Shown here: in pieces, positions 1-64,000 of the stretch | Numbering within the stretch: the stretch's first letter is position 1 | Layout: the number at the start of each line of letters is the position of its first letter | IMG/VR virus record: IMGVR_UViG_3300043436_004687 | Location: 124,001-188,000 of that record | Reading direction: 5' to 3' (one strand) | DNA length: 64,000 nucleotides | Program-made: the position numbers and the translations under genes | Notes under the pieces: generated by a model | Databases searched by the model: none | What the model was told of the DNA's origin: nothing | What the model saw: the letters and a program-made list of their open reading frames with translations, nothing else

Positions 1-390
1 AGCTTCTTTATATTTTGGAATATTGGGGTTGCAGTTAATTAATGGAGTATAACCCTCTGGTAAAGAAATTACTTCAGAAATTAGTGGTATATTATCTTCT
101 GTTTTGTAAATTGGGTTTACTAGGGAATAATCTTTTAAGTTTTGTGATGTCCCAAATCTTTTTATTAACTTAGGTAATGAACCACCCATATTATCAGTAT
201 CATAACAAGACCAACATCTAAATTTATTTTTAATGTAATTTACTTCTAAATTATGTTTACCATCACCTTTTGTTAGACCCTTATTAAATGCACATGCTGG
301 GCAATCATATTGCAATTGCCCAGAATCCTCATTATGATAATGAGGTTCACCTAAAAAACTATCTAATATATTTACAATTAAATGTGACAT
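1..390 (-). CDS. DNA primase, N-terminal zinc-binding region (partial, runs off window)
   Basis: Not in ORF track; manual translation from ATG at 390: MSHLIVNILDSFLGEPHYHNEDSGQLQYDCPAC...HNLEVN...FRCWSC, open to base 1. CxxC...CxxC zinc ribbon typical of phage DnaG-type primases. Confidence 0.75.
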   Translation of the reverse strand, partial: MSHLIVNILDSFLGEPHYHNEDSGQLQYDCPACAFNKGLTKGDGKHNLEVNYIKNKFRCWSCYDTDNMGGSLPKLIKRFGTSQNLKDYSLVNPIYKTEDNIPLISEVISLPEGYTPLINCNPNIPKYKEA

Positions 391-489
391 TTTATTATAT
401 TTTATTCGGAATGTATTACGTATATTCCGATCTTAATGGTGTTAAGTGTTTATTTTATTGGTGTTGATGAGTGTGTTTACATATAGGTG

Positions 490-669
490 TTATACGTCAG
501 TTTGCTTAATCAAGCCTTTTGGCATATAACATTTAGTGCAATACAAATCACCGAAGCGTGGATGAACAGCAAACTCGTGGTCGCAAACCGAACGTATAAC
601 ATTGGTTTGTGGCAAGTGCGGTTTCTGAGGTTTAACCAACTTTAGTGCTTCTAATAATCTTCGTATCAT
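490..669 (-). CDS. 59-aa small protein with putative zinc finger, cassette-borne
   Basis: Manual translation: MIRRLLEALKLVKPQKPHLPQTNVIRSVCDHEFAVHPRFGDLYCTKCYMPKGLIKQTDV*; CxH...CxxC motif; A-rich leader. Confidence 0.6.
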   Translation of the reverse strand: MIRRLLEALKLVKPQKPHLPQTNVIRSVCDHEFAVHPRFGDLYCTKCYMPKGLIKQTDV

Positions 670-726
670 AATTTAAGTTTTGTACTTTTAATTCCGCACC
701 TGACCACAAGCCAAGTGCCGTTAGCA
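594..726. mobile_element. attC-like integron cassette recombination site
   Basis: GTATAAC (594-600) ... GTTAGCA (720-726) cores; imperfect inverted arms TTGGTTTGTGGCAAGTGCGG (602-621) / CCGCACCTGACCACAAGCCAA (694-714) with one bulged base; higher GC than surroundings. Confidence 0.7.
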
Positions 727-1041
727 GTCATTGCGCAACAACTTAATGTCTTTAACTAGGTTTACAACTGTTTTCATCCAATCTTCTTTAAGTATTCCTG
801 CATCATATTTTAACACAAATTCTGCATTCTCTATCATGTTATCTAATTCTGCAATATTATAATGCAACGAACTACTAACAGCATTTTCATACAATTTCAA
901 GGCTTGGTAGTTTTTAGCAAACTGAATTACTAAATCAATTGCTTTTGAAAGTTCTTTTGGTTCAGCCATTGTAACTTCTTCTGAACCTTTTCGCCATTTA
1001 TTATGGTTTTTTAAAATTTTTATTGCTTTTTGAATTTTCAT
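721..1041 (-). CDS. hypothetical protein, cassette-like
   Basis: 106-aa ORF (HNKWRKG...PKELSKAID); its TAA stop lies in the attC core. Confidence 0.7.
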   Translation of the reverse strand: MKIQKAIKILKNHNKWRKGSEEVTMAEPKELSKAIDLVIQFAKNYQALKLYENAVSSSLHYNIAELDNMIENAEFVLKYDAGILKEDWMKTVVNLVKDIKLLRNDC

Positions 1042-1087
1042 AATTTTTGTGATTTTTAGTGATTAATATTTGCAACTGTCTATAACC

Positions 1088-1279
1088 TCAATCGTTATCC
1101 CATATATCACCTATACTTTCAAATATCCATCCTAAACAATCCCCAAACCAATCTAATAGCATTAGTTCTATTAGAAAGTTTATAAATCCTGTGTATGGTG
1201 CAAACATCACCCTGATAATTCCGATTAGGATAATTATTCCAAGTATCATTAACCCTATTGTCATTAAAATTTCCATCAC
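1088..1279 (-). CDS. small membrane protein
   Basis: 63-aa ORF, hydrophobic N-terminal helix, acidic tail. Confidence 0.6.
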   Translation of the reverse strand: MMEILMTIGLMILGIIILIGIIRVMFAPYTGFINFLIELMLLDWFGDCLGWIFESIGDIWDND

Positions 1280-1323
1280 TAAAATAAGTTTTTAATTTGG
1301 TTTTACATTAATAAGTTTGGATT

Positions 1324-1482
1324 TTAATTCCCTCTAATTTGCACATCTTTTAAGGAATGTAAACATTGTTCTAACCAATCTTCACCATATTTTTCACCCA
1401 TCGAGATTTCTATCCATTGTTTACCGCAAATCTTTTTATGGTTAAATAAAAAGTTAAATATTGTTTTTAAAGTATTTTTCAT
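1324..1482 (-). CDS. hypothetical protein (52 aa; start revised to ATG 1482)
   Basis: The track start (1539) overlaps a promoter and terminator; MKNTLK ATG lies just downstream of the -7 element. Confidence 0.55.
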   Translation of the reverse strand: MKNTLKTIFNFLFNHKKICGKQWIEISMGEKYGEDWLEQCLHSLKDVQIRGN

Positions 1483-1498
1483 AATTAAATAATTTATG

Positions 1499-1529
1499 CA
1501 AATATATAAAAATAATTCTAATAAACAAA
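1499..1529 (-). promoter_or_regulatory. Bacteroidota primary-sigma type promoter
   Basis: TTTG-N19-TATATTTG, matching the -33/-7 consensus TTTG/TAnnTTTG. Confidence 0.7.
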
Positions 1530-1531
1530 AA

Positions 1532-1560
1532 AAATCCACTAATATTACATTAGTGGATTT
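1532..1560 (-). terminator. intrinsic terminator
   Basis: AAATCCACTAAT-ATTAC-ATTAGTGGATTT hairpin followed by a T-run on the minus strand, downstream of the resolvase. Confidence 0.75.
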
Positions 1561-1585
1561 AAATATAGAGTTAAATTAGATTATA

Positions 1586-2239
1586 TTACTTCCATTTTCC
1601 AATTTTTTTCATTTGACCAAGCACAACACAATAAGCATCTGATTGATCATAATTTTCTTTCTTTAATTTATTATTTTTATCATAAGACCAATTAATTAAA
1701 GGTTCCAAATCAGCAACAAGATTATATACAACTTCTTTTTTATCAACATCCCATTTATATTCACCAAACAAAGTTGGTTTCATTTTACTTCTCTCTTTAT
1801 CAGTATATAATTCATTTTTTTTATTATATTTTCTAATTTGCATAAGTTCTGGAAAGCCAAAAGCCCTAGCATCATATGAGCTAATATATTCTGGAACAAT
1901 ACCTAATAATTTATAAACTGAATTTGATACAAGTGTATTAAACCTAATTAAAATTTCAACAGTATAAACATTATTAGACCTCAATAAAGGTTCTTCTATA
2001 ATCACTTTGGATATTTTACCCTTATAATCAAGAGCTAATTTATTTAGATATTCTTTTTCAAACAATTCAGCCTTTAAAAACAATTCTTCAACCTTATTCT
2101 TAGGTTTAGGTTTAATATTAGGTGAAACGTGTTGTAAATGCATTAATTCACCCTTTTCACCCACATCTTTAAATAAAGAGATACCAATTGTCTTACTTGA
2201 GACATCCAAACCTAATATTAACATATTTTCTTCTACCAT
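1586..2239 (-). CDS. RuvC-like Holliday junction resolvase
   Basis: ILGLDVSSKTIG, IIEEPL and DQSDAY acidic catalytic motifs. Confidence 0.75.
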   Translation of the reverse strand: MVEENMLILGLDVSSKTIGISLFKDVGEKGELMHLQHVSPNIKPKPKNKVEELFLKAELFEKEYLNKLALDYKGKISKVIIEEPLLRSNNVYTVEILIRFNTLVSNSVYKLLGIVPEYISSYDARAFGFPELMQIRKYNKKNELYTDKERSKMKPTLFGEYKWDVDKKEVVYNLVADLEPLINWSYDKNNKLKKENYDQSDAYCVVLGQMKKIGKWK

Positions 2240-2278
2240 AAATTTAATATAGTTTATTTAATTTAAATATAAATATTT

Positions 2279-3439
2279 TTAAATTATAATATTAATTGAT
2301 AACACCATAAATTGATTAGAATTTAATAAAACGTGTTTATTAGTTTTACCGAAAGCAATTAAATTATCATTATCATCATATAAACCAATTTCACTAAATC
2401 TTAAAACATCATTACTATTATATGTTGGATTTGTTGATGAATTAAACTCACCTCTTTCTATCACACAATTAATATTTTTAGAAACTTCATTAATTATAGA
2501 ATCGAAAGTAATCTTTATTAAACCATTAGTATAACCACTTACAATTTCTTGATTTGTGATAACAAACATACCTTTGTCTAAATAAGCAACACCCACACAC
2601 TCATCAACATCACCCCTAGAATTAACAGTGAAATTAAATTGTTCTTTTTTATTAACAGAGAATGGTTTAACTGTGTTAAATCCAGTTGACCAACTCAAGT
2701 CAATATCATCATTTGGGGGTTTTATTTGATCGGAAAATAAAAAAGCTATTTTATCACCTAAAAATAAATATTTAGAATTTAATTCTGAAGTTTTAACATC
2801 TTGGTACTCTAATGGGTTTAAATTTTTTTGATAAGTTGAAAAAATATCATAAGTTGACCCAGTTGTTGTTATTTCCAATTTTAAAACTCTACCATCAATC
2901 ATTTCACCATAATCCCCCCTATCTAATGAAATAACTAAAACATTATCTTGATTTATATTTTTAATTGCTGTATCCGAAAAACCACCATTACTATTAATTG
3001 AAACATCAAACATATATTTTTGAGAATCTGTAATAGGTAAACCAAAACTTGAGAATAAATTAACTAACTCATCTACTTGAGTATCTAACCTATTAATTTT
3101 AAATACTCTAGTATTGGCTGAAATTTCTAAAACACCAAGATTTATTTCATTTTGACTTATAAAATTATTCGAACTTAAATTTTTAAATAAATCACCATTA
3201 TTATTAACAATTAATTTACTTCTAATTGAAACATTAGAAGGTATGTCAGTCGATAACCCACCAGATATTTCTGGAACGTTACCAGAACTCAATTCATTTA
3301 AAACTCTATAATTAGCATCAGAATCACCTAAACTAAATTTAGTAATTAAATTTAAATTATTATTTAGTAATTGTGTTCTACCAAACGTTGTAAATTTAGT
3401 TGTTAGGGTTATTGTTGAAGCACTTGGTATAAAACTCAT
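2279..3439 (-). CDS. virion structural protein (baseplate/tail-collar-like)
   Basis: N-term TTFGRTQL..FSLGDSDANY and C-term SEIGLYDDNDNLIAFGK; paralogue of the adjacent gene. Confidence 0.55.
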   Translation of the reverse strand: MSFIPSASTITLTTKFTTFGRTQLLNNNLNLITKFSLGDSDANYRVLNELSSGNVPEISGGLSTDIPSNVSIRSKLIVNNNGDLFKNLSSNNFISQNEINLGVLEISANTRVFKINRLDTQVDELVNLFSSFGLPITDSQKYMFDVSINSNGGFSDTAIKNINQDNVLVISLDRGDYGEMIDGRVLKLEITTTGSTYDIFSTYQKNLNPLEYQDVKTSELNSKYLFLGDKIAFLFSDQIKPPNDDIDLSWSTGFNTVKPFSVNKKEQFNFTVNSRGDVDECVGVAYLDKGMFVITNQEIVSGYTNGLIKITFDSIINEVSKNINCVIERGEFNSSTNPTYNSNDVLRFSEIGLYDDNDNLIAFGKTNKHVLLNSNQFMVLSINIII

Positions 3440-3451
3440 ATTTTCTATGTA

Positions 3452-5554
3452 TTAAAAATCAATCGACATCTCGATCATTATTGTTTGACCTGGAACTAAT
3501 TTTATTGGTTTACTTATTTTACCAATAATCACCAGGTTATTAGAGTTATCATAAACTCCAACCTCACTAACCTTTATCAAAGGTGGGTTTGTAATTGAAT
3601 CACTATTTCTAGTTGGGTTAGTAGTATTATTGAATAAACCAGAATCAATTCTAATATCAAATAAAGTTTTGAATATTTTAGCACCAATAAATGCCTCAAC
3701 ATTACCATAAAAAAATCTTTCATCACCAAATTGTAAGATATTAGTATTTACCTCTGGTGTCATAGATAAGAAAGTTGTAATGTCGTATTGTGTTGCTGCT
3801 GAATTAACTACATTATTAATAACTTGATTATTAAAATATGAGTTTTGATTTTCCAATAAATTAGGATCAATTGATTGACCAGTGATATTAGTTATATTTG
3901 AACTAGTATAATCAGCTACCTTCCAATTATTTGGGTTAGGTCTATCATTATTAGTTACAATTTGATAAATTATTTTAAATTTATATGCATTAAAACCAGA
4001 ATTACCTTGTGTTTCCATTTTTCGCATATAAGGTAATAAATCGGTATCACTAATTCTAAACTCAATATCTTTAGGATTTGAATTATTATTAGTAACCTTA
4101 ACATAACTTTGACAATGTAAGCTAGAATTTAAACCACTTAAACCACCACCTAAAAGATAAGTAACGTAAATTGTTTCGTCTTTATTTAATAAACCATTTG
4201 AAGTACCACCAGTTGGATTTGCTAAATTAATTGATAATTCGGGTAGCGTCCAATTACGATTAGATTTATATGATGTGGCAGCAACTATTTCAGAATCATC
4301 AAAAACAACCATTTTTAATTGTGGGAATACCTTTCCAACTACTTTAGGTTCTCTAGTAATTAATAAATTAGGGTCTTCAATTAAATCAACGAATTCAATT
4401 TCACTATTACCTACTAATTGAGTTTCACCACTAGCGATAAAACTCATACCCATAATATTACCAGTACCAGTACCACCACTAAACTCTCTTCTATGGTACA
4501 TTAAATTAGGTAAATGAACTTTAACAGTTTTATTTTGAGAATTATCTATATGGAAAAATTCGCCATATAAATTAGAAATTGTGTTATTGGTATAATGTAA
4601 TAATGAGATTGATTTTTTAAAAGGGTCTAAAATACCAAAATTTACATTAGAATCACAATTACTAACAAAACTACTACCACTTAAACTTAAATTGTTATTA
4701 TATTCCAAATAATAATCCACCTCACCTAAATAATCTTGTGAACCAAATTTACTATAGTTTTGATATGTACTACCAGTCATACCTGCAATACCTTCCATAA
4801 AAATTGAATTCATGTTCCAAACGGGGACATCTTCCCTAGTGATATCGCAACTAGAATCAAACGATAATGTACCAGTATCCCAATATGCTGTAGTTGTACC
4901 ACTACCAAAACCATTATATACCTCACCGCCAGAATATATCATCACTAAGGTTTCAACTGAGAATGTGAAATTAGGTAAATTCCTATCTAATGTTAAATTA
5001 TAACCATTAATAGATTGAATTTTAAACCATAAAATTGGATTAGGTTCATTGTTTAAATATGTATCAACACCTACTTTTATTAAGACCAAATCCCCCACAG
5101 TAAAACCAGAATTCAAAACATTTAAAATTTTAGAACCATCTAAATCATCTGACTGAATTGTAGTGCTAAATTTAATATAATTATTTGAAATATTGGTGGT
5201 AAAACCAGAACCCGTATTAGTAAAAAATCCCCTTTCAGTTGCTTCATTATTAACAGTTAATTCAATAGTTTTTAAATTTGAATTATTTATTGGTTGTAAA
5301 TAAGTAGAATTTGAACCACCAATAAAGTATTTTAGATTTGGTTGGGAATCTTTAGGTCTTAAAATTTTAGCATCCTTAGATAAATCAACATCGTTTGGGA
5401 AAGAATCTTTTAAGAATTCTCTAGAATAATTAATTTCAGAATCACCAATAGCCCAATTAGAAAAAGTTAATTGACCCTTACTAAGCAATTCTCGACCTTT
5501 TTGAGTCAATTTAGCACTTATAAATGGATTTGTTTTACTTATTATGAAACTCAT
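3452..5554 (-). CDS. virion structural protein (baseplate/tail-collar-like)
   Basis: N-term LTQKGRELL..WAIGDSEINY and C-term SEVGVYDNSNNLVIIGKISKP. Confidence 0.55.
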   Translation of the reverse strand: MSFIISKTNPFISAKLTQKGRELLSKGQLTFSNWAIGDSEINYSREFLKDSFPNDVDLSKDAKILRPKDSQPNLKYFIGGSNSTYLQPINNSNLKTIELTVNNEATERGFFTNTGSGFTTNISNNYIKFSTTIQSDDLDGSKILNVLNSGFTVGDLVLIKVGVDTYLNNEPNPILWFKIQSINGYNLTLDRNLPNFTFSVETLVMIYSGGEVYNGFGSGTTTAYWDTGTLSFDSSCDITREDVPVWNMNSIFMEGIAGMTGSTYQNYSKFGSQDYLGEVDYYLEYNNNLSLSGSSFVSNCDSNVNFGILDPFKKSISLLHYTNNTISNLYGEFFHIDNSQNKTVKVHLPNLMYHRREFSGGTGTGNIMGMSFIASGETQLVGNSEIEFVDLIEDPNLLITREPKVVGKVFPQLKMVVFDDSEIVAATSYKSNRNWTLPELSINLANPTGGTSNGLLNKDETIYVTYLLGGGLSGLNSSLHCQSYVKVTNNNSNPKDIEFRISDTDLLPYMRKMETQGNSGFNAYKFKIIYQIVTNNDRPNPNNWKVADYTSSNITNITGQSIDPNLLENQNSYFNNQVINNVVNSAATQYDITTFLSMTPEVNTNILQFGDERFFYGNVEAFIGAKIFKTLFDIRIDSGLFNNTTNPTRNSDSITNPPLIKVSEVGVYDNSNNLVIIGKISKPIKLVPGQTIMIEMSIDF

Positions 5555-5601
5555 AGTTATTTATTTGTATTTTAATTATAAATAGATAATAATAAAGATT
5601 A

Positions 5602-7008
5602 TTAATAATTATTATCTATATTTGAGGTTATTATGATTGGAATTATTTCACTTATTGCGGTTGAATTAAATTCATCACCTAAAATATTCTTATAAACTTT
5701 ATTATTTACTACCCTATAATAAAGTTTGTCGCCCAACCCACCACTAAGAGTTAATTTACCATTATAAACTTTATTAGCGATTTCATAATTAACGATAACT
5801 TCATCAATTATATTCGAAAAAGTTTTTGTGTTTGATAATTGTAAATTAAAATAACCATTATTTTTATTAGGATGTTTTTCAATGGTCCAATAGATTTCTA
5901 ATTCTTTTTTGTTAACATTACCAACAAAAGTTGGATTTCCATTATAAACTATATTTACAACATCACCGAATTCTAAATTAACCTCTAATATAATTCGTTT
6001 ATTGTTAGAAGTTGATAAATGATAATCTAACCCATTAGCCAAAACATTACCATTTAAAGACAATAAAAAATCATTACCCTTATTAGGTGTAACATCTAAA
6101 TATATTTCATGTTTAGATGTTGTGGTGTTATAATAAAATTTATTCACACCCTGGTTATTAATTGAACCACTTAAAATTGATTTATTAATGGAAAACGAAT
6201 CTATTACTAAACCATTTTTACCACCCTTACCCACATAAAATAAAGTTACCACATCATTTTCTTGAGCTTGATTGAATAAATTAATTTGGTTATTATTAAC
6301 TATAGAAAAATCTAAATCTTGTGCTAAAACATTACCATTCAAGGTAACAATTGGGTTACCTATTAGACCGTTATCTAAAAAAAATGTTGTTTCACCAGAA
6401 GAAATAAAAGAAATTGAATTTAAAGAACCTATAGATTTTTGAGAATTAGGTGTTAAACTAAAATTAGGTGTGCTTGCCGAATAAATAACAGCAAAATAAT
6501 TATCAAATACATTATTATATAAATAAAATTCAGAGTCATTAGAAAATGATGAGGATTTATTAATATAACCCAATCTATTTAATATGTTAGTACAATTAGG
6601 GGTTAACCAATTAGGTTTAATTATAAATTCAGAATCTTCAATTATGTTTAAAGATGTAAACCCACTTAAAATATTAGTTGATTTAAATTCACTATACTGA
6701 TAATCCTCAGATATAAAAAAATTAGGGTGATTAAAACTCAAATTATTATAATCAAATTTAAAAATACTATAATTAAAAATAGATTCATCTCTTAAATCAC
6801 TTAAATTTTGATTAAAATTAAAAATTAATGATAAATCAAAATTTGGTGAGTTTATAAAATAAACTGATTCATCACTTTCTGTCATCCCACTAATTAATTT
6901 AGTTGCCCCACTAATTTCAAAATTAGGAATTTGGAAGGTGCAGATATCTGAGCTAATATTGTAATTAACATTTTCAATTTGATCATATATTATAGCTTGA
7001 TTTCTCAT
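5602..7008 (-). CDS. putative structural protein
   Basis: 468 aa; repeated LNGNVLAxxLD(F/Y) beta modules; within structural operon. Confidence 0.5.
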   Translation of the reverse strand: MRNQAIIYDQIENVNYNISSDICTFQIPNFEISGATKLISGMTESDESVYFINSPNFDLSLIFNFNQNLSDLRDESIFNYSIFKFDYNNLSFNHPNFFISEDYQYSEFKSTNILSGFTSLNIIEDSEFIIKPNWLTPNCTNILNRLGYINKSSSFSNDSEFYLYNNVFDNYFAVIYSASTPNFSLTPNSQKSIGSLNSISFISSGETTFFLDNGLIGNPIVTLNGNVLAQDLDFSIVNNNQINLFNQAQENDVVTLFYVGKGGKNGLVIDSFSINKSILSGSINNQGVNKFYYNTTTSKHEIYLDVTPNKGNDFLLSLNGNVLANGLDYHLSTSNNKRIILEVNLEFGDVVNIVYNGNPTFVGNVNKKELEIYWTIEKHPNKNNGYFNLQLSNTKTFSNIIDEVIVNYEIANKVYNGKLTLSGGLGDKLYYRVVNNKVYKNILGDEFNSTAISEIIPIIITSNIDNNY

Positions 7009-7226
7009 TAAAAACTTATATTTAATTTTATGATATTATTACTCAATGATTTCAAGCCAATAGGGTAAATAGTTTGATTTAAAATAATTGATCCAACCCC
7101 AATTTTTTTATTTTCTAAATGTATAAAAAAATTAGACGAATCTATTTTTGAATCAAGACCAAAAAAATGAATATCACTATTTAATGGTTTTTCTATTTTA
7201 CTATTAACTTCTTTTAATAACCTCAT
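7008..7226 (-). CDS. hypothetical protein
   Basis: 72-aa ORF tightly packed between neighbours; stop overlaps the next start. Confidence 0.5.
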   Translation of the reverse strand: MRLLKEVNSKIEKPLNSDIHFFGLDSKIDSSNFFIHLENKKIGVGSIILNQTIYPIGLKSLSNNIIKLNISF

Positions 7227-7228
7227 TA

Positions 7229-9073
7229 TTAAATATTATTTAAAATTATTTCATCATTAACAAAATTAGGGTCACCTAAAATCGTAATTTTACCTAAAAA
7301 TTCAGACCCATCATCTATTTGATAGATATAAACCGAATTACATTTTTCAGTACTATTATCTATTTTTTTAGTTATTTCTATATTTTCATAACCTATTATA
7401 GGATAACTAATTATTCGTTCACAACTAAATAAACTATATTTTTTATAAACGAATTTATTATTATCGAAAATTGTATTACCAAATTTATATGTTGAACCCC
7501 ATAAAGTGGTTGATGGGATTAATTGTTCAACTAAATCAACCCAATTGTAATTAGTGTTAATTATATAATCAAATATTAAATCATAATTATAACCATTACT
7601 TTGAATATTACAGTTATTTAAACTAGCTACATAACCATCAAACAATTTTCTTAATACTGGATAAACACTTATAGTTTTTCTTGATTTAACATCAATAAAA
7701 TTAGAATTAATTATTTTATTGAAGTTTTCAACATTAATAAAATCTTTATAACCTAAGATGAAATCATCAAGTAAATGACGAGTACAAGAATTAGTATCAA
7801 TATAATTCATTACATCAAATTCTATGGCTCTAGCCATATTTAAATTTAAGTTTATTTCTTTTGAATTTAAGGCTAATTTACTATTATTAATTTCATAATT
7901 CGTTTCACTGTTTACTAAATCAAAAATTCTATTTTCATAAACTTCATTTACAACCCAACTTTTCTTATTATCAATAACCTTTTCTAATTTAAAATTAGGG
8001 CAATTATTTATTTCTAATGAATTAATTTCAACATAATTACATAATTTATCTATCTTTACATTATCTATTAACATAGATATTTCAATACCTATGTTGTCTA
8101 AATTAAACCCTATTTTTATTTCCTCATTTTTAATTAAATTAATTAAAGCTGGGTCAGTTATAGTTAAATTAAAATTATACCAATTTGAATTTAATGAATC
8201 GGGATTTAAAACTAAATTATAAACATTTAACAATTGATTAGTTAAATTATTGATTAAGGAATTACAGTCACCAATAATTTTAATACCACTATTAGGTAAC
8301 TGCAACTTATCTAATAAATTTAAACCATTAAATAGAGTATTTGTATAAACAACATCCATTTTTTTTGGTGATTCGAAAATATAACCCAATGTAGTTTCAC
8401 TAAGTTCTCTATTTACCAATCTTTCTAAACTCATTGTTATTGAAATACCACTCAATGAATTAATTACATTATTAACACCATTTTGACTTATCAATTGATT
8501 ACAATTAACCTCAATTAGATAATCAAAATTAATATTTAATGTACATTCTTCCGAATTATTAACATCAAAAATACTACCCTCAGAACCATTTGTGTTTAAA
8601 TACAATTTTGAGTTTAAATCAGAACAATCATCAACCCAAAAACACTTATTTAAATTTGGATTAAATCTAAACCCTAAATTGGAACAGCAAACACTACTCA
8701 AAGAAATATTAGTTGATCCATTATAAATAACACCATCATCTTTAAATACATAACTATCCATTAAATCACCATTCGTATCATTACAGACTGGTAAATCATT
8801 AACTGAAAAATCAAAAATAAAAGAATAAATACCAGTATCATTTAATATTAATTGTATAGACAATTCTTTACTATTAATCAAAGTATATTGGTGATTATTT
8901 AAATTTAAAATGTCAAAATTACTTTCGAAGATTAATTCATTACCCAATAATTTAAAACCAAAATCATATATTTTAGCATTATTCGTAAAATCCCAGGCAT
9001 TGAACCAAGACCCATTTATTAATTTATATAAATTAGTGTTTGAATCGAAAATAATATGTGAAGAAAAATTCAT
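7229..9073 (-). CDS. putative structural protein with Cys-rich motif
   Basis: 614 aa; CCSNLGF...CFW motif; WVDLVEQLIPSTTLW segment; operon context. Confidence 0.55.
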   Translation of the reverse strand: MNFSSHIIFDSNTNLYKLINGSWFNAWDFTNNAKIYDFGFKLLGNELIFESNFDILNLNNHQYTLINSKELSIQLILNDTGIYSFIFDFSVNDLPVCNDTNGDLMDSYVFKDDGVIYNGSTNISLSSVCCSNLGFRFNPNLNKCFWVDDCSDLNSKLYLNTNGSEGSIFDVNNSEECTLNINFDYLIEVNCNQLISQNGVNNVINSLSGISITMSLERLVNRELSETTLGYIFESPKKMDVVYTNTLFNGLNLLDKLQLPNSGIKIIGDCNSLINNLTNQLLNVYNLVLNPDSLNSNWYNFNLTITDPALINLIKNEEIKIGFNLDNIGIEISMLIDNVKIDKLCNYVEINSLEINNCPNFKLEKVIDNKKSWVVNEVYENRIFDLVNSETNYEINNSKLALNSKEINLNLNMARAIEFDVMNYIDTNSCTRHLLDDFILGYKDFINVENFNKIINSNFIDVKSRKTISVYPVLRKLFDGYVASLNNCNIQSNGYNYDLIFDYIINTNYNWVDLVEQLIPSTTLWGSTYKFGNTIFDNNKFVYKKYSLFSCERIISYPIIGYENIEITKKIDNSTEKCNSVYIYQIDDGSEFLGKITILGDPNFVNDEIILNNI

Positions 9074-9078
9074 AAGTT

Positions 9079-11331
9079 TTAATATTTACATAAATAATTA
9101 CCATTAGCTTGTAATTCAGGAGTTGTACCAACTGGACAACACTCTTGGAATGGTATTTCTTTGGTGAATTCACCATTTGTATTAATAAAGATTTGATATC
9201 CATTAGAAGATATTTCATGTAATAAGAAATCTTTACACAAATCTGAATTATTAACTTTCCACCTACAAACTGATGCACCATTAGTATCTAATTCACTAGT
9301 ATAACCCAAAGCAATACAACAATCACTATTAAAATTGTAGGTTGTTGATTCATCATTTAAAGTAAATAAAACTAAACCACTATCCATCAATTCAATTGAT
9401 TTATAATTACAAGTTAAATTAATTGGTTTTGGTGAAAAATTTATTTTTAAAACCCCCTTACAACTTTCAATAATGCAACCACACTCATCATATAATGGTG
9501 TTTTATCGTACTCTACAATACTACTACTTACAATTGGGCAATTGTTAGTGGTTAAAATAGTTTGTTGCACTATAGGTGAATTATCATTCAAATCACAAAA
9601 AGTACCTAATTGATTATTTAAGAATAAATTAGTTTTCTTAAATAAAATATCTTCATTTATTAGGGTAGTTGCTGAAAAAGATGGTATTAAACAATTAAAT
9701 TGATTAATATATTCATTACCATAATCATATGGCCCTAAATGAGGGTTATTACCAGTTAATATATCTAATTTTGAGTTGACCCCACCAGTTTCTCTAATCC
9801 ACAACCCACCTTTCTGAAAATAAAGATCTGGATTGTTAGGGTTTATTCTTGGGAAACCATCGTCATCGACATTTATAGACTCATCTAAAACTAAATTTAA
9901 GTTTTCCAACAACCTATTAAATAAATTAATATCTAATTTATTTTTAGCGACATATATAAATTCATTAAACTCAACTAAACCATTAGGAAAACCAAATAAT
10001 TTTAAGATAAATTCAATTGATTTTCTATTACCTTTAGATTTCCAAATCCAAGGTGTATTAATTATTAATTTTTTATAAAATTCTATATTATTTTCACTAT
10101 TATCAATAAATGGTAAATTATTCCAACCTAATAAATGGGCTAAACTTTTTAATTCTCTATCAACAACATTATCATTACCATCATAAGTAACAGTATAAAC
10201 ATTTGAAATACCATCAATAAAACTTTTGATTGAATCTAATTGCCTACCGTAAATATTTAATACTTTATTTATTTTTAAATCTAGCGTATCAAATTCTAAA
10301 ATTGAATTTGATACTAACAATCTACTTATAATATTAGATTTAGTATCATCAGAATTTTCAGAAATTGTAATTAATTTATTTACAAAATCAATATAATAAT
10401 CTGAATTAAAATCAATATTGTACCCGTCACTTATAGGCCAAATTATTTCAATTGTAGATTTGATAAGATTCCCCTCTTCAGTTTCAACGAAATAGTCAAA
10501 TTCAGATTTAAATTTAGGTGTTGTTTTATTGTTTAATAAATAGCTTTCAAAAACACTTAATTTTTTAAAAAAATTATCAACATTTACACTATTTGGTTTA
10601 ATATGATAAACGGTTGTATTAGTTAAACCAGAAAAAGGTTGACCACTTACTTTAAGATTAACATACCCATTAACTTCACCTATAAAATCTATTATCTGAT
10701 ATTCAATACCATCAACTGATAAAACATAATTAGAAAAGTTTTTATTTAAATTTCTAAGATCATTTAAAGGGTTTTTATTATTTAATGAACTCCCATTTAA
10801 ATAACTAATATCTAAGTTAAAATTATTATTAATAACGTTAACATTTATCGAGAATGTTGATTCACCTTTCAATTCATTAACCACATAATTATGAAAAGTA
10901 ATACCATTAAAACGTGGATTGTTTGGGTCTATCGGACTAATGAATAGTGATGCTGGCCAATTAATAATTATGTTTTCCAAACTAACCCTAACAAACTCTT
11001 TTAAAGAACCAAAATAAGCGTAATTTTTTAACTCTTTCTTATTAAAATTAATTTTTACTTCTTCTAATTCTTTTAAAATATTAGAAGCAATTGTTTTAGT
11101 TAGTTTTAAATCATCTAAAGAAGTTAAATTACCAAAAGAATTAGTTGAAAAAAATTTATCTTCTTTAGGTTCTAAATTCGTTGTAATATTAAAGTTACCA
11201 GAAGTAAATAATGGGGAATCATTATTATTTTGAAATTGATTCCCCACCAAACCACTCGAAAAAGGTCTATATTCAATACCATCAACGTATTGAATTTTCT
11301 TAGAATAACCAGCAACTTTAATTTTATTCAT
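9079..11331 (-). CDS. putative baseplate protein (P2 gpI / wedge-like segment) with Cys-rich C-terminus
   Basis: LAHLLGW...IWKSKGNRKSIEFILKLFG resembles the KGT..I...L..FG wedge motif. Confidence 0.55.
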   Translation of the reverse strand: MNKIKVAGYSKKIQYVDGIEYRPFSSGLVGNQFQNNNDSPLFTSGNFNITTNLEPKEDKFFSTNSFGNLTSLDDLKLTKTIASNILKELEEVKINFNKKELKNYAYFGSLKEFVRVSLENIIINWPASLFISPIDPNNPRFNGITFHNYVVNELKGESTFSINVNVINNNFNLDISYLNGSSLNNKNPLNDLRNLNKNFSNYVLSVDGIEYQIIDFIGEVNGYVNLKVSGQPFSGLTNTTVYHIKPNSVNVDNFFKKLSVFESYLLNNKTTPKFKSEFDYFVETEEGNLIKSTIEIIWPISDGYNIDFNSDYYIDFVNKLITISENSDDTKSNIISRLLVSNSILEFDTLDLKINKVLNIYGRQLDSIKSFIDGISNVYTVTYDGNDNVVDRELKSLAHLLGWNNLPFIDNSENNIEFYKKLIINTPWIWKSKGNRKSIEFILKLFGFPNGLVEFNEFIYVAKNKLDINLFNRLLENLNLVLDESINVDDDGFPRINPNNPDLYFQKGGLWIRETGGVNSKLDILTGNNPHLGPYDYGNEYINQFNCLIPSFSATTLINEDILFKKTNLFLNNQLGTFCDLNDNSPIVQQTILTTNNCPIVSSSIVEYDKTPLYDECGCIIESCKGVLKINFSPKPINLTCNYKSIELMDSGLVLFTLNDESTTYNFNSDCCIALGYTSELDTNGASVCRWKVNNSDLCKDFLLHEISSNGYQIFINTNGEFTKEIPFQECCPVGTTPELQANGNYLCKY

Positions 11332-12233
11332 TATATATTAACTACCTCATTTAAATTTTTTGTAAAATCAATCGTATCTCTCTCTTGTTTAACCTCAAAT
11401 AATGGTTTACCAGTAAATTCATCCATAATTTCAAATAAATTATATTGTTTGTAAATTTCACCATTTTTATTATATTGTGTATAAATACCATCTTCTAAAG
11501 ATTTAGTTTGATTACCAAATAAACCAATTGCTAAAGTATCTATATCATGCTCAACCATCTCTATTTCTAACATTATAGGATTGAAAAAAGTGTTAGTAAT
11601 AATTACATTTTGATCAGCCTCCCCAATATAAGGTAATACATTTGGTTTTACACTTGAACTAGAACTCGGAGTAACTGTAACAAAAACTAACGTTGAATTA
11701 TCATTGAACCTATATCTAATAGCTTTTTGACTAGTATTTGTTAAATTTTGATTTAGTGGCTCAGCTTTATTATTTGAAGTAATAATTCTAAAAAAATTAT
11801 TTATTTTAACATCACCCACATTTGTTTTATTAAGATATTCAATTCTATAACCAATTAACCCATTGTTTTGAAATTTAGATAAAAACTTAGGATCAATTGT
11901 AGATGAATCAAAAACCAAACCCTTAATATTAGTTAAAGACGATAAAACACCAGTATCAACTATCTTAGTTCTTATTTCAATCGGTTTAATCATAATAGAA
12001 TAAAACCCCTTAACACCAAATAAATTAGTTGGAAGTTTTAATGTATACATACCACCAAAAATCTCAATATTATTTGGATTATTGGGATTGTTCATTTTAA
12101 TTAATACCTCATTAGTATTTAACTTAGTTAAAGTTGTATCACCTATCTCATTCCTAGATGGTGTGAAATGTAAAAAGACTTCAATATCATCTAATGAAAC
12201 ATCCGCAGGTCTAATTATTCCGTAATTCCCCAT
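11331..12233 (-). CDS. putative structural protein
   Basis: 300-aa ORF, stop/start coupled in operon. Confidence 0.55.
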   Translation of the reverse strand: MGNYGIIRPADVSLDDIEVFLHFTPSRNEIGDTTLTKLNTNEVLIKMNNPNNPNNIEIFGGMYTLKLPTNLFGVKGFYSIMIKPIEIRTKIVDTGVLSSLTNIKGLVFDSSTIDPKFLSKFQNNGLIGYRIEYLNKTNVGDVKINNFFRIITSNNKAEPLNQNLTNTSQKAIRYRFNDNSTLVFVTVTPSSSSSVKPNVLPYIGEADQNVIITNTFFNPIMLEIEMVEHDIDTLAIGLFGNQTKSLEDGIYTQYNKNGEIYKQYNLFEIMDEFTGKPLFEVKQERDTIDFTKNLNEVVNI

Positions 12234-12248
12234 TATATTATTTTATTT

Positions 12249-13001
12249 TTAAGCATTATTCATTATATTATAAAATCCATTCCCATATCTAACCAAATGA
12301 TCTAAACTTTCTATTTCAGATAATTTAAAATGATTCTCAAAGACACTAATATTACCTCTATCTATAAATATAGAATTATCTATTTCTGGTGGACTTATTA
12401 TACCCATTAAATAATCTTCTTTTATTATAGCAGATAAACTGGTATTAGTATCATTCCAACCCTCAGAATTAAATTTTAATTTAGTACTACCATCTATTAA
12501 ATTAGTTAAACTTTCTTGATACAATAACCCACTATTTTGATTATTAGTACCTATAAGTGAATCATTATTGGTATCATAAACATATGTTATCGAATCACCA
12601 GATATATTTGTTACCCTGGAAACACCATTAATAGTCGTACCACTAAAATTAGTATAAGTGTTTGTTTCAACATCAAAATTAACAATATAAGGATTAATTG
12701 GGGAGTATGTTCTTAAATATTCTAATTTACTATCCGTAAAACCACTCAATTTACCTGAATTATAAAACCAATTATCATTAACCGTACCAGATAACCTTAG
12801 TTGTTTTTCCTCTTGACTTAAATTTTGTGTTATTAAATTAGTTGGTGTGAATGAATAGTCAGTGAAAACACCCATATCATCTATATTCTGTTTCAATGGT
12901 ACTTTAAAATAAAAATAAGGTACTTTTAAAGTACCAAAATTAATTTCATTTTCTCTAGAAGTAGCTTCCTCTAAAGAAACTTTTCTTTTAATAATTTCCA
13001 T
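12249..13001 (-). CDS. putative structural protein
   Basis: 250-aa ORF in operon. Confidence 0.55.
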   Translation of the reverse strand: MEIIKRKVSLEEATSRENEINFGTLKVPYFYFKVPLKQNIDDMGVFTDYSFTPTNLITQNLSQEEKQLRLSGTVNDNWFYNSGKLSGFTDSKLEYLRTYSPINPYIVNFDVETNTYTNFSGTTINGVSRVTNISGDSITYVYDTNNDSLIGTNNQNSGLLYQESLTNLIDGSTKLKFNSEGWNDTNTSLSAIIKEDYLMGIISPPEIDNSIFIDRGNISVFENHFKLSEIESLDHLVRYGNGFYNIMNNA

Positions 13002-13003
13002 AG

Positions 13004-13855
13004 TTAGATAACATTTAATTCAAATAATTTAATTTTAACACCACCATCTATGGTCCCACCAATACCATTACCATCTTCATCAACATCCGAAGTGTATAAA
13101 ACATTGGTAGAATAATTATTATCTACCTCATAGAAAAACCCCGTTTGATTTCTAATTAGTTTATATTTGGTATACAAAAAATTTTTTAAATTATCTATAG
13201 TTTGAGGTTGATTAGTAGTAACGAAATTAGTTATTTTCCCAGTTTTAGCATTATTAAATTGTGCTTGCATAAAAATATCGTTTACATTATCTTTAAAATG
13301 ATATAAGTAAAAACCCTCAGCAAAACCTTCTGGGTTAGTCTCTGGATTATTTAAAATAAATTTTAATGGAAATATAGAAACATCTAATGGTAAACCATAA
13401 TTTATATTACCAAATTGGTATATGTTATTTTTGTTTAATTTACAAAATATAGTTATAAAAAACAACAATTTTTGATTTGTTGGGGAATCACTATCAAAAA
13501 AATTTAACCTCAAAAAAGATTCTTTAAAATTACTCTTTCTAAACTTAACATCATCATTTACAAACCCAATGTCAGATAAAAAGGTATTATTAAGCATGTT
13601 ACCATTACTATTTAAAAAATTTAAATCATATACAATATTATTTAAATTTATACCAAGATTATTTATCAATGAATATCTAACTTTTTCATAATCAATAATC
13701 GGATTAATTGCTTTTTCCATTTCTTTAGAAACGAAATTATTGTTAATAATTTCTTCTTTATCAACATAATCGAAAGTCATATTTAACGGAATATAAAGTG
13801 TTGCACCACTAATGGCAGCATCATTTAAATTTATTTTATAGTTATTAACAAGCAT
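13004..13855 (-). CDS. putative structural protein
   Basis: 283-aa ORF in operon. Confidence 0.55.
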   Translation of the reverse strand: MLVNNYKINLNDAAISGATLYIPLNMTFDYVDKEEIINNNFVSKEMEKAINPIIDYEKVRYSLINNLGINLNNIVYDLNFLNSNGNMLNNTFLSDIGFVNDDVKFRKSNFKESFLRLNFFDSDSPTNQKLLFFITIFCKLNKNNIYQFGNINYGLPLDVSIFPLKFILNNPETNPEGFAEGFYLYHFKDNVNDIFMQAQFNNAKTGKITNFVTTNQPQTIDNLKNFLYTKYKLIRNQTGFFYEVDNNYSTNVLYTSDVDEDGNGIGGTIDGGVKIKLFELNVI

Positions 13856-15500
13856 CGTTTACCGTTTTAGTTACTAAATTATCTTCTAATGTGTCAGCTA
13901 TTTTATCACTTGGAAAATCACCATAGAATAATCCATTAATACCCCTAGGATCTTGTCTTCTTAAATTCAATATTATATTCTCGTGAACATAATGACAACC
14001 ATTTAAAAAGGGTAAGTTTATTGTTGATTGGTTGATATCTATAATATCACGCCATAATAACCTACCATCTAACAAATCCACAGCATAATCAGGAACATTT
14101 AAAACACTTAAATCCCCTTGCTCTATATAATTAGAGAATTCTCTAATTTTAACTCTAAAATTTGGTTTGTAAGTATAACCTTCATGTCTAACACCCATAT
14201 TGATAACTGAATTATTAATAGGATCAACTAAAACACCACCAGTTTCTCTATTTATCGTATTAAACCTATGATATGATTCCGATAAAACAAATTCAACCAA
14301 TTCATAATCATTATATTCTATTATATCACCAAAAAAATCATTATTTGTTATTAAAACATTACTCTCAATTTCATTATTACTACTAATAGAGTTATTAGTA
14401 ACTAAATCAATATCAGGTATATTAGAATTAATTATATTACTATAAAAAGGTATATAAATACCACTTTTAATATTGGAAAAACCATTATTGGGTTTTTTCA
14501 TGAAAGTAATAAAGAATTCACTAATAGGTCTATTAAAATTATCAACTAAATTACTAACATCAATATCTTCGTTGACTATTAATTGTGAAATTTTATCATT
14601 ATATATATTTTGTGAAAAAGCTAAATTGTAAATTAGATAATCATCATTTTCTATTTCAGAATTTAAAGTTGTTTTTATTTTTTTAAACCATCGATAATAA
14701 TAATTAGATTCCTTACCGTTAATAATTTTTTTAACCCTACAATTGTTTATATTAAACAATGTTGAATCCAAATCAATTGAAAAATAATAATCTTTATAAT
14801 CACCATTATCTAAACCAAGATTTATTACATCATATTCACCATTATAAATGTTTGGTGATAGGCCAGATAACACTACTTTATCACCTTGGTTTAAATTATG
14901 TTTTATTGGTAAACCTAGGCAACTCATGTTTCTACCACTTATAGAAATATCTTTTTTATCAAAAACAAATAGACCATTATCAACTAAGAAACCATTTCTA
15001 TTTTCATAGGGATAAGTTATTGTAAAATCCCAATTTTTTATATTATTTTTAGGTGTTAGTGAAAATAATTCCCTATTAGGTTCCATATCGGTAAATACAC
15101 ACATATTAGGTGAAAATAACTCTGGATTTGTAAAACCATACCAACCATCGACACATTTTAAATTATTTCTAATTGAATTACTATAACTTAAATCACCATT
15201 ATTTAAATCAACACCATTTTTAGGGTAAGATTTATCTCTAAAATTATTATCCATAAAACTAGACAAACTATTTGGACCAGTTGTATTAAATAATACATTA
15301 GTGAACAGAGAATTAATAGTAAGACCTATTCTATATTTAGTTGAAGAATTTTGTTCTAAATTAAATTGATCACCCACATTTAAAACTTTATTCAAATCAT
15401 TGTTTGGTAAAATTCTATTGATATTATTCAAATTGATTTTAAAACTAGAGTCTTTTAAAACGTCATTTTTTGATTTATTATTTAATAAAATTTTATTCAT
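13845..15500 (-). CDS. putative structural protein
   Basis: 551-aa ORF, overlapping neighbours in operon. Confidence 0.55.
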   Translation of the reverse strand: MNKILLNNKSKNDVLKDSSFKINLNNINRILPNNDLNKVLNVGDQFNLEQNSSTKYRIGLTINSLFTNVLFNTTGPNSLSSFMDNNFRDKSYPKNGVDLNNGDLSYSNSIRNNLKCVDGWYGFTNPELFSPNMCVFTDMEPNRELFSLTPKNNIKNWDFTITYPYENRNGFLVDNGLFVFDKKDISISGRNMSCLGLPIKHNLNQGDKVVLSGLSPNIYNGEYDVINLGLDNGDYKDYYFSIDLDSTLFNINNCRVKKIINGKESNYYYRWFKKIKTTLNSEIENDDYLIYNLAFSQNIYNDKISQLIVNEDIDVSNLVDNFNRPISEFFITFMKKPNNGFSNIKSGIYIPFYSNIINSNIPDIDLVTNNSISSNNEIESNVLITNNDFFGDIIEYNDYELVEFVLSESYHRFNTINRETGGVLVDPINNSVINMGVRHEGYTYKPNFRVKIREFSNYIEQGDLSVLNVPDYAVDLLDGRLLWRDIIDINQSTINLPFLNGCHYVHENIILNLRRQDPRGINGLFYGDFPSDKIADTLEDNLVTKTVNDAC

Positions 15501-18500
15501 TATAAATCATTTTGAGTTATTGTTATTATATTAGACGTACAAACATTATCACGCTCAATAACAAATAATTTATCATCTAAAACAAAATTAGGATAATCAA
15601 ATAATAAGAAACCGCTATTAGGTGCAACTACAGTACCTATAATTGTAGTATCAACATTTTTAAAGAAATCATAAGTTAAACCTGGTACATAATTGGTGAT
15701 TCGAACTCTAAATGGGAAACCACTAATATTAGTTGGATCTGGAAACACTCTACTTAATATCAAATTAATTTGTTCTGGGATAACTATAGTACCGTTTATT
15801 AAAACGTTTTGACCTACGGAATCAGTAACACTAACAGAATAATTACCATTGGGAACTGCAAATTGATTTAAATTTGTTGAACTATAATTTATTGTTTGAC
15901 CAGAACTATTCACCAAATTAATTCCATTGGTAATTACGGAATAAGGTACGATACCACCACTAACGGTAGTCTTTATTGAACTAGAATTAGGATCATCACA
16001 ATCAGAGTTAGTGAATGTTGTAGTTACTGATAAAGGGGTGGGGTCCAATATATCAATAGTGTATGTGGTACTCAATTGTGGAGTACTAGTATCAGTTATA
16101 GTTAAAACATAAGAACCAGAAATTAAATTATTAAATTGATAAATTAAAGTTGGGTTTACAATATTGAAAATACCACTAGGACCACTCAAAATCATAGTAT
16201 AATCATTATTACCACCGAATATACTATTAATAAACAATTTACCATCATTATTTCCAACTCCAGAAGTAGTTCTTATAGTAAATTCACAATTTATTGGTTG
16301 TGGTTGATTTACCCTAAATGTTCTTTTATTTATAGATCCGTTGAAATCCGTGACTATTACCGTGTATTCCCCAAATGTTAAATTGTTTATATCTTCTGTG
16401 ATTTGGTTATTACTCCAGAGATAGGTGTAAGGTCCAACACCACCCACAATAGAAATATTAATAGAACCATTATTACCTCCAATACTTGTTACATTAGAAA
16501 CTACACCATTAATAATAAAATCTGGTTTTTCCACTCTATCACAAGTTGTGAAATATTTTCTATTCATTTTATCAATAGCTGAATTATTAGGCGATGTTCC
16601 AAAATAAAAATAAAATGAATTACCTTTAAATTGGTCAACATTTCTATTTAATGAATTTCTATAATTATTATAATGTAAACCATTAAAACCACTATTTAAA
16701 GGAAATGCAGATGGTAAAATAGAATTTGAATTTAAATAAATTAAAGCATCTCTAATAAATTGATTCTCAATGTCTTCATTAGAAATTACACCATCATTAA
16801 CGGTCCCATTTAAAAAGACACTCCTATCTTCGTCCAAACCAACACCTATTTCACATAATCTTTTTATATTTTCAATTTGGGTTGAGTTAGATGTTAAATC
16901 AACACAAGTTAAATTGAACAATAAACCATTATTTGGTTTACCATCATTTGCCATTTCAGTCACACCATTTTCCTCACCCTCGAATTTTGGTGGTAATTGA
17001 TAAGTAGTAGGGATTAAAAATTTATGTATTGATGGTTTAGATTGCCAATCACAATCAAAAACACTACCTAAATTTAAAATATCCGTTGCAAATAATAAAT
17101 ACTCTTGGTCTTTATCAAATGGGCTATAGAATAACTCACCATTATACTTTTTTACTAAACCATGAGATATTTTAGCACTTGTATTTGATTTTAAACTACC
17201 ACTAGTTAAAGTATCAACAATAAAAATATCTTCATTATTATCCACATCACAAAATTTCTCAACATTTTCCTTTTTTTTATATTTTAATAAGAAAGAAAAT
17301 AAAGTACCATTAATCCAATCATTATAAAAATCAAATTCATAGATATTTAAAGATTCTGCTAAACTTAATTTATAACACTCATGCAAATCTTCTGATGAAG
17401 TATTCACACCGTTGTTAGCAGCATTCCCATAACAACCTGGAGCAAAAGAATAACCATCGCAAGACAAAGTAATACATCTTAATGATTTAAACGGTCTAAT
17501 ACCTAAAAATTTTATATTATGTAAGAAACTTAAAATCCCATTTAAAACAGATAAGATAAAAATTATAATACCAATTATAATACAAATAATTAAAAAAATA
17601 GGATTGAAATCACCATCTAACCTATTAAATGGAAATGGATTTTTAAGACCAACACAATTATCAACATCTTTAATACCAATCATTCTTCTATTATCAGAAC
17701 AATTAGAATTACAAGAATTTTGTATTCTAGTGATATGGTTTCTAACAGTATAAATTTTATTCCAATAAAAATCTCTAAAATGATTATCACTAGTTTCCTC
17801 ACCAAAAGAAAAATCTTGATCTAACGAATTAATTGGGTTATGAGGAACTAAATATTTAGCATGAGTTCTTAATCTACCCTCACCACCAGAATCATCAACA
17901 CTAATTTTAAATCTACTTCTACATCTAGTTGGAATACCTTTACTAGGATCATCAGATGGTACTAAATTACCCAACTCATCTGTAACCAAATAATCTAAAT
18001 TCATAGGTAAAGAATATGCCCAAGTACCATCCTCATCTATTAACCTACCACCATCTATATCAAAATTTTCGGTTTGTCCATCTAAAGTTTTTCTAATCAT
18101 GTTAATGGTACCTTCATTGGAAATGGTCTCACAAATTCTCCCTAAATCCTTTCTAGGGATACAATTCTTATTAACGCTATTTTTATCGTTGTCTCCAAAT
18201 ATACTACCAATAAAAATAGCAGTTGGTTCTATGTTGAAATTTAAATCAACATCGACCCTTGAGATACCGATTTCATTGTTTAAATTCTCACCCCAAAAAG
18301 GTATTACATTAACGCCTATTTCTTGATGTTTTATTTGAGTTAAGTAATTAAGATTTTTATCTACTTTAAATTTAGTTGAAGAGGCAAATTGTTTAGCTGA
18401 AGAACCCTGGTCGATAAAATTATAAGGTCTTTGAGAAAATATACCCACATCAGATAAATCAACATCTACATTTAACAAATGATTACCAACGGGCACACCA

Positions 18501-18958
18501 AATAACATAAAATCACCAGATTTATTTGTTGTGGTGGTGAATTTATAATAATTTTTAAATACTTCCAATAAATTATTATTATCTAATAATTTATTTTTAT
18601 TAGGGAATGTACCAACAGGTGAATGACAATCATTTTGGTAATCTTCTGTTAATAAATTATACCTAATACCAGTCTCTGGAATATCTTTTATATTGGAGAA
18701 AGGATATAATTTTTTGTCTATATTTAAATTAGAATCATATGGAATAAAAACAGAAACCTTACAATTTGGTAACCCTAAACCAGAATTACAATAAACTCTA
18801 CCCACAATCACACCGTAATCAGAATTATATTGTTTATAAACTTCTTCTTGAGTTAATTTCATAGATAATACTTCCAAAAAATCAAAATCTTGTTCTAAAT
18901 TTAATTTTAGGAATTTATCTTTACCAATTTCCGTTTTTAACCTTATTGTTTTATCCAT
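15500..18958 (-). CDS. large structural protein with central hydrophobic helix and C-terminal SprB-like repeats (start revised to MDKTIR)
   Basis: IVGGVGPYTYLWSNNQITEDINNLTFGEYTVIVTDFNG plus two further degenerate repeats; hydrophobic PIFLIICIIIGIIIFILSVL; ATG at 18958 overlaps the end of the upstream gene. Confidence 0.6.
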   Translation of the reverse strand: MDKTIRLKTEIGKDKFLKLNLEQDFDFLEVLSMKLTQEEVYKQYNSDYGVIVGRVYCNSGLGLPNCKVSVFIPYDSNLNIDKKLYPFSNIKDIPETGIRYNLLTEDYQNDCHSPVGTFPNKNKLLDNNNLLEVFKNYYKFTTTTNKSGDFMLFGVPVGNHLLNVDVDLSDVGIFSQRPYNFIDQGSSAKQFASSTKFKVDKNLNYLTQIKHQEIGVNVIPFWGENLNNEIGISRVDVDLNFNIEPTAIFIGSIFGDNDKNSVNKNCIPRKDLGRICETISNEGTINMIRKTLDGQTENFDIDGGRLIDEDGTWAYSLPMNLDYLVTDELGNLVPSDDPSKGIPTRCRSRFKISVDDSGGEGRLRTHAKYLVPHNPINSLDQDFSFGEETSDNHFRDFYWNKIYTVRNHITRIQNSCNSNCSDNRRMIGIKDVDNCVGLKNPFPFNRLDGDFNPIFLIICIIIGIIIFILSVLNGILSFLHNIKFLGIRPFKSLRCITLSCDGYSFAPGCYGNAANNGVNTSSEDLHECYKLSLAESLNIYEFDFYNDWINGTLFSFLLKYKKKENVEKFCDVDNNEDIFIVDTLTSGSLKSNTSAKISHGLVKKYNGELFYSPFDKDQEYLLFATDILNLGSVFDCDWQSKPSIHKFLIPTTYQLPPKFEGEENGVTEMANDGKPNNGLLFNLTCVDLTSNSTQIENIKRLCEIGVGLDEDRSVFLNGTVNDGVISNEDIENQFIRDALIYLNSNSILPSAFPLNSGFNGLHYNNYRNSLNRNVDQFKGNSFYFYFGTSPNNSAIDKMNRKYFTTCDRVEKPDFIINGVVSNVTSIGGNNGSINISIVGGVGPYTYLWSNNQITEDINNLTFGEYTVIVTDFNGSINKRTFRVNQPQPINCEFTIRTTSGVGNNDGKLFINSIFGGNNDYTMILSGPSGIFNIVNPTLIYQFNNLISGSYVLTITDTSTPQLSTTYTIDILDPTPLSVTTTFTNSDCDDPNSSSIKTTVSGGIVPYSVITNGINLVNSSGQTINYSSTNLNQFAVPNGNYSVSVTDSVGQNVLINGTIVIPEQINLILSRVFPDPTNISGFPFRVRITNYVPGLTYDFFKNVDTTIIGTVVAPNSGFLLFDYPNFVLDDKLFVIERDNVCTSNIITITQNDL

Positions 18959-19271
18959 TTTTACCAACTTCTTCAACATCCATTAATTCAAACTCACTAT
19001 CACTTAGTTCAAATTCAGTCTCCTCTTCTTTCTTATCTTTATTATAAATCAAATCACTAATAAATGTTAATGAAGGTATTAAATTAGTATCTTTGTTCAA
19101 CACTATTGTATTAAACAATAAATAGATACCACCCAGAAAGATAATTGGTATTATTAGTGATAATAAACCGATAGAAAAAATAAAAAATATTAAATTAACA
19201 ATAATACTTCTATTTATTTTAACACCACTATAATCAACATTATTTTTATTTTTACAAGAATTACAACCCAT
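18951..19271 (-). CDS. small membrane protein
   Basis: MGCNSCK N-terminus, long hydrophobic stretch, acidic tail. Confidence 0.6.
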   Translation of the reverse strand: MGCNSCKNKNNVDYSGVKINRSIIVNLIFFIFSIGLLSLIIPIIFLGGIYLLFNTIVLNKDTNLIPSLTFISDLIYNKDKKEEETEFELSDSEFELMDVEEVGKNG

Positions 19272-19272
19272 A

Positions 19273-21087
19273 TTATTTAACCCTAACTTTTATATCTTTA
19301 TTAACATTTAAAATTTCAAACATTGAATTTGAAACTCCGAATAATGTATACTCACCCAACAAATCAATTTGTTTAGTATTAACATCCAAATAAGGTTGGG
19401 AGATTTCATTCATCGAATAAATACCGCCACCAACTTTATTAAAAACTCTAAGATCAATAACATTTAAAACACCAGGCACATTATTAATTATTTCTAACAA
19501 TTGACTAAGATAAATATTAACACCCATTTCTTGATTATTAATATCAAAATAGTCACCAACTTTACTAATTATAGAACCTATAACATCGTTACTGGAGAAC
19601 TCTTTATCTATAAAAACATCAATCTCTAAACCAATGTTAATTATTCTACCATTAATAACTTCAACATAATCATTTAACATTCTATAATCAGAAAGATATG
19701 TGGCAATATTTTCTTTCAATGTATTTGTTGAATAATTAGTTAATTTAGATTCATTATTAAGACCCAATATAGAAACAATTATTTTATTTTGCTGCTCATG
19801 AACTTTACATCTAAATGGAACACCAAATTGTCCAGGCATTTTAGTTATTATTGCCTCATAATCTTTTATAGTAACAGCCCTATTTTGACTAGAAAAATTA
19901 TACTTTATTAAATTTTTTATCTCATTAACACTAAGAGAATCTTTACCACCAATAGCTGGTATTGGATTATTAATTTTCAAAGAGTTCCTAACTGCTAAAT
20001 TTATAGTTTGATTAGAACCATTTATTAACATATCCATAACGTTTATCGTTGAAATAACATTAGACCCTAAATTACTTGAAACGCCACCACCAACTCTATA
20101 TTTAATAAAAATAGTTTCATTTATTTTTGGTGATTCACCTAAAGAATAATTATTAACAAAATTACCAATTGAATTGATAAGTTGAGAAGAATTAAAATCA
20201 TTTAAATAAGAAGTATCTTGGAAGCCACCACCGAATATTATTTTTTTAAAACCATTGTTGGTGAATTCGCTGATAAATTTTTTATTAACTCTAACCCATT
20301 TACCACCCTTAACACCAGAATTATCAGAAATGGAATTACTATCTTCAATGAAAATTTTATCCTCAGCTAATGAATCCATTTCAAACCACCTATTATCAAA
20401 ATTATTGAATACATCACTTGTTGGGTTAGAATTAAAGTCAGTACCTTCTAATGAAATAATATTTGAAATTGATAATACATCACTATCTGGTAAAATTACC
20501 TCTAAAAATGGTAATTTATCATTATTGGTCACTATTTTTTTAAATATTTTAGTAACACCATTGATAACAAACTCTCTTTTAGTAATAGTATAATTTATTA
20601 AATTATTATTAGAATCTAAATTAGGTATTATTAATCTATTAGGTAAACCACCAGTTGTAAATGGGGATGAAAAATCAATATCATCAACACTTTCAAAAAC
20701 TTTACCACCGCCACTAACTTGAACACCGCTTTTTATTATTGGACAATAACTGATATCGAAAGAATCCCCTAATACTGGTACAATAACAGAGAAATCTACT
20801 ATCGTTATTGAAGGTCTTTTATTTGGTAATTTTAAACCAAAGGTTCTAGCAATATTTAAAACAGAATTTCTTTCTTGTGCAAAATCTATTTGAGTTTCTT
20901 GATAAGCTCTATCAGTATTAAACGATAATACATCGGTAATACCAGCATTTAAGTCAATAAGCATACTGGCTATACTTGCATCATTAAAATCATTTAATAA
21001 TGTTGGGTAATATTGGCGAACAAAATTTATTAAATCAGTTCTAGTTTCTAAAAAACCTTTGTTAGAATATTTTAATTTTTTTATCAT
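19273..21087 (-). CDS. baseplate wedge subunit (T4 gp6-like)
   Basis: NDFNDASIASMLID, YRVGGGVSSN, GGKD..EIK, SQNRAVTIKDY motifs. Confidence 0.85.
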   Translation of the reverse strand: MIKKLKYSNKGFLETRTDLINFVRQYYPTLLNDFNDASIASMLIDLNAGITDVLSFNTDRAYQETQIDFAQERNSVLNIARTFGLKLPNKRPSITIVDFSVIVPVLGDSFDISYCPIIKSGVQVSGGGKVFESVDDIDFSSPFTTGGLPNRLIIPNLDSNNNLINYTITKREFVINGVTKIFKKIVTNNDKLPFLEVILPDSDVLSISNIISLEGTDFNSNPTSDVFNNFDNRWFEMDSLAEDKIFIEDSNSISDNSGVKGGKWVRVNKKFISEFTNNGFKKIIFGGGFQDTSYLNDFNSSQLINSIGNFVNNYSLGESPKINETIFIKYRVGGGVSSNLGSNVISTINVMDMLINGSNQTINLAVRNSLKINNPIPAIGGKDSLSVNEIKNLIKYNFSSQNRAVTIKDYEAIITKMPGQFGVPFRCKVHEQQNKIIVSILGLNNESKLTNYSTNTLKENIATYLSDYRMLNDYVEVINGRIINIGLEIDVFIDKEFSSNDVIGSIISKVGDYFDINNQEMGVNIYLSQLLEIINNVPGVLNVIDLRVFNKVGGGIYSMNEISQPYLDVNTKQIDLLGEYTLFGVSNSMFEILNVNKDIKVRVK

Positions 21088-21467
21088 TATATTTTAATAA
21101 TTAAACTATCTTTATTTTCAAAAATATCATCAGTAATAACATACTCTAATTTAACAATTGCAGTATAATCTTCCTCTTCGGAAGCTTCAACCAATATATT
21201 ATTTACCTTTAAATTAGGAATGAATTTAGTAAGTGATGTGACAACTTCATTTCTAATTTCTTCATAAGAAATTGAATCACTTTGTTCAAAAATATAATTT
21301 CTTAAATTAGTCCCAAAATCTGGTAAATAATAACGTTCACCCTTATTTGTTAAAATAATATGCATTATATCAGCTTTAATAGCCTCAGCACTTGTTTTAT
21401 TCAAATTTAAAAAATCACCAGTTGGACTATTTTTAAATGGGAAATCAATATTGATATTTTTAAGCAT
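21087..21467 (-). CDS. baseplate wedge / sheath initiator (T4 gp25-like)
   Basis: ILTNKGERYYLPDFGTNL motif. Confidence 0.85.
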   Translation of the reverse strand: MLKNINIDFPFKNSPTGDFLNLNKTSAEAIKADIMHIILTNKGERYYLPDFGTNLRNYIFEQSDSISYEEIRNEVVTSLTKFIPNLKVNNILVEASEEEDYTAIVKLEYVITDDIFENKDSLIIKI

Positions 21468-21530
21468 TATTCTTTTAATTATAAATAGAATATAACTATT
21501 TTTTTATAATTTTAAATGCTTATAAAAATA

Positions 21531-21558
21531 AAAAAGAGAGGTGTTTACCTCTCTTTTT
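21531..21558 (-). terminator. intrinsic terminator after nrdA-C
   Basis: AAAAAGAGAGGT-GTTT-ACCTCTCTTTTT perfect hairpin. Confidence 0.85.
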
Positions 21559-21559
21559 G

Positions 21560-22648
21560 TTAAGTTGAACAACCGAAACAATCAAATTGACTGTCTTTAG
21601 GTTTTTCAATTGTTTTATTATCTAACACACCTAGTTTATTATTAGATTCTAATTTTGATTTAGTTCTAGTATAATAAACACCCGTTTTTAAACCACCTTT
21701 CCAAGCATACATTAAAGCACTTGATATCTTAATATATTTTGCATCGGAATGATACATATTTAAAGATTGAGATTGATCTATAAATTTATTTCTAATTATG
21801 GCTAATTCTAATAAAGTTTTTTGAGATATTTCCCAAACATCTTTATATCTAAATCTAATATCTTCAGGAATTTCTAAAATATTTTGAACACTACCCTTAT
21901 TTTTTAAGAATTTATCTTTAATATCTTGATTCCATAAACCTAAATCAATAAGTTCTTTAACTAAATATTTATTTATCACTAAAAATTCACCTTGACCAAC
22001 TCTTCTGGTAAACATATTTGAAGTTGGTGGTTCAAAAGATTCGAAAACACCTAACAAAATAGCGCTTGAAGCTGTTGGCATATTACCGAGGAATAAACTA
22101 TTAACGAGTCTTATAGGTAAACCATCTTTAATTGGTGACCATCCATTTATATAGGTTTCACCTCTTTCATATTTACTACCACCCCAGGCTGGATATACTT
22201 TATTAAATTTCTCAGCTAATCTATTAGATTCTGAAACAGCTGCTTTATACATAATTTCAGAAATCTGACTATTCCATTGTTTTGCTTCATCAGATTCAAA
22301 AGATATTTTTTTCTTAGCAAAAAAATCGGCCATACCAGCTACGCCAATGGCTATAGCCCTTTGATCTTCACCAGCATTTTTACTCCATTCATCACTCCAT
22401 TTATTTTTATCAATAACTTTATTTAAAGCTTTAGTTAATATTCTAGTACTATTTTCAATACTATCTAATGTGGAATGGTTTGCTAAATTTATTGAACCTA
22501 AACAACATTGTGGTGTGTATCGAGGCTTTGAAGCTTGCATAATTTCACAATTATGAACTAAAACATTATTAGCATAAAAGTTATTAGTATTAGCTACTTG
22601 GATGTCATATACATCCATTTTTTTATTTATTTTATTAATTTTAATCAT
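21560..22648 (-). CDS. nrdA: ribonucleotide reductase alpha subunit, C-terminal fragment, led by split-intein C part
   Basis: After VLVHN comes CEIMQ; CCLGSINL, MPTASSA, DQSQS, GLKTGVYY, terminal CFGCST. Confidence 0.92.
   Translation of the reverse strand: MIKINKINKKMDVYDIQVANTNNFYANNVLVHNCEIMQASKPRYTPQCCLGSINLANHSTLDSIENSTRILTKALNKVIDKNKWSDEWSKNAGEDQRAIAIGVAGMADFFAKKKISFESDEAKQWNSQISEIMYKAAVSESNRLAEKFNKVYPAWGGSKYERGETYINGWSPIKDGLPIRLVNSLFLGNMPTASSAILLGVFESFEPPTSNMFTRRVGQGEFLVINKYLVKELIDLGLWNQDIKDKFLKNKGSVQNILEIPEDIRFRYKDVWEISQKTLLELAIIRNKFIDQSQSLNMYHSDAKYIKISSALMYAWKGGLKTGVYYTRTKSKLESNNKLGVLDNKTIEKPKDSQFDCFGCST
22550..22648 (-). mobile_element. split intein, C part (33 aa)
   Basis: MIKINKINKKMDVYDIQVANTNNFYANNVLVHN|C: block F and terminal His-Asn followed by Cys+1. 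Confidence 0.92.
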
Positions 22649-22656
22649 ATTTATTT

Positions 22657-23856
22657 TTAATAGTTAACATATTCAAATTTAAATCCTTTGTAGGTTTTAT
22701 TTCTTCCTTTACATACAGCTAACACAGATGTTATTTTACCATCTATATATTCAGCAGCTAATTTTAATGAATCAAATACAAGTTCATTATCATCTTTATC
22801 AATTCTTTTGACTTTTCTTTGGTTATTACCAATTTTAATATCAAATGTGTAATCTTTATCTTCCCATCTAAAAATTTTGGTCTTCTGATTATTGTTTTTA
22901 CATTTTCGCCTAATAACTGTTGAATTAAATCCAGTGGCTTCACTGGCATCAAAAACATTATTAAAAAAAAATTCATTTTCACTACTAATACATTCCTTAT
23001 AGTAAACACCTTTAGTTATTCTAACAAGACCATTTTCATTTTTTTTAAAACCTTTAGGTGAATCATTTACTGGTTTAACATAATCAGGTCTTTTAGTTTT
23101 AACTAACACTAATTCAGTATTAAGATATTTAAAAAAATAACCATTATAACTACCACCATATAAAATACATCTATACACAAGGCTTTTAGTTTTAATATTG
23201 TATTTTTTAATTAAATCAATTATATTTAAAATATCAATTTCTTCTAAAGTTTTAGCATCAATAACAACTATTTTATTCATTGGTCTAATTTTAGCGTTTT
23301 CTTTCATTTTATTTATAGTTTCTTTACTAGCTTTTCTACCTTTATTCCAATGAACCCCATTTAATTTAGATAAATAAGATGGGTTATTTATTAACGGTCT
23401 ACCATACATTGGGTTATTTACCCCAATAGTATTAAATTTATGTTTTTCTCTAATTTCTTCTTTTCTAGGATTATTACTGAATGTGTCACCTCCAGAACCA
23501 CCTATAACTATATTAGTTAATATACCAGAATCAGAATATCTACCATAGTAATTAATTAATTCTTTTTCAACTCTAAAAGCATTTTCTTCATTATCAGTTT
23601 CAAATACAATACTAAAATTTGGTTTAAAACCTAATATTATTAATTTTTTAATAATATTAGTTTTATGTGGATTACTTTTAGATCTTTTATTATTTAAAAT
23701 TGTATCTGAATAATGAGTTAAATGTCTCTGATTTTTATTTTTAGCTTCATAATCACCCTTACCAACATAAAAAGGTTTATAACTTATTTTAGAATAATTA
23801 TTACTATAATTACCTTCTACTCTATCATCTAATAAAATGTATACATAATATCTCAT
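22657..23856 (-). CDS. free-standing GIY-YIG-family homing endonuclease with NUMOD-type DNA-binding repeats (start revised to MRYYVY)
   Basis: YYVYILLDDR...PFYVGKG...R...AFRVEKELI...LTN; NNPMYGR (NUMOD3-like); C-terminal FDSLKLAAEYI...VCKGRNKTYKGFKF (NUMOD1-like). Confidence 0.8.
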   Translation of the reverse strand: MRYYVYILLDDRVEGNYSNNYSKISYKPFYVGKGDYEAKNKNQRHLTHYSDTILNNKRSKSNPHKTNIIKKLIILGFKPNFSIVFETDNEENAFRVEKELINYYGRYSDSGILTNIVIGGSGGDTFSNNPRKEEIREKHKFNTIGVNNPMYGRPLINNPSYLSKLNGVHWNKGRKASKETINKMKENAKIRPMNKIVVIDAKTLEEIDILNIIDLIKKYNIKTKSLVYRCILYGGSYNGYFFKYLNTELVLVKTKRPDYVKPVNDSPKGFKKNENGLVRITKGVYYKECISSENEFFFNNVFDASEATGFNSTVIRRKCKNNNQKTKIFRWEDKDYTFDIKIGNNQRKVKRIDKDDNELVFDSLKLAAEYIDGKITSVLAVCKGRNKTYKGFKFEYVNY

Positions 23857-23859
23857 ATT

Positions 23860-23910
23860 AATAAATATGCAGTACATAGTATAAAATACACAACACACTG
23901 CATATTTATT
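23860..23910 (-). promoter_or_regulatory. 14-bp hairpin over the endonuclease initiation region
   Basis: AATAAATATGCAGT (23860-23873) / ACTGCATATTTATT (23897-23910) perfect inverted repeat ending 3 nt before the ATG. Confidence 0.65.
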
Positions 23911-23913
23911 TTT

Positions 23914-25386
23914 TTAATTAAAATTTACATCTAATTCATCATCCTCAAGTAACTCACAAGCCATGACATAACCTCTATTTTTAGTAAATATTCTATGGTC
24001 AGGTGTACAAATTAATTTAATACCTTTTTTATCATCAATTATTTCAAGTACTTCAGCGTTTTCTTTTGTTTTAATAGCAGCTAATATTGGTTGAAACGTA
24101 TTATTTTGACTCAAAACTTGTAAATTATTATCTTTAAACCTACCAACAATATTTTCCATACTTACTTTTTCAATACCACCATTTTCATTCATTATCGTTA
24201 TATTAGTTTCACCACCTAAACAACAAAGATTTGATTGTGATATTGTCCCAATATTATCTTGCATATTAATTCTATTAGCGTTATCTTTAAACATAACGTA
24301 AGGTTTACCACTTTCAACTTGTGATTTTATAATAGCATCTAAAATATCTTTTGGGTTAACTTTTTTACCTAAACCTAAATCCACTGCTTTTTGATATTCA
24401 ACTTCAAACTCATCACCCCATATAGTATGGAATGGTTTTAACCCATTTTTAATAATATCATTAGGACAAAACAAATACCAATCCTTACCTTGCTCAAGAT
24501 TTTTCATGAATAAATCATTAACAATGGCAGCTGTAAATAAATCTCTAGTCCTCATTTGTTCATCACCAACAGGTAAAGTTAATTCTAAGAAATCAAATAT
24601 ATCTCTATGCCAAACACTTAAATATAATGCACAACTACCAGATCTATCACCTTGCTTATAAAATCTCATTTTAGATTGTACCATATCAGCTAATCTAACA
24701 ATACCACCAGCATTATTGTTAAAAGATGAAACCATACTTTCTTTACTTCTAAGAGGATCAATAAGTAAACCAATACCAGAACCTTCTTTAGAACCAAAAG
24801 CTATTTTTGTTAGTGTATTTTCTATCTCATCTATACTATCACCTTCTAACATCGTTAGATTACAACTAATCATACCATTTCTACTATCTATACCAGCGTT
24901 AGTATACGTAGGAGTTGCAAAATTAATTTTTTTACTTTCTAACTCATTTAATAATTCATTTTTATCTTCATAATTATCCTCATATAAAAAAGAAGAAACT
25001 CTATTATACATGCATGAAGGTAATTCTATAGGTGTTTTTTTATTTTCTTTTTTAGAATACTTACTTAAAAAAGTAGTTGCAGCAAAAAAATCATAAGTTA
25101 AATCAACATCTTTTAATGGTTTATTAATCAATTTTGATTGTCTACTTAAAAGTATTCTACCACCTAATAAAGAATAATCTGGATGGTCTAATATTTTATC
25201 AGCAGATTTAAAAGCAATTATTTCATCAATTTCAGTTGTTGAAATCTCATCCGAAATTAAAGGAATTACTTCCTGAAATAATAAATCAGAATCTATTTGT
25301 AAACCTTTAGCTTGATCTTTAATTCTAGTTAAAAGTTTGTTTGGCATAAATGGTTGTAAAACACCACTTCTTTTTTTTATTTTCAT
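23914..25386 (-). CDS. nrdA: ribonucleotide reductase alpha subunit, N-terminal fragment, ending in split-intein N part
   Basis: ATP cone MKIKKRSG; ATPTYTNAG, MISC, GSGIG, QGDRSGS, ESGKPY, SQSNLC. Confidence 0.92.
   Translation of the reverse strand: MKIKKRSGVLQPFMPNKLLTRIKDQAKGLQIDSDLLFQEVIPLISDEISTTEIDEIIAFKSADKILDHPDYSLLGGRILLSRQSKLINKPLKDVDLTYDFFAATTFLSKYSKKENKKTPIELPSCMYNRVSSFLYEDNYEDKNELLNELESKKINFATPTYTNAGIDSRNGMISCNLTMLEGDSIDEIENTLTKIAFGSKEGSGIGLLIDPLRSKESMVSSFNNNAGGIVRLADMVQSKMRFYKQGDRSGSCALYLSVWHRDIFDFLELTLPVGDEQMRTRDLFTAAIVNDLFMKNLEQGKDWYLFCPNDIIKNGLKPFHTIWGDEFEVEYQKAVDLGLGKKVNPKDILDAIIKSQVESGKPYVMFKDNANRINMQDNIGTISQSNLCCLGGETNITIMNENGGIEKVSMENIVGRFKDNNLQVLSQNNTFQPILAAIKTKENAEVLEIIDDKKGIKLICTPDHRIFTKNRGYVMACELLEDDELDVNFN
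23917..24222 (-). mobile_element. split intein, N part (102 aa)
   Basis: CLGGETNI (block A) ... LICTPDHRIFT (block B TxxH) ... ELLEDDEL, then stop. Confidence 0.92.
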
Positions 25387-25389
25387 ATA

Positions 25390-26343
25390 TTAAAAATCTG
25401 AATCATATAAACCTTCGTTAGTTGTTGGTATTTCCAACCTTGTGTATTCACCATCCCTTTTCTCAAAGAAATTATTTTTAGCTGATAAGCCAATCCTACT
25501 CATATAATCTAATGAGTTATTTACATTAAATGATTTATCACAACCAAAATCACTTAACACAATATCAGTAACATATTGAACATATTGAACCATCATATTT
25601 TTTGTTAAACCTTGTAAACCATCTGGTAAACTTTCTTCAATGAAAATCTTTTCAGTTTCATAACATTCCATGATAATATTTGAAATCTCACTCTTACTTA
25701 TTTTATATTCGTCTTTAACATAATTCTTATATAAATTCAAAGCAAATTCATAATGAGCTGTTTCATCTTTTAAAATTAATTCATTCATACCACCTAAACC
25801 AGGCATTTTATTTCTACTTCTAAACCAAAAAACACCAGAAAAAACTGAACTGAAACTAATTCCCTCAACACAAGCAAAAGCAATCAATCTATGAGAAAAA
25901 GATGGGTGTTCTATCCACTTCTCAGCCCATGTAGCTTTCTTAAAAACAGCTGGGTTAGTTTCCATGGAATTGAATAATTGTTCCTTTTCAATGTTATTTT
26001 TGATGTAAGTATCAATTAATAATGAATATCCATTAGCATGAACTTGCTCAATAAATGTTTGGTGACCGTAGAAGTATTGAGCTTCTAATATGTCAACTTC
26101 ATTTAGAAAATTGGTTGCTATATTATCAATAACTAAACCATCTGAAATAGCAAAAAAGGCTAAAATATTTTTTAAATATTCTTTTTCATTATCTTTTAAA
26201 TCGTTGAATTGATCTTTACTAAGATCGATTTCTTCGGCCACCCACGTTTGGGATTCAGCTTTTTTATACATTTCCCACAAATCACCATGAGTAATTGGGA
26301 AAATAGAATATCTTTTTTTTACGTCTTTATTTTTTAAATACAT
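25390..26343 (-). CDS. nrdB: ribonucleotide reductase beta subunit (class Ia)
   Basis: WVAEEIDLSKD, FFAISDG, EQVHANGY, VEGISFS, DETAH, NFFE motifs. Confidence 0.93.
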   Translation of the reverse strand: MYLKNKDVKKRYSIFPITHGDLWEMYKKAESQTWVAEEIDLSKDQFNDLKDNEKEYLKNILAFFAISDGLVIDNIATNFLNEVDILEAQYFYGHQTFIEQVHANGYSLLIDTYIKNNIEKEQLFNSMETNPAVFKKATWAEKWIEHPSFSHRLIAFACVEGISFSSVFSGVFWFRSRNKMPGLGGMNELILKDETAHYEFALNLYKNYVKDEYKISKSEISNIIMECYETEKIFIEESLPDGLQGLTKNMMVQYVQYVTDIVLSDFGCDKSFNVNNSLDYMSRIGLSAKNNFFEKRDGEYTRLEIPTTNEGLYDSDF

Positions 26344-26346
26344 TAT

Positions 26347-27741
26347 TTAACTATTTAGTCTTTTTAAAGCTTGGGCTTTCTCCAATGCCATTTTAATTCT
26401 TTCTTGATTTTTAATTTCTTTTTCTTCTTTAGTCTGAAGAAAACTTTTACCACCATTTTGATCGGTAACCACTATATCCATTGTAGCATTATTAAATATA
26501 CAATCTTCCAACACAATACCATCATCACCAAACCTAGATTTTAATATTGCTAATGTGGCCAATTTCAAAGCTTTTTGTTCAAATGATCTAGCAATAGACA
26601 TTAAAAAATGCCCGATTTGACCTTTTTTAATAGACCCACCCATTTGATCAGAATCAACCACAACACTTTTTATACTTCCACGATTACCTTGAATTGCAGT
26701 CCAACCAGCTAAATCTAATTCATTTAACATAGTTTCAAATTGCCTCATTACATTACCCTCACCTACATTTACATCATCAACTTTTTTACTTGGTTCAACA
26801 CAATCAATATAGTCTAATAAAATTAAATCTGGATTAAACCCACTAGAAATTAATTTTCTAACATAATTTCTAATTATTGGTATGGTTGTACCATCAGATG
26901 GAAATCTTTTTAAATGTAATTTACCTCCAGAGTTACTTTTTTCTTCAATTAAATTTACTAACTCTTCTTTATGATTAGATAAATCATTTAATTCTATTCC
27001 AGACCAACAAGAATAATGCTTTCTTTTAATAATGTCTACTTTATCCTCAAAAAATATTTGTATTACATTATAACCAAGATTTTTTGCCGAATTGGCTATT
27101 TTAGTAATAATAGTGGTTTTACCCACACCAAAAGGAGCTAAAATAATACCTAACTCCCCTTTTGACAAACCACCATTCATAATTTCATCTAAACCTATAA
27201 TACCAGTAGGTATTGGTTTTCTAAAATCGTCAGCTAAAGCCTTCTCAACCCCGACACATACATCCTCACCATCATCTTTATTATTGCCAATGGATAAAGA
27301 TTTCTGCAAAATTTCGTGACAATCATCATAAGCATTTAAATCACCCTTTTCAACTATATTTTGCATTAAAGCAAGACTTTTTTTCAATTCTTGTTGTTTG
27401 CAAAACTTCATTGCAGTTTCTTGAACCCAAATAGTGTCATTTAAATTAACATCTTTAATTAAGTTTAATTGTGTAATTAAAAATTCTTTAGTATACACAT
27501 TATCACAACTAAGCATTAATCTAGCTTGTAAACTATCAATATCAGGTATGACTTGATGAACTTCAAAAGCATCTTTTATTTCCCTAACTATTAATCTCAA
27601 TTTTTCATCAGAAAAATAATTAGGGTTAATAATATCCATTATATTGTTAGCAAACTTTCTATCAGTTAAAAATTGTGCTATAAGTCTTATTTCATAATCT
27701 AAACCTAAAAAACCAAGATTTTGTTTATCTATTTTAGACAT
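26347..27741 (-). CDS. replicative DnaB-like helicase (T4 gp41-like)
   Basis: PTGIIGLD, Walker A APFGVGKTT, LLDYID, WTAIQGNR, LKSRFG. Confidence 0.88.
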   Translation of the reverse strand: MSKIDKQNLGFLGLDYEIRLIAQFLTDRKFANNIMDIINPNYFSDEKLRLIVREIKDAFEVHQVIPDIDSLQARLMLSCDNVYTKEFLITQLNLIKDVNLNDTIWVQETAMKFCKQQELKKSLALMQNIVEKGDLNAYDDCHEILQKSLSIGNNKDDGEDVCVGVEKALADDFRKPIPTGIIGLDEIMNGGLSKGELGIILAPFGVGKTTIITKIANSAKNLGYNVIQIFFEDKVDIIKRKHYSCWSGIELNDLSNHKEELVNLIEEKSNSGGKLHLKRFPSDGTTIPIIRNYVRKLISSGFNPDLILLDYIDCVEPSKKVDDVNVGEGNVMRQFETMLNELDLAGWTAIQGNRGSIKSVVVDSDQMGGSIKKGQIGHFLMSIARSFEQKALKLATLAILKSRFGDDGIVLEDCIFNNATMDIVVTDQNGGKSFLQTKEEKEIKNQERIKMALEKAQALKRLNS

Positions 27742-27783
27742 TTATACCTCCTTTTATTAATTAAATTCATAAATAATAAAAAT

Positions 27784-28323
27784 TTAATATTTTACATTCT
27801 CACCTAAAAAAATATTATGTCTTTTTAGTTTAACACTACCATAATTTTTAGTATAATTTTTCTTACTCAAATAATACCTAATTTCAGATAAAATTTCTGG
27901 AACCAATTCTAATATATTGATATCCCATCTAGCTGAAGGTGAAAAATTATTACCATCAAAATAAGAAGTGGCTAATGTTTCACCATCAACTCTAACTTCA
28001 AATTTAAACGAATTTTGTTTTTGGGTATTATTATATAAAACATCTTCTTGAGTTTGATTAATATATGGCCTATAGTTTAACCAAGAATCTTCTATTGAAC
28101 GTTTTTTTAAAAATGTTGGAATTATACCCATTGTTCCAATGGAATTTAAATTCATACCAGCGATACTATCCATCATTGTTTTTATTTCTAAAGACTCTCT
28201 GGATTTATCATTATAATCCCTAACATCGAATGCTCTTTTACAAATAAGATGTTTTTCATTTATAAAAAATAAAAACTCAAATCTTTCTTCACCACTTTGA
28301 TAACCCTTATAATTTTTATTCAT
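27784..28323 (-). CDS. hypothetical protein
   Basis: 179-aa ORF overlapping the exonuclease stop. Confidence 0.65.
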   Translation of the reverse strand: MNKNYKGYQSGEERFEFLFFINEKHLICKRAFDVRDYNDKSRESLEIKTMMDSIAGMNLNSIGTMGIIPTFLKKRSIEDSWLNYRPYINQTQEDVLYNNTQKQNSFKFEVRVDGETLATSYFDGNNFSPSARWDINILELVPEILSEIRYYLSKKNYTKNYGSVKLKRHNIFLGENVKY

Positions 28324-29392
28324 TGTTTTTTTGTTCTAATTTATTAAATATTTTTTTTTCTCTTTCCATTAATTTTTTAAAAGGTAATAAATAATCTTCC
28401 GAATAATTAATAACCCTTACATCAATACCATCCCTCTTCATTAAAGAGTAAGCATTTTTCATACTTCTATTTTCTGGATTTATTGGTAAAGAAATTAATT
28501 CATTTATGGCTTCAATACCTGATTTTGTTATCAATGGATTTTTTAAATCTACAAGTTGTTTATTTATTTTATAAAAATCCTTACCTTGGATTCCTTCTGT
28601 GACACCATTTATTAAATTATTTAAAGCTAATAATGGTTTTTGTTTTTTTATACTTCTATCTTCTTGAATGAATTTAGCTTTATTAATTAACCTTTCTATA
28701 GAATATTCTTCATTTATTAATTCTGGAAATTGTTTCAATAAAGTTTCTTCACCAACCCCTTTAATTCCTTTAATATTATCAGAGGTGTCACCAGAAATTA
28801 TTTTAATTAAAGCAGCGTTTTTTTGATGATGTTTAAAATGTTCCTTATAATTTTCTATGTTTACATACACTTTTTTATCTAAGAAATATATTTGAACCCT
28901 ATCGGAAATCAATTGACACATATCCCTATCTCCAGTGCAAATAGTTATATTTTCATTTGAATCACTACTAAGACAATAATAAGCAATGAAATCATCACCC
29001 TCAACAATATCATCTTCCAATTGTCTAACAAATAATTCCTCTAAATATTCTTGAATAATTATCTTTTGGATTAATTTTTCTGGATCATCTGGAATAGTAC
29101 CATTAATATAATCTTTGTTTCTATTTGCTTTGTAATCACTGTAAATTTCGTATCTTAATTTACCACTAAATTTACCATCCCAAAAAACAAAAACTCTATT
29201 ATATAGATTTTCATTTATTAATTTTCTAAGTGTAGTTAAAAATTGAAACACACCACCTATCTTTTCACCCTTATAATTATACATATCTTTTGTGGGTGAA
29301 TAACTATTCATAAATAAAGCATTTCCATCTACAAGTAAAGTAGATATTGGTTCTTTATAATTACCACCTTTTGGTGGGCTTCTATTAATCAT
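28316..29392 (-). CDS. 5'-3' exonuclease / flap endonuclease (T4 RNase H-like)
   Basis: LLVDGN, YKANR, EGDDFIA, TGDRDMCQL, GDTSDNIKGIKGVG. Confidence 0.9.
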   Translation of the reverse strand: MINRSPPKGGNYKEPISTLLVDGNALFMNSYSPTKDMYNYKGEKIGGVFQFLTTLRKLINENLYNRVFVFWDGKFSGKLRYEIYSDYKANRNKDYINGTIPDDPEKLIQKIIIQEYLEELFVRQLEDDIVEGDDFIAYYCLSSDSNENITICTGDRDMCQLISDRVQIYFLDKKVYVNIENYKEHFKHHQKNAALIKIISGDTSDNIKGIKGVGEETLLKQFPELINEEYSIERLINKAKFIQEDRSIKKQKPLLALNNLINGVTEGIQGKDFYKINKQLVDLKNPLITKSGIEAINELISLPINPENRSMKNAYSLMKRDGIDVRVINYSEDYLLPFKKLMEREKKIFNKLEQKNNE

Positions 29393-29431
29393 TTTTTAAT
29401 GATTTAAAAGGTTAATATTTATTTTTTTTAA

Positions 29432-30553
29432 TTATGATTCAGAAGAATCAATTGAAGAATTCTGATCATCCTCAGTTGAATAAATTATAGTTTCATTAAA
29501 ATCAACATTAAGAGCATTATGAATAAATTGTCTATGCTGTTTTTTATATTCATCTAATTCATCTGGATTCCAATATCCGTGTGGAGTTGATGCAATTTTA
29601 CCATTTCTTTCAATTCCATTAACATGATTTTTTTCACATCTAATTTTAACTTCAGTTCCATATTGAAAATCTTGCCCCAAAGCAGTAGCTTTTAATTTTG
29701 TAGTTCCATGTGTTAATATACCACCTAAATGAACTATTAATCTAGAATTAAAAAACATCATTTCACCGCATTTATGTTTAATAACACTACCATTCATATT
29801 ATCCAACCAAATTTTTTGAACACATACAAAAGTGTTAATATATGGACTATGTTCTCTTCTACTTGAAGGAATTCTACTAGTAGTTAATGGTTGAAAAACA
29901 TTCATAGCACCTGCATTCCACTGATTATTAGTTGTTTTAGAAGTTGCTGATTGATAACCATTTAAAGTTCCAATAGAATCCCAAAAAAATGCAATGTTAT
30001 ATGGGAATTCACCTTCAGCTTGTAAATCTAACATTTGGACCATAAATCTATGAACATCCTCAATAACTGGTTCATATCTTTGTACCTTAGATGTATTGGT
30101 ACTTGACTTATAATCATAAGTTTTAAACATATCATACAAATCTTCTGATTTTACAACTGTGAAATTACCATCATAATCAATAATTTCACCAGTTTCAGTA
30201 TCAACTATTTCAGTATATTGCATACCAACATTTCTAGCATGTTCCCAATTAAAATTACCCTCAGTTTCAATTATAATAGGCCAATCACCTATTTTTTGTG
30301 CTCCAGCAATACCTTCATAAAATGCAGTTGATTTACCTGTATTTGAATAACCTCTAACCATACTTACATACCCTCTTGGGAAACCTGGAATTTTTAATGC
30401 ATCATGAAATGCTTTAGATAAAGGAATCCATGTTAATTCTTTATCTTTAGCTGAATTAACTAAACCCAATTTTTCTTTAAATGATTTATTATCAAAAACT
30501 TTTTTCTCAATTGATGTTTTTTTTGGTGGTTTTGTAACTGTTTTTGCTGACAT
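29432..30553 (-). CDS. RecA/UvsX-like recombinase
   Basis: GFPRG, Walker A GYSNTGKST, IETE, FFWDSIG, CEKNH. Confidence 0.82.
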   Translation of the reverse strand: MSAKTVTKPPKKTSIEKKVFDNKSFKEKLGLVNSAKDKELTWIPLSKAFHDALKIPGFPRGYVSMVRGYSNTGKSTAFYEGIAGAQKIGDWPIIIETEGNFNWEHARNVGMQYTEIVDTETGEIIDYDGNFTVVKSEDLYDMFKTYDYKSSTNTSKVQRYEPVIEDVHRFMVQMLDLQAEGEFPYNIAFFWDSIGTLNGYQSATSKTTNNQWNAGAMNVFQPLTTSRIPSSRREHSPYINTFVCVQKIWLDNMNGSVIKHKCGEMMFFNSRLIVHLGGILTHGTTKLKATALGQDFQYGTEVKIRCEKNHVNGIERNGKIASTPHGYWNPDELDEYKKQHRQFIHNALNVDFNETIIYSTEDDQNSSIDSSES

Positions 30554-30582
30554 ATTAATTTTTATAAATATATTTTGTTAAG

Positions 30583-30619
30583 AAAATTAAAGCTAAAACA
30601 ATGTCTTAGCTTTAATTTT
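30583..30619 (-). terminator. probable intrinsic terminator after SSB
   Basis: AAAATTAAAGCTAA...TTAGCTTTAATTTT inverted repeat. Confidence 0.65.
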
Positions 30620-30639
30620 AAAATTATGTGATTTTTTAT

Positions 30640-31548
30640 TTAAAATGGTAAATCTTCCTCTTCTTCATCTGAATTTTGGGAATCAGCATTACTATCATTT
30701 ACCGTAGTATTATTAACTGGAGTTGTTAATGTATTTGCCCCACCACCGATAGTTAATGAATTATTATTATCGTTAGACATATCTTCACCAGCAACTACTG
30801 AATCCTTATCAACGTAACATTCTTTATCTTTATCCCATCTTGGAGTACCTCCCTCAATAATGATTTTTAAATAGTCATAAGGTTTTGCCCCAGCGTAAAC
30901 ATCTTCCCATTTTTCATCATTATCTAACCATTCTTTCATTTTATCTTTATCTAAAGATAATGGACTAGGTGGAAAATTAACCAAACTTTGAACAATTGGT
31001 TTATTTAACTGATCTCTACCAACTGTAATTTGTATATCACTACCAGTATTAGGGTCTGTAATATCACCAGATACCTTAAGTATACCTATAATCTTATCAA
31101 AGATACCATTATTAGCATAACTATGGTTAAATCTCCAAAATTTAATTTTATCCTCATGTTCCCTATCTATTAGTTTAACTACATAAACTAACCTAGCACC
31201 AAATTTATTTGCTAATTTTTTATCATCATCACTACCTTGAGCGTATAATTGTTGTCTAGTTTCACAGAAAGGACAATCTTCTTCATTAGCCCATTTAGGA
31301 CAAACATATTTAGGGTATTCAGTTTTACCATCTACTTTAGTCTCAATTGAATGCATCATTAATTGTTCAATTGCAGAACCACCATCTTTAGATGGTAAAA
31401 TTCTAACTCTCATTGTTTTAGAATTAACACCCTTTTCTAAATAAGTAGAAAAATACTTATCTTTATCATATTCTTTTCTTTCGCTTGTACTTGTTTTTTT
31501 TTGATTAGCCTCATATTGTGCTAACATTTCTTCAATTGCTTTACTCAT
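30640..31548 (-). CDS. single-stranded DNA-binding protein (gp32-like)
   Basis: VRILP, H...CPK...CPFC zinc site, DITDPNTGSD, acidic tail EEEEDLPF. Confidence 0.82.
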   Translation of the reverse strand: MSKAIEEMLAQYEANQKKTSTSERKEYDKDKYFSTYLEKGVNSKTMRVRILPSKDGGSAIEQLMMHSIETKVDGKTEYPKYVCPKWANEEDCPFCETRQQLYAQGSDDDKKLANKFGARLVYVVKLIDREHEDKIKFWRFNHSYANNGIFDKIIGILKVSGDITDPNTGSDIQITVGRDQLNKPIVQSLVNFPPSPLSLDKDKMKEWLDNDEKWEDVYAGAKPYDYLKIIIEGGTPRWDKDKECYVDKDSVVAGEDMSNDNNNSLTIGGGANTLTTPVNNTTVNDSNADSQNSDEEEEDLPF

Positions 31549-31595
31549 TTTTTTTGTTTAATTAATTTTTTTTGTTTATTTGATAATTTATATTG

Positions 31596-31626
31596 CAAAT
31601 ATATGATGACTTTATATTTTTTGCAA
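31596..31626 (-). promoter_or_regulatory. Bacteroidota primary-sigma type promoter upstream of SSB/replication genes
   Basis: TTG-N20-TATATTTG. Confidence 0.7.
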
Positions 31627-31680
31627 CGTTATTTTTTTTATTTTTTTTAAATATTTTTTAATGTATTCTTTTTCAATAAT

Positions 31681-32382
31681 TTATATTTCTTCTTCATCAA
31701 AATCTTCAAACGAATCTCTAACCGCCAAATCGTTAAAATCCTTCTCTATATCATTTTGAGTTAAAACATATTCATTTTTTTCATTATTTTTATCCATAAC
31801 ATCATACTGATTTTCTTTATCTGACCAATAATCGGTTAACTTAACATTAAATGGGAATGAATCTAATGAACGCATTTCTAATTTTTCGACCTCAGTTGGA
31901 TTTCTTTTTTCAATCTCGTGTTCAAGACTATCAATTTTTTTATTTATCAATTCTATTTTAGAAACAGTTGATACTAATTGATCAAATTTTTGGGAAAGTT
32001 GTTGTAATTGTTTATTAGCTAAATCAGAACTCATTTTAGCATCTTCAGTACCCTTAACTAATTCTGTTACATCTAATTCAACAGCATCATCAACAGGTGG
32101 TTCACTCATATTTTGTTGAGGTTCCATATTTGTTGAATCATCTCCAGAAAAATCTATAGGACCATCTGATTGTGGCTCTTCTGATTGTGGCTCTTCTGAT
32201 TGTGGCTCTTCTGACTCAAAATCTTTAGTATCACCTATACCATCTTCCTCGTCCGCTGGCTCTTCTTCACCTAATAAATTATTTGAGGTTTCTTCATAAG
32301 ATTCTGGTACATAAAAATCATATTCAGATAAAATTTTAAATTTTTTAAGTTCTTCACTTAATGTTTTTTTTTCTTTATTCAT
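31681..32382 (-). CDS. acidic coiled-coil protein
   Basis: 233 aa, acidic low-complexity N-half, coiled coil, LEMRSLDSFPF segment. Confidence 0.7.
   Translation of the reverse strand: MNKEKKTLSEELKKFKILSEYDFYVPESYEETSNNLLGEEEPADEEDGIGDTKDFESEEPQSEEPQSEEPQSDGPIDFSGDDSTNMEPQQNMSEPPVDDAVELDVTELVKGTEDAKMSSDLANKQLQQLSQKFDQLVSTVSKIELINKKIDSLEHEIEKRNPTEVEKLEMRSLDSFPFNVKLTDYWSDKENQYDVMDKNNEKNEYVLTQNDIEKDFNDLAVRDSFEDFDEEEI
32165..32214. repeat. 15-bp in-frame tandem repeat x3.3 (EEPQS)
   Basis: TCTGATTGTGGCTCT repeated perfectly three times plus TCTGA. Confidence 0.9.
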
Positions 32383-32388
32383 TTTTAA

Positions 32389-32553
32389 TTAGGTTAATAA
32401 CTGTCTACCATCTTCTGTAATTACTTTTTTATTTATTCTCTCCACAAGACTTTTATCTGTTTTAATTAAAGACTCCCCTTTATTTAAATCTTGTGTTTGT
32501 TTACCTAAAAAATCATCTAATGATTTAGTTAAATCTTTTTTTTCTTCAATCAT
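32389..32553 (-). CDS. small hypothetical protein (54 aa)
   Basis: Below track cutoff: MIEEKKDLTKSLDDFLGK...LVERINKKVITEDGRQLLT*; fills the gap and is preceded by TATTTATA. Confidence 0.65.
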   Translation of the reverse strand: MIEEKKDLTKSLDDFLGKQTQDLNKGESLIKTDKSLVERINKKVITEDGRQLLT

Positions 32554-32608
32554 AATATTATATTATAAATTTGTTATTTATTATAAATAGTTTATTTTTA
32601 TAAAATAA

Positions 32609-33211
32609 TTATTTATTAACCACCGAATAAATATAAGGAACAAATTTTAATTTATTGTCAAATCTTTCTAAATAGTCTTTATACTCCAATAATATTTCAT
32701 TACCAAAAATAAAAATTAAACTATTTTTTTGAATTTTTTTTATAACCTTATCTTTACTATAATCAACCATATCCACTAAATTTAAATCAACCCCAAAAAT
32801 AATATTATCAGAATATATGTATATCATATTATCTTTCATATAAGAAATTGGTTTATCTAATGAAATAATTTTTTTAATAATCTTTTTAATCGTTGGGAAA
32901 TTCATTATTATTAAATCAAGATAAACATATTTAATGTTGGTTATTGAATTTTTAAATGAATATTGTATGAACTTTTCCAAATCATTAAAATAATTTTTTC
33001 TTAATTCTTTTTTTGTGAAAGTCCAAAAAATATTATCTTTAACATTACAACTATTAAAATCTAAATTAACACCAAATAAAGATTTACAGAATTCACAACC
33101 AACGATTAATGTTGGTAAGGATTTGTTACTTATTTCATCTAATGAACTATAAATTTTAAATTCATTACCAATATCAATTTTTCCTTGTGTTATTATATTT
33201 CCAACTTCCAT
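32609..33211 (-). CDS. hypothetical protein (start revised to MEVGNI)
   Basis: The track TTG start lies inside the -7 promoter element; ATG at 33211. Confidence 0.65.
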   Translation of the reverse strand: MEVGNIITQGKIDIGNEFKIYSSLDEISNKSLPTLIVGCEFCKSLFGVNLDFNSCNVKDNIFWTFTKKELRKNYFNDLEKFIQYSFKNSITNIKYVYLDLIIMNFPTIKKIIKKIISLDKPISYMKDNMIYIYSDNIIFGVDLNLVDMVDYSKDKVIKKIQKNSLIFIFGNEILLEYKDYLERFDNKLKFVPYIYSVVNK

Positions 33212-33226
33212 AAATGTTATTTTTTG

Positions 33227-33257
33227 CAAATATACACTTATTTTAATATTTAGACAA
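33227..33257 (-). promoter_or_regulatory. Bacteroidota primary-sigma type promoter
   Basis: TTG-N20-TATATTTG. Confidence 0.65.
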
Positions 33258-33704
33258 TGCTAAATTAAAAACTTGGTATAAATCTTTAAGTGATTTGGTT
33301 TTAAACCCAGCCCAAGTTGGTTTTAAAGATTCTACAACCAAATTAAATTTTTCTTCCACCACTATTTCATCTAAAGTTATATTTTTAACTTTTCTGGAAT
33401 TAATTAATTTAATACATGCATAATCTTGGTTTGTTGAAGTCATTGGTTTGTTTATTTTATTATTTATTTCTAACCAAGTGTTTATAGTAAATTGATATCT
33501 ACCAGAAGCAGTTGAATTTAATTTACTTGAATACCAATCTTTACCCCCATGTATTATATTAGTATTATCAGTCCAACCTACTATTACTCTGGGAATTTTA
33601 CCATCTAAACTAATAACATTGTCATAACCATTATTAGAAACCCCTAATGAACCTTCCGCATAAGCAATAGTATCTAAAAAAGCTTTTTCAATTTTACTTA
33701 ACAT
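33243..33704 (-). CDS. lambda-type lysozyme / lytic transglycosylase
   Basis: AFLDTIAYAEG, STASGRYQF..TW, NQD, TWA motifs. Confidence 0.85.
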   Translation of the reverse strand: MLSKIEKAFLDTIAYAEGSLGVSNNGYDNVISLDGKIPRVIVGWTDNTNIIHGGKDWYSSKLNSTASGRYQFTINTWLEINNKINKPMTSTNQDYACIKLINSRKVKNITLDEIVVEEKFNLVVESLKPTWAGFKTKSLKDLYQVFNLALSKY

Positions 33705-33706
33705 AA

Positions 33707-36700
33707 TTATTTTGTTTTTATATTACCTAAATATTTTAATGGTGTTTTAGGTAGTAATTTAGCGTTGAAATTATCCAATTGACCAGTTTGTGTTGCATTA
33801 AATGTATTTAAATCATTTTCCGATATTTTTTTAACAACCTCTATTGGTGGGTAAAATGACATATGAATATGATTACTATGACCTTCTTCAAATTTAACTA
33901 TACCATTAAAATAATTAATTAAATTATCATCATTTAAATAAATAGTTTTAATTATTTTATTGTCTTTCCACCCCTTATAATTTTTTTGAGTATCTAAGAA
34001 TAATTGAATTAAATTTTTATTACCTTCGGATGAATAATTACCACTACCAACCTCAACTTTTATCTTACCATTAGTTTTAATATTACTAATTGGTCTAAAA
34101 TCAATCGCTAAACCTGCTTTATGGTCAAAACCTTTATGTATTTTTCTACCAGTTTTAGCATCAATTATTTGACCACCATTTATTTGAGATGCACTTGAGA
34201 AATATAACACATCATCAAATGTTTGATTATAATCACCATTATTATTTTTCTTATTCCAAAGGTTTGCAACATATTCTATAAATTTAGCAACCTCTTTAAT
34301 CATATAATCATGATTATTATTACTTTGTCTTTTTAAACCATAATTTTCTTGTATTTTATAAGTTACAAAACTAGAATATTCATTAACATCTATTGGTAAA
34401 CTAACGCCCTCGGTTGAAACACCACTAAGATAATCAAATTGATTTAAAAATATTGTAGTATCATCAATCATTTTTGGTTTTTTAGCTCTAGTTCTAATAC
34501 CAGTAAAATTAGTAATCATAGTATTAGGTGTAATAACATGGTTAACTTTTATTACCATATAAGCACCTCTAAACATTGGTATGTTATTTAATTGAAAGTA
34601 CATCAATGGTTGAATCATAGCATTACCCAACATTTCAACTTTAGTTGTATAACTCCTGTTTATATAAACATCAAATAAATTTTGTCCAATAGAAGATTGG
34701 CTATTATTTATTAAATTATTTGTAATAGTTAATGATTCATCACTGGATGTGTATTCATTTTGCTCTAATTTTATATCCTTAAAAATAGATTGGTCTCCAG
34801 CACCATACTGGACTAAAAAAACGGGAATTGCGTTTTCATTACCAGAATTAAAATCAGCCAATAGTGGTGTTGTTGTACCATCAACATTAAAATCAAATGA
34901 ATCATTTTTGAAATTTATTGAATCACTCAAAGAATTTGATTTTTCGCCAGAATACATACAAATAAATTGTGGTCCACTTGATGTTTCTAATGAATTATAT
35001 GTATATACTTTAAAAACATCTTGAATATCTTTAACATTATTATAATTTATATAAGAAGGTAGTGGAAAAAAATCAAAATTATTATCTGATAAAACTCTAG
35101 ATAAATAATTATAAAAACTTTGATTATAATTATCATTTAATTGGTTAATCATAGGTAATAAATTAACTTTGAACACTTTTTGTATGTCATTATATGAACG
35201 ATCAATAAATTTAAAACTATCATATAGTTCATTATTACCTAATCCAACATATTTTTCTTCCTCACCACAAATCCACTTATCGTAAATAGATTTTATTTTG
35301 ATGTATAAATTTAATTTTATATCATCATTATTTATGTTGGTGAAAAGTTTTTCTTTTAAATCTTTTTCTTGTTTTTCAATAAGAACCTTGTCATCTTTGT
35401 TTAATTTTAAAAATTCATTAAAAAAAGCAATTAAATAATTTTCAATATCAGTTTTAACTACTCTTATAGGTGTATTAGAATTTAAATAAGTAATTTCTTC
35501 ATCCCAAATCCTCCAAGTTGAATTGACTATAACCCTACTCTCATTTAAAAAATTAAACATAGTCTCCACAGCAAAACTATTGTCTTTTAATTCTAAAAAG
35601 AAATTAAAAGGTGAACCTTTATCAGCATTCGCCAATCTAGACTTCAAATCGTTTAGTTGTAACTCTTCTGAAAACCCCTCACTTATTTTCAATAAAACAT
35701 CATAATTACTTTTTATATTTGGGTTTAATATTGAATTATTAAAAACAGCACTATTAAATAATTTTAAATCAGTATTAAAAGAATTCCAAAAAACATGTCT
35801 TTGATTTGATGTTGTGCTTGGTTTAAATATTTCAAACTGTTCTTTAATTAAACCAAAACCATTTGAAACCCAATCATTAAATAATTCAATGAATTCATCT
35901 TTAACCGATTTTGGTAATTTTAAAATTATTTCATCAATATTATTATAACTTCTATTATTAAAACTAAAATTACCATGAGGACCAGCAGTAATAGTGTTTG
36001 AAATTAAAAATTGATAATTATTTGGTGAATTATCTTTTTCAACACCAGGGATAAAACTATAATTTCCATTAGAAAATTTAATAGAAAAATCACCCTTACT
36101 TCTCGATAATAAAGCACCCACAAATAAACACCAAGAATAAGGTGTTTTAATATAACCAGATTTTTGATTGAAGAATTTATTAATTAAATCCTCTCTTAAT
36201 AAACCACTACTATTAAATAAACTACCACCAATTAATCCGTTAAATGGTATTGAATGGAGAAATAAAAAAGCTTTAGCTTTAACACTATTTTGAGAATAAT
36301 ATAAATCAGACCCAAATAAAGAGTAATGTTGAAAATTAGATTTATTATTTGATATTGATTCAAAACCTAAAAAAGGAAAACTATTGTTTTTATTCAAACT
36401 AATATAATCTACAAGATTTAACGACCCTCTTTTTTTAATATAATCGGTAATAGAATAAATACTTAACTCTAATGGATTTTCTTTAATAGAATTAATAGAA
36501 AACAATTTGTTAAAGTTATTATTTACCTTTAATTCACTTGGACAATTATTTGATGAAGAAATATAATCAGGATCATAAAATAATAAATTAGTTGGAAGGT
36601 CACTAAAATTTTTATAATTTACTTTTAAGAATTTATTAGTCACCCCACCATCAATAATGTTAACATTAGCATCAATAGTATTAATTTCAGTATTAACTAT

Positions 36701-39037
36701 CGAATTGACATAATTAAAATAGTTATTATTTAAATCAATATCTTTAACTATTTTAATGTATGTTGAACCATTATCAATATTTGAATTTAATGAACCTACA
36801 TAATTACTAAAAAATAATTTATTATTTTCTCTTAAACTAACCTTATCATTATCTTTAACATTTAAAAAATTACCATAAAAAGATTTATAAGTTTCATTTA
36901 TCGATAATGGAATAAAAGATCTATTTACGTTTGAATTTATGAGATCTATAATATAATTATAAGAATAAACTTCTCTTGTTTCACCAGCTATGTTACTACT
37001 AACTTTTTTAGTAAATATTGATGATTTAATAAAATCAGAATAAATATAACTTTCAGTATAATTTTTAAAATAACTTGTTTCACACAATTTTATTACCCTT
37101 TCACTAAATTCTTTAGGTGAATTTGAAAAATTTTTAAAACCCAGTTTAATTACATCATTTATTATATTAGAATATAAATTATTAGCTTCTAATTTAGCCA
37201 TATTATTAATTTCGGTATTATTTAAAATACCTAATTTATTAGAATACCCTAAATAAATAACAGAACGTAAAATTATTAATAATAAATAATCATCAATTAA
37301 AGCATCATTTTTTAAATAATTATATGAGTTCTCTAAACCAAAAAAATTACTATCAAAAACATTTATTGGTGCCCATTGTTCTTTAATTACTGGAGAATTT
37401 AAAATATCAATCGTTTTTTCATCCTCAATACCAGATTTAATAATACCATTTAATAAATCTTCAATAAATTTAACCTCTGGGATATTAGGTGCAACTTTAC
37501 CTATCCATTTATCTACCATTACACCATCAACTAACTCTGAATAACTTGGGAAAGCTTTTAAATTTTGTTTTTCACCATCAATTACATCTAAAGAATCTAA
37601 ACCAATTTTACTTAAATCAGATAAACGTTGAGTTGGATTATTTTCAGCTAGAAAAGCAACTTCTTTTATACAATCCATAAATATATCAATATGATCACAT
37701 ACTAATTTTATTATATTACCAATTGTTGGTGAAAAATCGGAAGAAGTTTCACTAATTTCATTTATTTCTTGACTTAATTCTGGTAATATAATATTTATTT
37801 GTTCTTCAAGTTCATTAATAAAATTTTCTAAATTATCTAAAACTTTACCAACAAATATAATACTTCCATTATCGGTGGATAAACTTTCTATACCTCTTTC
37901 TAATCTATCAAATTGATTTTCACTTAAATTAAATTCATTTCCTTTATTAAAATCCTCTAAATTATTTGGTATATTGATAAAAAACCCTTCAATCAAATTA
38001 GTTTTTTTATTAATTAAAAAATCATCTTCTCTTAATTCTTTACCAGTTAAATATATATTAACATTCTTAACTAAATCGGATATAGTTTTATTAGTATCAG
38101 CTATTAAATTAGTTATTTTAGAATAAAAAATATCATTCCCATTAGTTCTTCTTATAGTACCAGGAAAATGATAAAAACCATAGTTGAAATTCTCTTCACT
38201 ATTTAATAATAATATTTTTTTATATGAATCTCTAAATTCTTTTAATGGTGAAATAGCCTCATTAATTTTAGCATACTCTTTCACTCTAATATTATTATTT
38301 TTTATATTGTTAATATTAGTATTTATTTGAGTTAATACTGAGTTTAATTCTGAAAAAGAATAATATTTAAAATCTTTATTAAGATTATTTTTTTTCTTTT
38401 CTTCTAATTTAATTTTACCCAATCTTGTATATGAGATACCTTTTAAGTGACCCATCATAATATCACTTAAAAAAGCATAAGTATAACCAATAAAACTACA
38501 TTGTACTTCAAAGTTACCTGAACTATAATCAAAACCACCAGTAAATTTTTGTAGGTGTAATTTATATTTTACAGCCTTACCGTAATAACCCTTTATTGTT
38601 AATTCAAAAATAGGATAAGGTAATTCAAAAAAAACACTGTAAGGTGAATCTTTACCTAATTCAAATAACTTACCTCTAGTATCTGTAAAATTTATAATTA
38701 CAATTGGTGCGTTAGCTGAATTAAATTCAATATTTATATCTTTTATACCTAAAGTTTCTAAATCTTTATTTTTAGAATTAAAATCACTATTCAATTCCGT
38801 ATAATGTGTAGTTAAGTATTTTACATTATTATTTAAATCACTCCCACCCAAAAAAGATATTAAAGTTGGTTTTTCACCTGTGTATATAATAGTTTTATTA
38901 CCTGAAACACCTATAGCACTTCTATTTTTTTTTATCGCAGTTAATTCAACACTTATAGATAATTGTTCTGGCGTTATTACATTATTAACACCAAATTCAG
39001 TGTTTTTATTTGGATCTATTATTTTAATATTACTCAT
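33707..39037 (-). CDS. very large baseplate hub-like protein with C-terminal Zn murein endopeptidase-like domain
   Basis: N-term FFELPYPIFELTIKGYYG; VEMLGNAMIQPLMYFQL..GAYMVIKVNHVI hub-like motif; C-term HKAGLAIDFR...GHSNHIHM. Confidence 0.6.
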   Translation of the reverse strand: MSNIKIIDPNKNTEFGVNNVITPEQLSISVELTAIKKNRSAIGVSGNKTIIYTGEKPTLISFLGGSDLNNNVKYLTTHYTELNSDFNSKNKDLETLGIKDINIEFNSANAPIVIINFTDTRGKLFELGKDSPYSVFFELPYPIFELTIKGYYGKAVKYKLHLQKFTGGFDYSSGNFEVQCSFIGYTYAFLSDIMMGHLKGISYTRLGKIKLEEKKKNNLNKDFKYYSFSELNSVLTQINTNINNIKNNNIRVKEYAKINEAISPLKEFRDSYKKILLLNSEENFNYGFYHFPGTIRRTNGNDIFYSKITNLIADTNKTISDLVKNVNIYLTGKELREDDFLINKKTNLIEGFFINIPNNLEDFNKGNEFNLSENQFDRLERGIESLSTDNGSIIFVGKVLDNLENFINELEEQINIILPELSQEINEISETSSDFSPTIGNIIKLVCDHIDIFMDCIKEVAFLAENNPTQRLSDLSKIGLDSLDVIDGEKQNLKAFPSYSELVDGVMVDKWIGKVAPNIPEVKFIEDLLNGIIKSGIEDEKTIDILNSPVIKEQWAPINVFDSNFFGLENSYNYLKNDALIDDYLLLIILRSVIYLGYSNKLGILNNTEINNMAKLEANNLYSNIINDVIKLGFKNFSNSPKEFSERVIKLCETSYFKNYTESYIYSDFIKSSIFTKKVSSNIAGETREVYSYNYIIDLINSNVNRSFIPLSINETYKSFYGNFLNVKDNDKVSLRENNKLFFSNYVGSLNSNIDNGSTYIKIVKDIDLNNNYFNYVNSIVNTEINTIDANVNIIDGGVTNKFLKVNYKNFSDLPTNLLFYDPDYISSSNNCPSELKVNNNFNKLFSINSIKENPLELSIYSITDYIKKRGSLNLVDYISLNKNNSFPFLGFESISNNKSNFQHYSLFGSDLYYSQNSVKAKAFLFLHSIPFNGLIGGSLFNSSGLLREDLINKFFNQKSGYIKTPYSWCLFVGALLSRSKGDFSIKFSNGNYSFIPGVEKDNSPNNYQFLISNTITAGPHGNFSFNNRSYNNIDEIILKLPKSVKDEFIELFNDWVSNGFGLIKEQFEIFKPSTTSNQRHVFWNSFNTDLKLFNSAVFNNSILNPNIKSNYDVLLKISEGFSEELQLNDLKSRLANADKGSPFNFFLELKDNSFAVETMFNFLNESRVIVNSTWRIWDEEITYLNSNTPIRVVKTDIENYLIAFFNEFLKLNKDDKVLIEKQEKDLKEKLFTNINNDDIKLNLYIKIKSIYDKWICGEEEKYVGLGNNELYDSFKFIDRSYNDIQKVFKVNLLPMINQLNDNYNQSFYNYLSRVLSDNNFDFFPLPSYINYNNVKDIQDVFKVYTYNSLETSSGPQFICMYSGEKSNSLSDSINFKNDSFDFNVDGTTTPLLADFNSGNENAIPVFLVQYGAGDQSIFKDIKLEQNEYTSSDESLTITNNLINNSQSSIGQNLFDVYINRSYTTKVEMLGNAMIQPLMYFQLNNIPMFRGAYMVIKVNHVITPNTMITNFTGIRTRAKKPKMIDDTTIFLNQFDYLSGVSTEGVSLPIDVNEYSSFVTYKIQENYGLKRQSNNNHDYMIKEVAKFIEYVANLWNKKNNNGDYNQTFDDVLYFSSASQINGGQIIDAKTGRKIHKGFDHKAGLAIDFRPISNIKTNGKIKVEVGSGNYSSEGNKNLIQLFLDTQKNYKGWKDNKIIKTIYLNDDNLINYFNGIVKFEEGHSNHIHMSFYPPIEVVKKISENDLNTFNATQTGQLDNFNAKLLPKTPLKYLGNIKTK

Positions 39038-39344
39038 TCAATTGTTTATATTTTTGAACTGCGAATTCATAATTTGATATTACAGATGAAAATGGAAATG
39101 GTATTCTGATTATAGTATTATTTGGTATGTCAAATTCCATACCACCATATTCTGGATTGGCTAACATTATTAACCAACCATGATAAGGATTACCATAATA
39201 ATTTTGACTTACAACATCTAGCCTAGTAATACCAGTTTTATACACAATATTTTTATCAGTTGGTAAATTTGGAATTTCAATAAATGGAATTATTGAAATT
39301 AAATTATTGTTTTTAAAATCACTATATCTATCAACGTATTCCAT
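39030..39344 (-). CDS. baseplate wedge LysM-like protein (gp53 / P2 X-like)
   Basis: RLDVVSQNYYGNP..GWLIMLANP...IRIP. Confidence 0.75.
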   Translation of the reverse strand: MEYVDRYSDFKNNNLISIIPFIEIPNLPTDKNIVYKTGITRLDVVSQNYYGNPYHGWLIMLANPEYGGMEFDIPNNTIIRIPFPFSSVISNYEFAVQKYKQLNE

Positions 39345-39350
39345 TATTTT

Positions 39351-42300
39351 TTATTTATTTGAATTTTCAGCAACTTTTATTTGATTAGATTCAGTAGCTT
39401 TATTTAAATTATTTGAATCAATGTTCTTTTTATTTAATATACTAAATAAATCACCTTTGTCAATATCATTTTTATATTCAACTTTATTGGTGACTTTTAT
39501 ATAATCAGCTCTAGGATCATAAATTTCAGTATTAGCAAAGAAATTATATGAAATCGCATTTTGTAATTTATTTATAGGACCTTGCAACGAATGACCACCA
39601 ATAAATTTAAAAGACATATTAATATTAGCTATCATAGGTTGTACACCAACACCTTCTGGATTTAAATCCCATTGTACTCCATTACCAGAATCAAAATCAA
39701 TATCTAAATTTTCTAAGATTATTTTGGTATGATAAAAATCACCAATTCTTAATATTAACACTGGTGCCATACCAAAAACTAAATTATTTGGGTTCCCACT
39801 TTTTTTAGTTGAACCAGCTCTGGTACATTGTTCTAGAAAATTTAATCTACTATTAAAACCTTCTGGGGTGATTGAGTGGAAAGCTGGATGAAAATATTTG
39901 ATTTTTTCACCTAAAGAATCAAAAATCACTTTATTTTCTTGTTCTAATTTTTGGAAATAGAGAGCTTCATTAAAAAATCTTGATTTAATATTATTAGCCA
40001 AATCTTGATTAGCTTTAATTTTTTCTTTTTCAGCTTGCGCTTGTATATTAGCTTCTTTTAATTTAGGATCATCTATAAAAGAAATATCAGCTCTTCTTGC
40101 TTGCTTTTTACACAAAGCATCAACTGGAGCACTATCTTTAGCACAACCAGTAACTCTTTTTCCCTCAACACTAGCGAATCTTTTTAAACCTAATAAATCA
40201 TCTGATGGTATAATATTGTTAATAAACCATTTTTTAACTTCCTCAGCTCTTGCTTTTATTAATTTGGAGTTACCATCATTATTACCATCAGTACTAGCAA
40301 ACCCACCAATATCAATTCTACAAGAAGGACAAGATTTTAAATCAGATTTTAATTTATTAATAAAAGTTTGATTATTCCATAGTTTATTTAAACCATAATC
40401 ATATTCATCAGGATACATTTCACCTACTTTTGAAGTAAAACCATCACTAGTTGTAAAATTTAAACTTAAAAATTCTGGAACAAAAACATCTCCTAATAAT
40501 TCATAATTTGGAAATTTACTCATGGAAGCGACATCATTTGGGAAATATATCGTGAAAGATTCTGGAATTATTTGTTTAGTATCTTCAATATTAGTTATCG
40601 GTACTACATTTACCACTTCAGCTTTATTTTTTTCATTTTGAGTTAAATTTTTAATTTTATCTAAATCAAAATCATAACATCCAGATGCAATACTAGCAAA
40701 TAAATCATTATTAGAATTACCTTTTAAATCGTTCATATAAGAAGCGTGGTCTATAATAACTTTAAATTGTAGGCTACCACTTCTTTCTGAATTATTATAA
40801 GTATAAACTGGTTCACCTCTACCAATAAATGAGTGTGAATCCCAATTTAATGAAGTACCTTCTGAAAAATTTAAACCATATGGTGGAAACCACATAATCC
40901 TACCCTTAGTTCCAGTTAATGGATCTCCAGGACCACGTTCACTTGGGGGTAAATCTTTATAGTCATCACCAGACCAAGCTAAATTTTCCAATGAAAACAT
41001 AAATCTTTTTATATTAACTGGTGAATCCGTGTTACTAATTACACCTTTATCATCCCCAATGTTAGGGGCAATTCTAATAAAACCATTATTATCTAAAACA
41101 GATAATTCAGTTGTTTGTCTATTTCTTAACCCAACATTGTTTTTTAAACCACTATGTTTTTGTAAATTACTAACCGTATTATATCTTTTTATTGGTGTCC
41201 AAGTTCTACAGAAAACATCTTCTGGTTCATTTGCTACCCCATCAATAGCACTTTTAGATAAAACTTGGCTACCTTTAGAAATATATCTCTCAGAACCAAC
41301 ATTAGCATAAGTAGTTATTTCACTATTACTCTCAGAACTTATTTTTTCACCATGTCCAGAAACTAAAGTTTTCATTAAATTAGAATTAAACAAAGCTTGT
41401 GTTTTACCTAATAATGTATCTTCATTGGTGAAAACACTATTAGGTAAATTTAGATTGGGTGAATTAGTTAAAGGAGATAAAGTATTTAATGTTTGGATTA
41501 AATTTATGGGTTCTTTATTTAATTTATTATCAGACCATACAAAATCACTATCACCTATTTTAAGCCCATTTAAGCTTTGAAAACCAGCTGACCTAACTAA
41601 TCCCTCATTTTTATTAATATTTTCACTTAAATGATTTAATTTATCGTTAAAATCTACAATTCCACCATTTTTATCATCATATAAATAAATGAATTCATTT
41701 ATTTTATCTTTAATTCTATCATCTTCTAACCTTATTCTATATTTATTTTGTTTAATACTTGAAAAAAGACTAGTTATTTGACCATTACCAGTGTTTTTTA
41801 TTTGAGAATCTACTCTTAATTTAGTTGTTGTTGGATTTTCATTGTAAAAAATACTTGATTCTCTTTCAAATAAATTAGATGTTGGATTTTCAAAACCTAA
41901 AATATTTAATCCGATATCCAATATTTTTTTACCAGTTGTTTTGCCAACAGTAATTGAATAGTTTGGATTTATAAAAGGATGACCAGTTAATAAACTTATT
42001 GGATTTAAATTTAATTGACCTAATGTTTCTCTTTCTATATTGGATATAGTTTTATTAGTTAGAGATTTTAATAATTGTTGACCACCAATAATACCAAGTG
42101 GTGTATCATTTATACCACCACTTGCACCTAAAATTCTACCAGCTAAAGTACTTCTTATATCAAAATTGGAATTGGTATTTAAAAGAGAACCTATAAAATT
42201 AATTGCAGTTGATGATGAACCATTAATATTTAATTCATTATTTTTATCTATATAACCTTTGTTGGTAATATATTTATTTAAATTTATTTTATTTCTAGCT

Positions 42301-42668
42301 AAATCGTTTAAAATTGAAAAATTAGAATTCTGATGTTCAGAAGCAATATAATCTGGGTATTCCAATTGAGTGGTCCCAATTGGAAGATTTCCATTAAATG
42401 GTGTTGTTTGTATGTTAATCAATTCATCTCCATTAGTTGACGAATAAACATTGTTTAATTGGTTTAAATCTAAATATAAAGGTCCATTTGTCATTATATC
42501 AACAGATGGTTGGACATTAGGTGGTAATGAATTAATATCTACTGGATAACCTAATCCAGAAGCTAAAGCAGATAATCCATTATTAGTAATTGAATCACTT
42601 AAAATTAAATTTCTATTAAGTAGAAAATCTCTAATTGAAGGCGAAAAAGAATTTATTGTATTAGACAT
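39351..42668 (-). CDS. tail/baseplate protein with inserted OmpA-like domain
   Basis: WDSHSFIGRGEPVYTYNNSERS tube-initiator-like motif; IYFPND...IGGFASTDG..NSKLIKARAEEV...RRADI OmpA-like; located after tape measure. Confidence 0.55.
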   Translation of the reverse strand: MSNTINSFSPSIRDFLLNRNLILSDSITNNGLSALASGLGYPVDINSLPPNVQPSVDIMTNGPLYLDLNQLNNVYSSTNGDELINIQTTPFNGNLPIGTTQLEYPDYIASEHQNSNFSILNDLARNKINLNKYITNKGYIDKNNELNINGSSSTAINFIGSLLNTNSNFDIRSTLAGRILGASGGINDTPLGIIGGQQLLKSLTNKTISNIERETLGQLNLNPISLLTGHPFINPNYSITVGKTTGKKILDIGLNILGFENPTSNLFERESSIFYNENPTTTKLRVDSQIKNTGNGQITSLFSSIKQNKYRIRLEDDRIKDKINEFIYLYDDKNGGIVDFNDKLNHLSENINKNEGLVRSAGFQSLNGLKIGDSDFVWSDNKLNKEPINLIQTLNTLSPLTNSPNLNLPNSVFTNEDTLLGKTQALFNSNLMKTLVSGHGEKISSESNSEITTYANVGSERYISKGSQVLSKSAIDGVANEPEDVFCRTWTPIKRYNTVSNLQKHSGLKNNVGLRNRQTTELSVLDNNGFIRIAPNIGDDKGVISNTDSPVNIKRFMFSLENLAWSGDDYKDLPPSERGPGDPLTGTKGRIMWFPPYGLNFSEGTSLNWDSHSFIGRGEPVYTYNNSERSGSLQFKVIIDHASYMNDLKGNSNNDLFASIASGCYDFDLDKIKNLTQNEKNKAEVVNVVPITNIEDTKQIIPESFTIYFPNDVASMSKFPNYELLGDVFVPEFLSLNFTTSDGFTSKVGEMYPDEYDYGLNKLWNNQTFINKLKSDLKSCPSCRIDIGGFASTDGNNDGNSKLIKARAEEVKKWFINNIIPSDDLLGLKRFASVEGKRVTGCAKDSAPVDALCKKQARRADISFIDDPKLKEANIQAQAEKEKIKANQDLANNIKSRFFNEALYFQKLEQENKVIFDSLGEKIKYFHPAFHSITPEGFNSRLNFLEQCTRAGSTKKSGNPNNLVFGMAPVLILRIGDFYHTKIILENLDIDFDSGNGVQWDLNPEGVGVQPMIANINMSFKFIGGHSLQGPINKLQNAISYNFFANTEIYDPRADYIKVTNKVEYKNDIDKGDLFSILNKKNIDSNNLNKATESNQIKVAENSNK

Positions 42669-42732
42669 AATAATAAATAGAAATTAATATTTTTTTTCAT
42701 ATATGATATAATTATTTTTATTATTATAATAT

Positions 42733-42830
42733 AATAACTAATATATAATATAATATAATAACTAATATATAATATAATATAATAACTAATATATAATATA
42801 TAATAACTAATATATAATAACTAATATATA
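42733..42830. repeat. AT-rich intergenic tandem repeat (5 x AATAACTAATATATA)
   Basis: Copies spaced 24, 24, 21 and 14 bp. Confidence 0.85.
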
Positions 42831-42888
42831 TTAATTATATAAAATAATTATTTAGATAATACGTTGCAACTAATTTTAAAAATATTTT

Positions 42889-45357
42889 TTAAACTGGGTT
42901 AGATGATAATTTACCACCACTAATATTTCTAGTTAATTCTTCTTGTATTATTTTTGTTAATGCTCTGATAAATAATGGGTCCATTAAATCAATTTTAGTA
43001 TTACCATTAGATGAATTAACATTGATATTACCTTCAAATTTTATAGGGTTTTTAAATGTAACTTCTATATCTTTGTTATTTACCCCAACGCTATTACCAA
43101 CTAATGCTTTCCCAATACCACCATCTTTTTTAAGTCCAACTAGAGTATCTGCACTACTAAATGGTATTGGATCGGCACCTGGTCTAGCTATAAAATCTTG
43201 ATTTTCTTGACCAAATACTGCATTAGCACCAACTTCACCAATTTCTGAACCACCCCATGCACCTAATGCACCACCAATTAATGCACCAATTGCAGTTCCA
43301 ATTACTGGGACAACAGAACCTAACGCAGCACCAGCCGCAGCAGCACCAGCCGCAGCACCACCCCATGCGCCTAAACCAGCACCTAAACCTTTACTCCCGC
43401 TTCTACCTAAATTCTCACCTGTTGACATTCCTTTTTGAGAATTCTCATTGTATTCAGAATATGCCGTTGTTAATCCTGCAATAGCACCACCTAATTTAAG
43501 TATAGAAGAACTTTTACCAATATTAAAATTATTTTTAAAACCACCATCTTTAGACATACCTAAATTACCCAAACCACTACTATTACCACCGCCAATAGAT
43601 GCGGTAGTATTAAACCCTTTACCTAAAAGCATTCCTCTAAATAACCAAGAAGATTCTTTAGCTAATAATGCAGTTGCACCAATAATCATAGATTTAACTG
43701 GATTATCTGAAATCCATTTAACTGCTGTTGCTGCAAATTCACCTAAATTTCTACCCCAAGTAGTTATTTTATCAATAAAACCACTTTTTTGTGCATAATC
43801 AGTAAATTTAGTTAATCCATTTGACATTGCAGTTGCAAAAGCTTCAAAACCAGGTAATAATGTAGATTTTAAAGTATTTTTCATTCCCTCCCAAGTTTCA
43901 TCGAAAGTCATGGCATTTTTTGCTCTTTCCTTAGAATCTTCTTGTTGATTTTTAATTGCCTTGATATCTAAATTTCTAAGTTTTTTCATATCGTTAATTA
44001 AAATTTCGTCACCGTTAATCTTAATAACATATTCTTTTTTCTTTTCATCAAATGTAGCTAATGAAGATAAAAATTCTTGATCACCTTTATCAAAACCTAT
44101 TAATTTATTTTTAATTCTTGAATTTTTAGCAGTTTCCTTAACCATTTGAGATAAATTCTCAAAATCCATATTGGTTGCTTTCGCTACTTCTCTTAACCTA
44201 CTCAATTCAAGTGCTGTTATCTTAAATTCACCAGTTGATTTATCAAATTCACCAGTTACATCAGTTGCGTTTATAATATCTTCTGTAAATCCTTTTAAAT
44301 CGTTTCTTGATTTATACATTAATTGGAATGGATCACCTAATTTTGACCAATTACCCCCTAATACTTGTAATTTTGCAGCAGCTTCTACAGCACCCTCAAT
44401 ATCTTGAACTCCCTCAGCAAAATTACTCACAGAATCCATATTAACTTTATATTTTAATGATAGAGCTACCATATCACCTAAACCTTTAATACCAGATTTA
44501 AAATTAAATTTATTGGCTAATTTTAAATTATCTGCTAATTTTTTTGTTGATGCACTAGCATTAACACCCATTTTATGGGCGGTATTTAACAACGTATCAA
44601 CAGTTCTCTTACTACCTTCAGCGGATATACCAAAATTATCCATATCAGCAGCAAATTGTGCGGCTCCTTCTGAACCTAAAGAAGTTCCTTTAGCTAAAGC
44701 TGCCATAGATTGATTACCAGCATCAGTAAGTTGAAGAGTTCTACCCATTTCTTCACTATAATCACCTTGCATTTTAGAAAGCATTTTAGTATCAACTCCA
44801 ATTAAATTAGTTGATAACGAAGATTTATATAGTGAATTAGCAAATGATGAGGATTGTTTAGATAAAATCCCCATGTTTAAACCAGCAACTTTAACTGCTT
44901 TTTGTTGTTCTAAATAATAGCCTAAATTTAATTTTAATTTTTGACCAGTATTAACAAGTAATTTACCCATTGTTTTTGTTGATGCAACAATTAGGTTATT
45001 TGTATTTAAAGATTCAGCGGTTATTTTTGCCTTTTCAGTGGCCAATTCAATAGCTTGTTCTGCAATAATAAGATTAGCTTTTTCTAATTTTATTTCTTTT
45101 AGAAGATTTTCATAATTTTTATTAGTTAAATAATTAGCATCTTTTTTTAATTCTTTTCTTTTTTCTTCTAAATTATATAATCTTTTTTCAATTTTAGCTT
45201 GCATTTTCTTCTCTTGAAGTAAACTTCTTTCAAGCTCTTTCATCAATCTTAAAGTTTCATAATAAGATTTTAAATCAGTTGCGGATTTTTTTTGAAGTTC
45301 AGTATATTCAATAAAACGTTGCATATCTGCAACTGATATTCCATTAACATTTTCCAT
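42889..45357 (-). CDS. tape measure protein
   Basis: 822 aa, helical Ala/Lys-rich, Gly/Ala-rich C-terminal segment, downstream of tube and chaperone genes. Confidence 0.7.
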   Translation of the reverse strand: MENVNGISVADMQRFIEYTELQKKSATDLKSYYETLRLMKELERSLLQEKKMQAKIEKRLYNLEEKRKELKKDANYLTNKNYENLLKEIKLEKANLIIAEQAIELATEKAKITAESLNTNNLIVASTKTMGKLLVNTGQKLKLNLGYYLEQQKAVKVAGLNMGILSKQSSSFANSLYKSSLSTNLIGVDTKMLSKMQGDYSEEMGRTLQLTDAGNQSMAALAKGTSLGSEGAAQFAADMDNFGISAEGSKRTVDTLLNTAHKMGVNASASTKKLADNLKLANKFNFKSGIKGLGDMVALSLKYKVNMDSVSNFAEGVQDIEGAVEAAAKLQVLGGNWSKLGDPFQLMYKSRNDLKGFTEDIINATDVTGEFDKSTGEFKITALELSRLREVAKATNMDFENLSQMVKETAKNSRIKNKLIGFDKGDQEFLSSLATFDEKKKEYVIKINGDEILINDMKKLRNLDIKAIKNQQEDSKERAKNAMTFDETWEGMKNTLKSTLLPGFEAFATAMSNGLTKFTDYAQKSGFIDKITTWGRNLGEFAATAVKWISDNPVKSMIIGATALLAKESSWLFRGMLLGKGFNTTASIGGGNSSGLGNLGMSKDGGFKNNFNIGKSSSILKLGGAIAGLTTAYSEYNENSQKGMSTGENLGRSGSKGLGAGLGAWGGAAAGAAAAGAALGSVVPVIGTAIGALIGGALGAWGGSEIGEVGANAVFGQENQDFIARPGADPIPFSSADTLVGLKKDGGIGKALVGNSVGVNNKDIEVTFKNPIKFEGNINVNSSNGNTKIDLMDPLFIRALTKIIQEELTRNISGGKLSSNPV

Positions 45358-46520
45358 TATTTATAATTAGAATCTATAATTTGTATTATACCTTCACCCA
45401 TTGGTGAAATTTCAGCTTTACCATTTTTTATTTTTCTAAAATCTACTTTTACTTGATATTCTTCTTTTTCACCTTTTTTAATTAATTTAATTAATAAAGA
45501 TTCACCCCTATTACCACTTAATCTTATAGTTTTAGAATCAGAAAAAATACCGATATATTCACCACTAGATCTTAATTTTAAAATTGTGTTAGTTTCAATA
45601 TTTTTACCAATATATTTAAATCTTACCTTTCTACCTTTAGAAAAATAAGAATTTGATAAACCTAATTTTTTAATTATTTCGGAAGCTGGTAAAACACCTT
45701 TACTCATTTGTCCCATTATTTGACCCATTAAGCTAGGTTGTTTTAGCATTAAATCTCTAAAATTTTTATTTTGCATTAAATCATCAAAAGTAGGTTCATT
45801 ATCATTAAAATATTCTGATACTGTTAAATCGATAATATTTTCAATCAAAAAATCATTATTATTTTTTGATAATCTAATTTTTAAGAAAATTCCATTATGA
45901 TTTATCCCTAACGATTTATCTTTTGAAAATAAAATATAACTCTCATCTAATTCTAAGTATTTATCACCTTCAATTTTAGTTGTACTACCTTTAACTAAAC
46001 CATCTTTTAATAAATCACTAATATGTATTTCAATACTTCCCCCATCACTATCAATTATTAATTTAGAATCCTCTTCAACAGTTTTTAAAATGTTTTTAAA
46101 GTGAATTAATTCTTTTGAATATAAACCCTCATTTTCTTTTTGTTTTTCACTATTTATCTTATCTTGTTCACTATCTAAATCTAGTTTTGATTTATAATCA
46201 CTAGTTTCTGGGATTAAATCAAATTGTAATTCACCATTCCTATATACTTTAATAACTTTTACATCATTAACGATTATATTTTTTTTATCTTTAACCCTTA
46301 AAGCTTTTATTTTATTTCCATTTAATGAGCTTTTAAATAAAATATAATTTTCACCTTCACCATGGATTGCTAATTGACCCATAGTTTTATCCAAAACCTT
46401 AAAATTAAAGTTATCATATTTAGTAATAACCGAAATTAAATCACCACTTTTAATTTCATCAAATTTATTTTCATAAATCTCTTCATTAATTAACATAACT
46501 TTATTGATATTTTTTTGCAT
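45357..46520 (-). CDS. hypothetical protein
   Basis: 387-aa ORF whose stop overlaps the tape measure start. Confidence 0.65.
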   Translation of the reverse strand: MQKNINKVMLINEEIYENKFDEIKSGDLISVITKYDNFNFKVLDKTMGQLAIHGEGENYILFKSSLNGNKIKALRVKDKKNIIVNDVKVIKVYRNGELQFDLIPETSDYKSKLDLDSEQDKINSEKQKENEGLYSKELIHFKNILKTVEEDSKLIIDSDGGSIEIHISDLLKDGLVKGSTTKIEGDKYLELDESYILFSKDKSLGINHNGIFLKIRLSKNNNDFLIENIIDLTVSEYFNDNEPTFDDLMQNKNFRDLMLKQPSLMGQIMGQMSKGVLPASEIIKKLGLSNSYFSKGRKVRFKYIGKNIETNTILKLRSSGEYIGIFSDSKTIRLSGNRGESLLIKLIKKGEKEEYQVKVDFRKIKNGKAEISPMGEGIIQIIDSNYK

Positions 46521-46571
46521 TATTCTTTCATTTATTTATAAATATATTATAAAAATAAATCCCAAACATTA

Positions 46572-46830
46572 TTAGTTTGGGATTTGATTAGTTTTTAATT
46601 TTTGTTTTAATATATCGCCAGAAATTATTTTTTTACCATCTTTATTTTTTTCATCATTTTCTTGTTTTTCCCTTTCTTTTTCTATCTTATTGGAATGCTG
46701 ATTTATATGAAATCTACGCTCCCAAGTTGGCATAGACATAATTTCACTATAAGTCAATTCTAAGTATGTAAAACAAGAATGAATTTCTTTTAATAATGGT
46801 TCTTTATATTTAGATGTCAGGCCAAAAAAA
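46572..46830 (-). CDS. probable frameshift extension of tail assembly chaperone
   Basis: Frame FFGLTSKYK...YSEIMSMPTWERRF overlaps the upstream gene end at a T7 tract; no convincing own start. Confidence 0.55.
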
Positions 46831-48006
46831 TGATGGGTTAAGGGGAAAGTAAGTTTTAATTGACTCACCTCCTGGAGTCTTAACCGTCATAGTCATATCC
46901 ATTCCACTTTCAATACCATCTATATATTTTCTTAATGCTCTAACATCCCCTAATCTCATTTTGTCAACATAATTATTAATAAATTCAGTATCAGTATTAC
47001 CATTTACAGATTTAATTTGTTTTTTAAGAATATGAGTCGATGTTTCAACAAATTCTGGCCCTAAATTAGGGTCTTTTTTAATCTTTTCAATATATTCTTC
47101 AATATCTAATTCATCACCAACTGTTAATAGTTTGAATTTAATTTCATGTTTTGTGGTTGGTAAAATAAAATCAATATAACCATTTTTATCTGTATCAACA
47201 TCTAAATAAATAATTTTTAATTTAGATAAATCAATATTAGTTTCAAATTGTTTACCAGTTTTAGGGTCAAAAACTTGAATTGGGTATTCAGTACCATAAG
47301 CTGTTGATCTTAACCAAATCATAATAGCGTTTCTATCACCTACATGCAAATCTCTATATCTTAAATCAGTATCCATCATCTTCCTATTGAATAATATTTC
47401 AAGAAATTTACCACTTTGCATTATATTTGGGTTGGTTAGAATATTTTCATCACTAGCGTTTAAATAAGCTACATTCATTGTTGATTTTTTATTCTTATAT
47501 ATTTTACCCTTAGATGGTAATGGAATAACGTCAAATGGTACATCCGCTTGTGGTTGACTTAATTTTTCGTAAATGAGTTCAAGATTCTCAATTTTTTTCA
47601 AAACTTCTTTAACTTCTTCATAAGTTGGTTGTGGAATTTCTTCATTTATTTTAAAATTATCAATAATAGGTTTTTTAGGTTGCCCATATTCTATTTCAGC
47701 TTGAAATGTAGTTTGCTCGGCTAAATCTGGTCTAACAACTAATGGTTTTTTACCATCATTTTCTTTAGTGAATTTAATCAACTCATCAGTTTTTCTTTTC
47801 ATTTCAGCAGCAGCATCTAATTCACCTTGTGAAACAATTGGTTTAGAGTTTGGTATTTCATCTTTGAATTTATCTTTCAATTCATCATATTTACCAGTTT
47901 CTTTTAATTTTTCAAATATTTGTTCATTTAGTTTCCCAGATAAAGCGTTAGCTTCAGCAATTTGTTCTGGAGTTGGGAAAACATTAGGTATTTCATTTTC
48001 TTCCAT
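46810..48006 (-). CDS. tail/baseplate hub assembly chaperone (T4 gp26-like)
   Basis: IPLPSKG, DENILT, GDRNAIMIWLRSTAYG, LLTVGDE, ends FFWPDI. Confidence 0.75.
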   Translation of the reverse strand: MEENEIPNVFPTPEQIAEANALSGKLNEQIFEKLKETGKYDELKDKFKDEIPNSKPIVSQGELDAAAEMKRKTDELIKFTKENDGKKPLVVRPDLAEQTTFQAEIEYGQPKKPIIDNFKINEEIPQPTYEEVKEVLKKIENLELIYEKLSQPQADVPFDVIPLPSKGKIYKNKKSTMNVAYLNASDENILTNPNIMQSGKFLEILFNRKMMDTDLRYRDLHVGDRNAIMIWLRSTAYGTEYPIQVFDPKTGKQFETNIDLSKLKIIYLDVDTDKNGYIDFILPTTKHEIKFKLLTVGDELDIEEYIEKIKKDPNLGPEFVETSTHILKKQIKSVNGNTDTEFINNYVDKMRLGDVRALRKYIDGIESGMDMTMTVKTPGGESIKTYFPLNPSFFWPDI

Positions 48007-48065
48007 ATAATAGTTAATTTACTTATAATGTAATATATAAATAGAAAATATAAATAATTTAAATA

Positions 48066-48098
48066 AAAAACCCACTATAAAAATTATAATGGGTTTAT
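48066..48098 (-). terminator. intrinsic terminator after tail tube
   Basis: AAACCCACTATAA-AAA-TTATAATGGGTTT hairpin with T-run on the minus strand. Confidence 0.65.
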
Positions 48099-48102
48099 TT
48101 TT

Positions 48103-48588
48103 TTAGAATACTAGAATACATCTATCTGGTCTAAGATTTATTGATATATCAGCAAGACTATCATCATCCATAGCCAAATCACCAAAATTAGCGGTTGTTA
48201 TCATAGTTCCTTGTAAAACCCATTTTTCAACCACTACACCAGTAGGGTCTAAAAGGTCTAATTCAACATCTTTTTTATAACCAGCTGCGTAACCTTGTCT
48301 ACCCGTTATAGATTCAGAGTGTAAACGAACCCATTCCATAATTGCTTGTGAAGCTGATGGTCCAATCGGGTCTCTAAGAACAACATCAATAGCTTCCCAA
48401 GTAAATCTACCCACTACCCAAGTAGAAGTATTTAAAAATGGAATTTCTACTTCATTTTGCGTTATTGTTGGCCTAGCTGCACTTGATAACCACCATTCTT
48501 GAATCCCTAAATCCGCTGGAAACCTCAATAACCATCTATTTTTACGTTTTGGTTCGTTGGTGAATGCGATAGGTGTTATTAAATCCAT
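48103..48588 (-). CDS. tail tube protein (T4 gp19-like)
   Basis: EPKRKNRW, ARP, GRFTW, YKKD, DPTGVVVEKW; directly after sheath. Confidence 0.88.
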   Translation of the reverse strand: MDLITPIAFTNEPKRKNRWLLRFPADLGIQEWWLSSAARPTITQNEVEIPFLNTSTWVVGRFTWEAIDVVLRDPIGPSASQAIMEWVRLHSESITGRQGYAAGYKKDVELDLLDPTGVVVEKWVLQGTMITTANFGDLAMDDDSLADISINLRPDRCILVF

Positions 48589-48652
48589 ATTTTATATATT
48601 TTTTATTTTAATGTTATGTTTAATTATAAATATCTATTTAATATTTATTTTA

Positions 48653-51409
48653 TTATAAATTTTCAAATGATGCCCCAGTAGGGTTTATTGTAAATTCTAA
48701 ATTTATAAATTCTAATGAATTAGTTGGTTTAAGGTGTATTCTTCCATTTAATTCTCTTCTATCTAAAGATTCTGGACTTCTATCAACTTCAACTCTAAAA
48801 TCACTTAAACCTCTTTGCGCACGTATATTAGAAAGTATAGGGTTAACCAATTTTAAAAACTGATCTCTAGCCACATCGTCATTTTGTTCAAATAAAAGTC
48901 TAATAGCCACAGCTGAAATTAATTTTCTAGTTTGTAGTAATAAACGTCTAACACTTATTTGACTAAGAGCAGTATCTTTAACTTGTAATGTTTTATTCCC
49001 CCAAACTTTAATACCCTCAGAAGCAAATGTTATAATCGGATTAATTCTATTTTCGTAAAGTGTATCTCTTTCGGTAATAGTTAATTTTTTTCTAGATTTA
49101 ACAGCATCTATTTCACCTCTACTCATACCAGCTATCGCAAACCATGGGTAAGATATGTTATCAGTTAATGCAATATTTCTTACTACATCTCTAGTTGGTG
49201 GTAAATACACCAATACATTATTTTCAGTATCATTAACCTGATTCCAAGGCCAGTAAGTTGCTGAATAATTAGAATCAATTCCACTATCGTTAAGTATATC
49301 ACCAGCTTCTTCTGCTGTCATTACATCACCACTTGATGCATCTGGCATAGTAATTATATATAATGAATCTGCTCTTTCTTGTTCAATCATTTCAACAGTT
49401 TGTTCAACTAAATTAGTATTGTCTCTAAGATCGATACCAGGAGTTGCAAAAACATTAATATTATTTGATTCTGGGTTAGAAAAAGTTCTAATAGCTTCTA
49501 AGAACGCATAAAAATCAGAAGTATTACCTAACTCCCCATTAGTTAATGATAGTTGTTTAAATGGGCCAGATGGGTTCGTACCAACAACTGCTTTAGATTG
49601 ACCAATAGCATAAGCATCACCATGAGTTCTATTGGTTCTATAAATATCCCATCCATCAAATCCACCATAAGGAGCAAATGTGAATTTTCTAGAATATAAT
49701 TTTGCATAGTCTGTACCAACTAGAGAATTTTCATTTTGGAATGATGCATTACCAACAGATAAAACAGCTGGTTTTCCATTTAATATAGCACCATTTGCGT
49801 TAATGTCTAAGTGGAAACCACTAGTTGTAGCTGAAAAATCAATATCATCAATTCTTTTACAATCAAAAAAATCTTGATCAATACCTACTTTACTTGTTAT
49901 ACCTAAATAAGATTTTCTTTTATTTTCAAATTGAGTGTAAGCTGTTTTATATTCAATATCTGGAGCTAAAGCATTTCCATAATTTCTTAGTGGAACACCC
50001 ATAAAACCAGCTGGAAATGAATCACTTGTATTATCTTCAGTATTAACATCAGCTAATATGTATTTTGAATTGGATGTAAATTCACCATCTACGGTACCTA
50101 TTTTTCTCCCAATGAAACTAGCTGATTTTGGGTCCATAACACATCTTGAAAATCTTTCAAGTATTACTGGGTTATCATCAGTATCATAAAAAGCTCTAAC
50201 TAAAACATCAAATTCTTTTTCTGTTGGTTTTATATTTGCTATCGATATTTTAAATTCTTCATTTGCTGAATTACCATCAGATATTGTATAGAATCTAAAT
50301 AATCTTTTAATTGTATTACCATTTAATTCAGATAATACAAATGGTGTAATGGCTTCAGAATATCTATATTTATAGTTAGAAAATTCTGTATTGTAAGCAA
50401 CCAAACTAGTTTTTAAACCACGAATTTTACCAGCTAACAATAAATCAGAAAACATATTTTCGAATATTTCTTCAACAAATATACTAGCCTTACCATCTTG
50501 AGCTTCTCTACCTAATACTCTAGTAATATAATTTTTCTTTGTTTTATCTAAAGAAATTTCATAATTAAAAGCACCTTGAGTTAATGAAGTTCCAGTTAAA
50601 TTGAAATCACCTAATGGTGAGGTATTAGAACCATTTAATGTTAAATCACCAGAATTAACTATTTCAAATTCTAAATTTTCATCACCATCATATTTACCTC
50701 TACTTCTTAATAAAACAACTACTTTATCTTCTATGTTGGTAAATGCTTTAGCTGAATAAGTACTTGCTGTCAAAGAAGTAACACCAGTAAATCCAGAAGG
50801 TATTGTACCACTTGATAATACAGTTAAGTTTGCACTAACACCTGAAAAATCTGTTGAATTTACCTTAGAATAAGTAGTATCAATAGAATATGAACTACCA
50901 GAACTTAAATATGATAAACCTTGTAATGAAATTTTACCATTAATAAATAATTGATTTATTGTTGGGTTTGTTGTTTGAATTGAGGTTATTGTACCACCAG
51001 TATTTGCTGAATAAGATAAAGTTGATATTGTAGTAGCACTATTAGTTAGTAAAGTGCTCTCATCCATTGCAGCATCTAAAGTTATAGCCCAAGCTTTACC
51101 AGCATTATAACCAGAAAACCCTAAGACTCTAGTAACAAATAATTGATTTGATTTAGTGAAATACGATTTTGCAATATAAGGTAATTCATATTGAGGGTTA
51201 CCATTATCTTTAAATTTTTTAGGGTTTAAACCACCAAAAAATGATTTAAACTCATCGTAACCAGATACAAATATTGGTTGAAATGCTGGACCCTTTACGG
51301 TTTCACCAACTAAACCAAGAGTGGTAACACCAACTTGTTTAGTTATATATGTTAAATCTTTTTCAGTTGTGTATACCCCTGGGCTAACATGTGTTCTATT
51401 TGATATCAT
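48653..51409 (-). CDS. tail sheath protein (T4 gp18-like)
   Basis: SPGVYTTEKD, GETVKGPAF, PWFAIAG, INPI, WGNKTL, VRRLL. Confidence 0.93.
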   Translation of the reverse strand: MISNRTHVSPGVYTTEKDLTYITKQVGVTTLGLVGETVKGPAFQPIFVSGYDEFKSFFGGLNPKKFKDNGNPQYELPYIAKSYFTKSNQLFVTRVLGFSGYNAGKAWAITLDAAMDESTLLTNSATTISTLSYSANTGGTITSIQTTNPTINQLFINGKISLQGLSYLSSGSSYSIDTTYSKVNSTDFSGVSANLTVLSSGTIPSGFTGVTSLTASTYSAKAFTNIEDKVVVLLRSRGKYDGDENLEFEIVNSGDLTLNGSNTSPLGDFNLTGTSLTQGAFNYEISLDKTKKNYITRVLGREAQDGKASIFVEEIFENMFSDLLLAGKIRGLKTSLVAYNTEFSNYKYRYSEAITPFVLSELNGNTIKRLFRFYTISDGNSANEEFKISIANIKPTEKEFDVLVRAFYDTDDNPVILERFSRCVMDPKSASFIGRKIGTVDGEFTSNSKYILADVNTEDNTSDSFPAGFMGVPLRNYGNALAPDIEYKTAYTQFENKRKSYLGITSKVGIDQDFFDCKRIDDIDFSATTSGFHLDINANGAILNGKPAVLSVGNASFQNENSLVGTDYAKLYSRKFTFAPYGGFDGWDIYRTNRTHGDAYAIGQSKAVVGTNPSGPFKQLSLTNGELGNTSDFYAFLEAIRTFSNPESNNINVFATPGIDLRDNTNLVEQTVEMIEQERADSLYIITMPDASSGDVMTAEEAGDILNDSGIDSNYSATYWPWNQVNDTENNVLVYLPPTRDVVRNIALTDNISYPWFAIAGMSRGEIDAVKSRKKLTITERDTLYENRINPIITFASEGIKVWGNKTLQVKDTALSQISVRRLLLQTRKLISAVAIRLLFEQNDDVARDQFLKLVNPILSNIRAQRGLSDFRVEVDRSPESLDRRELNGRIHLKPTNSLEFINLEFTINPTGASFENL

Positions 51410-51497
51410 CTATTAATTTAAATTAATTTTATTATTTATATATAAATATTAAATAATAAAGTAAAAAACTTTATTGGTTATTATTTATTGATTTATT

Positions 51498-54166
<2,669 letters not shown>

Positions 54167-54174
54167 ATAAGCAT

Positions 54175-54720
54175 CTAAATTAATGATAGTTGACTACCAG
54201 AAACAGAAAATGTTCCACCAGAAGTGTTTGTATAAGTCGTAGTGTCATTTAAAACATTATAAGTTGCACCAGTTACATAAATATCTGGTCTAGTATCACC
54301 AGTTAAAAATCCACTTACACTAAATGAATTCCCATTGTTATTATTTATAATTAAAGTACCATTTGAATAAGTACCGCCAGTTGAATAGGTGTCCACACCT
54401 ACAATTGAACTTATATCTGCTAATTCAAAACCATTAGTACTCCCAGAAAGAAATTTACCCACTAATCCGCTACCAGAAATATTTTGATATGATATTATTT
54501 TATTTCTTAATTTTATATCATATAGGTTGGAACCAACCTCAAAAAATGTTGGGTTTGTGTTCAGAGGTGTCCAATTATTTGTTGACATACTATTACCTGA
54601 AAATAATAATATACCCTCTGCTGTGTTAATTATAGGTTCACCTAATAATAGTGAAATTGGTAATGGTCTATTAACAATATTACTATTTTTAATGATGTGT
54701 GTTGTATTTCTTTTTGCCAT
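54175..54720 (-). CDS. tail fibre, N-terminal frame (probably one gene with 51824-54166, split by a 1-nt shift)
   Basis: LGEPIINTAEG..F N-terminus, DTYSTGGTY/DIYVTGATY repeats; ends in a TAG, rare here. Confidence 0.6.
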   Translation of the reverse strand: MAKRNTTHIIKNSNIVNRPLPISLLLGEPIINTAEGILLFSGNSMSTNNWTPLNTNPTFFEVGSNLYDIKLRNKIISYQNISGSGLVGKFLSGSTNGFELADISSIVGVDTYSTGGTYSNGTLIINNNNGNSFSVSGFLTGDTRPDIYVTGATYNVLNDTTTYTNTSGGTFSVSGSQLSLI

Positions 54721-54725
54721 ATTTT

Positions 54726-55100
54726 TTAATAATTACCCCCAAATAAAACATCATCTGTTATTATTGAGTTTTCTGCTGTTATATTTCTTAAATTATTTTC
54801 TAAATCTAAACCTAAACTTAAAATCGGTGTTGTGATTTTTATAGTACTTTCCCAATAAGAAGTATTACCAGATAATGAATTAATTTCCCTAAATCTTTTA
54901 TTAGTCGTACCTAAATCAACTTGTCCATTTATTGGTGTTATAGTTTTATTAAATTGTGTTTCACCACTAGTTAATATTATTATATTATCACTATCACAAG
55001 ATTCTATAATATTAGCTTTTATTGGGCATAATAAATCAGGTGGTGTTGGATCAACATCACATTCACCTATAATAAATGTTTTTTTTATTATCTTATTCAT
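54726..55100 (-). CDS. putative tail-fibre-associated structural protein
   Basis: DLGTTNKRFREI motif and C-terminal GGNY. Confidence 0.55.
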   Translation of the reverse strand: MNKIIKKTFIIGECDVDPTPPDLLCPIKANIIESCDSDNIIILTSGETQFNKTITPINGQVDLGTTNKRFREINSLSGNTSYWESTIKITTPILSLGLDLENNLRNITAENSIITDDVLFGGNY

Positions 55101-56124
55101 TTAATTCCCCAATTAATTTAAAACTACTATCTTGATAAATATTCCTATCAATTCTAATGTTTATATTATCACCTATTGAAACATTAAATGGTAAACTTAT
55201 TGGGTTACCATTAATAGTAAAAGTCGGGTTAGAACAATTTACTAAATTATCAATATTAACAATTCTTTTTTCATTCGTTATGGTAAAATTAGTTGATGTG
55301 AACTCAGAACAAGAAAAAATAAAATCATAAATAAAATTTTCATTGGTTTTTGAAACAACGTATTTTGGTTTAAAAGATTTTTTTGAAATTTCACTAAAAA
55401 CCACACCCCTACTAATTGTAGGTATTACCTCAAATTCATTTTCATTTAAAATATATCCTTGCAATGTAATTTCATTCAAATTGATATAAAATCTTTTACC
55501 TTCTAAATCGTAAGGACTTTCATCACTAACACTTTCTCTTATTGTTGGCATTGGGTGTCCATTAACATTGATATAAGCTTGTCTAGCATTATATATGGTT
55601 GACATTTTACTTGAAAAAGTATTAATTTCTTCTAATCTATTACAAAATAATCTAACCTCATAATTAATATCAACACAAGTAGGTTGTGGTATTTTATATA
55701 AATCAATTCCAGTTCTACCACCTTCATTTATTGGTACTTTAATATATGTATAATTCCTATGACCAGGTATATTCCATAAGCCAATTTGGTTAGTACCTTC
55801 TTGAATATCTGGTTTTCTAACAATAGAAATAAATGGTAATTTCAAGTCTTTAAAATTATCAGTAAATTCCCAAGTTTTTGAAAATTCTGACCATCTTTGG
55901 ATTGTTAATAAAATAACTGGTACTTTTTTACCTTTTATAGTTAACTCTAGCTCATCCCTAATAAAATTTTCAAAAGCATCATCCATATCACCAATAGTGA
56001 TACCATTAGGTAAAAAATCACCCTTGTTAAAAATATTTTCACTAATTTCTTTTCGTCTAGTAACACCTTCGTTTAATGGTGCTAATCTAACATTTTTTAT
56101 AAATCCTTTTCCTAATGCACACAT
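55093..56124 (-). CDS. tail terminator / sheath stabiliser (gp15-like)
   Basis: KVPVI..QRW, LPFISIVR, PQPTCVDINYEV; position next to neck gene. Confidence 0.55.
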   Translation of the reverse strand: MCALGKGFIKNVRLAPLNEGVTRRKEISENIFNKGDFLPNGITIGDMDDAFENFIRDELELTIKGKKVPVILLTIQRWSEFSKTWEFTDNFKDLKLPFISIVRKPDIQEGTNQIGLWNIPGHRNYTYIKVPINEGGRTGIDLYKIPQPTCVDINYEVRLFCNRLEEINTFSSKMSTIYNARQAYINVNGHPMPTIRESVSDESPYDLEGKRFYINLNEITLQGYILNENEFEVIPTISRGVVFSEISKKSFKPKYVVSKTNENFIYDFIFSCSEFTSTNFTITNEKRIVNIDNLVNCSNPTFTINGNPISLPFNVSIGDNINIRIDRNIYQDSSFKLIGELNE

Positions 56125-56126
56125 AT

Positions 56127-56651
56127 TTATTTACCTGAAAATTCATTATTATCAATAGCAGCACAAACCACCGTTCTATAATATCCTTTATAACCCATTA
56201 TTGTATGTGAGTTATCAAAATTTTTAATTCCATCATCAACTATGGCATAAAATATTCTAATATTTTCATTAGTATCAAAACCTATGAAATCACCGTAAGT
56301 CAATTCAATTTTTAATTCATCTAGTGTTTTATTAAATACCTTAAACGTTAATTTACCATTTTGAGCATAACGTAAAGTTCCACTATTATTATTATATGCT
56401 TTATTTTCTGTTTTATCTATTTTATAAGAAGCTACATATAAATCAATTGGTTCATGATAATTAATTTGATCTTCATCAGCTTCACCATATCTATCCATCA
56501 CCTGAGTCTTAGTTCTATCAACTCTATATAATATAACCTTGGTATTATTATCACCCTCTAAAGCTTCTCTACTAAAATCTATCTCTAATTGATAATCAAT
56601 ATCTGAAAAAAATTTATTATTTCTATTTATTGGAGTTGCTTCTTTATTCAT
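56127..56651 (-). CDS. head completion / neck protein (gp14-like)
   Basis: VILYRVD....DRYGEA, GDFIG; neck-region context. Confidence 0.5.
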   Translation of the reverse strand: MNKEATPINRNNKFFSDIDYQLEIDFSREALEGDNNTKVILYRVDRTKTQVMDRYGEADEDQINYHEPIDLYVASYKIDKTENKAYNNNSGTLRYAQNGKLTFKVFNKTLDELKIELTYGDFIGFDTNENIRIFYAIVDDGIKNFDNSHTIMGYKGYYRTVVCAAIDNNEFSGK

Positions 56652-56738
56652 AATGGAGTATTTAACTATAAATATTGATTTTTATAATAAAAATGATTAT
56701 ATTATTTCTGTAACTAATAAAACAATTATAATAATGAT

Positions 56739-58565
56739 TTGATAGATTTAAGTAAAATAAAAAGTCGTTCGGCAATCACCAATTTAGAAAATTATTCTGG
56801 TAAAAATCCTTATTTGAGAAAATTGAAGTTAGATTTCTTAAAAACAAGAAATATTAACTTTACTGAAACTCAAATACGATACATTAATAATTTTCATAGT
56901 TTAGAACCACAATTAATAAATAGAGTGGTTTCACTACAAGAATTCTTCGGGTTACAACTTCAAGAACAATTAAAGCTTGAGTTTATACCAAAAAGAATTT
57001 TAATTGAATATATGCTTGCAGATACTGATAAAAGTTACCATGTATTTGGAAAATTAACAACCAAACAAAAAGAATCTAAAATGTATTGGTTACCTAAATC
57101 AATGGTTTTAGATGATCCTTATTTTGAGGAAATTAATGTTGAAGTTGATTTTACACCATATGAAAAATGTTTACAAGAGAAAAAAGGTTTTAAAGTATTA
57201 GAACATCAGAAATCGGGTGTTAAATTTTTATTAAGTAGAAAAAAATGTATCCTTGGTGATGATATGGGTGTTACAAAGACAGTCACTTCAATTATGGCCG
57301 CTATTGAAGGTGGTTATAAAAAAGTTTTAGTTATTTGCCCAGCTTCAGTAAAAATAAATTGGGAGCGTGAGATAAACATTTTTGATGATAATACTTGTAT
57401 TGTTGATGGAATGCGTTGGGAAGAAAATAAATTCACTATAATTAATTATGATATTCTTAGAAATTTTCACTCGGTAGGTAAACCAAATACAGAAGAAGGT
57501 GAAAAGGCAATTAGAAACATTGTTAATGGTAATTTTGATTTAATAGTAATTGATGAGGCACATAAAATTAAGGATAAAGATTCTATTAGGAGTCAAATTA
57601 TTAATGATATTTGTCTTAATTATGGTGATAAAGATGTTTGGTTATTAAGTGGTACTCCAGTGGCAAACAGACCTATGGATTTTTATAATCTTTTAAAATT
57701 AATTAAATGTCCTTTAGTTGAAAATTGGAATTTTTATGTGAAACGTTATTGTGATGGTAAACAAATAACTACCACTTTAAAAAATGGTAAAAAGAAAAAA
57801 GTTTGGATTACTAATGGAGCCTCTAATTTAGAAGAATTACAAGTTAGAACTAAAAATATACTTTTAAGGCGTTTAAAATCTGAGGTTTTAGATATGCCAG
57901 AAAAAACAATCACTAATGTATTTCATAAATTAGATGATTCTTCGTTTAAAGAATATGATAGAATATGGGATGAATATTTACTTGAAAGAAAAGCTTTAAA
58001 AAAGAAGGGTACCGTCTCTAGAGAAATGACTGAATCGTTATTTTTACGTAAATTTATTGCTATGCAATCCATTCCACATACAATTGAAATGGTGAATAAT
58101 GCGATAGAACAAGGTGAAAAGGTAGTTGTATTTACAACTTTTAAAGATGAACAAAAACAATTAGAAGAGGCTTTTGGTAATATTTGTGTGGTTCATAATG
58201 GTGATATGTCTAATAAAGATAAACAAATATCAGTAGATGCCTTCCAAAATAAAGATAAGATAAAAGTATTTATTGGTAATGTGATATCAGCTGGTGTTGG
58301 GATTACATTAACTAAGGGGTCTATTTGTATATTTAATTCTTTTTCTTGGGTTCCTGGTGAAAATGAACAAGCTGAGGATAGAATCTATAGATTAGGTCAG
58401 TTAAACAATTGTAAAATTTACTACCAAGTATTTTTAGATACGATTTCAATAAAAATGTTAGAAAGTTTAAAAAGAAAGAGTAGTAATATTAGTAAAATTG
58501 TAGGTGATAAAGAAAAAGAAGAGTCTTTAGAATCTATATTAGATGAAATTTTAAATTATGAATAA
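56739..58565 (+). CDS. SNF2-family (SF2) helicase
   Basis: HQ..GV, DDMGVTKT, IDEAH, LSGTPVANRP, LRRLK, GVGITLT, QAEDRIYRLGQ. Confidence 0.9.
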   Translation: MIDLSKIKSRSAITNLENYSGKNPYLRKLKLDFLKTRNINFTETQIRYINNFHSLEPQLINRVVSLQEFFGLQLQEQLKLEFIPKRILIEYMLADTDKSYHVFGKLTTKQKESKMYWLPKSMVLDDPYFEEINVEVDFTPYEKCLQEKKGFKVLEHQKSGVKFLLSRKKCILGDDMGVTKTVTSIMAAIEGGYKKVLVICPASVKINWEREINIFDDNTCIVDGMRWEENKFTIINYDILRNFHSVGKPNTEEGEKAIRNIVNGNFDLIVIDEAHKIKDKDSIRSQIINDICLNYGDKDVWLLSGTPVANRPMDFYNLLKLIKCPLVENWNFYVKRYCDGKQITTTLKNGKKKKVWITNGASNLEELQVRTKNILLRRLKSEVLDMPEKTITNVFHKLDDSSFKEYDRIWDEYLLERKALKKKGTVSREMTESLFLRKFIAMQSIPHTIEMVNNAIEQGEKVVVFTTFKDEQKQLEEAFGNICVVHNGDMSNKDKQISVDAFQNKDKIKVFIGNVISAGVGITLTKGSICIFNSFSWVPGENEQAEDRIYRLGQLNNCKIYYQVFLDTISIKMLESLKRKSSNISKIVGDKEKEESLESILDEILNYE

Positions 58566-58821
58566 AATAACTATAATTTCGGCACCCTATTGTTCATATT
58601 GTTTAGAATTAAAAGAAAGATTAGGTAGATTAGATTTAAAATTCAATGATGTGGACATTACATTAGAAGAAAATAAAGTTGAATGTGAAAGATTATTTAA
58701 ATTTACGAATTCAGATTCTATCCCAATAATAATAGTTGGTAAAAATATTTTAATACCTAATAACAGTTTTAAAACTATTGAAGAAGCTTCTTTATTAATA
58801 GAAAAACTATATAAAGAATAA
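58558..58821 (+). CDS. glutaredoxin-like protein
   Basis: CSYC active site, SIP cis-Pro loop. Confidence 0.85.
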   Translation: MNKITIISAPYCSYCLELKERLGRLDLKFNDVDITLEENKVECERLFKFTNSDSIPIIIVGKNILIPNNSFKTIEEASLLIEKLYKE

Positions 58822-58847
58822 AATTAAAATATTTATAAATAAAAAAC

Positions 58848-59978
58848 ATGGCAATTTCAACAAAAGATAAAGATAAAATTTTTACTCAATTTAAACACCT
58901 TATAGGTGCTCCGATAAGATCAGCTGTCATAACTGACGAAATGCTTGAATCTTGCCTTGAATTAGCAATATCTGATTATTCTCAATATGTTCAAGAATGG
59001 CTTATTGAAAATAATTGGCAATCGTTATTTGGTAAAAATATAGATACTACTGATTTTGCATTTGCTTTGAGCACTAGAAGTCTTGATTTTACAACTCAAT
59101 CTACTTACGCTTACTCTAAAAAAGTTGGTTTACAAGCAAATGGTCCTTGGGAATTGAAAAAAGATTTCATTGATATTGAGCCTGGTAGACAAGTTTATCA
59201 AATACCAGCTGGTAGAGAAGTTAATGAAGTACTTTGGATTACCCCATCAAGTATTGATGCTGCTATATATGCAAATTATGGTGGTCTTAATGCTGGTTTT
59301 GGGTCAAGTTTAGGGCCAGTTAGTACTGGTTATAATTCTGGTGGTATGGTTGGTGGTTATTATTTAGCACCAGCATTTGATATTTTATTAACAGCTTCTG
59401 ATTTAGGTTTAAAAAATAAAATACTTAGAAGTGATTTAGCTTATAAGATAACAGCTGGTCCAGATGGTACTAGATTACTTCATCTTATGAATGTTCCAGG
59501 GTCTAAATTAAATTTTGGTGGACCATCTAATCAAAATGGTATATTAGGTTCTGTGGGTAGTAGAGTTTGGTATCATTATTATGAAACATCCCCAGAAAAT
59601 TTAGATAAATGTAGAGAATTAAATCCTGATATTGTTAAAATGCCTAACGAGGTTCCATTAGATGAATTAAGTTATTCTGATTTAAATTCACCGACTAAAA
59701 CACTTGTTAGACAATTATTTTTCGCATATGCGAAAATGTCTTTAGCTAATGTTATGGGTAGATTTGGTGGTGTTGTAGGTGTTGAAGGTGCTGAAAGAAC
59801 TATGAATTATGAATCTTACGCTAATGATGGTAAAGAAGAACGAAAAGAAGTTTTAGCTAGGTTGGATGAAAGACTTGTTAGATTATCCTCAGAAAAACAA
59901 TTAGAAAGAGCAGCTTCAGAAGCTGAAAATTTAAATAAAACACTACAATATCAACCATTAGGTATTTATATTAAATAA
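58848..59978 (+). CDS. neck / head-tail adaptor protein (gp13-like)
   Basis: IGAPIRSAVITDEMLESCLELAI N-terminus; AKMSLANVMGRF; C-terminal PLGIY. Confidence 0.7.
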   Translation: MAISTKDKDKIFTQFKHLIGAPIRSAVITDEMLESCLELAISDYSQYVQEWLIENNWQSLFGKNIDTTDFAFALSTRSLDFTTQSTYAYSKKVGLQANGPWELKKDFIDIEPGRQVYQIPAGREVNEVLWITPSSIDAAIYANYGGLNAGFGSSLGPVSTGYNSGGMVGGYYLAPAFDILLTASDLGLKNKILRSDLAYKITAGPDGTRLLHLMNVPGSKLNFGGPSNQNGILGSVGSRVWYHYYETSPENLDKCRELNPDIVKMPNEVPLDELSYSDLNSPTKTLVRQLFFAYAKMSLANVMGRFGGVVGVEGAERTMNYESYANDGKEERKEVLARLDERLVRLSSEKQLERAASEAENLNKTLQYQPLGIYIK

Positions 59979-59979
59979 A

Positions 59980-60010
59980 AAAAATGCGATTAATAAATAA
60001 TCGCATTTTT
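59980..60010. terminator. bidirectional intrinsic terminator
   Basis: AAAAATGCGATTA-ATAAA-TAATCGCATTTTT between convergent genes. Confidence 0.85.
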
Positions 60011-60013
60011 AAT

Positions 60014-63000
60014 TTAATCTCTAACCTCAAATTCTTTGGGTAATATTACATTATCTGGAATAAATTTCTTTAGTTTCTCAAATAAACCTTTTATTGTATC
60101 TATTGAATGTCCAGCATTTTCAGTGCCGAATTTAGTAACTAAAAATTTAAGGTGTGGGTGTTTTTTAGCATATAATACCATATCTTGTATTCCTTTACCT
60201 ATTTCGTTAGGGGTTTTACTTAATTTAGCACCTGGACTAGTAACCGTTGTTATTCCCCAAGCTTTACCACAATTTGATAATCTATTGTCCATAATTTCTC
60301 CTTGTTCTACCCAACCATTAGCAGTTGCGACACTAGCAGACATGTTAGGATATTTTTCTGGGTTTCCATTAATACCTAATGGGTTAGAACCAAAGACAAA
60401 TACTTCGTTTTCCTCTAAATAAGTAATTTTTTGAGATGTATATTCTTTATAATTTTCAAAATATGTGTTTTTAGTTAATATAATAGGTTCAATATTTTCT
60501 TCGTTAACAATATCCTTAGTTTTCAACCAATCTTCATAGGTTAATTTTTCAGTAGAATTTGACATGTAAAATTCATCTCTTTCAATGGCATCATTTTCAT
60601 ACAAAAATAAATCTGTTAATGAGTAAATAATGTCTTTACCATATTTATCAGATATTAAAAGTAATTCATCGTTTATGGTTTCTGTTGATAAAAGCATTGA
60701 TAATGATTTAGGTAAAACACCATGATTTCTAAAATCATTTATATCTGATAATTCTAATCTTTTTATTCTATCATCAATTAATAATTTTTCGTTAGCAATT
60801 CCTTCTATTCTATCTTTAGCAACTCTTTCTAAATATTCTGATTTTATTATTTCCCATTCATTCTCATCAATGTTGTTAGGAACTTTATTAACTCTAGTCC
60901 AGAATGCTAATTCCTTATCTTCAAATGTCATCAAAGCTTCATAAGTATCTTGATCAGACTCAAGAAATGGTTGTCCAGAACATAATTCACATTCTTTTCT
61001 AGTGAAAAATTCCCTATCCATTAATTCCATTTCTTTTGTTTTACTATTCTTTTTATAATCAATTAGAATTCTGTTTCTAATTTCTGGTGTAAAACAAACT
61101 AATAGTGGTTTAATCCTTTTATTAAAAGCGGCAAGATACTTAGGTGCATTATATTCATCCGTTGTCAAATTAGGGTTATTTTCAATTTGTTCCGTTGGAA
61201 TTAATTTACACATCAATTCAACTTCAACTCCACCCCCCGCTTTTTTTATGGTTTTAATATCACCTTGTGTTTTTAATGTACCAGTATTAACATAATAGAT
61301 GATATCACCTAAATTAAGTTCTAAACCTTCTTTTAAGGCTAACTCCATATGTGCTTGTCTTGGCATTGGGTTACCAGCTTTATTCTTTTTAGAAAAACCA
61401 GCTTTATACGCTGATATTGTTTTTCTAATACTAGATTTAGAAGCTATTTTTACTAATGGTACTTGATAATTTATAATAGTTTGAACAGTTTTATGATAAG
61501 TTTCAATAAACTCATAACCATCACCATCTAAAAGCATTTTTATGCCCTTATCTAAAAATTCTTCTATATAAATTGGCATTTTTTTAGATTTAATAGTATT
61601 ACCTACTAATTTAATTTTACCATTTAAATTATTGGCATAATTTTTTCTAGCAAAATTAATTGTTGAAGTATATTTTGCATCAATATCTAAACCCATTTTA
61701 CCAAACATTAATTCTTCATTAAATTTAGCTACGGCAGCGTTTAATCCATTAATTTCTATTCCCTTGTATTTTTTGGTTAAACTATGAGTTCCTTTAGGCG
61801 TATATTTAAATTCTTCTAAACTATCTGGTAAATTAAAATTGTATCCATCAGTATCACCTACCAATGGTCTCATTTTATGATTATTATAAAAATTCTTAAC
61901 CATTAATCTTAGATATTGTCTACCCCTACATGTAATTTCAGCAGCGCAATCAATATCACCCCACGGAAATAAGTGCGGTGCTCCAAACGAACCAAAAAAT
62001 GAGTTAGCTAAAATTTTAACTGGTAATTGTTTTTTATCAAATTTATCGGCCAATCCCAATTCAATTTGTCTTTTAGTTTCTAGATTTTTTATTTTAGTGG
62101 GTGAATATATTTCTTTATTTTCAATAATTTCTTTTTCTAAAGCTTCTGCATTTTCTTCGTGAATACCTTTTAATTCTTTACTACTATCTCTAGTTTCAAC
62201 AATATAGTTTAATAACCCCATCATTACACCTGAAATGTCGTGTTCTGGAAATATATCATGTGTTAGTTGTTCTTTTGGGTATAAAGCAGCGTAGTCTAAT
62301 TTTCCCACATTTTTAGCATAACCCACTTCTAATAATCTTGAAAGACCACCAGGAAAAGTTTCTTGTGATTGTAGTTCTGGAATTGCAAGATTATTTTCAT
62401 AAGACCAAGCCATCATGATTAATTTCCAAATACCAGCAGTTCCCATTGTAGAACTTCTCATATAAGAAGTTGGAATAAGTTTACCTAATAAAAATGTTGC
62501 TTGATTAAAACGAGCGTCTACTTGTTCAGTTTCCCAAAGGTCATCAATAAGATATCTTCTTACTATTTCATCACCAGTAGTTTCAATATATCTATTAGTC
62601 TCTTCTAAATTAGATATTTTATCAATATGTTCCTGATTAGTTTCATCGTATTTAAACCAATCACCATTAGAATCATTTAAATAATATTTGTTTTTCCTAT
62701 CGGCCCATGTTTTATGGATTATTGAACCATCAATGTAAATTCTATTTGGTTTTGCTATTTTTGAGAATTTTGTAATGTATTTTAAACCTGCTTTTTTAAT
62801 ATCTGAATTAATTGCTTGTGCTCTTCTAACGGAGTGCATCACATCAATAACATTGGTACCCCAAATACAAGTTTGTTTATAATGTTCTACATTACCACCT
62901 AATTTTAATTGGGCATCTTTACGGTGTATTTTTATTTTTGGGTTTAAAGTTTTTGCAATTTCATCTATTTTTAAACTTAATATATCACCTCTACCAAAAA

Positions 63001-63823
63001 AGAAATCCCAGTCAAAATTCTCAGAGTTATAACCAGCTATAATATCTGGGTTTATTTCATGTACAGTGTCAAAAAATTCTTTTATTGCTTCTCTTTCACT
63101 ATCTCTTAATTCTTTACCAGCTAAACTTTTTAATCTTAATAATTGATCTTCTGTAACGCTACTGGGGTCTTTTTCAATATCGTTTAAGGCATCTTGAATG
63201 ATATCTGGTACTTTTACCTCAATAACTTTTTCAAAGCCTCTATTATCTTTCATTCCGATTTGGAATATACTATTTTGACTATGAAATAAACCAGTTGTCT
63301 CAAGGTCAAATTGAAATCTATGCAACTCATCATATTCTTCAAAACCTTTAAATAATCTTTTACCAGTTTGAATTAAAAATTGTTCTGTTGGTGAACAAGT
63401 CATAAAATATTCTTTAAAATTTTGGTCAAAAACATCTACACCACCTTCTTTAAAGAAATTTAATAAATCGGTATATGAGCCATCACATTTAGCAATGTAT
63501 TTATAACCATTCTCCATTCTTTTTGGTGTAATTCCATTATTATCAGTTTTTAAAGCTGATATCTTAACATTGAATTTTTTAGTTGCCTTTGAAATTTCAG
63601 TTCTATCACCACCATACATGATAGAAGCCATCTCATGTTTTAACCACAAAAATGGTTTATATGAAACTTTTTGTATGTATTTACCTTTAACTGGGTCATT
63701 TATTATTAATGATACAGTATTTTGAAAATATGCAGCCTCTATTGCTACAATGTATTTTTGTGGGTCTCTACCTTCTAAGAAGGCTCCGATTTCTTCCCCA
63801 CTGACTTGTTGTTTTTTACTCAT
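60014..63823 (-). CDS. family B DNA polymerase with C-terminal macrodomain-like fusion
   Basis: Exo FDLETTG, GYNSENFDW, YLIDD; Pol LDYAALYP, KILANSFFG, GDTDG; C-term EVFVFGSN...FLVTKFG...NVILP. Confidence 0.92.
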   Translation of the reverse strand: MSKKQQVSGEEIGAFLEGRDPQKYIVAIEAAYFQNTVSLIINDPVKGKYIQKVSYKPFLWLKHEMASIMYGGDRTEISKATKKFNVKISALKTDNNGITPKRMENGYKYIAKCDGSYTDLLNFFKEGGVDVFDQNFKEYFMTCSPTEQFLIQTGKRLFKGFEEYDELHRFQFDLETTGLFHSQNSIFQIGMKDNRGFEKVIEVKVPDIIQDALNDIEKDPSSVTEDQLLRLKSLAGKELRDSEREAIKEFFDTVHEINPDIIAGYNSENFDWDFFFGRGDILSLKIDEIAKTLNPKIKIHRKDAQLKLGGNVEHYKQTCIWGTNVIDVMHSVRRAQAINSDIKKAGLKYITKFSKIAKPNRIYIDGSIIHKTWADRKNKYYLNDSNGDWFKYDETNQEHIDKISNLEETNRYIETTGDEIVRRYLIDDLWETEQVDARFNQATFLLGKLIPTSYMRSSTMGTAGIWKLIMMAWSYENNLAIPELQSQETFPGGLSRLLEVGYAKNVGKLDYAALYPKEQLTHDIFPEHDISGVMMGLLNYIVETRDSSKELKGIHEENAEALEKEIIENKEIYSPTKIKNLETKRQIELGLADKFDKKQLPVKILANSFFGSFGAPHLFPWGDIDCAAEITCRGRQYLRLMVKNFYNNHKMRPLVGDTDGYNFNLPDSLEEFKYTPKGTHSLTKKYKGIEINGLNAAVAKFNEELMFGKMGLDIDAKYTSTINFARKNYANNLNGKIKLVGNTIKSKKMPIYIEEFLDKGIKMLLDGDGYEFIETYHKTVQTIINYQVPLVKIASKSSIRKTISAYKAGFSKKNKAGNPMPRQAHMELALKEGLELNLGDIIYYVNTGTLKTQGDIKTIKKAGGGVEVELMCKLIPTEQIENNPNLTTDEYNAPKYLAAFNKRIKPLLVCFTPEIRNRILIDYKKNSKTKEMELMDREFFTRKECELCSGQPFLESDQDTYEALMTFEDKELAFWTRVNKVPNNIDENEWEIIKSEYLERVAKDRIEGIANEKLLIDDRIKRLELSDINDFRNHGVLPKSLSMLLSTETINDELLLISDKYGKDIIYSLTDLFLYENDAIERDEFYMSNSTEKLTYEDWLKTKDIVNEENIEPIILTKNTYFENYKEYTSQKITYLEENEVFVFGSNPLGINGNPEKYPNMSASVATANGWVEQGEIMDNRLSNCGKAWGITTVTSPGAKLSKTPNEIGKGIQDMVLYAKKHPHLKFLVTKFGTENAGHSIDTIKGLFEKLKKFIPDNVILPKEFEVRD

Positions 63824-63852
63824 TTTTAGTTATTAATTTAATTATATTTTTG

Positions 63853-63884
63853 CAAATATATTCTGTTTTACAATAGTTTCCAAA
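63853..63884 (-). promoter_or_regulatory. Bacteroidota primary-sigma type promoter upstream of DNA polymerase
   Basis: TTTG-N20-TATATTTG. Confidence 0.72.
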
Positions 63885-63949
63885 TTAAAAGGGTTTTTTA
63901 ATTTTATTCTTATATTTATTTGTAATACAAATCATTAAAAAGTATTACA

Positions 63950-64000
63950 ATGACAATAGATGAATTTATGACAACCCATCGTTATGGGTATAATATAGTT
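63950..64000 (+). CDS. start of a gene running off the window
   Basis: ATG 63950, MTIDEFMTTHRYGYNIV..., preceded by TATTTAT at 63913. Confidence 0.45.
   Translation, partial: MTIDEFMTTHRYGYNIV

Follow-up and report, generated by a model that had tools for sequence, protein, structure and literature searches.

Integron gene cassettes are mobilized through attC sites, imperfect hairpins lying between inverse cores, and the folded bottom strand of an attC site carries RYYYAA|C at its 5′ foot, where IntI cuts, and GTTRRRY at its 3′ foot (PMC3458562). Clusters of attC sites lacking an integrase (CALINs) have been reported in virulent phages: a screen of 10,705 phage genomes found 17 CALINs, among them two predicted attC sites in Polaribacter phage P12002L (Qi et al. 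2023, Front Microbiol, PMC9892861). Of the six sites tested in that work with IntI1, P12002L_attC1, which was found by HattCI but not by Infernal, was the one that gave no verified junction, whereas sites from Pseudoalteromonas and Tetrasphaera phages recombined at G|TT. Two further systems bear comparison. Promoter-early stem-loops (PeSLs) are mobile regulatory cassettes of T4-type phages (Arbiol et al. 2010, PMC2839356; Comeau et al. 2014, PMC4122927); they combine a sigma-70 early promoter with a terminator-like stem-loop and are thought to recombine by homology. IS200/IS605 elements and REP/RAYT repeats pair a tetranucleotide with an adjacent imperfect hairpin recognized by an HUH (Y1) enzyme, as for IS608, whose target is TTAC.

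Here, we describe a hairpin-bounded, integron-like gene cassette next to the primase gene of a lake-water giant phage, and the large, almost undescribed family of phage cassettes to which it belongs. We searched the literature for descriptions of this family as such, its tiled arrays, its mobile unit, its inverted gene orientation, its conserved wobbles and its natural breakpoints, and found none.

A hairpin and two small reading frames ahead of a phage primase gene

The window analysed here is a 64,000-nt stretch of IMGVR_UViG_3300043436_004687, a 339,635-bp viral contig from lake-water metagenomes, with window position 1 at contig position 124001. It encodes a T4-like set of replication and tail genes: family B DNA polymerase, gp32-like protein, DnaB-like helicase, RecA-like protein, ribonucleotide reductase, tail sheath and gp25-type baseplate protein. 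Overall GC content is 26.4%, and all genes near the locus lie on the - strand. The features of the locus are as follows.

1-390 (-): 5′ part of the primase gene, a flanking host-phage gene that is not part of the element
489-719 (-): mobile unit 1, hairpin plus body, 231 nt and 39.8% GC
489-492: core (GTTA on +, TAAC on -), 3′ end of unit 1 and stop codon of the 59-aa ORF
489-505 (-): 3′ terminal inverted repeat of body 1
490-669 (-): 59-aa ORF, which starts in the hairpin loop, reads through the 3′ arm into the body (a C-x-H...C-x-x-C motif) and stops in the core at 490-492
583-600 (-): 5′ terminal inverted repeat of body 1
597-600: core (TAAC on +, GTTA on -) between the hairpin 3′ foot and body 1
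597-723 (-): attC-like hairpin of the type we call type B, 127 nt core to core
603-621 (-): 3′ arm of the hairpin in the gene sense, also encoding residues about 17-22 (HLPQTN) of the 59-aa ORF
694-714 (-): 5′ arm of the hairpin in the gene sense, followed by the unpaired spacer at 715-719
720-723: core (GTTA on +, TAAC on -), 3′ end of body 2, 5′ foot of the hairpin and stop codon of the 106-aa ORF
720-1086 (-): body 2, 28.6% GC, with the 106-aa ORF (721-1041, -; stop at 721-723) between the family-type ends GTTA-TAGA-CAGT.. (1086-1072) and ..TGACTGCTAAC (734-720), and no hairpin upstream

An earlier note, made from the sequence alone, had described 489-1086 as an integron-like cassette array just upstream of primase, with an attC-like hairpin, complementary cassette ends and two small ORFs stopping in a core. 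Each of these sequence statements was confirmed, and the 59-aa and 106-aa ORFs both use the TAA inside a core as their stop codon. Read in the gene sense, the hairpin consists of TAAC, a spacer of G plus 4 nt, an 11-bp stem, a bulged C, A-T and G.T pairs, a 6-bp GC stem, a 73-nt loop, the return arm (the two arms contain one bulge and one mismatch) and TGTTA. It folds better than shuffled sequence as DNA or RNA (z-scores of -2.5 and -2.8, respectively). At the ends of body 1, GTTATACGTCAGTTTGC (489-505) and GCAAACCGAACGTATAAC (583-600) pair over 6+8 bp around a small internal loop, whereas the ends of body 2 (720-734 against 1072-1086) pair only loosely (4+4 bp gapless). The short end repeats alone are not above chance, with about 2.7 such pairs found per 6 kb of shuffled sequence, though the hairpin is (0.2 expected); the significance of the locus comes from its relatives. 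The window holds only one hairpin, and a search of the 64 kb for more type-B copies returned none, making this a one-to-two cassette outpost rather than a long array. The ORF running off the left end of the window is a DnaG-type primase; the full ORF (locus L002, 5001-5951) matches PF08275 DNAG_N at 31.5 bits.

Searches for known RNAs and known proteins returned little. tRNA and tmRNA searches gave no hit, and Rfam, which has no attC model, gave only a chance miRNA hit (E 0.14). PHROGs and Pfam gave nothing for the 59-aa and 106-aa proteins, which matched only unnamed clusters in a protein atlas. Megablast and blastn of the locus against GenBank phages found no match, and tblastn with the 59-aa and primase pieces gave nothing useful. 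The N-terminal 39 aa of the 106-aa protein match proteins of Cellulophaga phage phi13:2 and the Polaribacter Freya phages, and the phi13:2 homologue, gp035, lies directly in front of a hairpin of the family described below.

The 231-nt unit is discrete and foreign to this phage

We next asked whether parts of the locus occur in other contexts. The 59-aa protein has a 93% identical homologue (P0001) on an unrelated 9.4-kb JGI phage contig (L003). Synonymous changes are visible in the loop (TTG>CTA, CCT>CCA). At the DNA level, window 723-489 is 93.2% identical to L003 5946-6181 (hairpin 88%, body 99%), while the flanks on both sides are at random level (about 48%). Similarity starts at TAAC|GGCAC and stops at ..CGTATAAC, exactly at the cores. 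The unit has 39.8% GC and is therefore foreign to this phage. By contrast, body 2 has native base composition and no hairpin of its own, and may be a resident gene whose TAAC end serves as the insertion point.

A second protein (P0002), on contig L004, shares only the hairpin-encoded first 22 residues. L004 shares the hairpin alone, switching immediately after GTTA to a different body whose own two ends are complementary; other contigs likewise diverge from the window at this core (597-600).

A polar hairpin family in Bacteroidota phages

The exact 19-mer of one hairpin arm occurs in 10 further IMG/VR contigs, each time behind ..TAAC and in front of GTTA plus a different body. A pattern for another hairpin subtype finds at least 120 viral stretches and 108 stretches in GTDB genomes, the latter overwhelmingly Flavobacteriales, Chitinophagales, Sphingobacteriales and Cytophagales, many on short MAG contigs that are probably phage or prophage. 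In about 2 Mb of fetched loci, drawn from IMG/VR contigs, Bacteroidota genome contigs and cultivated Flavobacterium, Cellulophaga and Polaribacter phages, we counted 384 hairpins of the form TAACG...GTTA. Only 3 of these also pass in the opposite orientation, so the element is polar.

In many loci, hairpins (60-130 nt) and bodies (about 110-1100 nt) tile perfectly and share the tetranucleotides, including eight hairpins in locus L008 and ten in the complete genome of the cultivated Flavobacterium phage vB_FspS_snork9-1. Shuffled controls gave about 0.2 hairpins per locus (0.1-1.6). Cellulophaga phage phi13:2 and Polaribacter phage P12002L carry family hairpins as well. P12002L did not score in our strict TAAC/GTTA scan, but by eye its intergenic regions hold short or slightly degenerate family hairpins, and the published primer table shows that P12002L_attC1 is a hairpin of this family.

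To determine which features are conserved, we aligned 69 hairpins of 122-129 nt that are under 80% identical to each other, with the window copy as the first row. RNAalifold predicts a 19-pair stem in which 18 pairs show compensatory double changes, often with all four Watson-Crick types. In total, 95.5% of cells are paired against 65.8% in shuffles, and the covariation score is 0.686 against 0.150 (0 of 500 shuffles reach it), with partners slid by 1-3 columns giving at most 0.11. Because the hairpins were picked by arm complementarity, the paired percentage is inflated, though the register, the conserved wobble and the excess over shuffled genomes are not affected. TAAC and GTTA are invariant in 69 of 69, even where they are not stop codons, and an A-T followed by a G.T (G.U) in mid-stem is conserved in 65 of 69. 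The spacer is asymmetric: the 5′ foot is followed by an unpaired G plus about 4 nt and the 3′ foot is preceded by only TG (5-6 nt against 1-2 nt). The bulged C is optional. Wobbles are strongly biased to the gene-sense strand (about 117 G.U against about 21 A.C cells), indicating that this strand is the one selected to fold, although this bias fits an RNA structure equally well.

Family-wide, body ends are complementary within a body (mean 6.3 of 10 positions, mode 9) but not across a hairpin (3.33, equal to random pairs at 3.38), and the body stem also carries a conserved G.T.

Units differ between close relatives at the TAAC core

We then sought to determine which piece moves and where it is cut. 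Five Lillamyvirus isolates, which are Flavobacterium phages, are 99-100% identical over their left 12 kb but differ by insertions, deletions and replacements of whole units in the array. Every breakpoint lies at TAAC(G), the 5′ foot of a hairpin, with only 5-7 nt shared; often only ATAACG or TAACG is common and the sequence on either side is unrelated, though some breakpoints extend 7-16 nt into similar hairpin 5′ arms. One isolate lacks exactly one 342-nt unit (2038-2379 of the snork9-1 record), and a 527-nt unit sits behind different neighbors in two isolates. Across all loci, similar bodies with discordant flanks keep the upstream hairpin and change the downstream one in 5 cases, and the reverse in 0. 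The unit is therefore the hairpin plus the body behind it, bounded by TAAC| on both sides, which for the window gives 489-719, the 231-bp unit that the earlier note had delimited. On longer time scales, however, the same hairpin precedes different bodies, so joints also occur at the GTTA foot, which one cut site does not explain.

Gain or loss at the core in relatives had been proposed beforehand as a test of the cassette reading, and we observed it in this very phage. Contig 7 from another lake sample (X3) matches window 836-718 and 723-450 without a mismatch, with 1117 extra bases between them and TAACGG on both sides, while a third sample spans the site without the insert. An exact-protein look-up for this variant found no record, and a metagenome scan returned only an unrelated contig with a 23-nt exact match; the insert is thus known only by its length and borders. 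Together with the isolates, these joints place the crossover within TAACG, which reads CGTTA on the other strand, at a resolution of 5 nt.

Cargo genes and neighboring enzymes

Among ORFs beside the arrays, N6/N4 methyltransferases occur in 66 of 235 loci, C5 methyltransferases in 16 and MT-A70 in 14, alongside Mom, HNH endonucleases and many small unknown proteins. Variable methyltransferase content had previously been linked to plating efficiency in these Flavobacterium phages, without mention of repeats (Nilsson et al., PMC7077304). In the type-B hairpin, the loop holds the start codon and the 3′ arm encodes part of a leader of about 22 residues, which is fused in frame to unrelated cargo, including a methyltransferase in locus L014. 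Other units start translation after GTTA, according to a crude census of ORF starts in which many units went unscored and which we use only qualitatively. We considered whether this shared leader peptide might be a capsid-targeting signal, but only the type-B hairpin encodes it and other hairpins encode none, and we therefore dropped this reading.

No recombinase was identified. There is no tyrosine recombinase among the window's 42 ORFs of 90 aa or more, in agreement with the earlier note, none detected by Pfam among the early and replication genes gp001-051 of snork9-1, and none annotated among its 73 CDS. No recombinase family recurs beside the arrays, where only methyltransferases, HNH, NinG (9 loci), a YqaJ/lambda-exonuclease-like protein (17 loci) and DnaB recur; the YqaJ-like protein and NinG are general recombination functions. 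Two of 150 ORFs beside genome arrays are tyrosine recombinases, one of which is Xer/IntI-like and sits next to two hairpins on a 3-kb contig but falls below the IntI cut-off (207.6 against 265 bits). phi13:2 has a generic phage integrase (gp038) after its array. No HUH or Y1 protein was seen among frequent neighbors or snork9-1 early genes, within flanks of 8-15 kb and one complete phage.

A model for cassette movement and its alternatives

Together, these findings suggest that window 489-1086 is a small outpost of a widespread family of hairpin-bounded mobile gene cassettes of phages that infect Bacteroidota. In this view, the mobile unit comprises G, a 4-nt spacer, the hairpin, TG, GTTA, a 5′ repeat, the gene, a 3′ repeat and TAAC, and unit 489-719 was inserted behind the TAAC that ends the resident 106-aa gene, just ahead of the primase gene; an empty site would join ..GACTGCTAAC directly to ACCTATATG. 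Units would be cut and joined within TAAC|G at the 5′ foot by site-specific recombination on the folded gene-sense strand, which corresponds to the recombining bottom strand of an attC site, and after circularization the two body ends would pair with each other and lengthen the hairpin stem, corresponding to the R′′/R′ pairing of a circularized cassette. The hairpin would double as the unit's own expression leader, in the 127-nt class often holding the start codon and about the first 22 codons of the cargo gene. We assign this reading a probability of roughly 0.6. The structure, covariation, polarity, unit boundaries, natural gain and loss at the core and methyltransferase-dominated cargo are shown by our data, whereas the single-strand mechanism, the circular intermediate (no circle or excision junction has been seen) and the enzyme are inferred; we take the latter to be most likely a host or phage tyrosine recombinase that is not IntI1-like, supplied in trans.

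The interpretation in the earlier note, that the phage captures or shuffles accessory genes through attC recombination with a host or phage tyrosine recombinase, is thus supported in part. A discrete, mobile, hairpin-associated cassette with integron-like topology, breakpoints exactly at the named cores and an abundance of similar hairpins in Bacteroidota phage and prophage sequence are all borne out. Nothing, however, ties the system to IntI, the genes run antisense to canonical attC polarity, and the second proposed cassette (720-1086) may be a resident gene.

An alternative, which we consider unlikely but open, is that the hairpins are mRNA elements between early genes, acting as a 5′ stabilizer, a processing site or a platform presenting the start codon, with body-end pairing forming an mRNA panhandle and modules exchanged by general phage recombination through short conserved hairpin sequences, selection retaining only joints at module borders. 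The sense-strand wobbles, the G.T in the body stem, the start codons in loops, the common YqaJ-like and NinG neighbors, the breakpoints extending into similar 5′ arms and the precedent of PeSLs are all compatible with this. Yet several joints share only ATAACG or TAACG between unrelated sequences, too short for annealing-based recombination; all recent joints lie at one foot although the other is equally conserved; the feet are invariant even where they are not stop codons; and the hairpins have no T-run and are not terminators. Single-strand transposition by an HUH (Y1) enzyme, which would recognize the hairpin, use GTTA as a guide for two TAAC cleavage sites, excise the unit as single-stranded DNA and reinsert it 3′ of a TAAC, appears very unlikely but also remains open. 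The strict polarity, the tetranucleotide with its adjacent imperfect hairpin and the flanking TAACs, either of which a single GTTA could pair with, fit such a scheme, but no HUH gene was found in the flanks and phage noted above, each unit has one hairpin rather than one at each end, and the cut lies at the hairpin foot rather than at a distance from it. Chance palindromes in AT-rich intergenic DNA could account for the short end repeats in the window alone, but are refuted by the hundreds of relatives, the covariation, the tiling and the breakpoints.

A more far-reaching possibility, which we regard as tentative, is that phages of Bacteroidota possess their own cassette system parallel to integrons, in which a folded gene-sense DNA hairpin with fixed TAAC/GTTA feet and conserved G.T wobbles serves at once as recombination site and expression leader. 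It would be moved by a recombinase not yet recognized (not IntI1-like, host- or phage-encoded) and used mainly to shuffle anti-restriction genes such as DNA methyltransferases between unrelated phages, from 38-kb siphoviruses to a 340-kb giant phage.

Phage genomes are mosaics, but the machinery that moves single accessory genes between unrelated phages is mostly unknown. This family offers a precise, sequence-defined unit of exchange with hundreds of natural examples, cultivable model phages and hosts (Baltic Flavobacterium phages) and isolates that already differ by whole units, and it raises the concrete question of which enzyme acts on the TAAC foot of the folded strand. It links integron biology, so far essentially bacterial, to virulent phages of a phylum where integrons are little studied, and its methyltransferase-dominated cargo suggests how phages keep up with host restriction systems. 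The hairpins are also easy markers for finding phage accessory-gene islands in metagenomes.

Comparison with known systems

Like PeSLs, these hairpins are conserved intergenic stem-loop modules flanking small, variable early genes in phage hyperplastic regions, close relatives differ by whole modules, and the phage studied here is also T4-like, with the site between replication genes. Here, however, the stems covary with invariant TAAC/GTTA feet, joints share only 5-7 nt, no T-run follows the stems and the bodies have matched inverted ends. With IS200/IS605 elements and REP/RAYT repeats, the family shares a tetranucleotide plus an imperfect hairpin, strand polarity and non-autonomous copies that would need an enzyme in trans, but its units have a single hairpin, carry protein genes and form tiled arrays.

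The closest match is to integron cassettes and, in particular, phage CALINs, which lack IntI by definition, though membership in the integron family in the strict sense is not established. The hairpin falls within the range of attC sites (about 57-141 nt) and shares their conservation of structure rather than sequence, with paired arms, an unpaired spacer, a bulge and a mismatch. AAC and GTT (in fact TAAC and GTTA) are invariant, while the remaining core positions do not follow the RYYYAAC/GTTRRRY consensus; in the window, GTATAAC matches 6 of 7 positions and GTTAGCA 5 of 7. The recombining Pseudoalteromonas and Tetrasphaera phage sites have similar ATAACG...TTGTTAT cores. No IntI or attI has been found, and the complementary ends are longer (about 14 nt) and carry a conserved G.T. 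As in integrons, there is one site per cassette, the cassette start is complementary to the start of its own site, and arrays of small accessory genes are rich in DNA methyltransferases. Natural joints within CGTTA agree with the G|TT crossover. On the strand opposite the genes, the array reads GTTA, body, TAAC, hairpin and the next GTTA, which is cassette-then-attC topology, but with the genes inverted, so that each hairpin lies in front of its own gene and often holds its start codon. The published work reported two sites in one phage, not the family, its unit or its breakpoints, and its site P12002L_attC1 is a member of this very family.

Coding potential of hairpin loops and leaders

In alignment A3, the hairpin alignment that includes the window copy, loops of the 125-nt hairpin class carry one or two copies of a conserved motif, roughly ACAAAnGTTnAA, within loop columns about 35-100 (window 622-693). 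In type-B hairpins, the type found in the window, one copy lies directly in front of the start codon. This motif could be a protein-binding site, a translation signal or a promoter element.

The leader encoded by the hairpin (MIRRLLELLKLVKPRQPHLPQTNVSGS and variants) is fused in frame to quite different proteins, as seen next to the type-B hairpin in the fetched loci L005, L007, L008, L011, L013 and L015, and related hairpins with different stems still encode ..QPxLxQxxVS... In locus L014 (1180-2036), which keeps only the 5′ arm of the type-B hairpin, a different leader ending in ..DVSGS runs in frame into an N6 adenine methyltransferase. Changes in the leader are conservative, which suggests that it is translated.

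A short sequence match and family hairpins outside the window

The last 23 nt of body 2 (GTTGTTGCGCAATGACTGCTAAC), the body that carries the 106-aa ORF, occur exactly in an otherwise unrelated 2.1-kb metagenome contig (Ga0190271_10175011, L130 927-949), where they lie upstream of a bacterial-looking gene. This match may have arisen by chance in a very large collection, or may represent an orphan cassette end.

In Cellulophaga phage phi13:2 (L250/L251, record about 12.7-20.8 kb), we observed a run of small genes that each end in ..TAACG, with one full family hairpin (L250 2816-2865) and a DNA methylase. This run is followed by a tyrosine integrase (gp038) and, further on, by an ArdA anti-restriction gene. 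Many of the hairpins in this region look degenerate, with only the 5′ half kept.

Other features of the window

Within the window itself, the ribonucleotide reductase large subunit is fractured across 21560-25386 on the - strand, with the following parts:

23914-25386 (-), ORF holding the ATP-cone, the N domain, the first about 213 barrel positions and an intein N-part
22657-23898 (-), ORF for a free-standing GIY-YIG (LEM-3-like) endonuclease
21560-22648 (-), probably the second ORF with the barrel domain and an intein match

A second ORF with the barrel domain and an intein match exists among the 42 ORFs scanned, though its placement at 21560-22648 is only probable. This arrangement would be a split intein with a homing endonuclease gene in between. 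Several very large ORFs on the - strand have no Pfam match at all:

33707-39037 (-), ORF of 1776 aa
42889-45357 (-), ORF of 822 aa
9079-11331 (-), ORF of 750 aa
3452-5554 (-), ORF of 700 aa

Comparison with integron integrases and attC sites

A lead for the missing enzyme comes from L064, a 3.1-kb Bacteroidia MAG contig on which a 378-aa Xer/IntI-like tyrosine recombinase (1611-2744, - strand) lies next to two family hairpins (408-582 and 1070-1159). This protein passes the NF040815 profile (223.6 against 220 bits) but falls below the cut-off of the TIGR02249 integron integrase profile (207.6 against 265). With regard to the sites, the attC sites cloned from Pseudoalteromonas phage PH101 and Tetrasphaera phage TJE1 (PMC9892861, supplementary Table S3) also have ATAACG...TTGTTAT feet, and the hairpin type may therefore extend beyond phages of Bacteroidota.

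Follow-up and report, generated by a model that had tools for sequence, protein, structure and literature searches.

A proposed phage hairpin cassette that supplies the start of small genes

Integron attC sites are imperfect palindromes of 57-141 bp that fold as single strands with an unpaired central spacer, extrahelical bases and a variable terminal structure, and the bottom strand is reported to fold more stably (PMC5371416). Their ends carry an inverse core, RYYYAAC, and a core, GTTRRRY. The attC site lies 3' of a mostly promoterless ORF with which it travels, and the first bases of a cassette are complementary to the inverse core at its other end, which is the signature of a circle opened at the core. 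Clusters of attC sites lacking an integrase (CALINs), some carrying DNA methyltransferase cassettes, have been published from phages, and TAAC..GTTA hairpins from phage PH101 were shown to recombine with the integron integrase IntI1 (Qi et al. 2023, PMC9892861). However, P12002L_attC1, predicted as an attC by HattCI in Polaribacter phage P12002L, was the one of six phage sites that gave no verified IntI1 recombination in that study. In integrons, the attI1 region (ORF-11) occasionally supplies translation start signals, and sometimes N-terminal residues, to the gene inserted behind it.

Two further systems are relevant here. Promoter-early stem-loops (PeSLs) of T4-type phages are short conserved cassettes, consisting of a sigma-70 promoter plus a terminator hairpin, which lie between small non-essential genes in plastic genome regions, combine an expression signal with a recombination substrate, recombine by homology, mediate modular gene shuffling and produce mini-circles (Arbiol et al. 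2010, PMC2839356; Comeau et al. 2014, PMC4122927). Elements of the IS200/IS605 family, palindrome-associated transposable elements and REP/RAYT are strand-specific, structure-defined single-strand elements whose ends, recognised as hairpins, are moved by a Y1 HUH transposase and which insert 3' of a specific tetranucleotide.

We analysed a 64,000-nucleotide stretch (the window; positions 124,001 to 188,000 of IMG/VR record IMGVR_UViG_3300043436_004687) of a complete 339,635-bp phage genome. An earlier note on this sequence had claimed that a 59-aa ORF begins at an ATG in the loop of an attC, that its first ~24 codons are the hairpin itself and only ~35 lie outside it, that the loop carries an internal repeat, and that the arm asymmetry suggests that the ORF is antisense to the usual cassette orientation. 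From this, it inferred that the recombination site supplies the start and N-terminus, and that exchange between sites could build new micro-proteins. The features of the locus are as follows, in window coordinates.

597..723 (-): the hairpin module H1, 127 nt; on the gene strand, TAAC (723-720), 4-5 unpaired bases (719-715), 5' arm (714-694, with a bulged T at 703), loop (693-622), 3' arm (621-602), T601 and GTTA (600-597).
667..669 (-): the start codon ATG inside the loop, preceded by an A-rich stretch without a Shine-Dalgarno sequence (ACAAAACTTAAATT).
490..669 (-): the 59-aa ORF, MIRRLLEALKLVKPQKPHLPQTNVIRSVCDHEFAVHPRFGDLYCTKCYMPKGLIKQTDV, to which one entry, P0001, is 93% identical, with a 23-codon hairpin-encoded leader, V24 from the GTTA core and a 35-aa Cys/His body (C-x-H...C-x-x-C).
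489..600 (-): the cargo module, 112 nt, bounded by GTTA (600-597) and TAAC (492-489) and closed by its own inverted repeat (5' arm 583-600, 3' arm 489-506); the stop TAA (492-490) lies in the terminal TAAC.
720..723 (-): the TAAC core at the left boundary of the cassette, overlapping the stop codon (721-723) of the upstream 106-aa gene.
721..1041 (-): the upstream 106-aa gene, whose 3' end (GCAATGACTGCTAAC) looks like a cassette 3' arm; a degenerate partner arm (GTTATAGACAGTTGC) lies at 1072-1086, with an arm duplex of only -9.6 kcal/mol, at best a weak remnant.
1083..1097 (-): a junction without a hairpin (TAAC, 7 nt, GTTA) between the 63-aa gene (1088-1279) and the 106-aa gene.

The observation made in the earlier note is confirmed by the sequence. 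Codons 1-16 of the ORF lie in the roughly 72-nt loop, codons 17-23 (PHLPQTN) are the 3' arm, V24 is the GTT of the core, and the remaining 35 codons lie outside the hairpin. The hairpin has a duplex energy of -30.8 kcal/mol and is the only TAAC..GTTA hairpin above chance in the genome, which holds no other copy; it forms a 41-47% GC island in a 22-31% GC neighbourhood. Thus, the local picture is of a single acquired cassette rather than an array. The arm asymmetry is also real, with 4-5 unpaired bases (719-715) next to GTTA 720-723 on the + strand against 0-1 on the other side. However, the 15-nt internal repeat (641-655 / 678-692) is not supported as meaningful: it matches at 11 of 15 AT-rich positions, and by eye the two segments are no more alike in the other H1 copies, so we treat it as chance. 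The note had missed that the part of the ORF outside the hairpin is itself enclosed by the second inverted repeat, 583-600 / 489-506. Its duplex energy is -22.5 kcal/mol, against -5.1 +/- 2.5 for random GTTA/TAAC arm pairs, and none of about 2000 random pairs reached -20.

H1 is not a chance feature. At least 30 distinct copies occur in viral and metagenomic contigs. In an alignment of H1 copies, the ATG is nearly invariant, 8 of 20 stem pairs show changes on both sides and 95.7% of cells are paired; 0 of 500 shuffles reach this, and slid controls collapse. TAAC and GTTA are present in all but one row of the alignment (locus L007, one of the related loci fetched for comparison and numbered L, carries TAAC three bases inward), and they flank every strong GC-rich hairpin in the two arrays checked. 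The full 7-mers of integron cores fit only partly, being GTATAAC and GTTAGCA on the + strand of the window. Of the 73 hairpins scored in related loci and the window, 62 show the same geometry (TAAC, 4 unpaired nt, about 20-bp stem, GTTA), with a sharp mode of length at 125-131 nt. The gene-sense strand folds better than its complement, with 118 against 48 G.U pairs and a mean difference of -4.1 kcal/mol (p = 1.8e-7).

The note's interpretation is only partly supported. Whether the frame is preserved across homologous sites had been set as a test beforehand, and it is: in 45 of 48 H1 copies the ATG sits exactly 69 nt before the GTTA core and the ORF is open. The same leader is fused to at least 13 unrelated cargo families in the fetched loci, and to about 48 mutually unrelated cluster representatives among 1.84 billion. 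Exchange at this site has therefore repeatedly produced new chimeric micro-proteins, their translation being inferred from evolutionary signatures. The cargo bodies of three families are under purifying selection (pN/pS 0.07, 0.08 and 0.35), whereas the leader in the same ORFs gives 1.16, 2.41 and 0.69, with much lower synonymous divergence, so the leader is conserved as nucleic acid rather than as peptide. A role of the leader as a targeting or signal peptide was rejected on the same ground, and because the same DNA motif is read in another frame in a lipoprotein signal peptide (L008:3978) and other hairpin families encode unrelated leaders. The orientation guess of the note fits the data, because the unit that travels together is the hairpin plus the ORF downstream of it; if the hairpin is read as an attC, the ORF is antisense to the usual cassette orientation.

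A chance open frame across a structural intergenic element, not translated, appears very unlikely in view of these signatures. It is true that the 59-aa protein matched no Pfam or PHROG family, that the gene caller skipped the ORF in the sister assemblies L057 and L058, and that the AF2 model is weak (mean pLDDT 60.6, too low to support a fold search). In that model, the leader is predicted as disordered and residues 30-50 as a beta-hairpin at pLDDT 77-79. However, in addition to the fixed ATG and the selection on cargo bodies, the Cys/His spacing is conserved among the relatives of the window's cargo, and annotated DNA methyltransferases start the same way in other hairpins.

Several lines of evidence bear on mobility. 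The two ends of a cargo match each other at 7.8 of 12 positions, whereas neighbours across a hairpin match at 3.9 and random pairs at 4.0 (p = 3e-13). The 311-nt unit of H1 plus the KEWYLEF cargo sits in at least 9 different upstream and at least 12 different downstream contexts, with each boundary right after TAAC, and this cargo has H1 upstream in every fetched copy that includes its 5' side. The H1 of the window is of the L007/L026 subtype, while its cargo differs from that of L006 by 1 nt in 112 and the flanks are unrelated beyond TAAC, indicating mosaic inheritance. A lake-water sequencing run (X3) holds a strain variant of this same phage with an insertion of about 1.1 kb exactly at TAAC|GG; the 1510-nt contig reads window 836->718, then 1117 other bases, then window 723->450, with both flanks identical to the window. 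No duplication flanks the unit, the sequence to its left ending in TAAC and that to its right being unrelated, which does not fit a MITE or other terminal-inverted-repeat transposon. A search for an empty site found no relative of the neighbouring primase in viral contigs and no other contig with the 3' end of the 106-aa gene, and L057 and L058 have the same 330-nt gap.

Taken together, we propose, with a probability of roughly 0.55, that window 489-723 (minus strand) is one copy of a two-part mobile gene cassette circulating among phages related to Flavobacterium phages. In this view, the first part is the attC-like H1, whose large loop carries an A-rich translation start, and the second is an exchangeable cargo closed by its own 17-18-nt inverted repeat, here encoding a 35-aa Cys/His (zinc-knuckle-like) peptide. 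The hairpin would be kept by selection on base pairing in the gene-sense strand and on an open frame with a fixed ATG, not by selection on the peptide it encodes. The analysis itself establishes the structure and its covariation, the fixed ATG and preserved frame, the dozens of cargos behind the same leader, module boundaries that fall exactly at TAAC/GTTA, the complementarity of cargo ends, the mosaic inheritance of H1 and cargo, and the strain variant with an insertion at the TAAC. The mechanism of exchange, by contrast, is inferred: that cassettes move as units opened right after TAAC, by strand-specific, structure-guided recombination on single-stranded DNA of the gene-sense strand, that the enzyme is not encoded by this phage, and that the hairpin also serves as a portable, context-insulated translation start. 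Closed into a circle, a unit would read arm'-TAAC, one-sided 4-nt spacer, about 20-bp stem with a bulged base, loop and GTTA-arm, i.e., an attC-like folded site. However, only 4 nt are invariant at the cores, and chimeric hairpins with non-matching arms (L030, L037, L018:5019) show that plain homologous recombination inside the conserved loop also shuffles these elements.

A genuine integron attC, recombined by a host integron integrase as part of a CALIN and simply inverted, would account for the 127-nt imperfect palindrome, the AAC/GTT cores, the one-sided 4-nt spacer, the bulged T, the variable 72-nt loop, the complementary cargo ends and the better-folding strand; conserved C.A and G.U positions are also present. 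The arrays of small genes in related phages, including orphan DNA methyltransferases, resemble phage CALINs as well, and P12002L_attC1 belongs to the same hairpin family. Nevertheless, this reading is unlikely, and calling the element an attC is not supported or unproven. First, the hairpin lies 5' of the ORF with which it travels and contains the start codon and first 23 codons of that ORF. Second, the spacer and the bulge lie on the arm next to the module boundary, which is mirrored relative to canonical attC bottom strands, and the outer arms are 14-18 nt long rather than 7. Third, no intI, attI or tyrosine recombinase (Phage_integrase, PF00589) was found in this genome or in a second complete genome of 430 kb that carries H1, and the only tested relative was not verifiably recombined by IntI1. 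The one integrase hit, in another phage record (G003), does not overlap the 12-kb locus that holds that record's hairpin array. Any enzyme would thus have to be host-encoded or of another family. A search of Rfam 15, which may or may not hold an attC model, gave no match at gathering score in the window or in 8 related loci, with only chance-level hits at E of 0.13 or higher, and tRNA/tmRNA searches of the same sequences found nothing. Relative to integrons, where an attI-supplied start is occasional, every copy of this hairpin carries the start and the fusion is the rule.

An element working mainly at the RNA level is a possible but less likely alternative. The hairpin and the cistron-closing stems would then be mRNA structures, presenting a start codon in an open loop for Shine-Dalgarno-less initiation in Bacteroidota, protecting mRNA ends or forming an endonuclease processing site after UAAC, and shuffling would be a by-product of ordinary homologous or illegitimate recombination between conserved regulatory cassettes, as with PeSLs. 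All hairpins are co-oriented with the genes, the sense-strand G.U bias fits an RNA-level role equally well, and in about 27 of about 42 hairpins of 120 nt or more (a hand count) the ATG and the A-rich upstream stretch lie in the loop. The chimeric hairpins and the lack of a recombinase in the two complete genomes also fit this view. As with PeSLs, the elements are repeated between small non-essential genes, with arrays of 5-9 hairpins per roughly 10 kb in related phages against about 1 in shuffled sequence, and module boundaries coincide with the elements, as does the insertion in the strain variant. However, closing stems span cargos of up to about 1.5 kb, some enclosing two genes, and are unlikely to persist in translated mRNA, whereas they arise automatically if a circular cassette is opened inside a folded site. 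A purely regulatory role does not predict the invariant TAAC/GTTA or the exact coincidence of all module boundaries with them, and the 4 nt of shared core that remain where H1 plus cargo entered this unrelated AT-rich genome are too little for homologous recombination. No U-tract follows the stems, so they do not look like intrinsic terminators. Unlike in PeSLs, the stem encloses the translation start and is part of the coding sequence, module boundaries fall at 4-nt cores, and each cargo has its own closing repeat.

A non-autonomous single-strand transposon of the IS200/IS605 / REP-RAYT kind, moved by a host Y1 transposase, is improbable. The unit does begin right after a TAAC that belongs to the neighbouring sequence and ends with its own TAAC in every context examined, folding is strand-specific, the hairpin lies 4 nt from the left boundary, and arrays could grow because each unit brings a new TAAC target. 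However, no Y1_Tnp (PF01797) match was found in the four phage records searched, including both complete genomes. Furthermore, there is only one subterminal hairpin, which is coding, whereas two related hairpins, one at each end, are expected for this family, and H1 and cargo also exchange at the internal GTTA, which this model does not predict.

More tentatively, and less likely than not, Bacteroidota phages may carry a previously unrecognised cassette system independent of integron integrase, in which an attC-like hairpin sits in front of each gene, supplies its translation start and N-terminus, and acts as the crossover site on the gene-sense single strand. Swapping cargos behind a leader would then routinely create new chimeric micro-proteins and spread them between unrelated phages, from 38-kb siphoviruses to 430-kb jumbo phages. 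Phage early regions are full of tiny orphan genes whose gain, loss and expression are poorly understood, and this element is a concrete, sequence-defined vehicle for them, fused in frame to about 48 unrelated small proteins, many of them Cys-rich, with boundaries exact to the base. If the exchange is enzymatic, it points to a new recombination system acting on folded single strands; if it is not, the element is a clear case of an expression element that guides modular evolution in the way PeSLs do.

Cultured Flavobacterium phages with known hosts, for example vB_FspS_lillamy9-1 of Flavobacterium sp. LMO9 with 9 hairpins in 4.4 kb, carry arrays of such hairpins, and an annotated DNA methyltransferase starts in one of their loops, so the question is accessible at the bench. 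H1 itself had no match in cultured phage records, where other hairpin families of the same kind are present, and Cellulophaga phage phiST, which shares one neighbouring gene with the window, has no such hairpins. A scan of a genome collection with the H1 arm gave two hits, in contigs of 63-68% GC labelled Arthrobacter and Geminicoccaceae, which are chance matches and give no host lead. A junction without a hairpin similar to that at 1083..1097 is seen at L008:3906-3915. There is also a consequence for annotation, as gene callers skip or mis-start these ORFs and in places call spurious ORFs across the hairpins.

The 339,635-bp virus record (window at bases 124001-188000) has direct terminal repeats, i.e., it is a complete jumbo phage, and it comes from lake water. 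The first 3 kb of the window read mostly 22-31% GC in 100-nt windows, whereas the element studied here lies in a local GC island of 41-47%. All genes in this region are on the minus strand. The 59-aa ORF at 490-669 lies in a 330-nt gap between a 106-aa gene (721-1041) and the start of a DnaG-like primase (1-390), and it is skipped by the gene calls in L057 and L058, two near-identical sister assemblies. A small 10-bp hairpin (TCGGAATGTA / TATATTCCGA) lies at 406-430, just upstream of the primase start at 390, and no U-tract follows it. Further upstream of the ORF, a 63-aa membrane-protein gene (1088-1279, minus strand; phrog_20459) is 84.5% identical at the DNA level to a gene of Cellulophaga phage phiST and its relatives. 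This is the only nucleotide match in the first 3.5 kb, so the gene looks like an isolated, horizontally exchanged small gene. It ends at a junction of TAAC, 7 nt and GTTA that has no hairpin, and phiST itself has no such hairpins.

The observation made in the earlier note, i.e., that this ORF starts inside the loop of a hairpin and reads through its arm, holds. On the gene strand, the hairpin reads as follows (window coordinates, minus strand):

723-720, TAAC
719-715, 4-5 unpaired bases
714-694, 21-nt 5' arm with one bulged T
693-622, loop of about 72 nt
621-602, 20-nt 3' arm
601, T
600-597, GTTA

The ATG at 669 lies in the loop, codons 17-23 (PHLPQTN) are the 3' arm, and V24 is the GTT of the core. 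The duplex energy is -30.8 kcal/mol, and this is the only TAAC..GTTA hairpin above shuffle level in the whole genome. The note also described a 15-nt internal repeat in the loop; however, this repeat is not conserved in other copies and is treated here as chance. A second feature was not recognized in the note: the remaining 35 codons are enclosed by a second inverted repeat, GTTATACGTTCGGTTTGC (600-583) and GCAAACTGACGTATAAC (505-489), with a duplex energy of -22.5 kcal/mol. Random GTTA/TAAC arm pairs give -5.1 +/- 2.5 kcal/mol, and none of about 2000 reached -20.

A word search with the 59-aa protein found only two proteins, one of which was 93% identical, while the other shared only the first 24 residues and then differed completely. 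Subsequent DNA pattern scans found the hairpin, termed H1, in 13 viral contigs and 30 metagenome contigs, which gave 30 distinct sequences, nearly all exactly 128 nt long. In an alignment of 27 copies, 8 of the 20 stem pairs show changes on both sides (21 cells) and 95.7% of cells are paired. No shuffle out of 500 reaches the observed values, and sliding the partner by 1-3 columns collapses the pairing to 31-49%. A C.A mismatch, a G.U pair and the bulged T are themselves conserved. No match to an Rfam family or to a tRNA was found.

In 45 of 48 H1 copies the ATG lies exactly 69 nt before the GTT of the core, and the ORF runs through the 3' arm into at least 13 unrelated bodies. Since the word search and the family scans had left the protein unassigned, a profile of the first 30 residues was searched against 1.84 billion cluster representatives, which returned 51 proteins at E of 0.001 or better. 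About 48 of these are proteins of 53-125 aa that begin with the leader and continue with bodies less than 50% identical to each other, many of which are Cys-rich. Within three cargo families, named here by sequence motifs, the bodies are under purifying selection in this frame, with pN/pS of 0.07 for KEWYLEF (10 alleles), 0.08 for PMTYDQ (5 alleles) and 0.35 for NPYQ (4 alleles). The leader in the same ORFs gives 1.16, 2.41 and 0.69, respectively; its synonymous divergence is several-fold lower, and third codon positions show no excess variation. Compensatory arm changes alter the peptide (PHLPQTN to PRLQQTD) while keeping the pairing. In addition, the motif ATGTTAGCGGNAGTGCT is read as NVSGSA after H1, whereas in L008, one of the related contigs, the same motif is read as MLAVVL inside a lipoprotein signal peptide. 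The leader is therefore a stretch constrained as nucleic acid whose translation is inferred from these evolutionary signatures, and what is selected is a start codon and an open frame. The AF2 model agrees, in that the leader has low confidence and residues 30-50 are predicted to form a beta-hairpin at pLDDT 77-79. The Cys/His spacing of the cargo recurs in its relatives.

H1 belongs to a larger system. Related contigs carry 5-9 TAAC..GTTA hairpins per roughly 10 kb, against about 1 in shuffled sequence, and all are co-oriented with the genes. Of the 73 hairpins scored, 62 have the same geometry on the gene strand, i.e., TAAC, 4 unpaired bases, a stem of about 20 bp, a loop, the returning stem and GTTA. 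Their lengths fall into two classes, one of 49-96 nt and one with a sharp mode at 125-131 nt. The strong GC-rich inverted repeats found without reference to TAAC/GTTA are the same elements. The long class often holds an ATG in the loop that opens the downstream gene (about 27 of about 42 cases by hand count, including DNA methyltransferases), whereas short hairpins are followed by a start 20-60 nt after GTTA. Downstream of the short hairpins in four related contigs (L006, L008, L012 and L018), a recurrent motif, GTTA-NNN-GCTGG-N-GCGGATTATTAAAC, lies 20-40 nt upstream of start codons. This motif resembles the junction between the 5' arm and the loop in H1 (GGTCAGGTGCGGAATTTGAAAC), and it may be a promoter or another expression signal. 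The gene-sense strand folds better than its complement, with 118 against 48 G.U pairs and a mean difference of -4.1 kcal/mol (p = 1.8e-7). However, this sense-strand bias fits an mRNA role just as well as a role in DNA exchange, and an RNA-level role, with shuffling in the manner of PeSLs (PMC2839356), is the main rival to the exchange reading that we favour below.

Several lines of comparative evidence indicate that the modules move. Each cargo is bracketed by arms that begin with GTTA and end with TAAC, and a cargo's own two ends match at 7.8 of 12 positions, whereas arms facing each other across a hairpin match at 3.9 and random pairs at 4.0 (p = 3e-13). A wobble or bulge is conserved about ten base pairs in from the core. 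The 311-nt unit of H1 plus the KEWYLEF cargo occurs in at least 9 different upstream and at least 12 different downstream contexts, and every boundary lies right after a TAAC. The H1 of the window is of the subtype seen in the related loci L007 and L026, while its cargo differs from the L006 cargo by 1 nt in 112, and all flanks are unrelated beyond the cores. In another lake-water sample (run X3, record 3), a 1510-nt contig reads window 836->718, then 1117 other, unread bases, then window 723->450, with both flanks identical to the window. A strain of this same phage therefore carries about 1.1 kb more, inserted exactly at the TAAC|GG junction left of H1 (718-723), and unitigs in two other runs break at the same place. 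Plain homologous exchange also happens, as shown by chimeric H1 copies at three related loci (L030:2854-2981, L037:700-826 and L018:5019-5143), in which the 5' arm comes from another hairpin family so that the two arms no longer pair. The leader and cargo remain intact in these copies, which shows recombination inside the conserved loop and suggests that the stem is not strictly needed for the gene to persist.

If a unit (linker, hairpin, GTTA-arm, cargo, arm'-TAAC) is closed into a circle, its ends would form one long imperfect hairpin, with an outer stem made of arm' and arm that includes TAAC and GTTA, a one-sided 4-nt spacer, an inner stem of about 20 bp with a bulged base, and a variable loop. 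This is the layout of a folded attC site, with features as described in PMC5371416, and it would explain the complementarity of each cargo's own ends without any need for pairing across a gene. We therefore favour structure-guided, strand-specific exchange at the TAAC cores on single-stranded DNA of the gene-sense strand, in which the hairpin would also serve as a portable translation start for a host group that initiates without Shine-Dalgarno pairing. While the conserved pairing, the fixed start and frame, the module boundaries and the complementary cargo ends are observed directly in the sequences, these mechanistic steps, i.e., circle formation, the exchange on single strands and the role in translation initiation, are inferred. 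Against this reading, no tyrosine recombinase or Y1 transposase is encoded in this genome or in the complete 430-kb genome that carries H1. A 217-aa protein with a RuvC-like Holliday-junction resolvase match (phrog_159, E = 2e-6) is encoded at 1586-2239 on the minus strand, about 0.9 kb upstream of the cassette, and a structure-specific nuclease this close may or may not be relevant to hairpin processing.

Clusters of attC sites without an integrase were reported in virulent phages by Qi et al. 2023 (PMC9892861), several with methyltransferase cassettes. Their P12002L_attC1 is the 49-nt hairpin found here at 30008-30056 of Polaribacter phage P12002L, and it shares its loop with L008:4791-4839, so it belongs to this family. 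However, this site was predicted by HattCI alone, and it was the one site of six without verified IntI1 recombination, whereas the PH101 sites, which are also TAAC..GTTA hairpins, did recombine. The interpretation in the earlier note is supported in part: its central inference, that the site supplies the start and N-terminus so that exchange could build new micro-proteins, is supported by comparative data, whereas the label "attC" is a resemblance and not an established membership. What appears to be new is the long hairpin class with the start codon in its loop, the systematic in-frame fusion to many different cargos, the closing stems of the cargos, and the reversed gene orientation relative to integron cassettes.

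Cultured Flavobacterium phages also carry arrays of these hairpins, and vB_FspS_lillamy9-1 (MN812212; our L059) has 9 in 4.4 kb. In this phage (locus 3516-3623 and 2447-2576), the annotated CDS gp008 lies almost wholly on a 93-nt TAAC..GTTA hairpin (3509-3601) and is probably spurious, and the annotated DNA methyltransferase gp009 starts inside the loop of a 130-nt hairpin. The paper that describes those phages contains none of the words hairpin, stem-loop, palindrome, intergenic or inverted. Finally, two tandem copies of H1 plus a relative of the window's cargo (VIRSVCGHE...EQTDV) occur on one contig, L044, at 9011-9035 and 9602-9626, in which the parts encoded by the arms are conserved and the middle differs.

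Follow-up and report, generated by a model that had tools for sequence, protein, structure and literature searches.

The window, as we call the whole 64,000-nucleotide stretch of DNA analysed here, comes from an uncultured, AT-rich, T4-like jumbo phage. A megablast search of GenBank phages with the 4.1-kb region considered below returned no match, and the best protein matches for the region reach 33-38% identity. On the minus strand nrdB, encoding the small subunit of ribonucleotide reductase (RNR), is followed by three consecutive genes in the same orientation and then by an intrinsic-terminator-like hairpin directly 3' of the last of them (Table 1). A gap of 3 nt separates the nrdB stop from the start of gene 1, which follows it in the same operon-like string. 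Gene 1 (stop codon 23914-23916) joins the N-terminal part of the large subunit NrdA to an N-intein, gene 2 (ATG at 22648) joins a C-intein to the rest of NrdA, and a single ORF (23898..22657) occupies the space between them, its 3' end separated from the C-intein gene by an 8-nt gap without overlap. The intein halves thus lie on separate genes, the first with its own stop codon and the second with its own start codon. An earlier note on this DNA had described the same anatomy, and every detail that was checked agreed with it, except that the strand (minus) and the start of the endonuclease gene (23856) had to be corrected.

Table 1. Features of the fractured nrdA locus in the window (positions are those of the window; aa, amino acids).
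Feature	Position	Strand	Description	Basis
nrdB	25390..26343	-	RNR small subunit, 317 aa	Pfam Ribonuc_red_sm, E 1.7e-81
Gene 1	25386..23914	-	490 aa: NrdA residues 1-388 + 102-aa N-intein	ORF list
nrdA N-extein	24223..25386	-	Residues 1-388, ends SQSNLC	Pfam ATP-cone, lgN, lgC; NCBIfam NrdE_NrdA; tblastn coordinates
N-intein	23914..24222	-	102 aa + stop	PDB NrdJ-1 intein 8UBS/9OMB, E 2.9e-15
Stem-loop RNA	23860..23910	-	Gene 1 stop to endonuclease start	MFE -22.5 kcal/mol, z -3.5
Homing endonuclease	22657..23856	-	Free-standing, 399 aa (MRYYVYILLDD)	Pfam, PHROG, family profile
Gene 2	22648..21560	-	362 aa: 33-aa C-intein + NrdA residues 389-717	ORF list
C-intein	22550..22648	-	33 aa	PDB NrdJ-1, E 1.5e-4; NCBIfam intein_Cterm
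nrdA C-extein	21560..22549	-	329 aa + stop, CEIMQASKP start	Pfam lgC; NCBIfam NrdE_NrdA
Terminator-like hairpin	21521..21558	-	Intrinsic-terminator-like, directly 3' of gene 2	12-pair stem then T tail

In profile comparisons the second RNR piece resumes at the very position where the first one stops. The Pfam RNR barrel (lgC) is matched at profile positions 2-213 in gene 1 (E 1e-60) and 213-523 in gene 2 (E 4e-76), and NCBIfam NrdE_NrdA at positions 2-295 and 295-616 respectively. The N-extein takes in an ATP-cone, the all-alpha domain and the beginning of the barrel, its last residue being the thiyl-radical Cys of the N-x-C-x-E loop, while the C-extein starts with the Cys+1 of the intein and carries the C-terminal CFGC pair at its end. 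The break in nrdA at this loop and the joined length of 717 aa (388 + 329), both claimed previously, are borne out by the abutting profiles and by relatives without the intein (77-80% identity), which are 716-720 aa long. In these relatives the site reads SNLCIEI (SNLCIEIMQASKP), the +1 residue being a native Ile where the window has Cys. The insertion (SNLC/C...HN/CEI, slashes marking the junctions) lies directly after the thiyl-radical Cys, which brings three consecutive Cys together at the junction (the radical Cys at -1, Cys1 and Cys+1), and the N-x-C-x-E loop is complete only once N-L-C of gene 1 has been joined to C-E of gene 2. The host is a class I NrdA, as seen from the ATP cone, the N-x-C-x-E loop, the C-terminal Cys pair and the nrdB partner, and from scores of 221 and 261 bits for NrdE_NrdA against 83 and 96 bits for NrdJ_Z.

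The intein and NrdA pieces were searched separately against the PDB and profile collections. A comparison with known split inteins had been proposed in the earlier note and, run in the PDB, it returned the NrdJ-1 intein (8UBS, 9OMB; from a GOS Lake Gatun metagenome; PMC2677866) as the closest solved structure for both halves, with about half of the aligned residues identical as counted on the PDB search alignments. The N-intein, whose 102-aa length and sequence at the end of gene 1 agree with those read previously, presents the block A Cys1 in CLGGET, the block B T-x-x-H in CTPDH and an acidic tail, ending in ELLEDDELDVNFN before the stop; its scores against Pfam Intein_splicing and NCBIfam intein_Nterm fall just under the curated cut-offs. 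The 33-aa C-intein, likewise as previously read with its VHN/CEI end, consists of a basic head (MIKINKINKK), block F (DVYDIQV) and block G (VLVHN), and scores 23.6 bits against NCBIfam intein_Cterm, above the curated cut-off of 15.6. The abutting RNR profiles, the NrdJ-1 matches of both halves and this intein_Cterm score together indicate that the fractured-gene anatomy is not due to chance.

All class 1 splicing residues are present, namely Cys1, T-x-x-H, the block F Asp, His-Asn and Cys+1. The contrast between an acidic IntN tail and a basic IntC head that had been noticed earlier is reflected in net charges of -6 for the N-intein (-4 over its last 25 residues) and +2 for the C-intein (+3 over its first 12). 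Cys1 does not vary among 29 class A and 14 class B N-inteins; in the 29 class A N-intein clusters CT.DH and NRGY are as invariant as C1. The C-inteins of relatives are always 33 aa long with a conserved start, and every listed one ends in HN followed by C or S, the relatives L083, P0274, P0281 and P0291 having Ser at +1. Values of dN/dS are 0.22-0.31 for the N-intein and 0.06-0.14 for the C-intein, and span 0.06-0.32 over the intein halves and the endonuclease. The homology to NrdJ-1, the intact motifs and the purifying selection point to protein trans-splicing.

The ORF between the halves most likely starts its gene at the ATG at 23856, since neither this ATG nor the sequence around it varies among six loci. 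A fusion of the N-intein to the endonuclease by stop-codon readthrough was considered, the two ORFs being in the same frame in the window, but was rejected because they share no frame in the related loci L002 and L003. The gene product has an N-terminal GIY-YIG nuclease domain and C-terminal NUMOD/I-HmuI-like DNA-binding modules. It matches PHROG 314 'homing endonuclease' (E 6e-13), scores 26.7 bits against Pfam LEM-3_GIY-YIG, just under the cut-off of 27, and its family profile matches the C-terminal domain of I-HmuI (1U3E; E 7e-5). GIY-YIG is matched by 26 of the 30 family members (best E 7e-10) and NUMOD-like modules by 28 of the 30 (NUMOD1 by 7, NUMOD3 by 7); NCBIfam gave no match for the family. 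Y30, G32, K33, R44, H48, E97 and N115 are invariant in the family; in all the cases looked up, its members (down to ~42% identity) lay within fractured nrdA loci. These family matches, and the recurrence of the same cassette in independent metagenomes, uphold the earlier description, in which the gene between the halves encodes a free-standing GIY-YIG endonuclease. A candidate target, CAATCnAAyyTnTGy/ATyGAr, was read from 66 empty nrdA alleles.

The stem-loop between gene 1 and the endonuclease gene has a folding energy matched by none of 200 shuffles, and 3 nt separate the end of its 3' arm from the ATG at 23856. The stem-loop (arm sequence AATAAATA) is kept in four loci, with one compensatory change of a G-C to an A-U pair, and at two distant loci, L081 and L083, it is weak or missing. 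For the T4 late-promoter motif TATAAATA we counted 31 occurrences in the window, where 34 would be expected, and no intact copy in the hairpin. Because the motif is thus neither enriched nor intact there, late-only expression of the endonuclease is not claimed, and a timing mechanism of the type described for Aeromonas phage Aeh1 is not supported by the sequence. A scan for sigma-70 promoters gave fewer matches than in shuffles.

The three-gene cassette recurs in many public metagenomic phage contigs, some copies having decayed or lost endonuclease genes, and it is also found in a second NrdA clade, with exteins of only 42-44% identity. In relative L081 the endonuclease gene overlaps the C-intein gene. 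When the window is compared with L002 and L003, dS is 0.5-0.7 for the cassette and 1.3-1.65 for the exteins; as the extein values are near saturation, and amino-acid identity of the cassette is about equal to that of the exteins, these figures are only suggestive of recent cassette transfer. Within the same phage clade, the class B loci L010-L014 carry a sister intein one residue upstream, directly before the thiyl Cys, with an N-intein 44% identical to that of the window and a different, PD-(D/E)xK-like endonuclease. The window intein is one member of a large family of split inteins located at RNR active sites.

We favour, at a probability of roughly 0.87, an explanation in which a class I nrdA has been fractured by a mobile cassette of split intein and GIY-YIG endonuclease, inserted directly after the thiyl-radical Cys, with the intein halves trans-splicing. 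The three genes would be co-transcribed and translated into three proteins, after which the acidic N-intein and the basic C-intein would associate. Cys1 would then form a thioester with the carbonyl of Cys388, the acyl group would be handed to Cys+1, Asn33 of the C-intein would cyclise and an S-to-N shift would produce a normal peptide bond, giving a 717-aa NrdA with an N-L-C-C-E loop whose active site exists only in the spliced protein. The endonuclease would cut intein-less nrdA alleles (SNLC/IEI) of co-infecting relatives, and repair templated by the occupied allele would carry over the cassette and, with it, the Cys+1 codon, while the stem-loop before the endonuclease start probably limits translation of the endonuclease. 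We infer both the RNR activity of the N-L-C-C-E loop and cleavage by the endonuclease from sequence.

The NrdA fragments might instead assemble non-covalently without splicing, the intein halves serving merely as association domains. A split NrdA that functions without ligation is documented in Aeh1 (PMC3045599, cited in PMC2677866), and the complementary charges of the intein halves would draw the fragments to each other. Aeh1 has no intein, however, whereas the window retains every splicing residue, and these are invariant; the break falls inside a five-residue catalytic loop, where assembly without splicing would leave 135 intein residues in the active site; and the +1 Ile has been replaced by the nucleophile Cys, a change needed only for splicing. 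We therefore regard this alternative as very unlikely. Equally improbable is that nrdA is a decaying, non-functional gene, destroyed by a selfish element that has lost splicing, in a phage dependent on the host RNR. Some insert-bearing phage nrdA genes, in Campylobacter phages, are thought to be degenerating (PMC3653736), and the endonuclease genes of relatives L005, L006 and L008 are visibly decaying. Yet no extein or intein half is truncated and all are subject to purifying selection (dN/dS 0.06-0.31), the split arrangement persists over many diverged clusters, the intein halves are intact even in relatives whose endonuclease is lost, and the adjoining nrdB is intact.

The earlier note had named RNA splicing of the halves as one finding that would refute its reading, and group I introns with GIY-YIG endonucleases are indeed frequent in phage RNR genes (PMC3653736). 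Searches with Rfam revealed no intron at the gathering threshold in the window and none at E up to 1 in 21400-25500, and next to both junctions the sequence encodes intein motifs that have a stop codon and a start codon of their own. Independent metagenomes contain loci of the same architecture, and in one of these just 19 nt separate the halves, which leaves no room for an intron. Joining at the RNA level by an endonuclease-bearing group I or II intron, or a split produced by faulty assembly, is accordingly the most improbable of the explanations considered. The trans-splicing cassette that we favour gives phage biology a fractured essential gene in clean and complete form. Relatives display every stage of its life cycle (empty site, full cassette, decaying endonuclease and lone split intein), and the same NrdA clade harbours two sister inteins one residue apart, accompanied by endonucleases of different families. 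These observations leave the present understanding of split inteins as it is.

Several known systems share parts of this arrangement. The I-TevI and Seg-type phage enzymes resemble the window endonuclease in their N-terminal GIY-YIG domain with conserved Tyr, Tyr, Arg, His, Glu and Asn and in their C-terminal NUMOD1/NUMOD3/HTH-like DNA-binding modules, although the families are only distantly related. The cyanobacterial DnaE split inteins (Npu, Ssp) are also class 1, with Cys1 and Cys+1, an acidic N-half and a basic C-half, and halves of about 102 + 35 aa. They differ in having DnaE as host, halves far apart in a cellular genome and no endonuclease gene, and the PDB search with the window N-intein gave nothing significant among them, only an engineered consensus N-fragment (E 0.11). 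Aeh1 likewise has a T4-like nrdA in two genes with a free-standing endonuclease between them and a hairpin before the endonuclease start. Unlike the window it has (Gibb and Edgell; PMC3045599) no intein, non-covalent fragment assembly and an HNH endonuclease, mobE; its hairpin holds the TATAAATA late promoter, of which the window hairpin has no intact copy.

The fractured-gene arrangement itself was already described in 2009 by Dassa et al. (PMC2677866), in whose loci TATAAATA lies within a hairpin in 10 of 16 cases and the endonuclease 3' end overlaps the C-intein gene in 15; the window shares the hairpin in the endonuclease 5' UTR but lacks the intact TATAAATA and the 3' overlap. Among these loci NrdA-1 to NrdA-7 share with the window a class I NrdA host, on phage-like contigs, the order extein-IntN, free-standing endonuclease and IntC-extein, and a hairpin in the endonuclease 5' UTR. 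Their inteins precede the thiyl Cys immediately, with that Cys as the +1 residue (PMC2677866), at the site that the class B sister inteins of L010-L014 also occupy, whereas the window intein lies one residue later, where an Ile-to-Cys change was needed. NrdA-2 has been tested by Pinto et al. 2020 (PMC7090010).

NrdJ-1, an experimentally ultra-fast trans-splicing intein (bioRxiv 10.64898/2026.03.03.709324), shares with the window intein the insertion after the thiyl-radical Cys of an RNR (directly C-terminal of it in NrdJ; PMC2677866), the canonical split site, the fractured gene, Cys1, the penultimate His, the terminal Asn, an acidic N-half and a basic C-half. P0421, an intein in an NPC-loop RNR, matches NrdJ-1 at E 2.7e-16, comparable to the window N-intein's 2.9e-15 against 8UBS. 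The real differences lie in the host, a class I NrdA with an SNLC loop as against a class II NrdJ with an NPC loop, and in the +1 residue, Cys in the window as against an obligate Ser in NrdJ-1 (bioRxiv 10.64898/2026.03.03.709324), whose PDB chain ends ...H-A-S-E-I. The NrdJ-1 'accelerator' Tyr83 is moreover a Phe in the window (PDB alignment mapped onto the numbering of the same preprint), and the half lengths of 102 and 33 aa also set the window intein apart. The suggestion in the earlier note of a new, possibly orthogonal ligation tool is not supported in that form, as this is an NrdJ-1 homologue at the same insertion point in an arrangement known since 2009 (PMC2677866), and the intein type itself is not new. 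As a homologue at the same insertion point, and one of a large family of split inteins at RNR active sites, the window intein could plausibly cross-react with NrdJ-1. It is doubtful that the two are orthogonal, and since window-type inteins belong to the NrdJ-1 family a truly orthogonal pair is unlikely. We consider it improbable that this Cys+1 sister of NrdJ-1 would serve as a fast ligation tool whose junction requirement differs and which is perhaps orthogonal to NrdJ-1, or that splicing and dNTP supply would be redox-gated through the junction Cys. For protein engineering, the window and its relatives are a source of natural, uncharacterised homologues of NrdJ-1, bearing Cys or Ser at +1, that could widen the choice of junctions.

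The window carries a fractured nrdA gene with a split intein of the NrdJ-1 family. The Pfam RNR barrel profile stops in gene 1, which encodes the N-extein and N-intein, and restarts at the same position (213) in gene 2, which encodes the C-intein and C-extein, while the NCBIfam model NrdE_NrdA is likewise broken between the two (295/295). This bears out the proposal of an earlier note that nrdA is split by an intein at its catalytic loop. Class I models of NCBIfam far outscore class II models for this gene. The lengths proposed earlier for the two intein halves (102 and 33 aa) and the joined protein agree with our counts, exteins of 388 and 329 aa giving an NrdA of 717 aa. The N-intein opens with CLGGET and closes with an acidic stretch, with CTPDH in between; net charges of -6 for the N-intein and +3 for the C-intein head match the acidic and basic character described for them. 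The most likely start of the endonuclease is the ATG at 23856, because this codon and its surroundings do not vary over six loci, unlike the upstream stretch of the middle ORF. The genes of the window run head to tail on one strand and are tightly packed, with no Shine-Dalgarno motif evident across it, for example before the starts at 25386, 23856 and 22648.

Features of the fractured nrdA region and its surroundings, in window coordinates
Feature	Position	Strand	Description
nrdB	26343..25390	minus	directly upstream of the three-gene fractured nrdA region
gene 1	25386..23914	minus	490 aa; ATP cone, RNR all-alpha domain, RNR barrel to Pfam position 213, 102-aa tail
counterpart of mini-intein site of relatives	about 24862-24867		gene 1, S174/C175; intact
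leader stem-loop	23860-23910		fills the 57 nt between gene 1 stop and endonuclease start
endonuclease gene	ATG at 23856 (most likely start)	minus	399 aa
gene 2	22648..21560	minus	362 aa; 33 residues ending VLVHN, then RNR barrel from profile position 213 (CEIMQ)
counterpart of MPTAS site of relatives	about 22064-22069		gene 2, S194/S195 in GNMPTASSAILLG; intact
terminator-like hairpin	21558..21531	minus	closes the three-gene region

Comparison with known split inteins, which had been proposed as a check, gave NrdJ-1 (8UBS/9OMB) as the best solved structure for both halves (E 2.9e-15 for the N-half and 1.5e-4 for the C-half), with about half of the aligned residues identical by manual count on the printed alignments. 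The hope of the earlier note that this intein might provide a new orthogonal ligation tool is weakened by that homology. Nine fractured RNR loci were described by Dassa et al. 2009 (PMC2677866); in NrdA-1 to NrdA-7 the intein lies immediately before the thiyl-radical cysteine, and in NrdJ-1 and NrdJ-2 one residue later. The junction in the window, N-L-C/intein/C-E-I, shares the insertion point of NrdJ-1 and NrdJ-2, although the host protein here is a class I NrdA. At this site, relatives lacking the intein (77-80% identical, 716-720 aa) read SNLCIEI, and at the DNA level the sole difference between empty and occupied sites is essentially ATT to TGT at +1; the native isoleucine has thus given way to the nucleophile required for splicing. 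The two halves contain every class 1 splicing residue, and these are invariant over 29 N-intein clusters of this family and all listed C-inteins. Mapping via the PDB alignments showed that the penultimate histidine of NrdJ-1 is kept, while of the two 'accelerator' tyrosines reported for the NrdJ-1 N-half (bioRxiv 10.64898/2026.03.03.709324) one aligns with a phenylalanine and the other is retained. The N-half has a dN/dS of 0.22-0.31 and the C-half one of 0.06-0.14. From these sequence features we infer that the halves would splice in trans.

Joining of the halves by RNA splicing, which the earlier note had set against its own reading, is excluded within the reach of Rfam, which found no intron in the window, and is also ruled out by a relative locus in which 19 nt separate the halves. 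Assembly of the NrdA fragments without a covalent link, the arrangement known from Aeh1 (PMC3045599), would leave both the conserved splicing residues and the Ile-to-Cys change unaccounted for. The purifying selection seen on all parts contradicts decay of the gene, and the same layout in independent contigs contradicts an assembly artefact.

The endonuclease encoded between the intein halves scores marginally against the GIY-YIG profile (26.7 bits; cut-off 27), but 26 of 30 members of its family match, which upholds the GIY-YIG partner suggested for the intein. The I-HmuI NUMOD-like domain is matched by 28 of the 30, and NUMOD1 and NUMOD3 by some; the family profile matches the DNA-binding domain of I-HmuI, and PHROG 314, 'homing endonuclease', is matched as well. 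The Tyr, Gly, Lys, Arg, His, Glu and Asn residues that would be expected are also invariant, and the GIY-YIG and NUMOD assignment is clear for the family as a whole. All relatives of the endonuclease whose context was examined, down to 42% identity, lie between the halves of a fractured nrdA that comes after helicase and nrdB.

The strong stem-loop in the endonuclease leader (-22.5 kcal/mol, z -3.5) is matched in stability by none of 200 shuffles. Its conservation covers four loci, where one compensatory pair and several wobble changes were seen, and does not extend to the distant clade. Dassa et al. (PMC2677866) reported hairpins for 15 of 16 endonuclease leaders, which they associated with translational repression; for the late-promoter part of that hairpin model (TATAAATA) no support was seen in the window. 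Synonymous divergence from two relative loci (L002 and L003) is 0.5-0.7 in the cassette of split intein and endonuclease gene and 1.3-1.65 in the exteins, the latter near saturation and amino-acid identities being similar for both, a pattern at most suggestive of a transfer of the cassette that postdates divergence of the host genes.

The window sits in a 339,635-bp IMG/VR contig (G+C 26.4%) carrying T4-like baseplate, sheath, helicase and recombinase genes. Megablast found nothing among GenBank phages, and no GenBank phage record shares more than 35-38% identity with its NrdA and sheath; the source is an uncultured jumbo myophage. The nearest cultured-phage relatives of its NrdA (33-35% identity) belong to phages infecting Cellulophaga and Tenacibaculum, which hints at a host among the Bacteroidota.

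Among the 80 best viral loci nrdA is unbroken in 66, interrupted at the insertion point of the window (class A) in nine and one residue earlier (class B) in five. A full endonuclease gene is present in five class A loci. Three others form a decay series within otherwise intact split inteins: L008:4198-4455 retains 85 codons of the 3' end, encoding the DNA-binding end, L006:6404-6560 about 33 codons together with half of the leader hairpin, and at L005:7474-7492 the gene is absent, the intein halves lying 19 nt apart. The split intein thus persists after its endonuclease is gone, as is the case for gp41-7 (Dassa et al. 2009, PMC2677866).

Further insertions occur among the relatives. Some of them (P0017 and P0054) carry, in addition to the active-site split intein, a contiguous mini-intein of about 156 aa in the N-extein (GMIS/C...HN/CNLT). 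In L007:8739-9686 and P0056 a second N-intein-like tail follows MPTAS, with the remaining C-extein about 1.7 kb downstream, and nrdA is there in three pieces; the C-extein of locus L043 is broken in the same region, with the active-site split absent. At locus L083, a 541-aa ORF with DUF723 repeats (L083:6343-7968, minus strand of the locus) lies on the opposite strand, beside the gp25-like gene that is found downstream of the fractured nrdA; it may be another mobile nuclease-like gene.

Within the NrdA clade of the window, the class B split intein is a sister inserted one residue upstream, before the thiyl cysteine (SNL/C-I/V-S-E-D-S ... H-N/C-I-E-I). It corresponds to the NrdA insertion point of Dassa et al. 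and leaves no scar. Between classes A and B, identity is 44% for the N-inteins and 50-59% for the C-inteins. The class B endonuclease, of about 345 aa (L010-L014, e.g. L011:7162-8690), is unrelated to that of class A and weakly matches PD-(D/E)xK-type models, TnsA-like and resolvase-like, which would fit the 'Vsr-like' family of Dassa et al. 2009. Queried against 1.84 billion representative proteins, the N-intein matched 385 clusters with E no higher than 1e-3; nine of the ten best matches, by domain scan, are RNR large subunits, mostly visibly broken at barrel position 212-213. Among 149 matches retrieved, 74 have the site before the thiyl cysteine and eight the site after it; the latter cluster in the poorly resolved N-intein tree, where the AU test does not reject one common origin for them (p-AU 0.73).

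In a second NrdA clade, whose exteins share 42-44% identity with those of the window, inteins and endonucleases of the same families occupy the same point. Ser+1 (VHN/SEI), a feature of NrdJ-1, is found in some members of this more distant clade (L083:4697-4800, P0274, P0281 and P0291). Serine is native after the thiyl cysteine there, so that splicing leaves no scar, whereas in the clade of the window the native isoleucine had to become cysteine. To our knowledge, neither an NrdJ-type insertion point combined with Cys+1 in class I NrdA nor the presence of both insertion points in one NrdA clade, each with a separate endonuclease family, has been described in the literature searched; as a fractured gene with an NrdJ-1-family split intein, the locus is another instance of an already known arrangement.

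What the first reader, a model, noticed from the sequence alone, without database searches (positions are those of the whole stretch)
60017..60443. Replicative DNA polymerase fused to a macrodomain-like module
Seen: after the PolB core and a linker, the last ~140 aa read ITYLEENEVFVFGSNPLG…AWGITT…YAKKHPHLKFLVTKFGTENAG…NVILP. From recall, this resembles a normally stand-alone small phage protein family (FVFGSN…FLVT.IGCG.AG) with a macro-like fold; here the Gly-rich loops are diverged. Established: DarT-type defences ADP-ribosylate phage DNA and block replication, and macrodomains (DarG) remove the mark. Inference: a fork-tethered ADP-ribose reader or eraser acting as built-in anti-defence.
Basis: inference. 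Interest (0 to 1): 0.7.

Follow-up and report, generated by a model that had tools for sequence, protein, structure and literature searches.

The report
Phage DNA polymerase with built-in macrodomain
The only replicative DNA polymerase of a 340-kb freshwater jumbo phage really does end in a DarG/TARG1-like macrodomain (an ADP-ribose-handling fold), a fusion seen in no relative, but the domain lacks the catalytic lysine of the known DNA de-ADP-ribosylases, so whether it erases or only recognises the mark is open.

Summary
Observation confirmed. ORF 60014-63823(-) encodes a 1269-aa family-B polymerase with intact exonuclease and polymerase motifs. Its last ~142 residues (60017-60442) match NCBIfam NF049995 (A1S_2505 phage family) above cut-off. 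An AF2 model (pLDDT 91.7) matches macrodomains almost exclusively, with DarG, Poa1p and TARG1 on top (Z 11.4-10.7). The fusion is real: the reading frame is continuous, and mismatch-free contigs from other lake metagenomes span the junction. It is also unique. None of 120 PolB relatives (up to 74% identity) carries the domain, and none of ~190 domain-bearing proteins has a PolB core. The domain replaced an acidic W-x-F C-terminal tip found in 90/120 relatives. Its nearest copies (80% identity) sit in 3-4 kaa phage polyvalent proteins. Family context is strongly NAD/ADP-ribose- and DNA-linked (PIF1-type helicases, NADAR, ART, SLOG, ADP-ribosyl-GH fusions). The same genome has a canonical stand-alone copy beside SIR2, Prs, YpsA and PARP-like genes. 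Profile alignment to phage AdfM/DarG keeps the ADP-ribose-contacting Asn and Thr, but puts Val1194 at the catalytic Lys (TaqDarG K80). A family-conserved loop Gly is Met1161. The fold and the fusion are therefore supported; the "eraser" function is untested and cannot use the DarG mechanism. Verdict: new variant of a known kind, moderately interesting.

The parts
60014..63823 (-). Complete ORF (with stop 60014-60016) of the 1269-aa family-B DNA polymerase-macrodomain fusion. It is the only PolB or PolA gene detected in the 339,635-bp genome.
62816..63331 (-). 3'-5' exonuclease domain (res 165-336), with ExoI FDLET and ExoII NSENFD present
61271..62320 (-). Polymerase palm/fingers region (res 502-851), with motifs A (DYAALYP), B (KILANSFFG) and C (VGDTD)
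60521..61270 (-). C-terminal part of the PolB core (res 852-1101). It is conserved in all relatives; homology to relatives ends at ...LTYEDWLK (median query end 1101).
60443..60520 (-). Linker (res 1102-1127, TKDIVNEENIEPIILTKNTYFENY...). It has no homology to relatives' tails, 19% GC, and low model confidence (pLDDT 52-68), so it is a likely flexible tether. It sits where relatives carry an acidic tail ending W-x-F.
60017..60442 (-). A1S_2505-family macrodomain (res 1128-1269), the finding itself
60383..60385 (-). Asn1147 of the invariant F-G-S-N motif. It aligns with AdfM N23 / TaqDarG N22 (ADP-ribose contact; mutation lowers activity).
60341..60343 (-). Met1161 in loop 1, where 57/60 family members have Gly. 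The change is shared with a small subclade (P0170, P0171, P0187, P0184, P0012, L010).
60242..60247 (-). Thr1193-Val1194. The Thr is invariant (aligns with DarG T79). Val occupies the column of the catalytic Lys (AdfM K78 / TaqDarG K80); in the family this column is K in 108 and V in 69 of 187 instances.
60110..60127 (-). Loop 2, G1233-T-E-N-A-G1238. It aligns with the AdfM G-C-A-N-G-G / DarG G117-G121 diphosphate-gripping loop; G1238 is invariant in the family.

Best explanation
Shown: the phage's sole replicative family-B polymerase carries a folded macrodomain of the A1S_2505 family (DarG/TARG1/Poa1p-like branch) on a ~26-residue flexible linker. The module was captured from the pool of domains that circulate in phage polyvalent proteins, and it replaced the ancestral acidic W-x-F C-terminal tip. 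Inferred: it is an ADP-ribose-recognising module held at the replication fork. There it would meet ADP-ribosylated template bases (the lesion made on ssDNA by DarT-type defence toxins, which blocks phage replication) at the moment the polymerase stalls. It would then either remove the adduct or mark/hold the site for bypass or repair. The ADP-ribose-contacting Asn, Thr and loop-2 glycines are kept, but the DarG/TARG1 nucleophilic Lys is Val. Any hydrolysis must therefore use other residues. Candidates are those conserved only in this 'V-type' branch: K1157 in the loop-1 insertion and D1179-N1180 in a second insertion.
For: Family: NF049995 above cut-off. Fold: AF2 pLDDT 91.7. Foldseek PDB top hits are DarG macrodomains, and nearly all of the top 50 are macrodomains. 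The Foldseek-independent VIA search gives DarG Z 11.4, Poa1p 11.1, TARG1 10.7 and DarTG 9.8, and the first 27 hits are all macrodomains. The Swiss-Prot AFDB top hits are four DarG proteins. Sequence link to DarG: 7/60 family members hit the PADLOC DarG HMM (best 1.7e-5). hhalign against PhiKZ AdfM gives E 1e-4 over 111 in-register columns. DNA and ADP-ribose context of the family: fusions to PIF1/AAA_30 helicases (8/28), NADAR (3), cpYpsA (3), ART-PolyVal and AlkB-like oxygenase; phage DNA helicase fusions in BFVD; ADP_ribosyl_GH fusions. The genome's own canonical paralog sits between Prs and SIR2, near YpsA and a PARP-like ART. Selection: all nine family-invariant residues are kept, and dN is 0.19 against a saturated dS versus a polyvalent-protein copy. 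Biology: a jumbo-phage macrodomain, AdfM, removes DarT2 marks from DNA. A phage can also escape DarTG2 through DNA-polymerase mutations, which links this defence to the polymerase (PMC13309987, PMC10760071).
Against: Val1194 sits at the catalytic Lys column, and K80A kills TaqDarG. Met1161 replaces a near-invariant loop-1 Gly. The window copy itself hits neither the DarG HMMs nor Pfam Macro. The hhalign probability is only 57%. No ligand-binding evidence exists (one search was not folded). The fusion is a singleton lineage, so it has no comparative support. The host and its defences are unknown. The closest structural relatives also include a phosphatase of a soluble metabolite (Poa1p).
Confidence: 0.45

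Rival explanations
1. The domain handles a soluble NAD/ADP-ribose derivative rather than DNA adducts. Candidates are ADP-ribose-1''-phosphate, O-acyl-ADP-ribose, or a cyclic/linear ADPr immune signal. It would act by hydrolysis or as a sponge, and the polymerase is merely a convenient carrier expressed early.
For: Poa1p (an ADP-ribose-1''-phosphate phosphatase) is the second-best structural match (Z 11.1). The stand-alone paralog lies in an NAD-metabolism / RNA-repair-like island with Prs, SIR2, HAD_SAK_1 and YpsA. Published comparative analysis favours soluble ADPr derivatives as targets for many phage Macro/NADAR/SLOG domains (PMC9503650). The catalytic Lys of the DNA/protein de-ADP-ribosylases is missing.
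Against: A soluble-ligand enzyme gains nothing obvious from being tethered to the polymerase. The genome already has a stand-alone copy for such a role. The family's most frequent fusion partners are DNA helicases.
Confidence: 0.2
2. The domain is a non-catalytic docking module. It functionally replaces the lost acidic W-x-F tip, for example by binding a replisome partner, or an ADP-ribosylated protein made by the phage's own PARP-like or SIR2 enzymes.
For: The domain sits exactly where 90/120 relatives carry the conserved acidic W-x-F C-terminus. The catalytic Lys is absent and a loop Gly is changed. The genome encodes a PARP-catalytic ART and a SIR2 that could create ADP-ribosylated partners. 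Non-enzymatic reader macrodomains are known (macroH2A, ALC1; both appear among the matches).
Against: No partner has been identified. 30/120 relatives also lack the W-x-F tip, so it may be dispensable. The ligand-contacting residues remain conserved, as in enzymes.
Confidence: 0.15
3. The fusion is a recent recombination accident with little or no function: a passenger domain tolerated on a variable, dispensable tail.
For: It is a singleton. No second PolB-macro fusion was found among 120 relatives, ~190 domain carriers, IMG/VR or JGI metagenomes. The PolB tail is hypervariable in length (6-191 aa) and content.
Against: All family-invariant residues are retained, the fold is predicted with confidence, and there are no frameshifts. 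GC3 is identical to that of the core (0.167 against 0.158), so this is not a very recent foreign insert. The same sequence occurs in several lake samples from 2023-2024. The record is a complete genome with direct terminal repeats.
Confidence: 0.15

Closest known systems
AdfM (PhiKZ gp104 and relatives), a jumbo-phage DarG2-like macrodomain that removes DarT2 ADP-ribose from DNA (PMC13309987)
   Same: Jumbo-phage-encoded macrodomain of the DarG/TARG1 branch. The alignment is in register (hhalign E 1e-4), with the catalytic-site Asn, the Thr and the Gly loop shared. Both are delivered to the site of phage DNA replication: AdfM by import into the phage nucleus, this one by covalent tethering.
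   Different: AdfM is a stand-alone 162-aa protein that scores 138 bits on the DarG NCBIfam model and has the catalytic Lys78. The window domain belongs to another family (NF049995), has Val at that column, gives no DarG HMM hit, and is fused to PolB.
DarG antitoxin macrodomain / human TARG1 (OARD1)
   Same: They are the best structural matches (Z 11.4 and 10.7). Some family members hit the DarG HMM.
   Different: About 10-17% identity. There is no DarT-binding C-terminal domain and no adjacent DarT. The Lys nucleophile (K80/K84) is replaced by Val in the window copy.
A1S_2505 family phage non-structural protein (NCBIfam NF049995; phrog_2072)
   Same: The window domain passes the curated cut-off and keeps the invariant F-G-S-N, T, G and N positions. 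The genome also has a canonical 139-aa member (130 bits).
   Different: It is fused to a polymerase instead of being stand-alone or part of a polyvalent protein. It belongs to a branch with two insertions, Val instead of Lys, and Met instead of the loop Gly. The family has no published function that I could find.
Phage/conjugative-element polyvalent proteins (Iyer et al. 2017, PMC5512222) and phage Macro/NADAR/SLOG fusions (PMC9503650)
   Same: The nearest copies of the domain (80%, 58% and 57% identity) lie in 3,275-5,453-aa proteins with PIF1-like helicase domains, next to an ART-PolyVal protein. This is the same shuffling domain pool.
   Different: Here the carrier is the essential replicative polymerase, not an injected multi-effector protein. 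I found no mention of a polymerase-macrodomain fusion in those surveys.
Macrodomains embedded in RNA-virus replicase polyproteins (alphavirus nsP3, coronavirus nsp3)
   Same: A macrodomain is physically linked to the viral replication machinery. These are structural matches with TM up to 0.60 and Z 9.7-10.2.
   Different: Those are RNA viruses of eukaryotes, with MacroD-type catalytic sites acting on ADP-ribosylated proteins. This is analogy only.

Membership tests
A1S_2505 family (NCBIfam NF049995) | HMM score above the curated cut-off (45 bits) | tested here: met
   51.1 bits in the whole protein and 57.1 bits for the domain alone; also phrog_2072 at E 6e-13
A1S_2505 family (NCBIfam NF049995) | Invariant positions of the family alignment (F, G, N of F-G-S-N; two Ala in helix 1; Thr; loop-2 Gly; C-terminal Asn) | tested here: met
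   F1144, G1145, N1147, A1163, A1166, T1193, G1238 and N1258 are all present
A1S_2505 family (NCBIfam NF049995) | Gly in loop 1 (G-G-A-A), present in 57/60 members | tested here: not met
   Met1161. The variant is shared by six other sequences, so it marks a subclade rather than decay.
Macrodomain fold | Three-layer alpha/beta/alpha fold that superposes on solved macrodomains over most of the domain | tested here: met
   Z 11.4-8.0 over 117-137 aligned residues (rmsd ~3 A; one 7.0 A outlier) for the first 27 hits, all macrodomains. Foldseek probability is 0.99 for DarG. A SLOG protein (ThsA) reaches only Z 7.2.
Macrodomain fold | Match to Pfam Macro (PF01661) | tested here: not met
   No Pfam hit for the window domain. 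Only 1/60 family members hits weakly, at E 0.0077.
Macrodomain fold | Binds ADP-ribose or a derivative | not testable with these tools
   The ligand co-fold job was not folded and is not evidence either way.
DarG/TARG1-type ADP-ribosyl glycohydrolase | Catalytic lysine (TaqDarG K80, TARG1 K84, AdfM K78) | tested here: not met
   hhalign places Val1194 at AdfM K78. The residue identities come from PMC13309987 and PMC5179494. 108/187 family instances do have Lys there.
DarG/TARG1-type ADP-ribosyl glycohydrolase | ADP-ribose-contacting Asn (N22), Thr (T79) and Gly-rich loop 117-121 | tested here: met
   N1147, T1193 and G1233-x-x-N1236-x-G1238 align to them. The alignment probability is only 57%.
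DarG/TARG1-type ADP-ribosyl glycohydrolase | Match to DarG profile HMMs | tested here: not met
   The window copy has no PADLOC DarG hit. NCBIfam lists no DarG model (NF048014) among its matches at E <= 1. K-type relatives hit weakly, at 1.7e-5 to 0.024.
DarG/TARG1-type ADP-ribosyl glycohydrolase | Removes ADP-ribose from DarT-modified ssDNA / rescues DarT toxicity | not testable with these tools
   Needs a biochemical or genetic assay.
Family B DNA polymerase | Exo I/II motifs and polymerase motifs A, B and C | tested here: met
   Pfam PF03104 and PF00136 above cut-off. The motifs were located. It is 50-74% identical to >100 metagenomic phage PolBs.
Polyvalent proteins of phages/conjugative elements | Many unrelated effector domains in one giant polypeptide, deployed at invasion | tested here: not met
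   The window protein is a two-part protein of PolB plus one module. Only the module's nearest homologues lie in polyvalent proteins.

The most novel reading that the evidence does not exclude
The replicative polymerase carries its own in-cis DNA de-ADP-ribosylase, using a lysine-independent catalytic mechanism peculiar to the 'V-type' A1S_2505 branch. The replisome would then clear DarT-type base adducts as it meets them. This would be the first counter-defence enzyme built into a replicative DNA polymerase, and a new catalytic variety of macrodomain.
Probability: 0.2. Interest if true: 0.8.

Novelty: new variant of a known kind. Interest (0 to 1): 0.55.

Why it matters
DarT-type toxins stop phages by ADP-ribosylating ssDNA. 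Known phage answers are stand-alone enzymes or inhibitors (AdfA/B, AdfN, AdfM) or polymerase point mutations. A macrodomain welded to the polymerase would merge these two routes and put the counter-measure exactly where the lesion bites. Independently of that, the work assigns a fold and a likely ligand class to a large uncharacterised phage family (A1S_2505 / phrog_2072). That family has 682 representative clusters, mostly inside giant polyvalent proteins. The family splits into a Lys-bearing, DarG-like branch and a Val-bearing branch, which gives clear and cheap biochemical experiments.

Tried and rejected
(1) My own first recall was that the FVFGSN...G.HG.GAA motif marks a SLOG/LOG-type Rossmannoid domain. 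I rejected this: all top structural matches are macrodomains, and the SLOG protein ThsA reaches only Z 7.2.

(2) I considered fusion by loss of a stop codon between PolB and a downstream stand-alone gene, and rejected it. In the syntenic contig of the closest relative (P0050), PolB is followed directly by the convergent gp13-like gene, with no small gene between. The window has only 35 nt between the two stops.

(3) I considered assembly or sequencing artefact, and rejected it on mismatch-free contigs from other samples.

(4) Sequence searches of the PDB, with the family profile and with the stand-alone paralog, gave nothing meaningful.

(5) The complex-prediction job with ADP-ribose was counted but not folded, so it gives no evidence.

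(6) A search for a second PolB-macro fusion found only polyvalent-protein copies and no PolB core. It covered IMG/VR, JGI metagenomes, 120 PolB relatives and ~190 domain carriers.

(7) DNA of the P0050 and P0170 contigs could not be fetched, so exact recombination breakpoints were not mapped.

(8) The other PolB tails gave no significant Pfam domain.

(9) No gp45-type clamp was found that could explain the W-x-F tip.

(10) Composition gives no sign of foreign origin.
Full report
**What is there.** The window is bases 124001-188000 of a 339,635-bp virus record with direct terminal repeats, rated complete. The record has 26% GC and comes from lake-water metagenomes. ORF 60014..63823 on the minus strand encodes 1269 aa.

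Pfam finds the family-B exonuclease domain (res 165-336) and the polymerase domain (res 502-851). The catalytic motifs are intact: FDLET172, NSENFD266, DYAALYP510, KILANSFFG603 and VGDTD655. No other PolB gene and no PolA gene is detectable in the genome, so this is the phage's replicative polymerase.

The last ~142 residues (60017-60442) match NCBIfam NF049995, 'A1S_2505 family phage non-structural protein', at 51-57 bits against a 45-bit cut-off. They also match phrog_2072, of unknown function. Pfam has no model for this stretch.

**Is the fusion real?** The frame is open throughout. The core/linker/domain junction lies at nt 60421-60523. Logan contigs from other samples and studies cover it without a mismatch or indel: X5 at 60336-60524 and 60509-60911, and X4 at 60350-60500. 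Ten lake or freshwater runs hold 18-100% of the sampled words of 59800-61000.

In the closest relative's contig (P0050, 74% identical PolB) the neighbourhood is syntenic: PolB, then a convergent gp13-like gene, glutaredoxin and an SNF2 helicase. There is no small gene after PolB that could have been fused by losing a stop codon.

**How unusual is it?** The polymerase belongs to a very large metagenomic clade, with more than 4,800 hits. None of the 120 best relatives (50-74% identity) contains the domain (hmmsearch). Homology ends at about residue 1101, at ...LTYEDWLK. After that point the relatives carry tails of 6-191 aa.

- The tails are mostly acidic, and in 90 of 120 they end in W-x-F at the C-terminus.
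- The four closest relatives all end in (D/E)WGF.
- In the window this tip is gone. It is replaced by a 26-residue linker with no homologue, followed by the domain.
- None of about 190 proteins that carry the domain has any PolB-core similarity.
- Junction-spanning searches of IMG/VR and JGI metagenomes found only non-polymerase carriers.

The fusion is therefore a singleton lineage. GC3 of the domain (0.167) equals that of the core (0.158), so it is not a compositionally fresh import.

**Where the module came from.** An exhaustive HMMER scan finds 682 representative clusters at E <= 1e-3.

- Most of the best hits are internal domains of giant proteins of 3,000-5,800 aa.
- The nearest are 80% identical: P0170 (3,275 aa) and P0171 (4,193 aa).
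- P0170 carries PIF1/AAA_30 helicase domains. It lies in a row of giant ORFs next to an ART-PolyVal protein, which is the signature of phage polyvalent proteins (PMC5512222).
- Among 28 mid-sized carriers, 8 have PIF1-type SF1 helicases, 3 have NADAR, 3 have cpYpsA-SLOG, 1 has ART-PolyVal and 1 has an AlkB-like 2OG oxygenase.
- BFVD matches are phage 'DNA helicase' and ART-PolyVal proteins.
- The ESM Atlas lists clusters fused to ADP-ribosylglycohydrolase (PF03747).
- AFDB clusters show fusions to TIGR02452, methyltransferase and DUF4326.

**Fold.** I built a 60-sequence alignment (A1) and used it for AlphaFold2. The model has mean pLDDT 91.7 and pTM 0.85. The first ~20 residues, which are the linker, are of low confidence.

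- Foldseek against the PDB puts the M. tuberculosis and T. aquaticus DarG macrodomains first (probability 0.99). Almost every one of the top 50 is a macrodomain.
- The Foldseek-independent VIA-align scan of 48,161 chains gives DarG Z 11.4, Poa1p 11.1, TARG1 10.7 and Thermosipho DarTG 9.8. The first 27 hits are all macrodomains.
- Against Swiss-Prot models, four DarG proteins lead, followed by Poa1, ALC1/CHD1L, MACROD2 and OARD1.

My own initial guess of a SLOG domain is rejected.

**Sequence-level link and active site.** Seven of the 60 family members hit the PADLOC DarG model, best E 1.7e-5, over the strand that carries the catalytic lysine and over loop 2. The window copy does not hit it.

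I fetched PhiKZ gp104. This is AdfM, shown experimentally to remove DarT2 ADP-ribose from DNA (PMC13309987). It scores 138 bits on the NCBIfam DarG model. hhalign of A1 against it gives E 1e-4 and probability 57%, with 111 columns in register. The alignment pairs the residues as follows.

- N1147 pairs with AdfM N23 (TaqDarG N22).
- T1193 pairs with T77 (TaqDarG T79).
- The loop G1233-T-E-N-A-G1238 pairs with G-C-A-N-G-G (TaqDarG 117-121).
- V1194 pairs with K78 (TaqDarG K80).

According to PMC5179494, N22, T79 and G117-G121 contact ADP-ribose. K80 is the nucleophile, K80A is inactive and fails to rescue DarT toxicity, and N22A has the next strongest effect.

Across 187 family instances this column is Lys in 108 and Val in 69, while Asn and Thr are essentially invariant. 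The window copy is 'V-type'. This type carries two insertions with their own conserved residues: NP-x-K-G-T-G in loop 1, and E-x-M-D-N. The window keeps K1157, D1179 and N1180.

It also has Met1161 where 57/60 members have Gly. That change is shared by P0170, P0171, P0187, P0184, P0012 and L010, so it marks a conserved subclade. Against the L010 copy, dN is 0.19 with dS saturated.

**Own-genome context.** The same phage has a canonical stand-alone family member of 139 aa, scoring 130 bits, with Gly in loop 1.

- It lies between a PRPP-synthetase-like gene and a SIR2 gene.
- A YpsA-SLOG gene, a HAD_SAK_1 gene and a PARP-catalytic-domain gene lie within 8 kb.
- A stand-alone NADAR lies elsewhere in the genome.
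- There is no Pfam-type Macro gene.

The family thus sits squarely in the phage NAD/ADP-ribose network described in PMC9503650. That survey lists no polymerase fusion.

**Interpretation.** Three things are shown: the macrodomain fold, a genuine and unique fusion to the sole replicative polymerase, and capture from the polyvalent-protein domain pool at the expense of the ancestral W-x-F tip.

What follows is inferred. The module recognises ADP-ribose, and because it is tethered to the polymerase, the likeliest substrate is ADP-ribosylated template DNA of the DarT kind. The literature supports the link. DarT blocks phage DNA replication. Phages counter it with AdfM or AdfN enzymes or with polymerase mutations (PMC13309987, PMC10760071).

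The missing lysine means the domain cannot work as DarG, TARG1 or AdfM do. It is either a reader or holder, or an eraser that uses other residues. I put 0.45 on 'fork-tethered ADP-ribose-DNA recognition or removal'. Within that, about 0.2 goes to true hydrolysis.

The rivals are:
- a soluble ADPr-derivative enzyme or sponge (0.2);
- a docking module that replaces the lost tail (0.15);
- a near-neutral passenger (0.15).

**Novelty.** Stand-alone phage macrodomain anti-DarT factors are now known (AdfM, 2026), and macrodomains in RNA-virus replicases are classic. I found no report of a macrodomain fused to a replicative DNA polymerase. I also found no functional description of the A1S_2505 family. 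I therefore rate this a new variant of a known kind. Interest is moderate (0.55), limited by the singleton status and the absent catalytic lysine.

Noticed in passing
L007 (= genome G000:C1:24000-43000, outside the window): 3986-4483(-), 6021-6563(-), 8021-9007(-), 9013-9432(-), 10022-10762(-), 15905-17176(-): An NAD/ADP-ribose gene island in the same phage. It holds YpsA-SLOG, HAD_SAK_1, a PRPP-synthetase-like gene, a canonical stand-alone A1S_2505 macrodomain, SIR2 and a PARP-catalytic-domain protein, interrupted by a GIY-YIG homing endonuclease. A stand-alone NADAR lies at G000:C1:94393-94806.
   Followed up: partly
C-termini of PolB relatives P0050-P0169; corresponding position in the window is 60443-60520: 90 of 120 relatives end in an acidic tail with a terminal W-x-F (WNF 38, WGF 26, WLF 17), which looks like a protein-docking tip. 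Its partner is unknown, and no gp45-type clamp Pfam hit exists in this genome. The window polymerase has lost the tip.
   Followed up: partly
Tails of PolB relatives (e.g. P0059, P0063, P0064, P0072, P0086, P0089; P0060, P0061, P0068, P0078, P0080): The variable tail carries other small modules: a Cys-rich RFNPxCTxKxCCS... segment in 8 relatives and a W.RKDWDYN... segment in 6. None has a significant Pfam hit. The PolB C-terminus looks like a hot spot for add-ons.
   Followed up: partly
P0055 (1486 aa), P0069 (1602 aa), P0101 (1558 aa): These PolB relatives are 300-450 aa longer, and only ~52% of the query is covered in one alignment. P0101 carries a LAGLIDADG domain (PF14528), which suggests inteins or homing-endonuclease insertions in this polymerase clade.
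   Followed up: no
L008 (contig of P0052) against window 56739-63823: The SNF2 helicase - glutaredoxin - gp13-like block is conserved. In L008, however, the PolB gene is inverted relative to it and an extra 288-aa gene lies between. The P0050 contig has the window's arrangement.
   Followed up: no
window 56001-60000 against the rest: GC skew is negative across the window (all large ORFs are on the minus strand). It turns positive (+0.05 to +0.23) exactly where the three plus-strand genes lie (SNF2, glutaredoxin, gp13-like), so the skew follows gene orientation.
   Followed up: no
window 56739-58565(+) and 58558-58821(+): The SNF2-family helicase ORF is listed with a TTG start and overlaps the following glutaredoxin-like ORF by 8 nt, which suggests translational coupling. 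The true start was not checked.
   Followed up: no
G000:C1:40786-40899(-) (L005), inside the 427-aa open frame listed, which contains the 423-aa PARP-domain ORF: There is a sub-threshold NF049995 match (11.6 bits, E 0.07) inside the PARP-catalytic-domain protein. It is probably chance, but it could be a degenerate macro-like segment.
   Followed up: no
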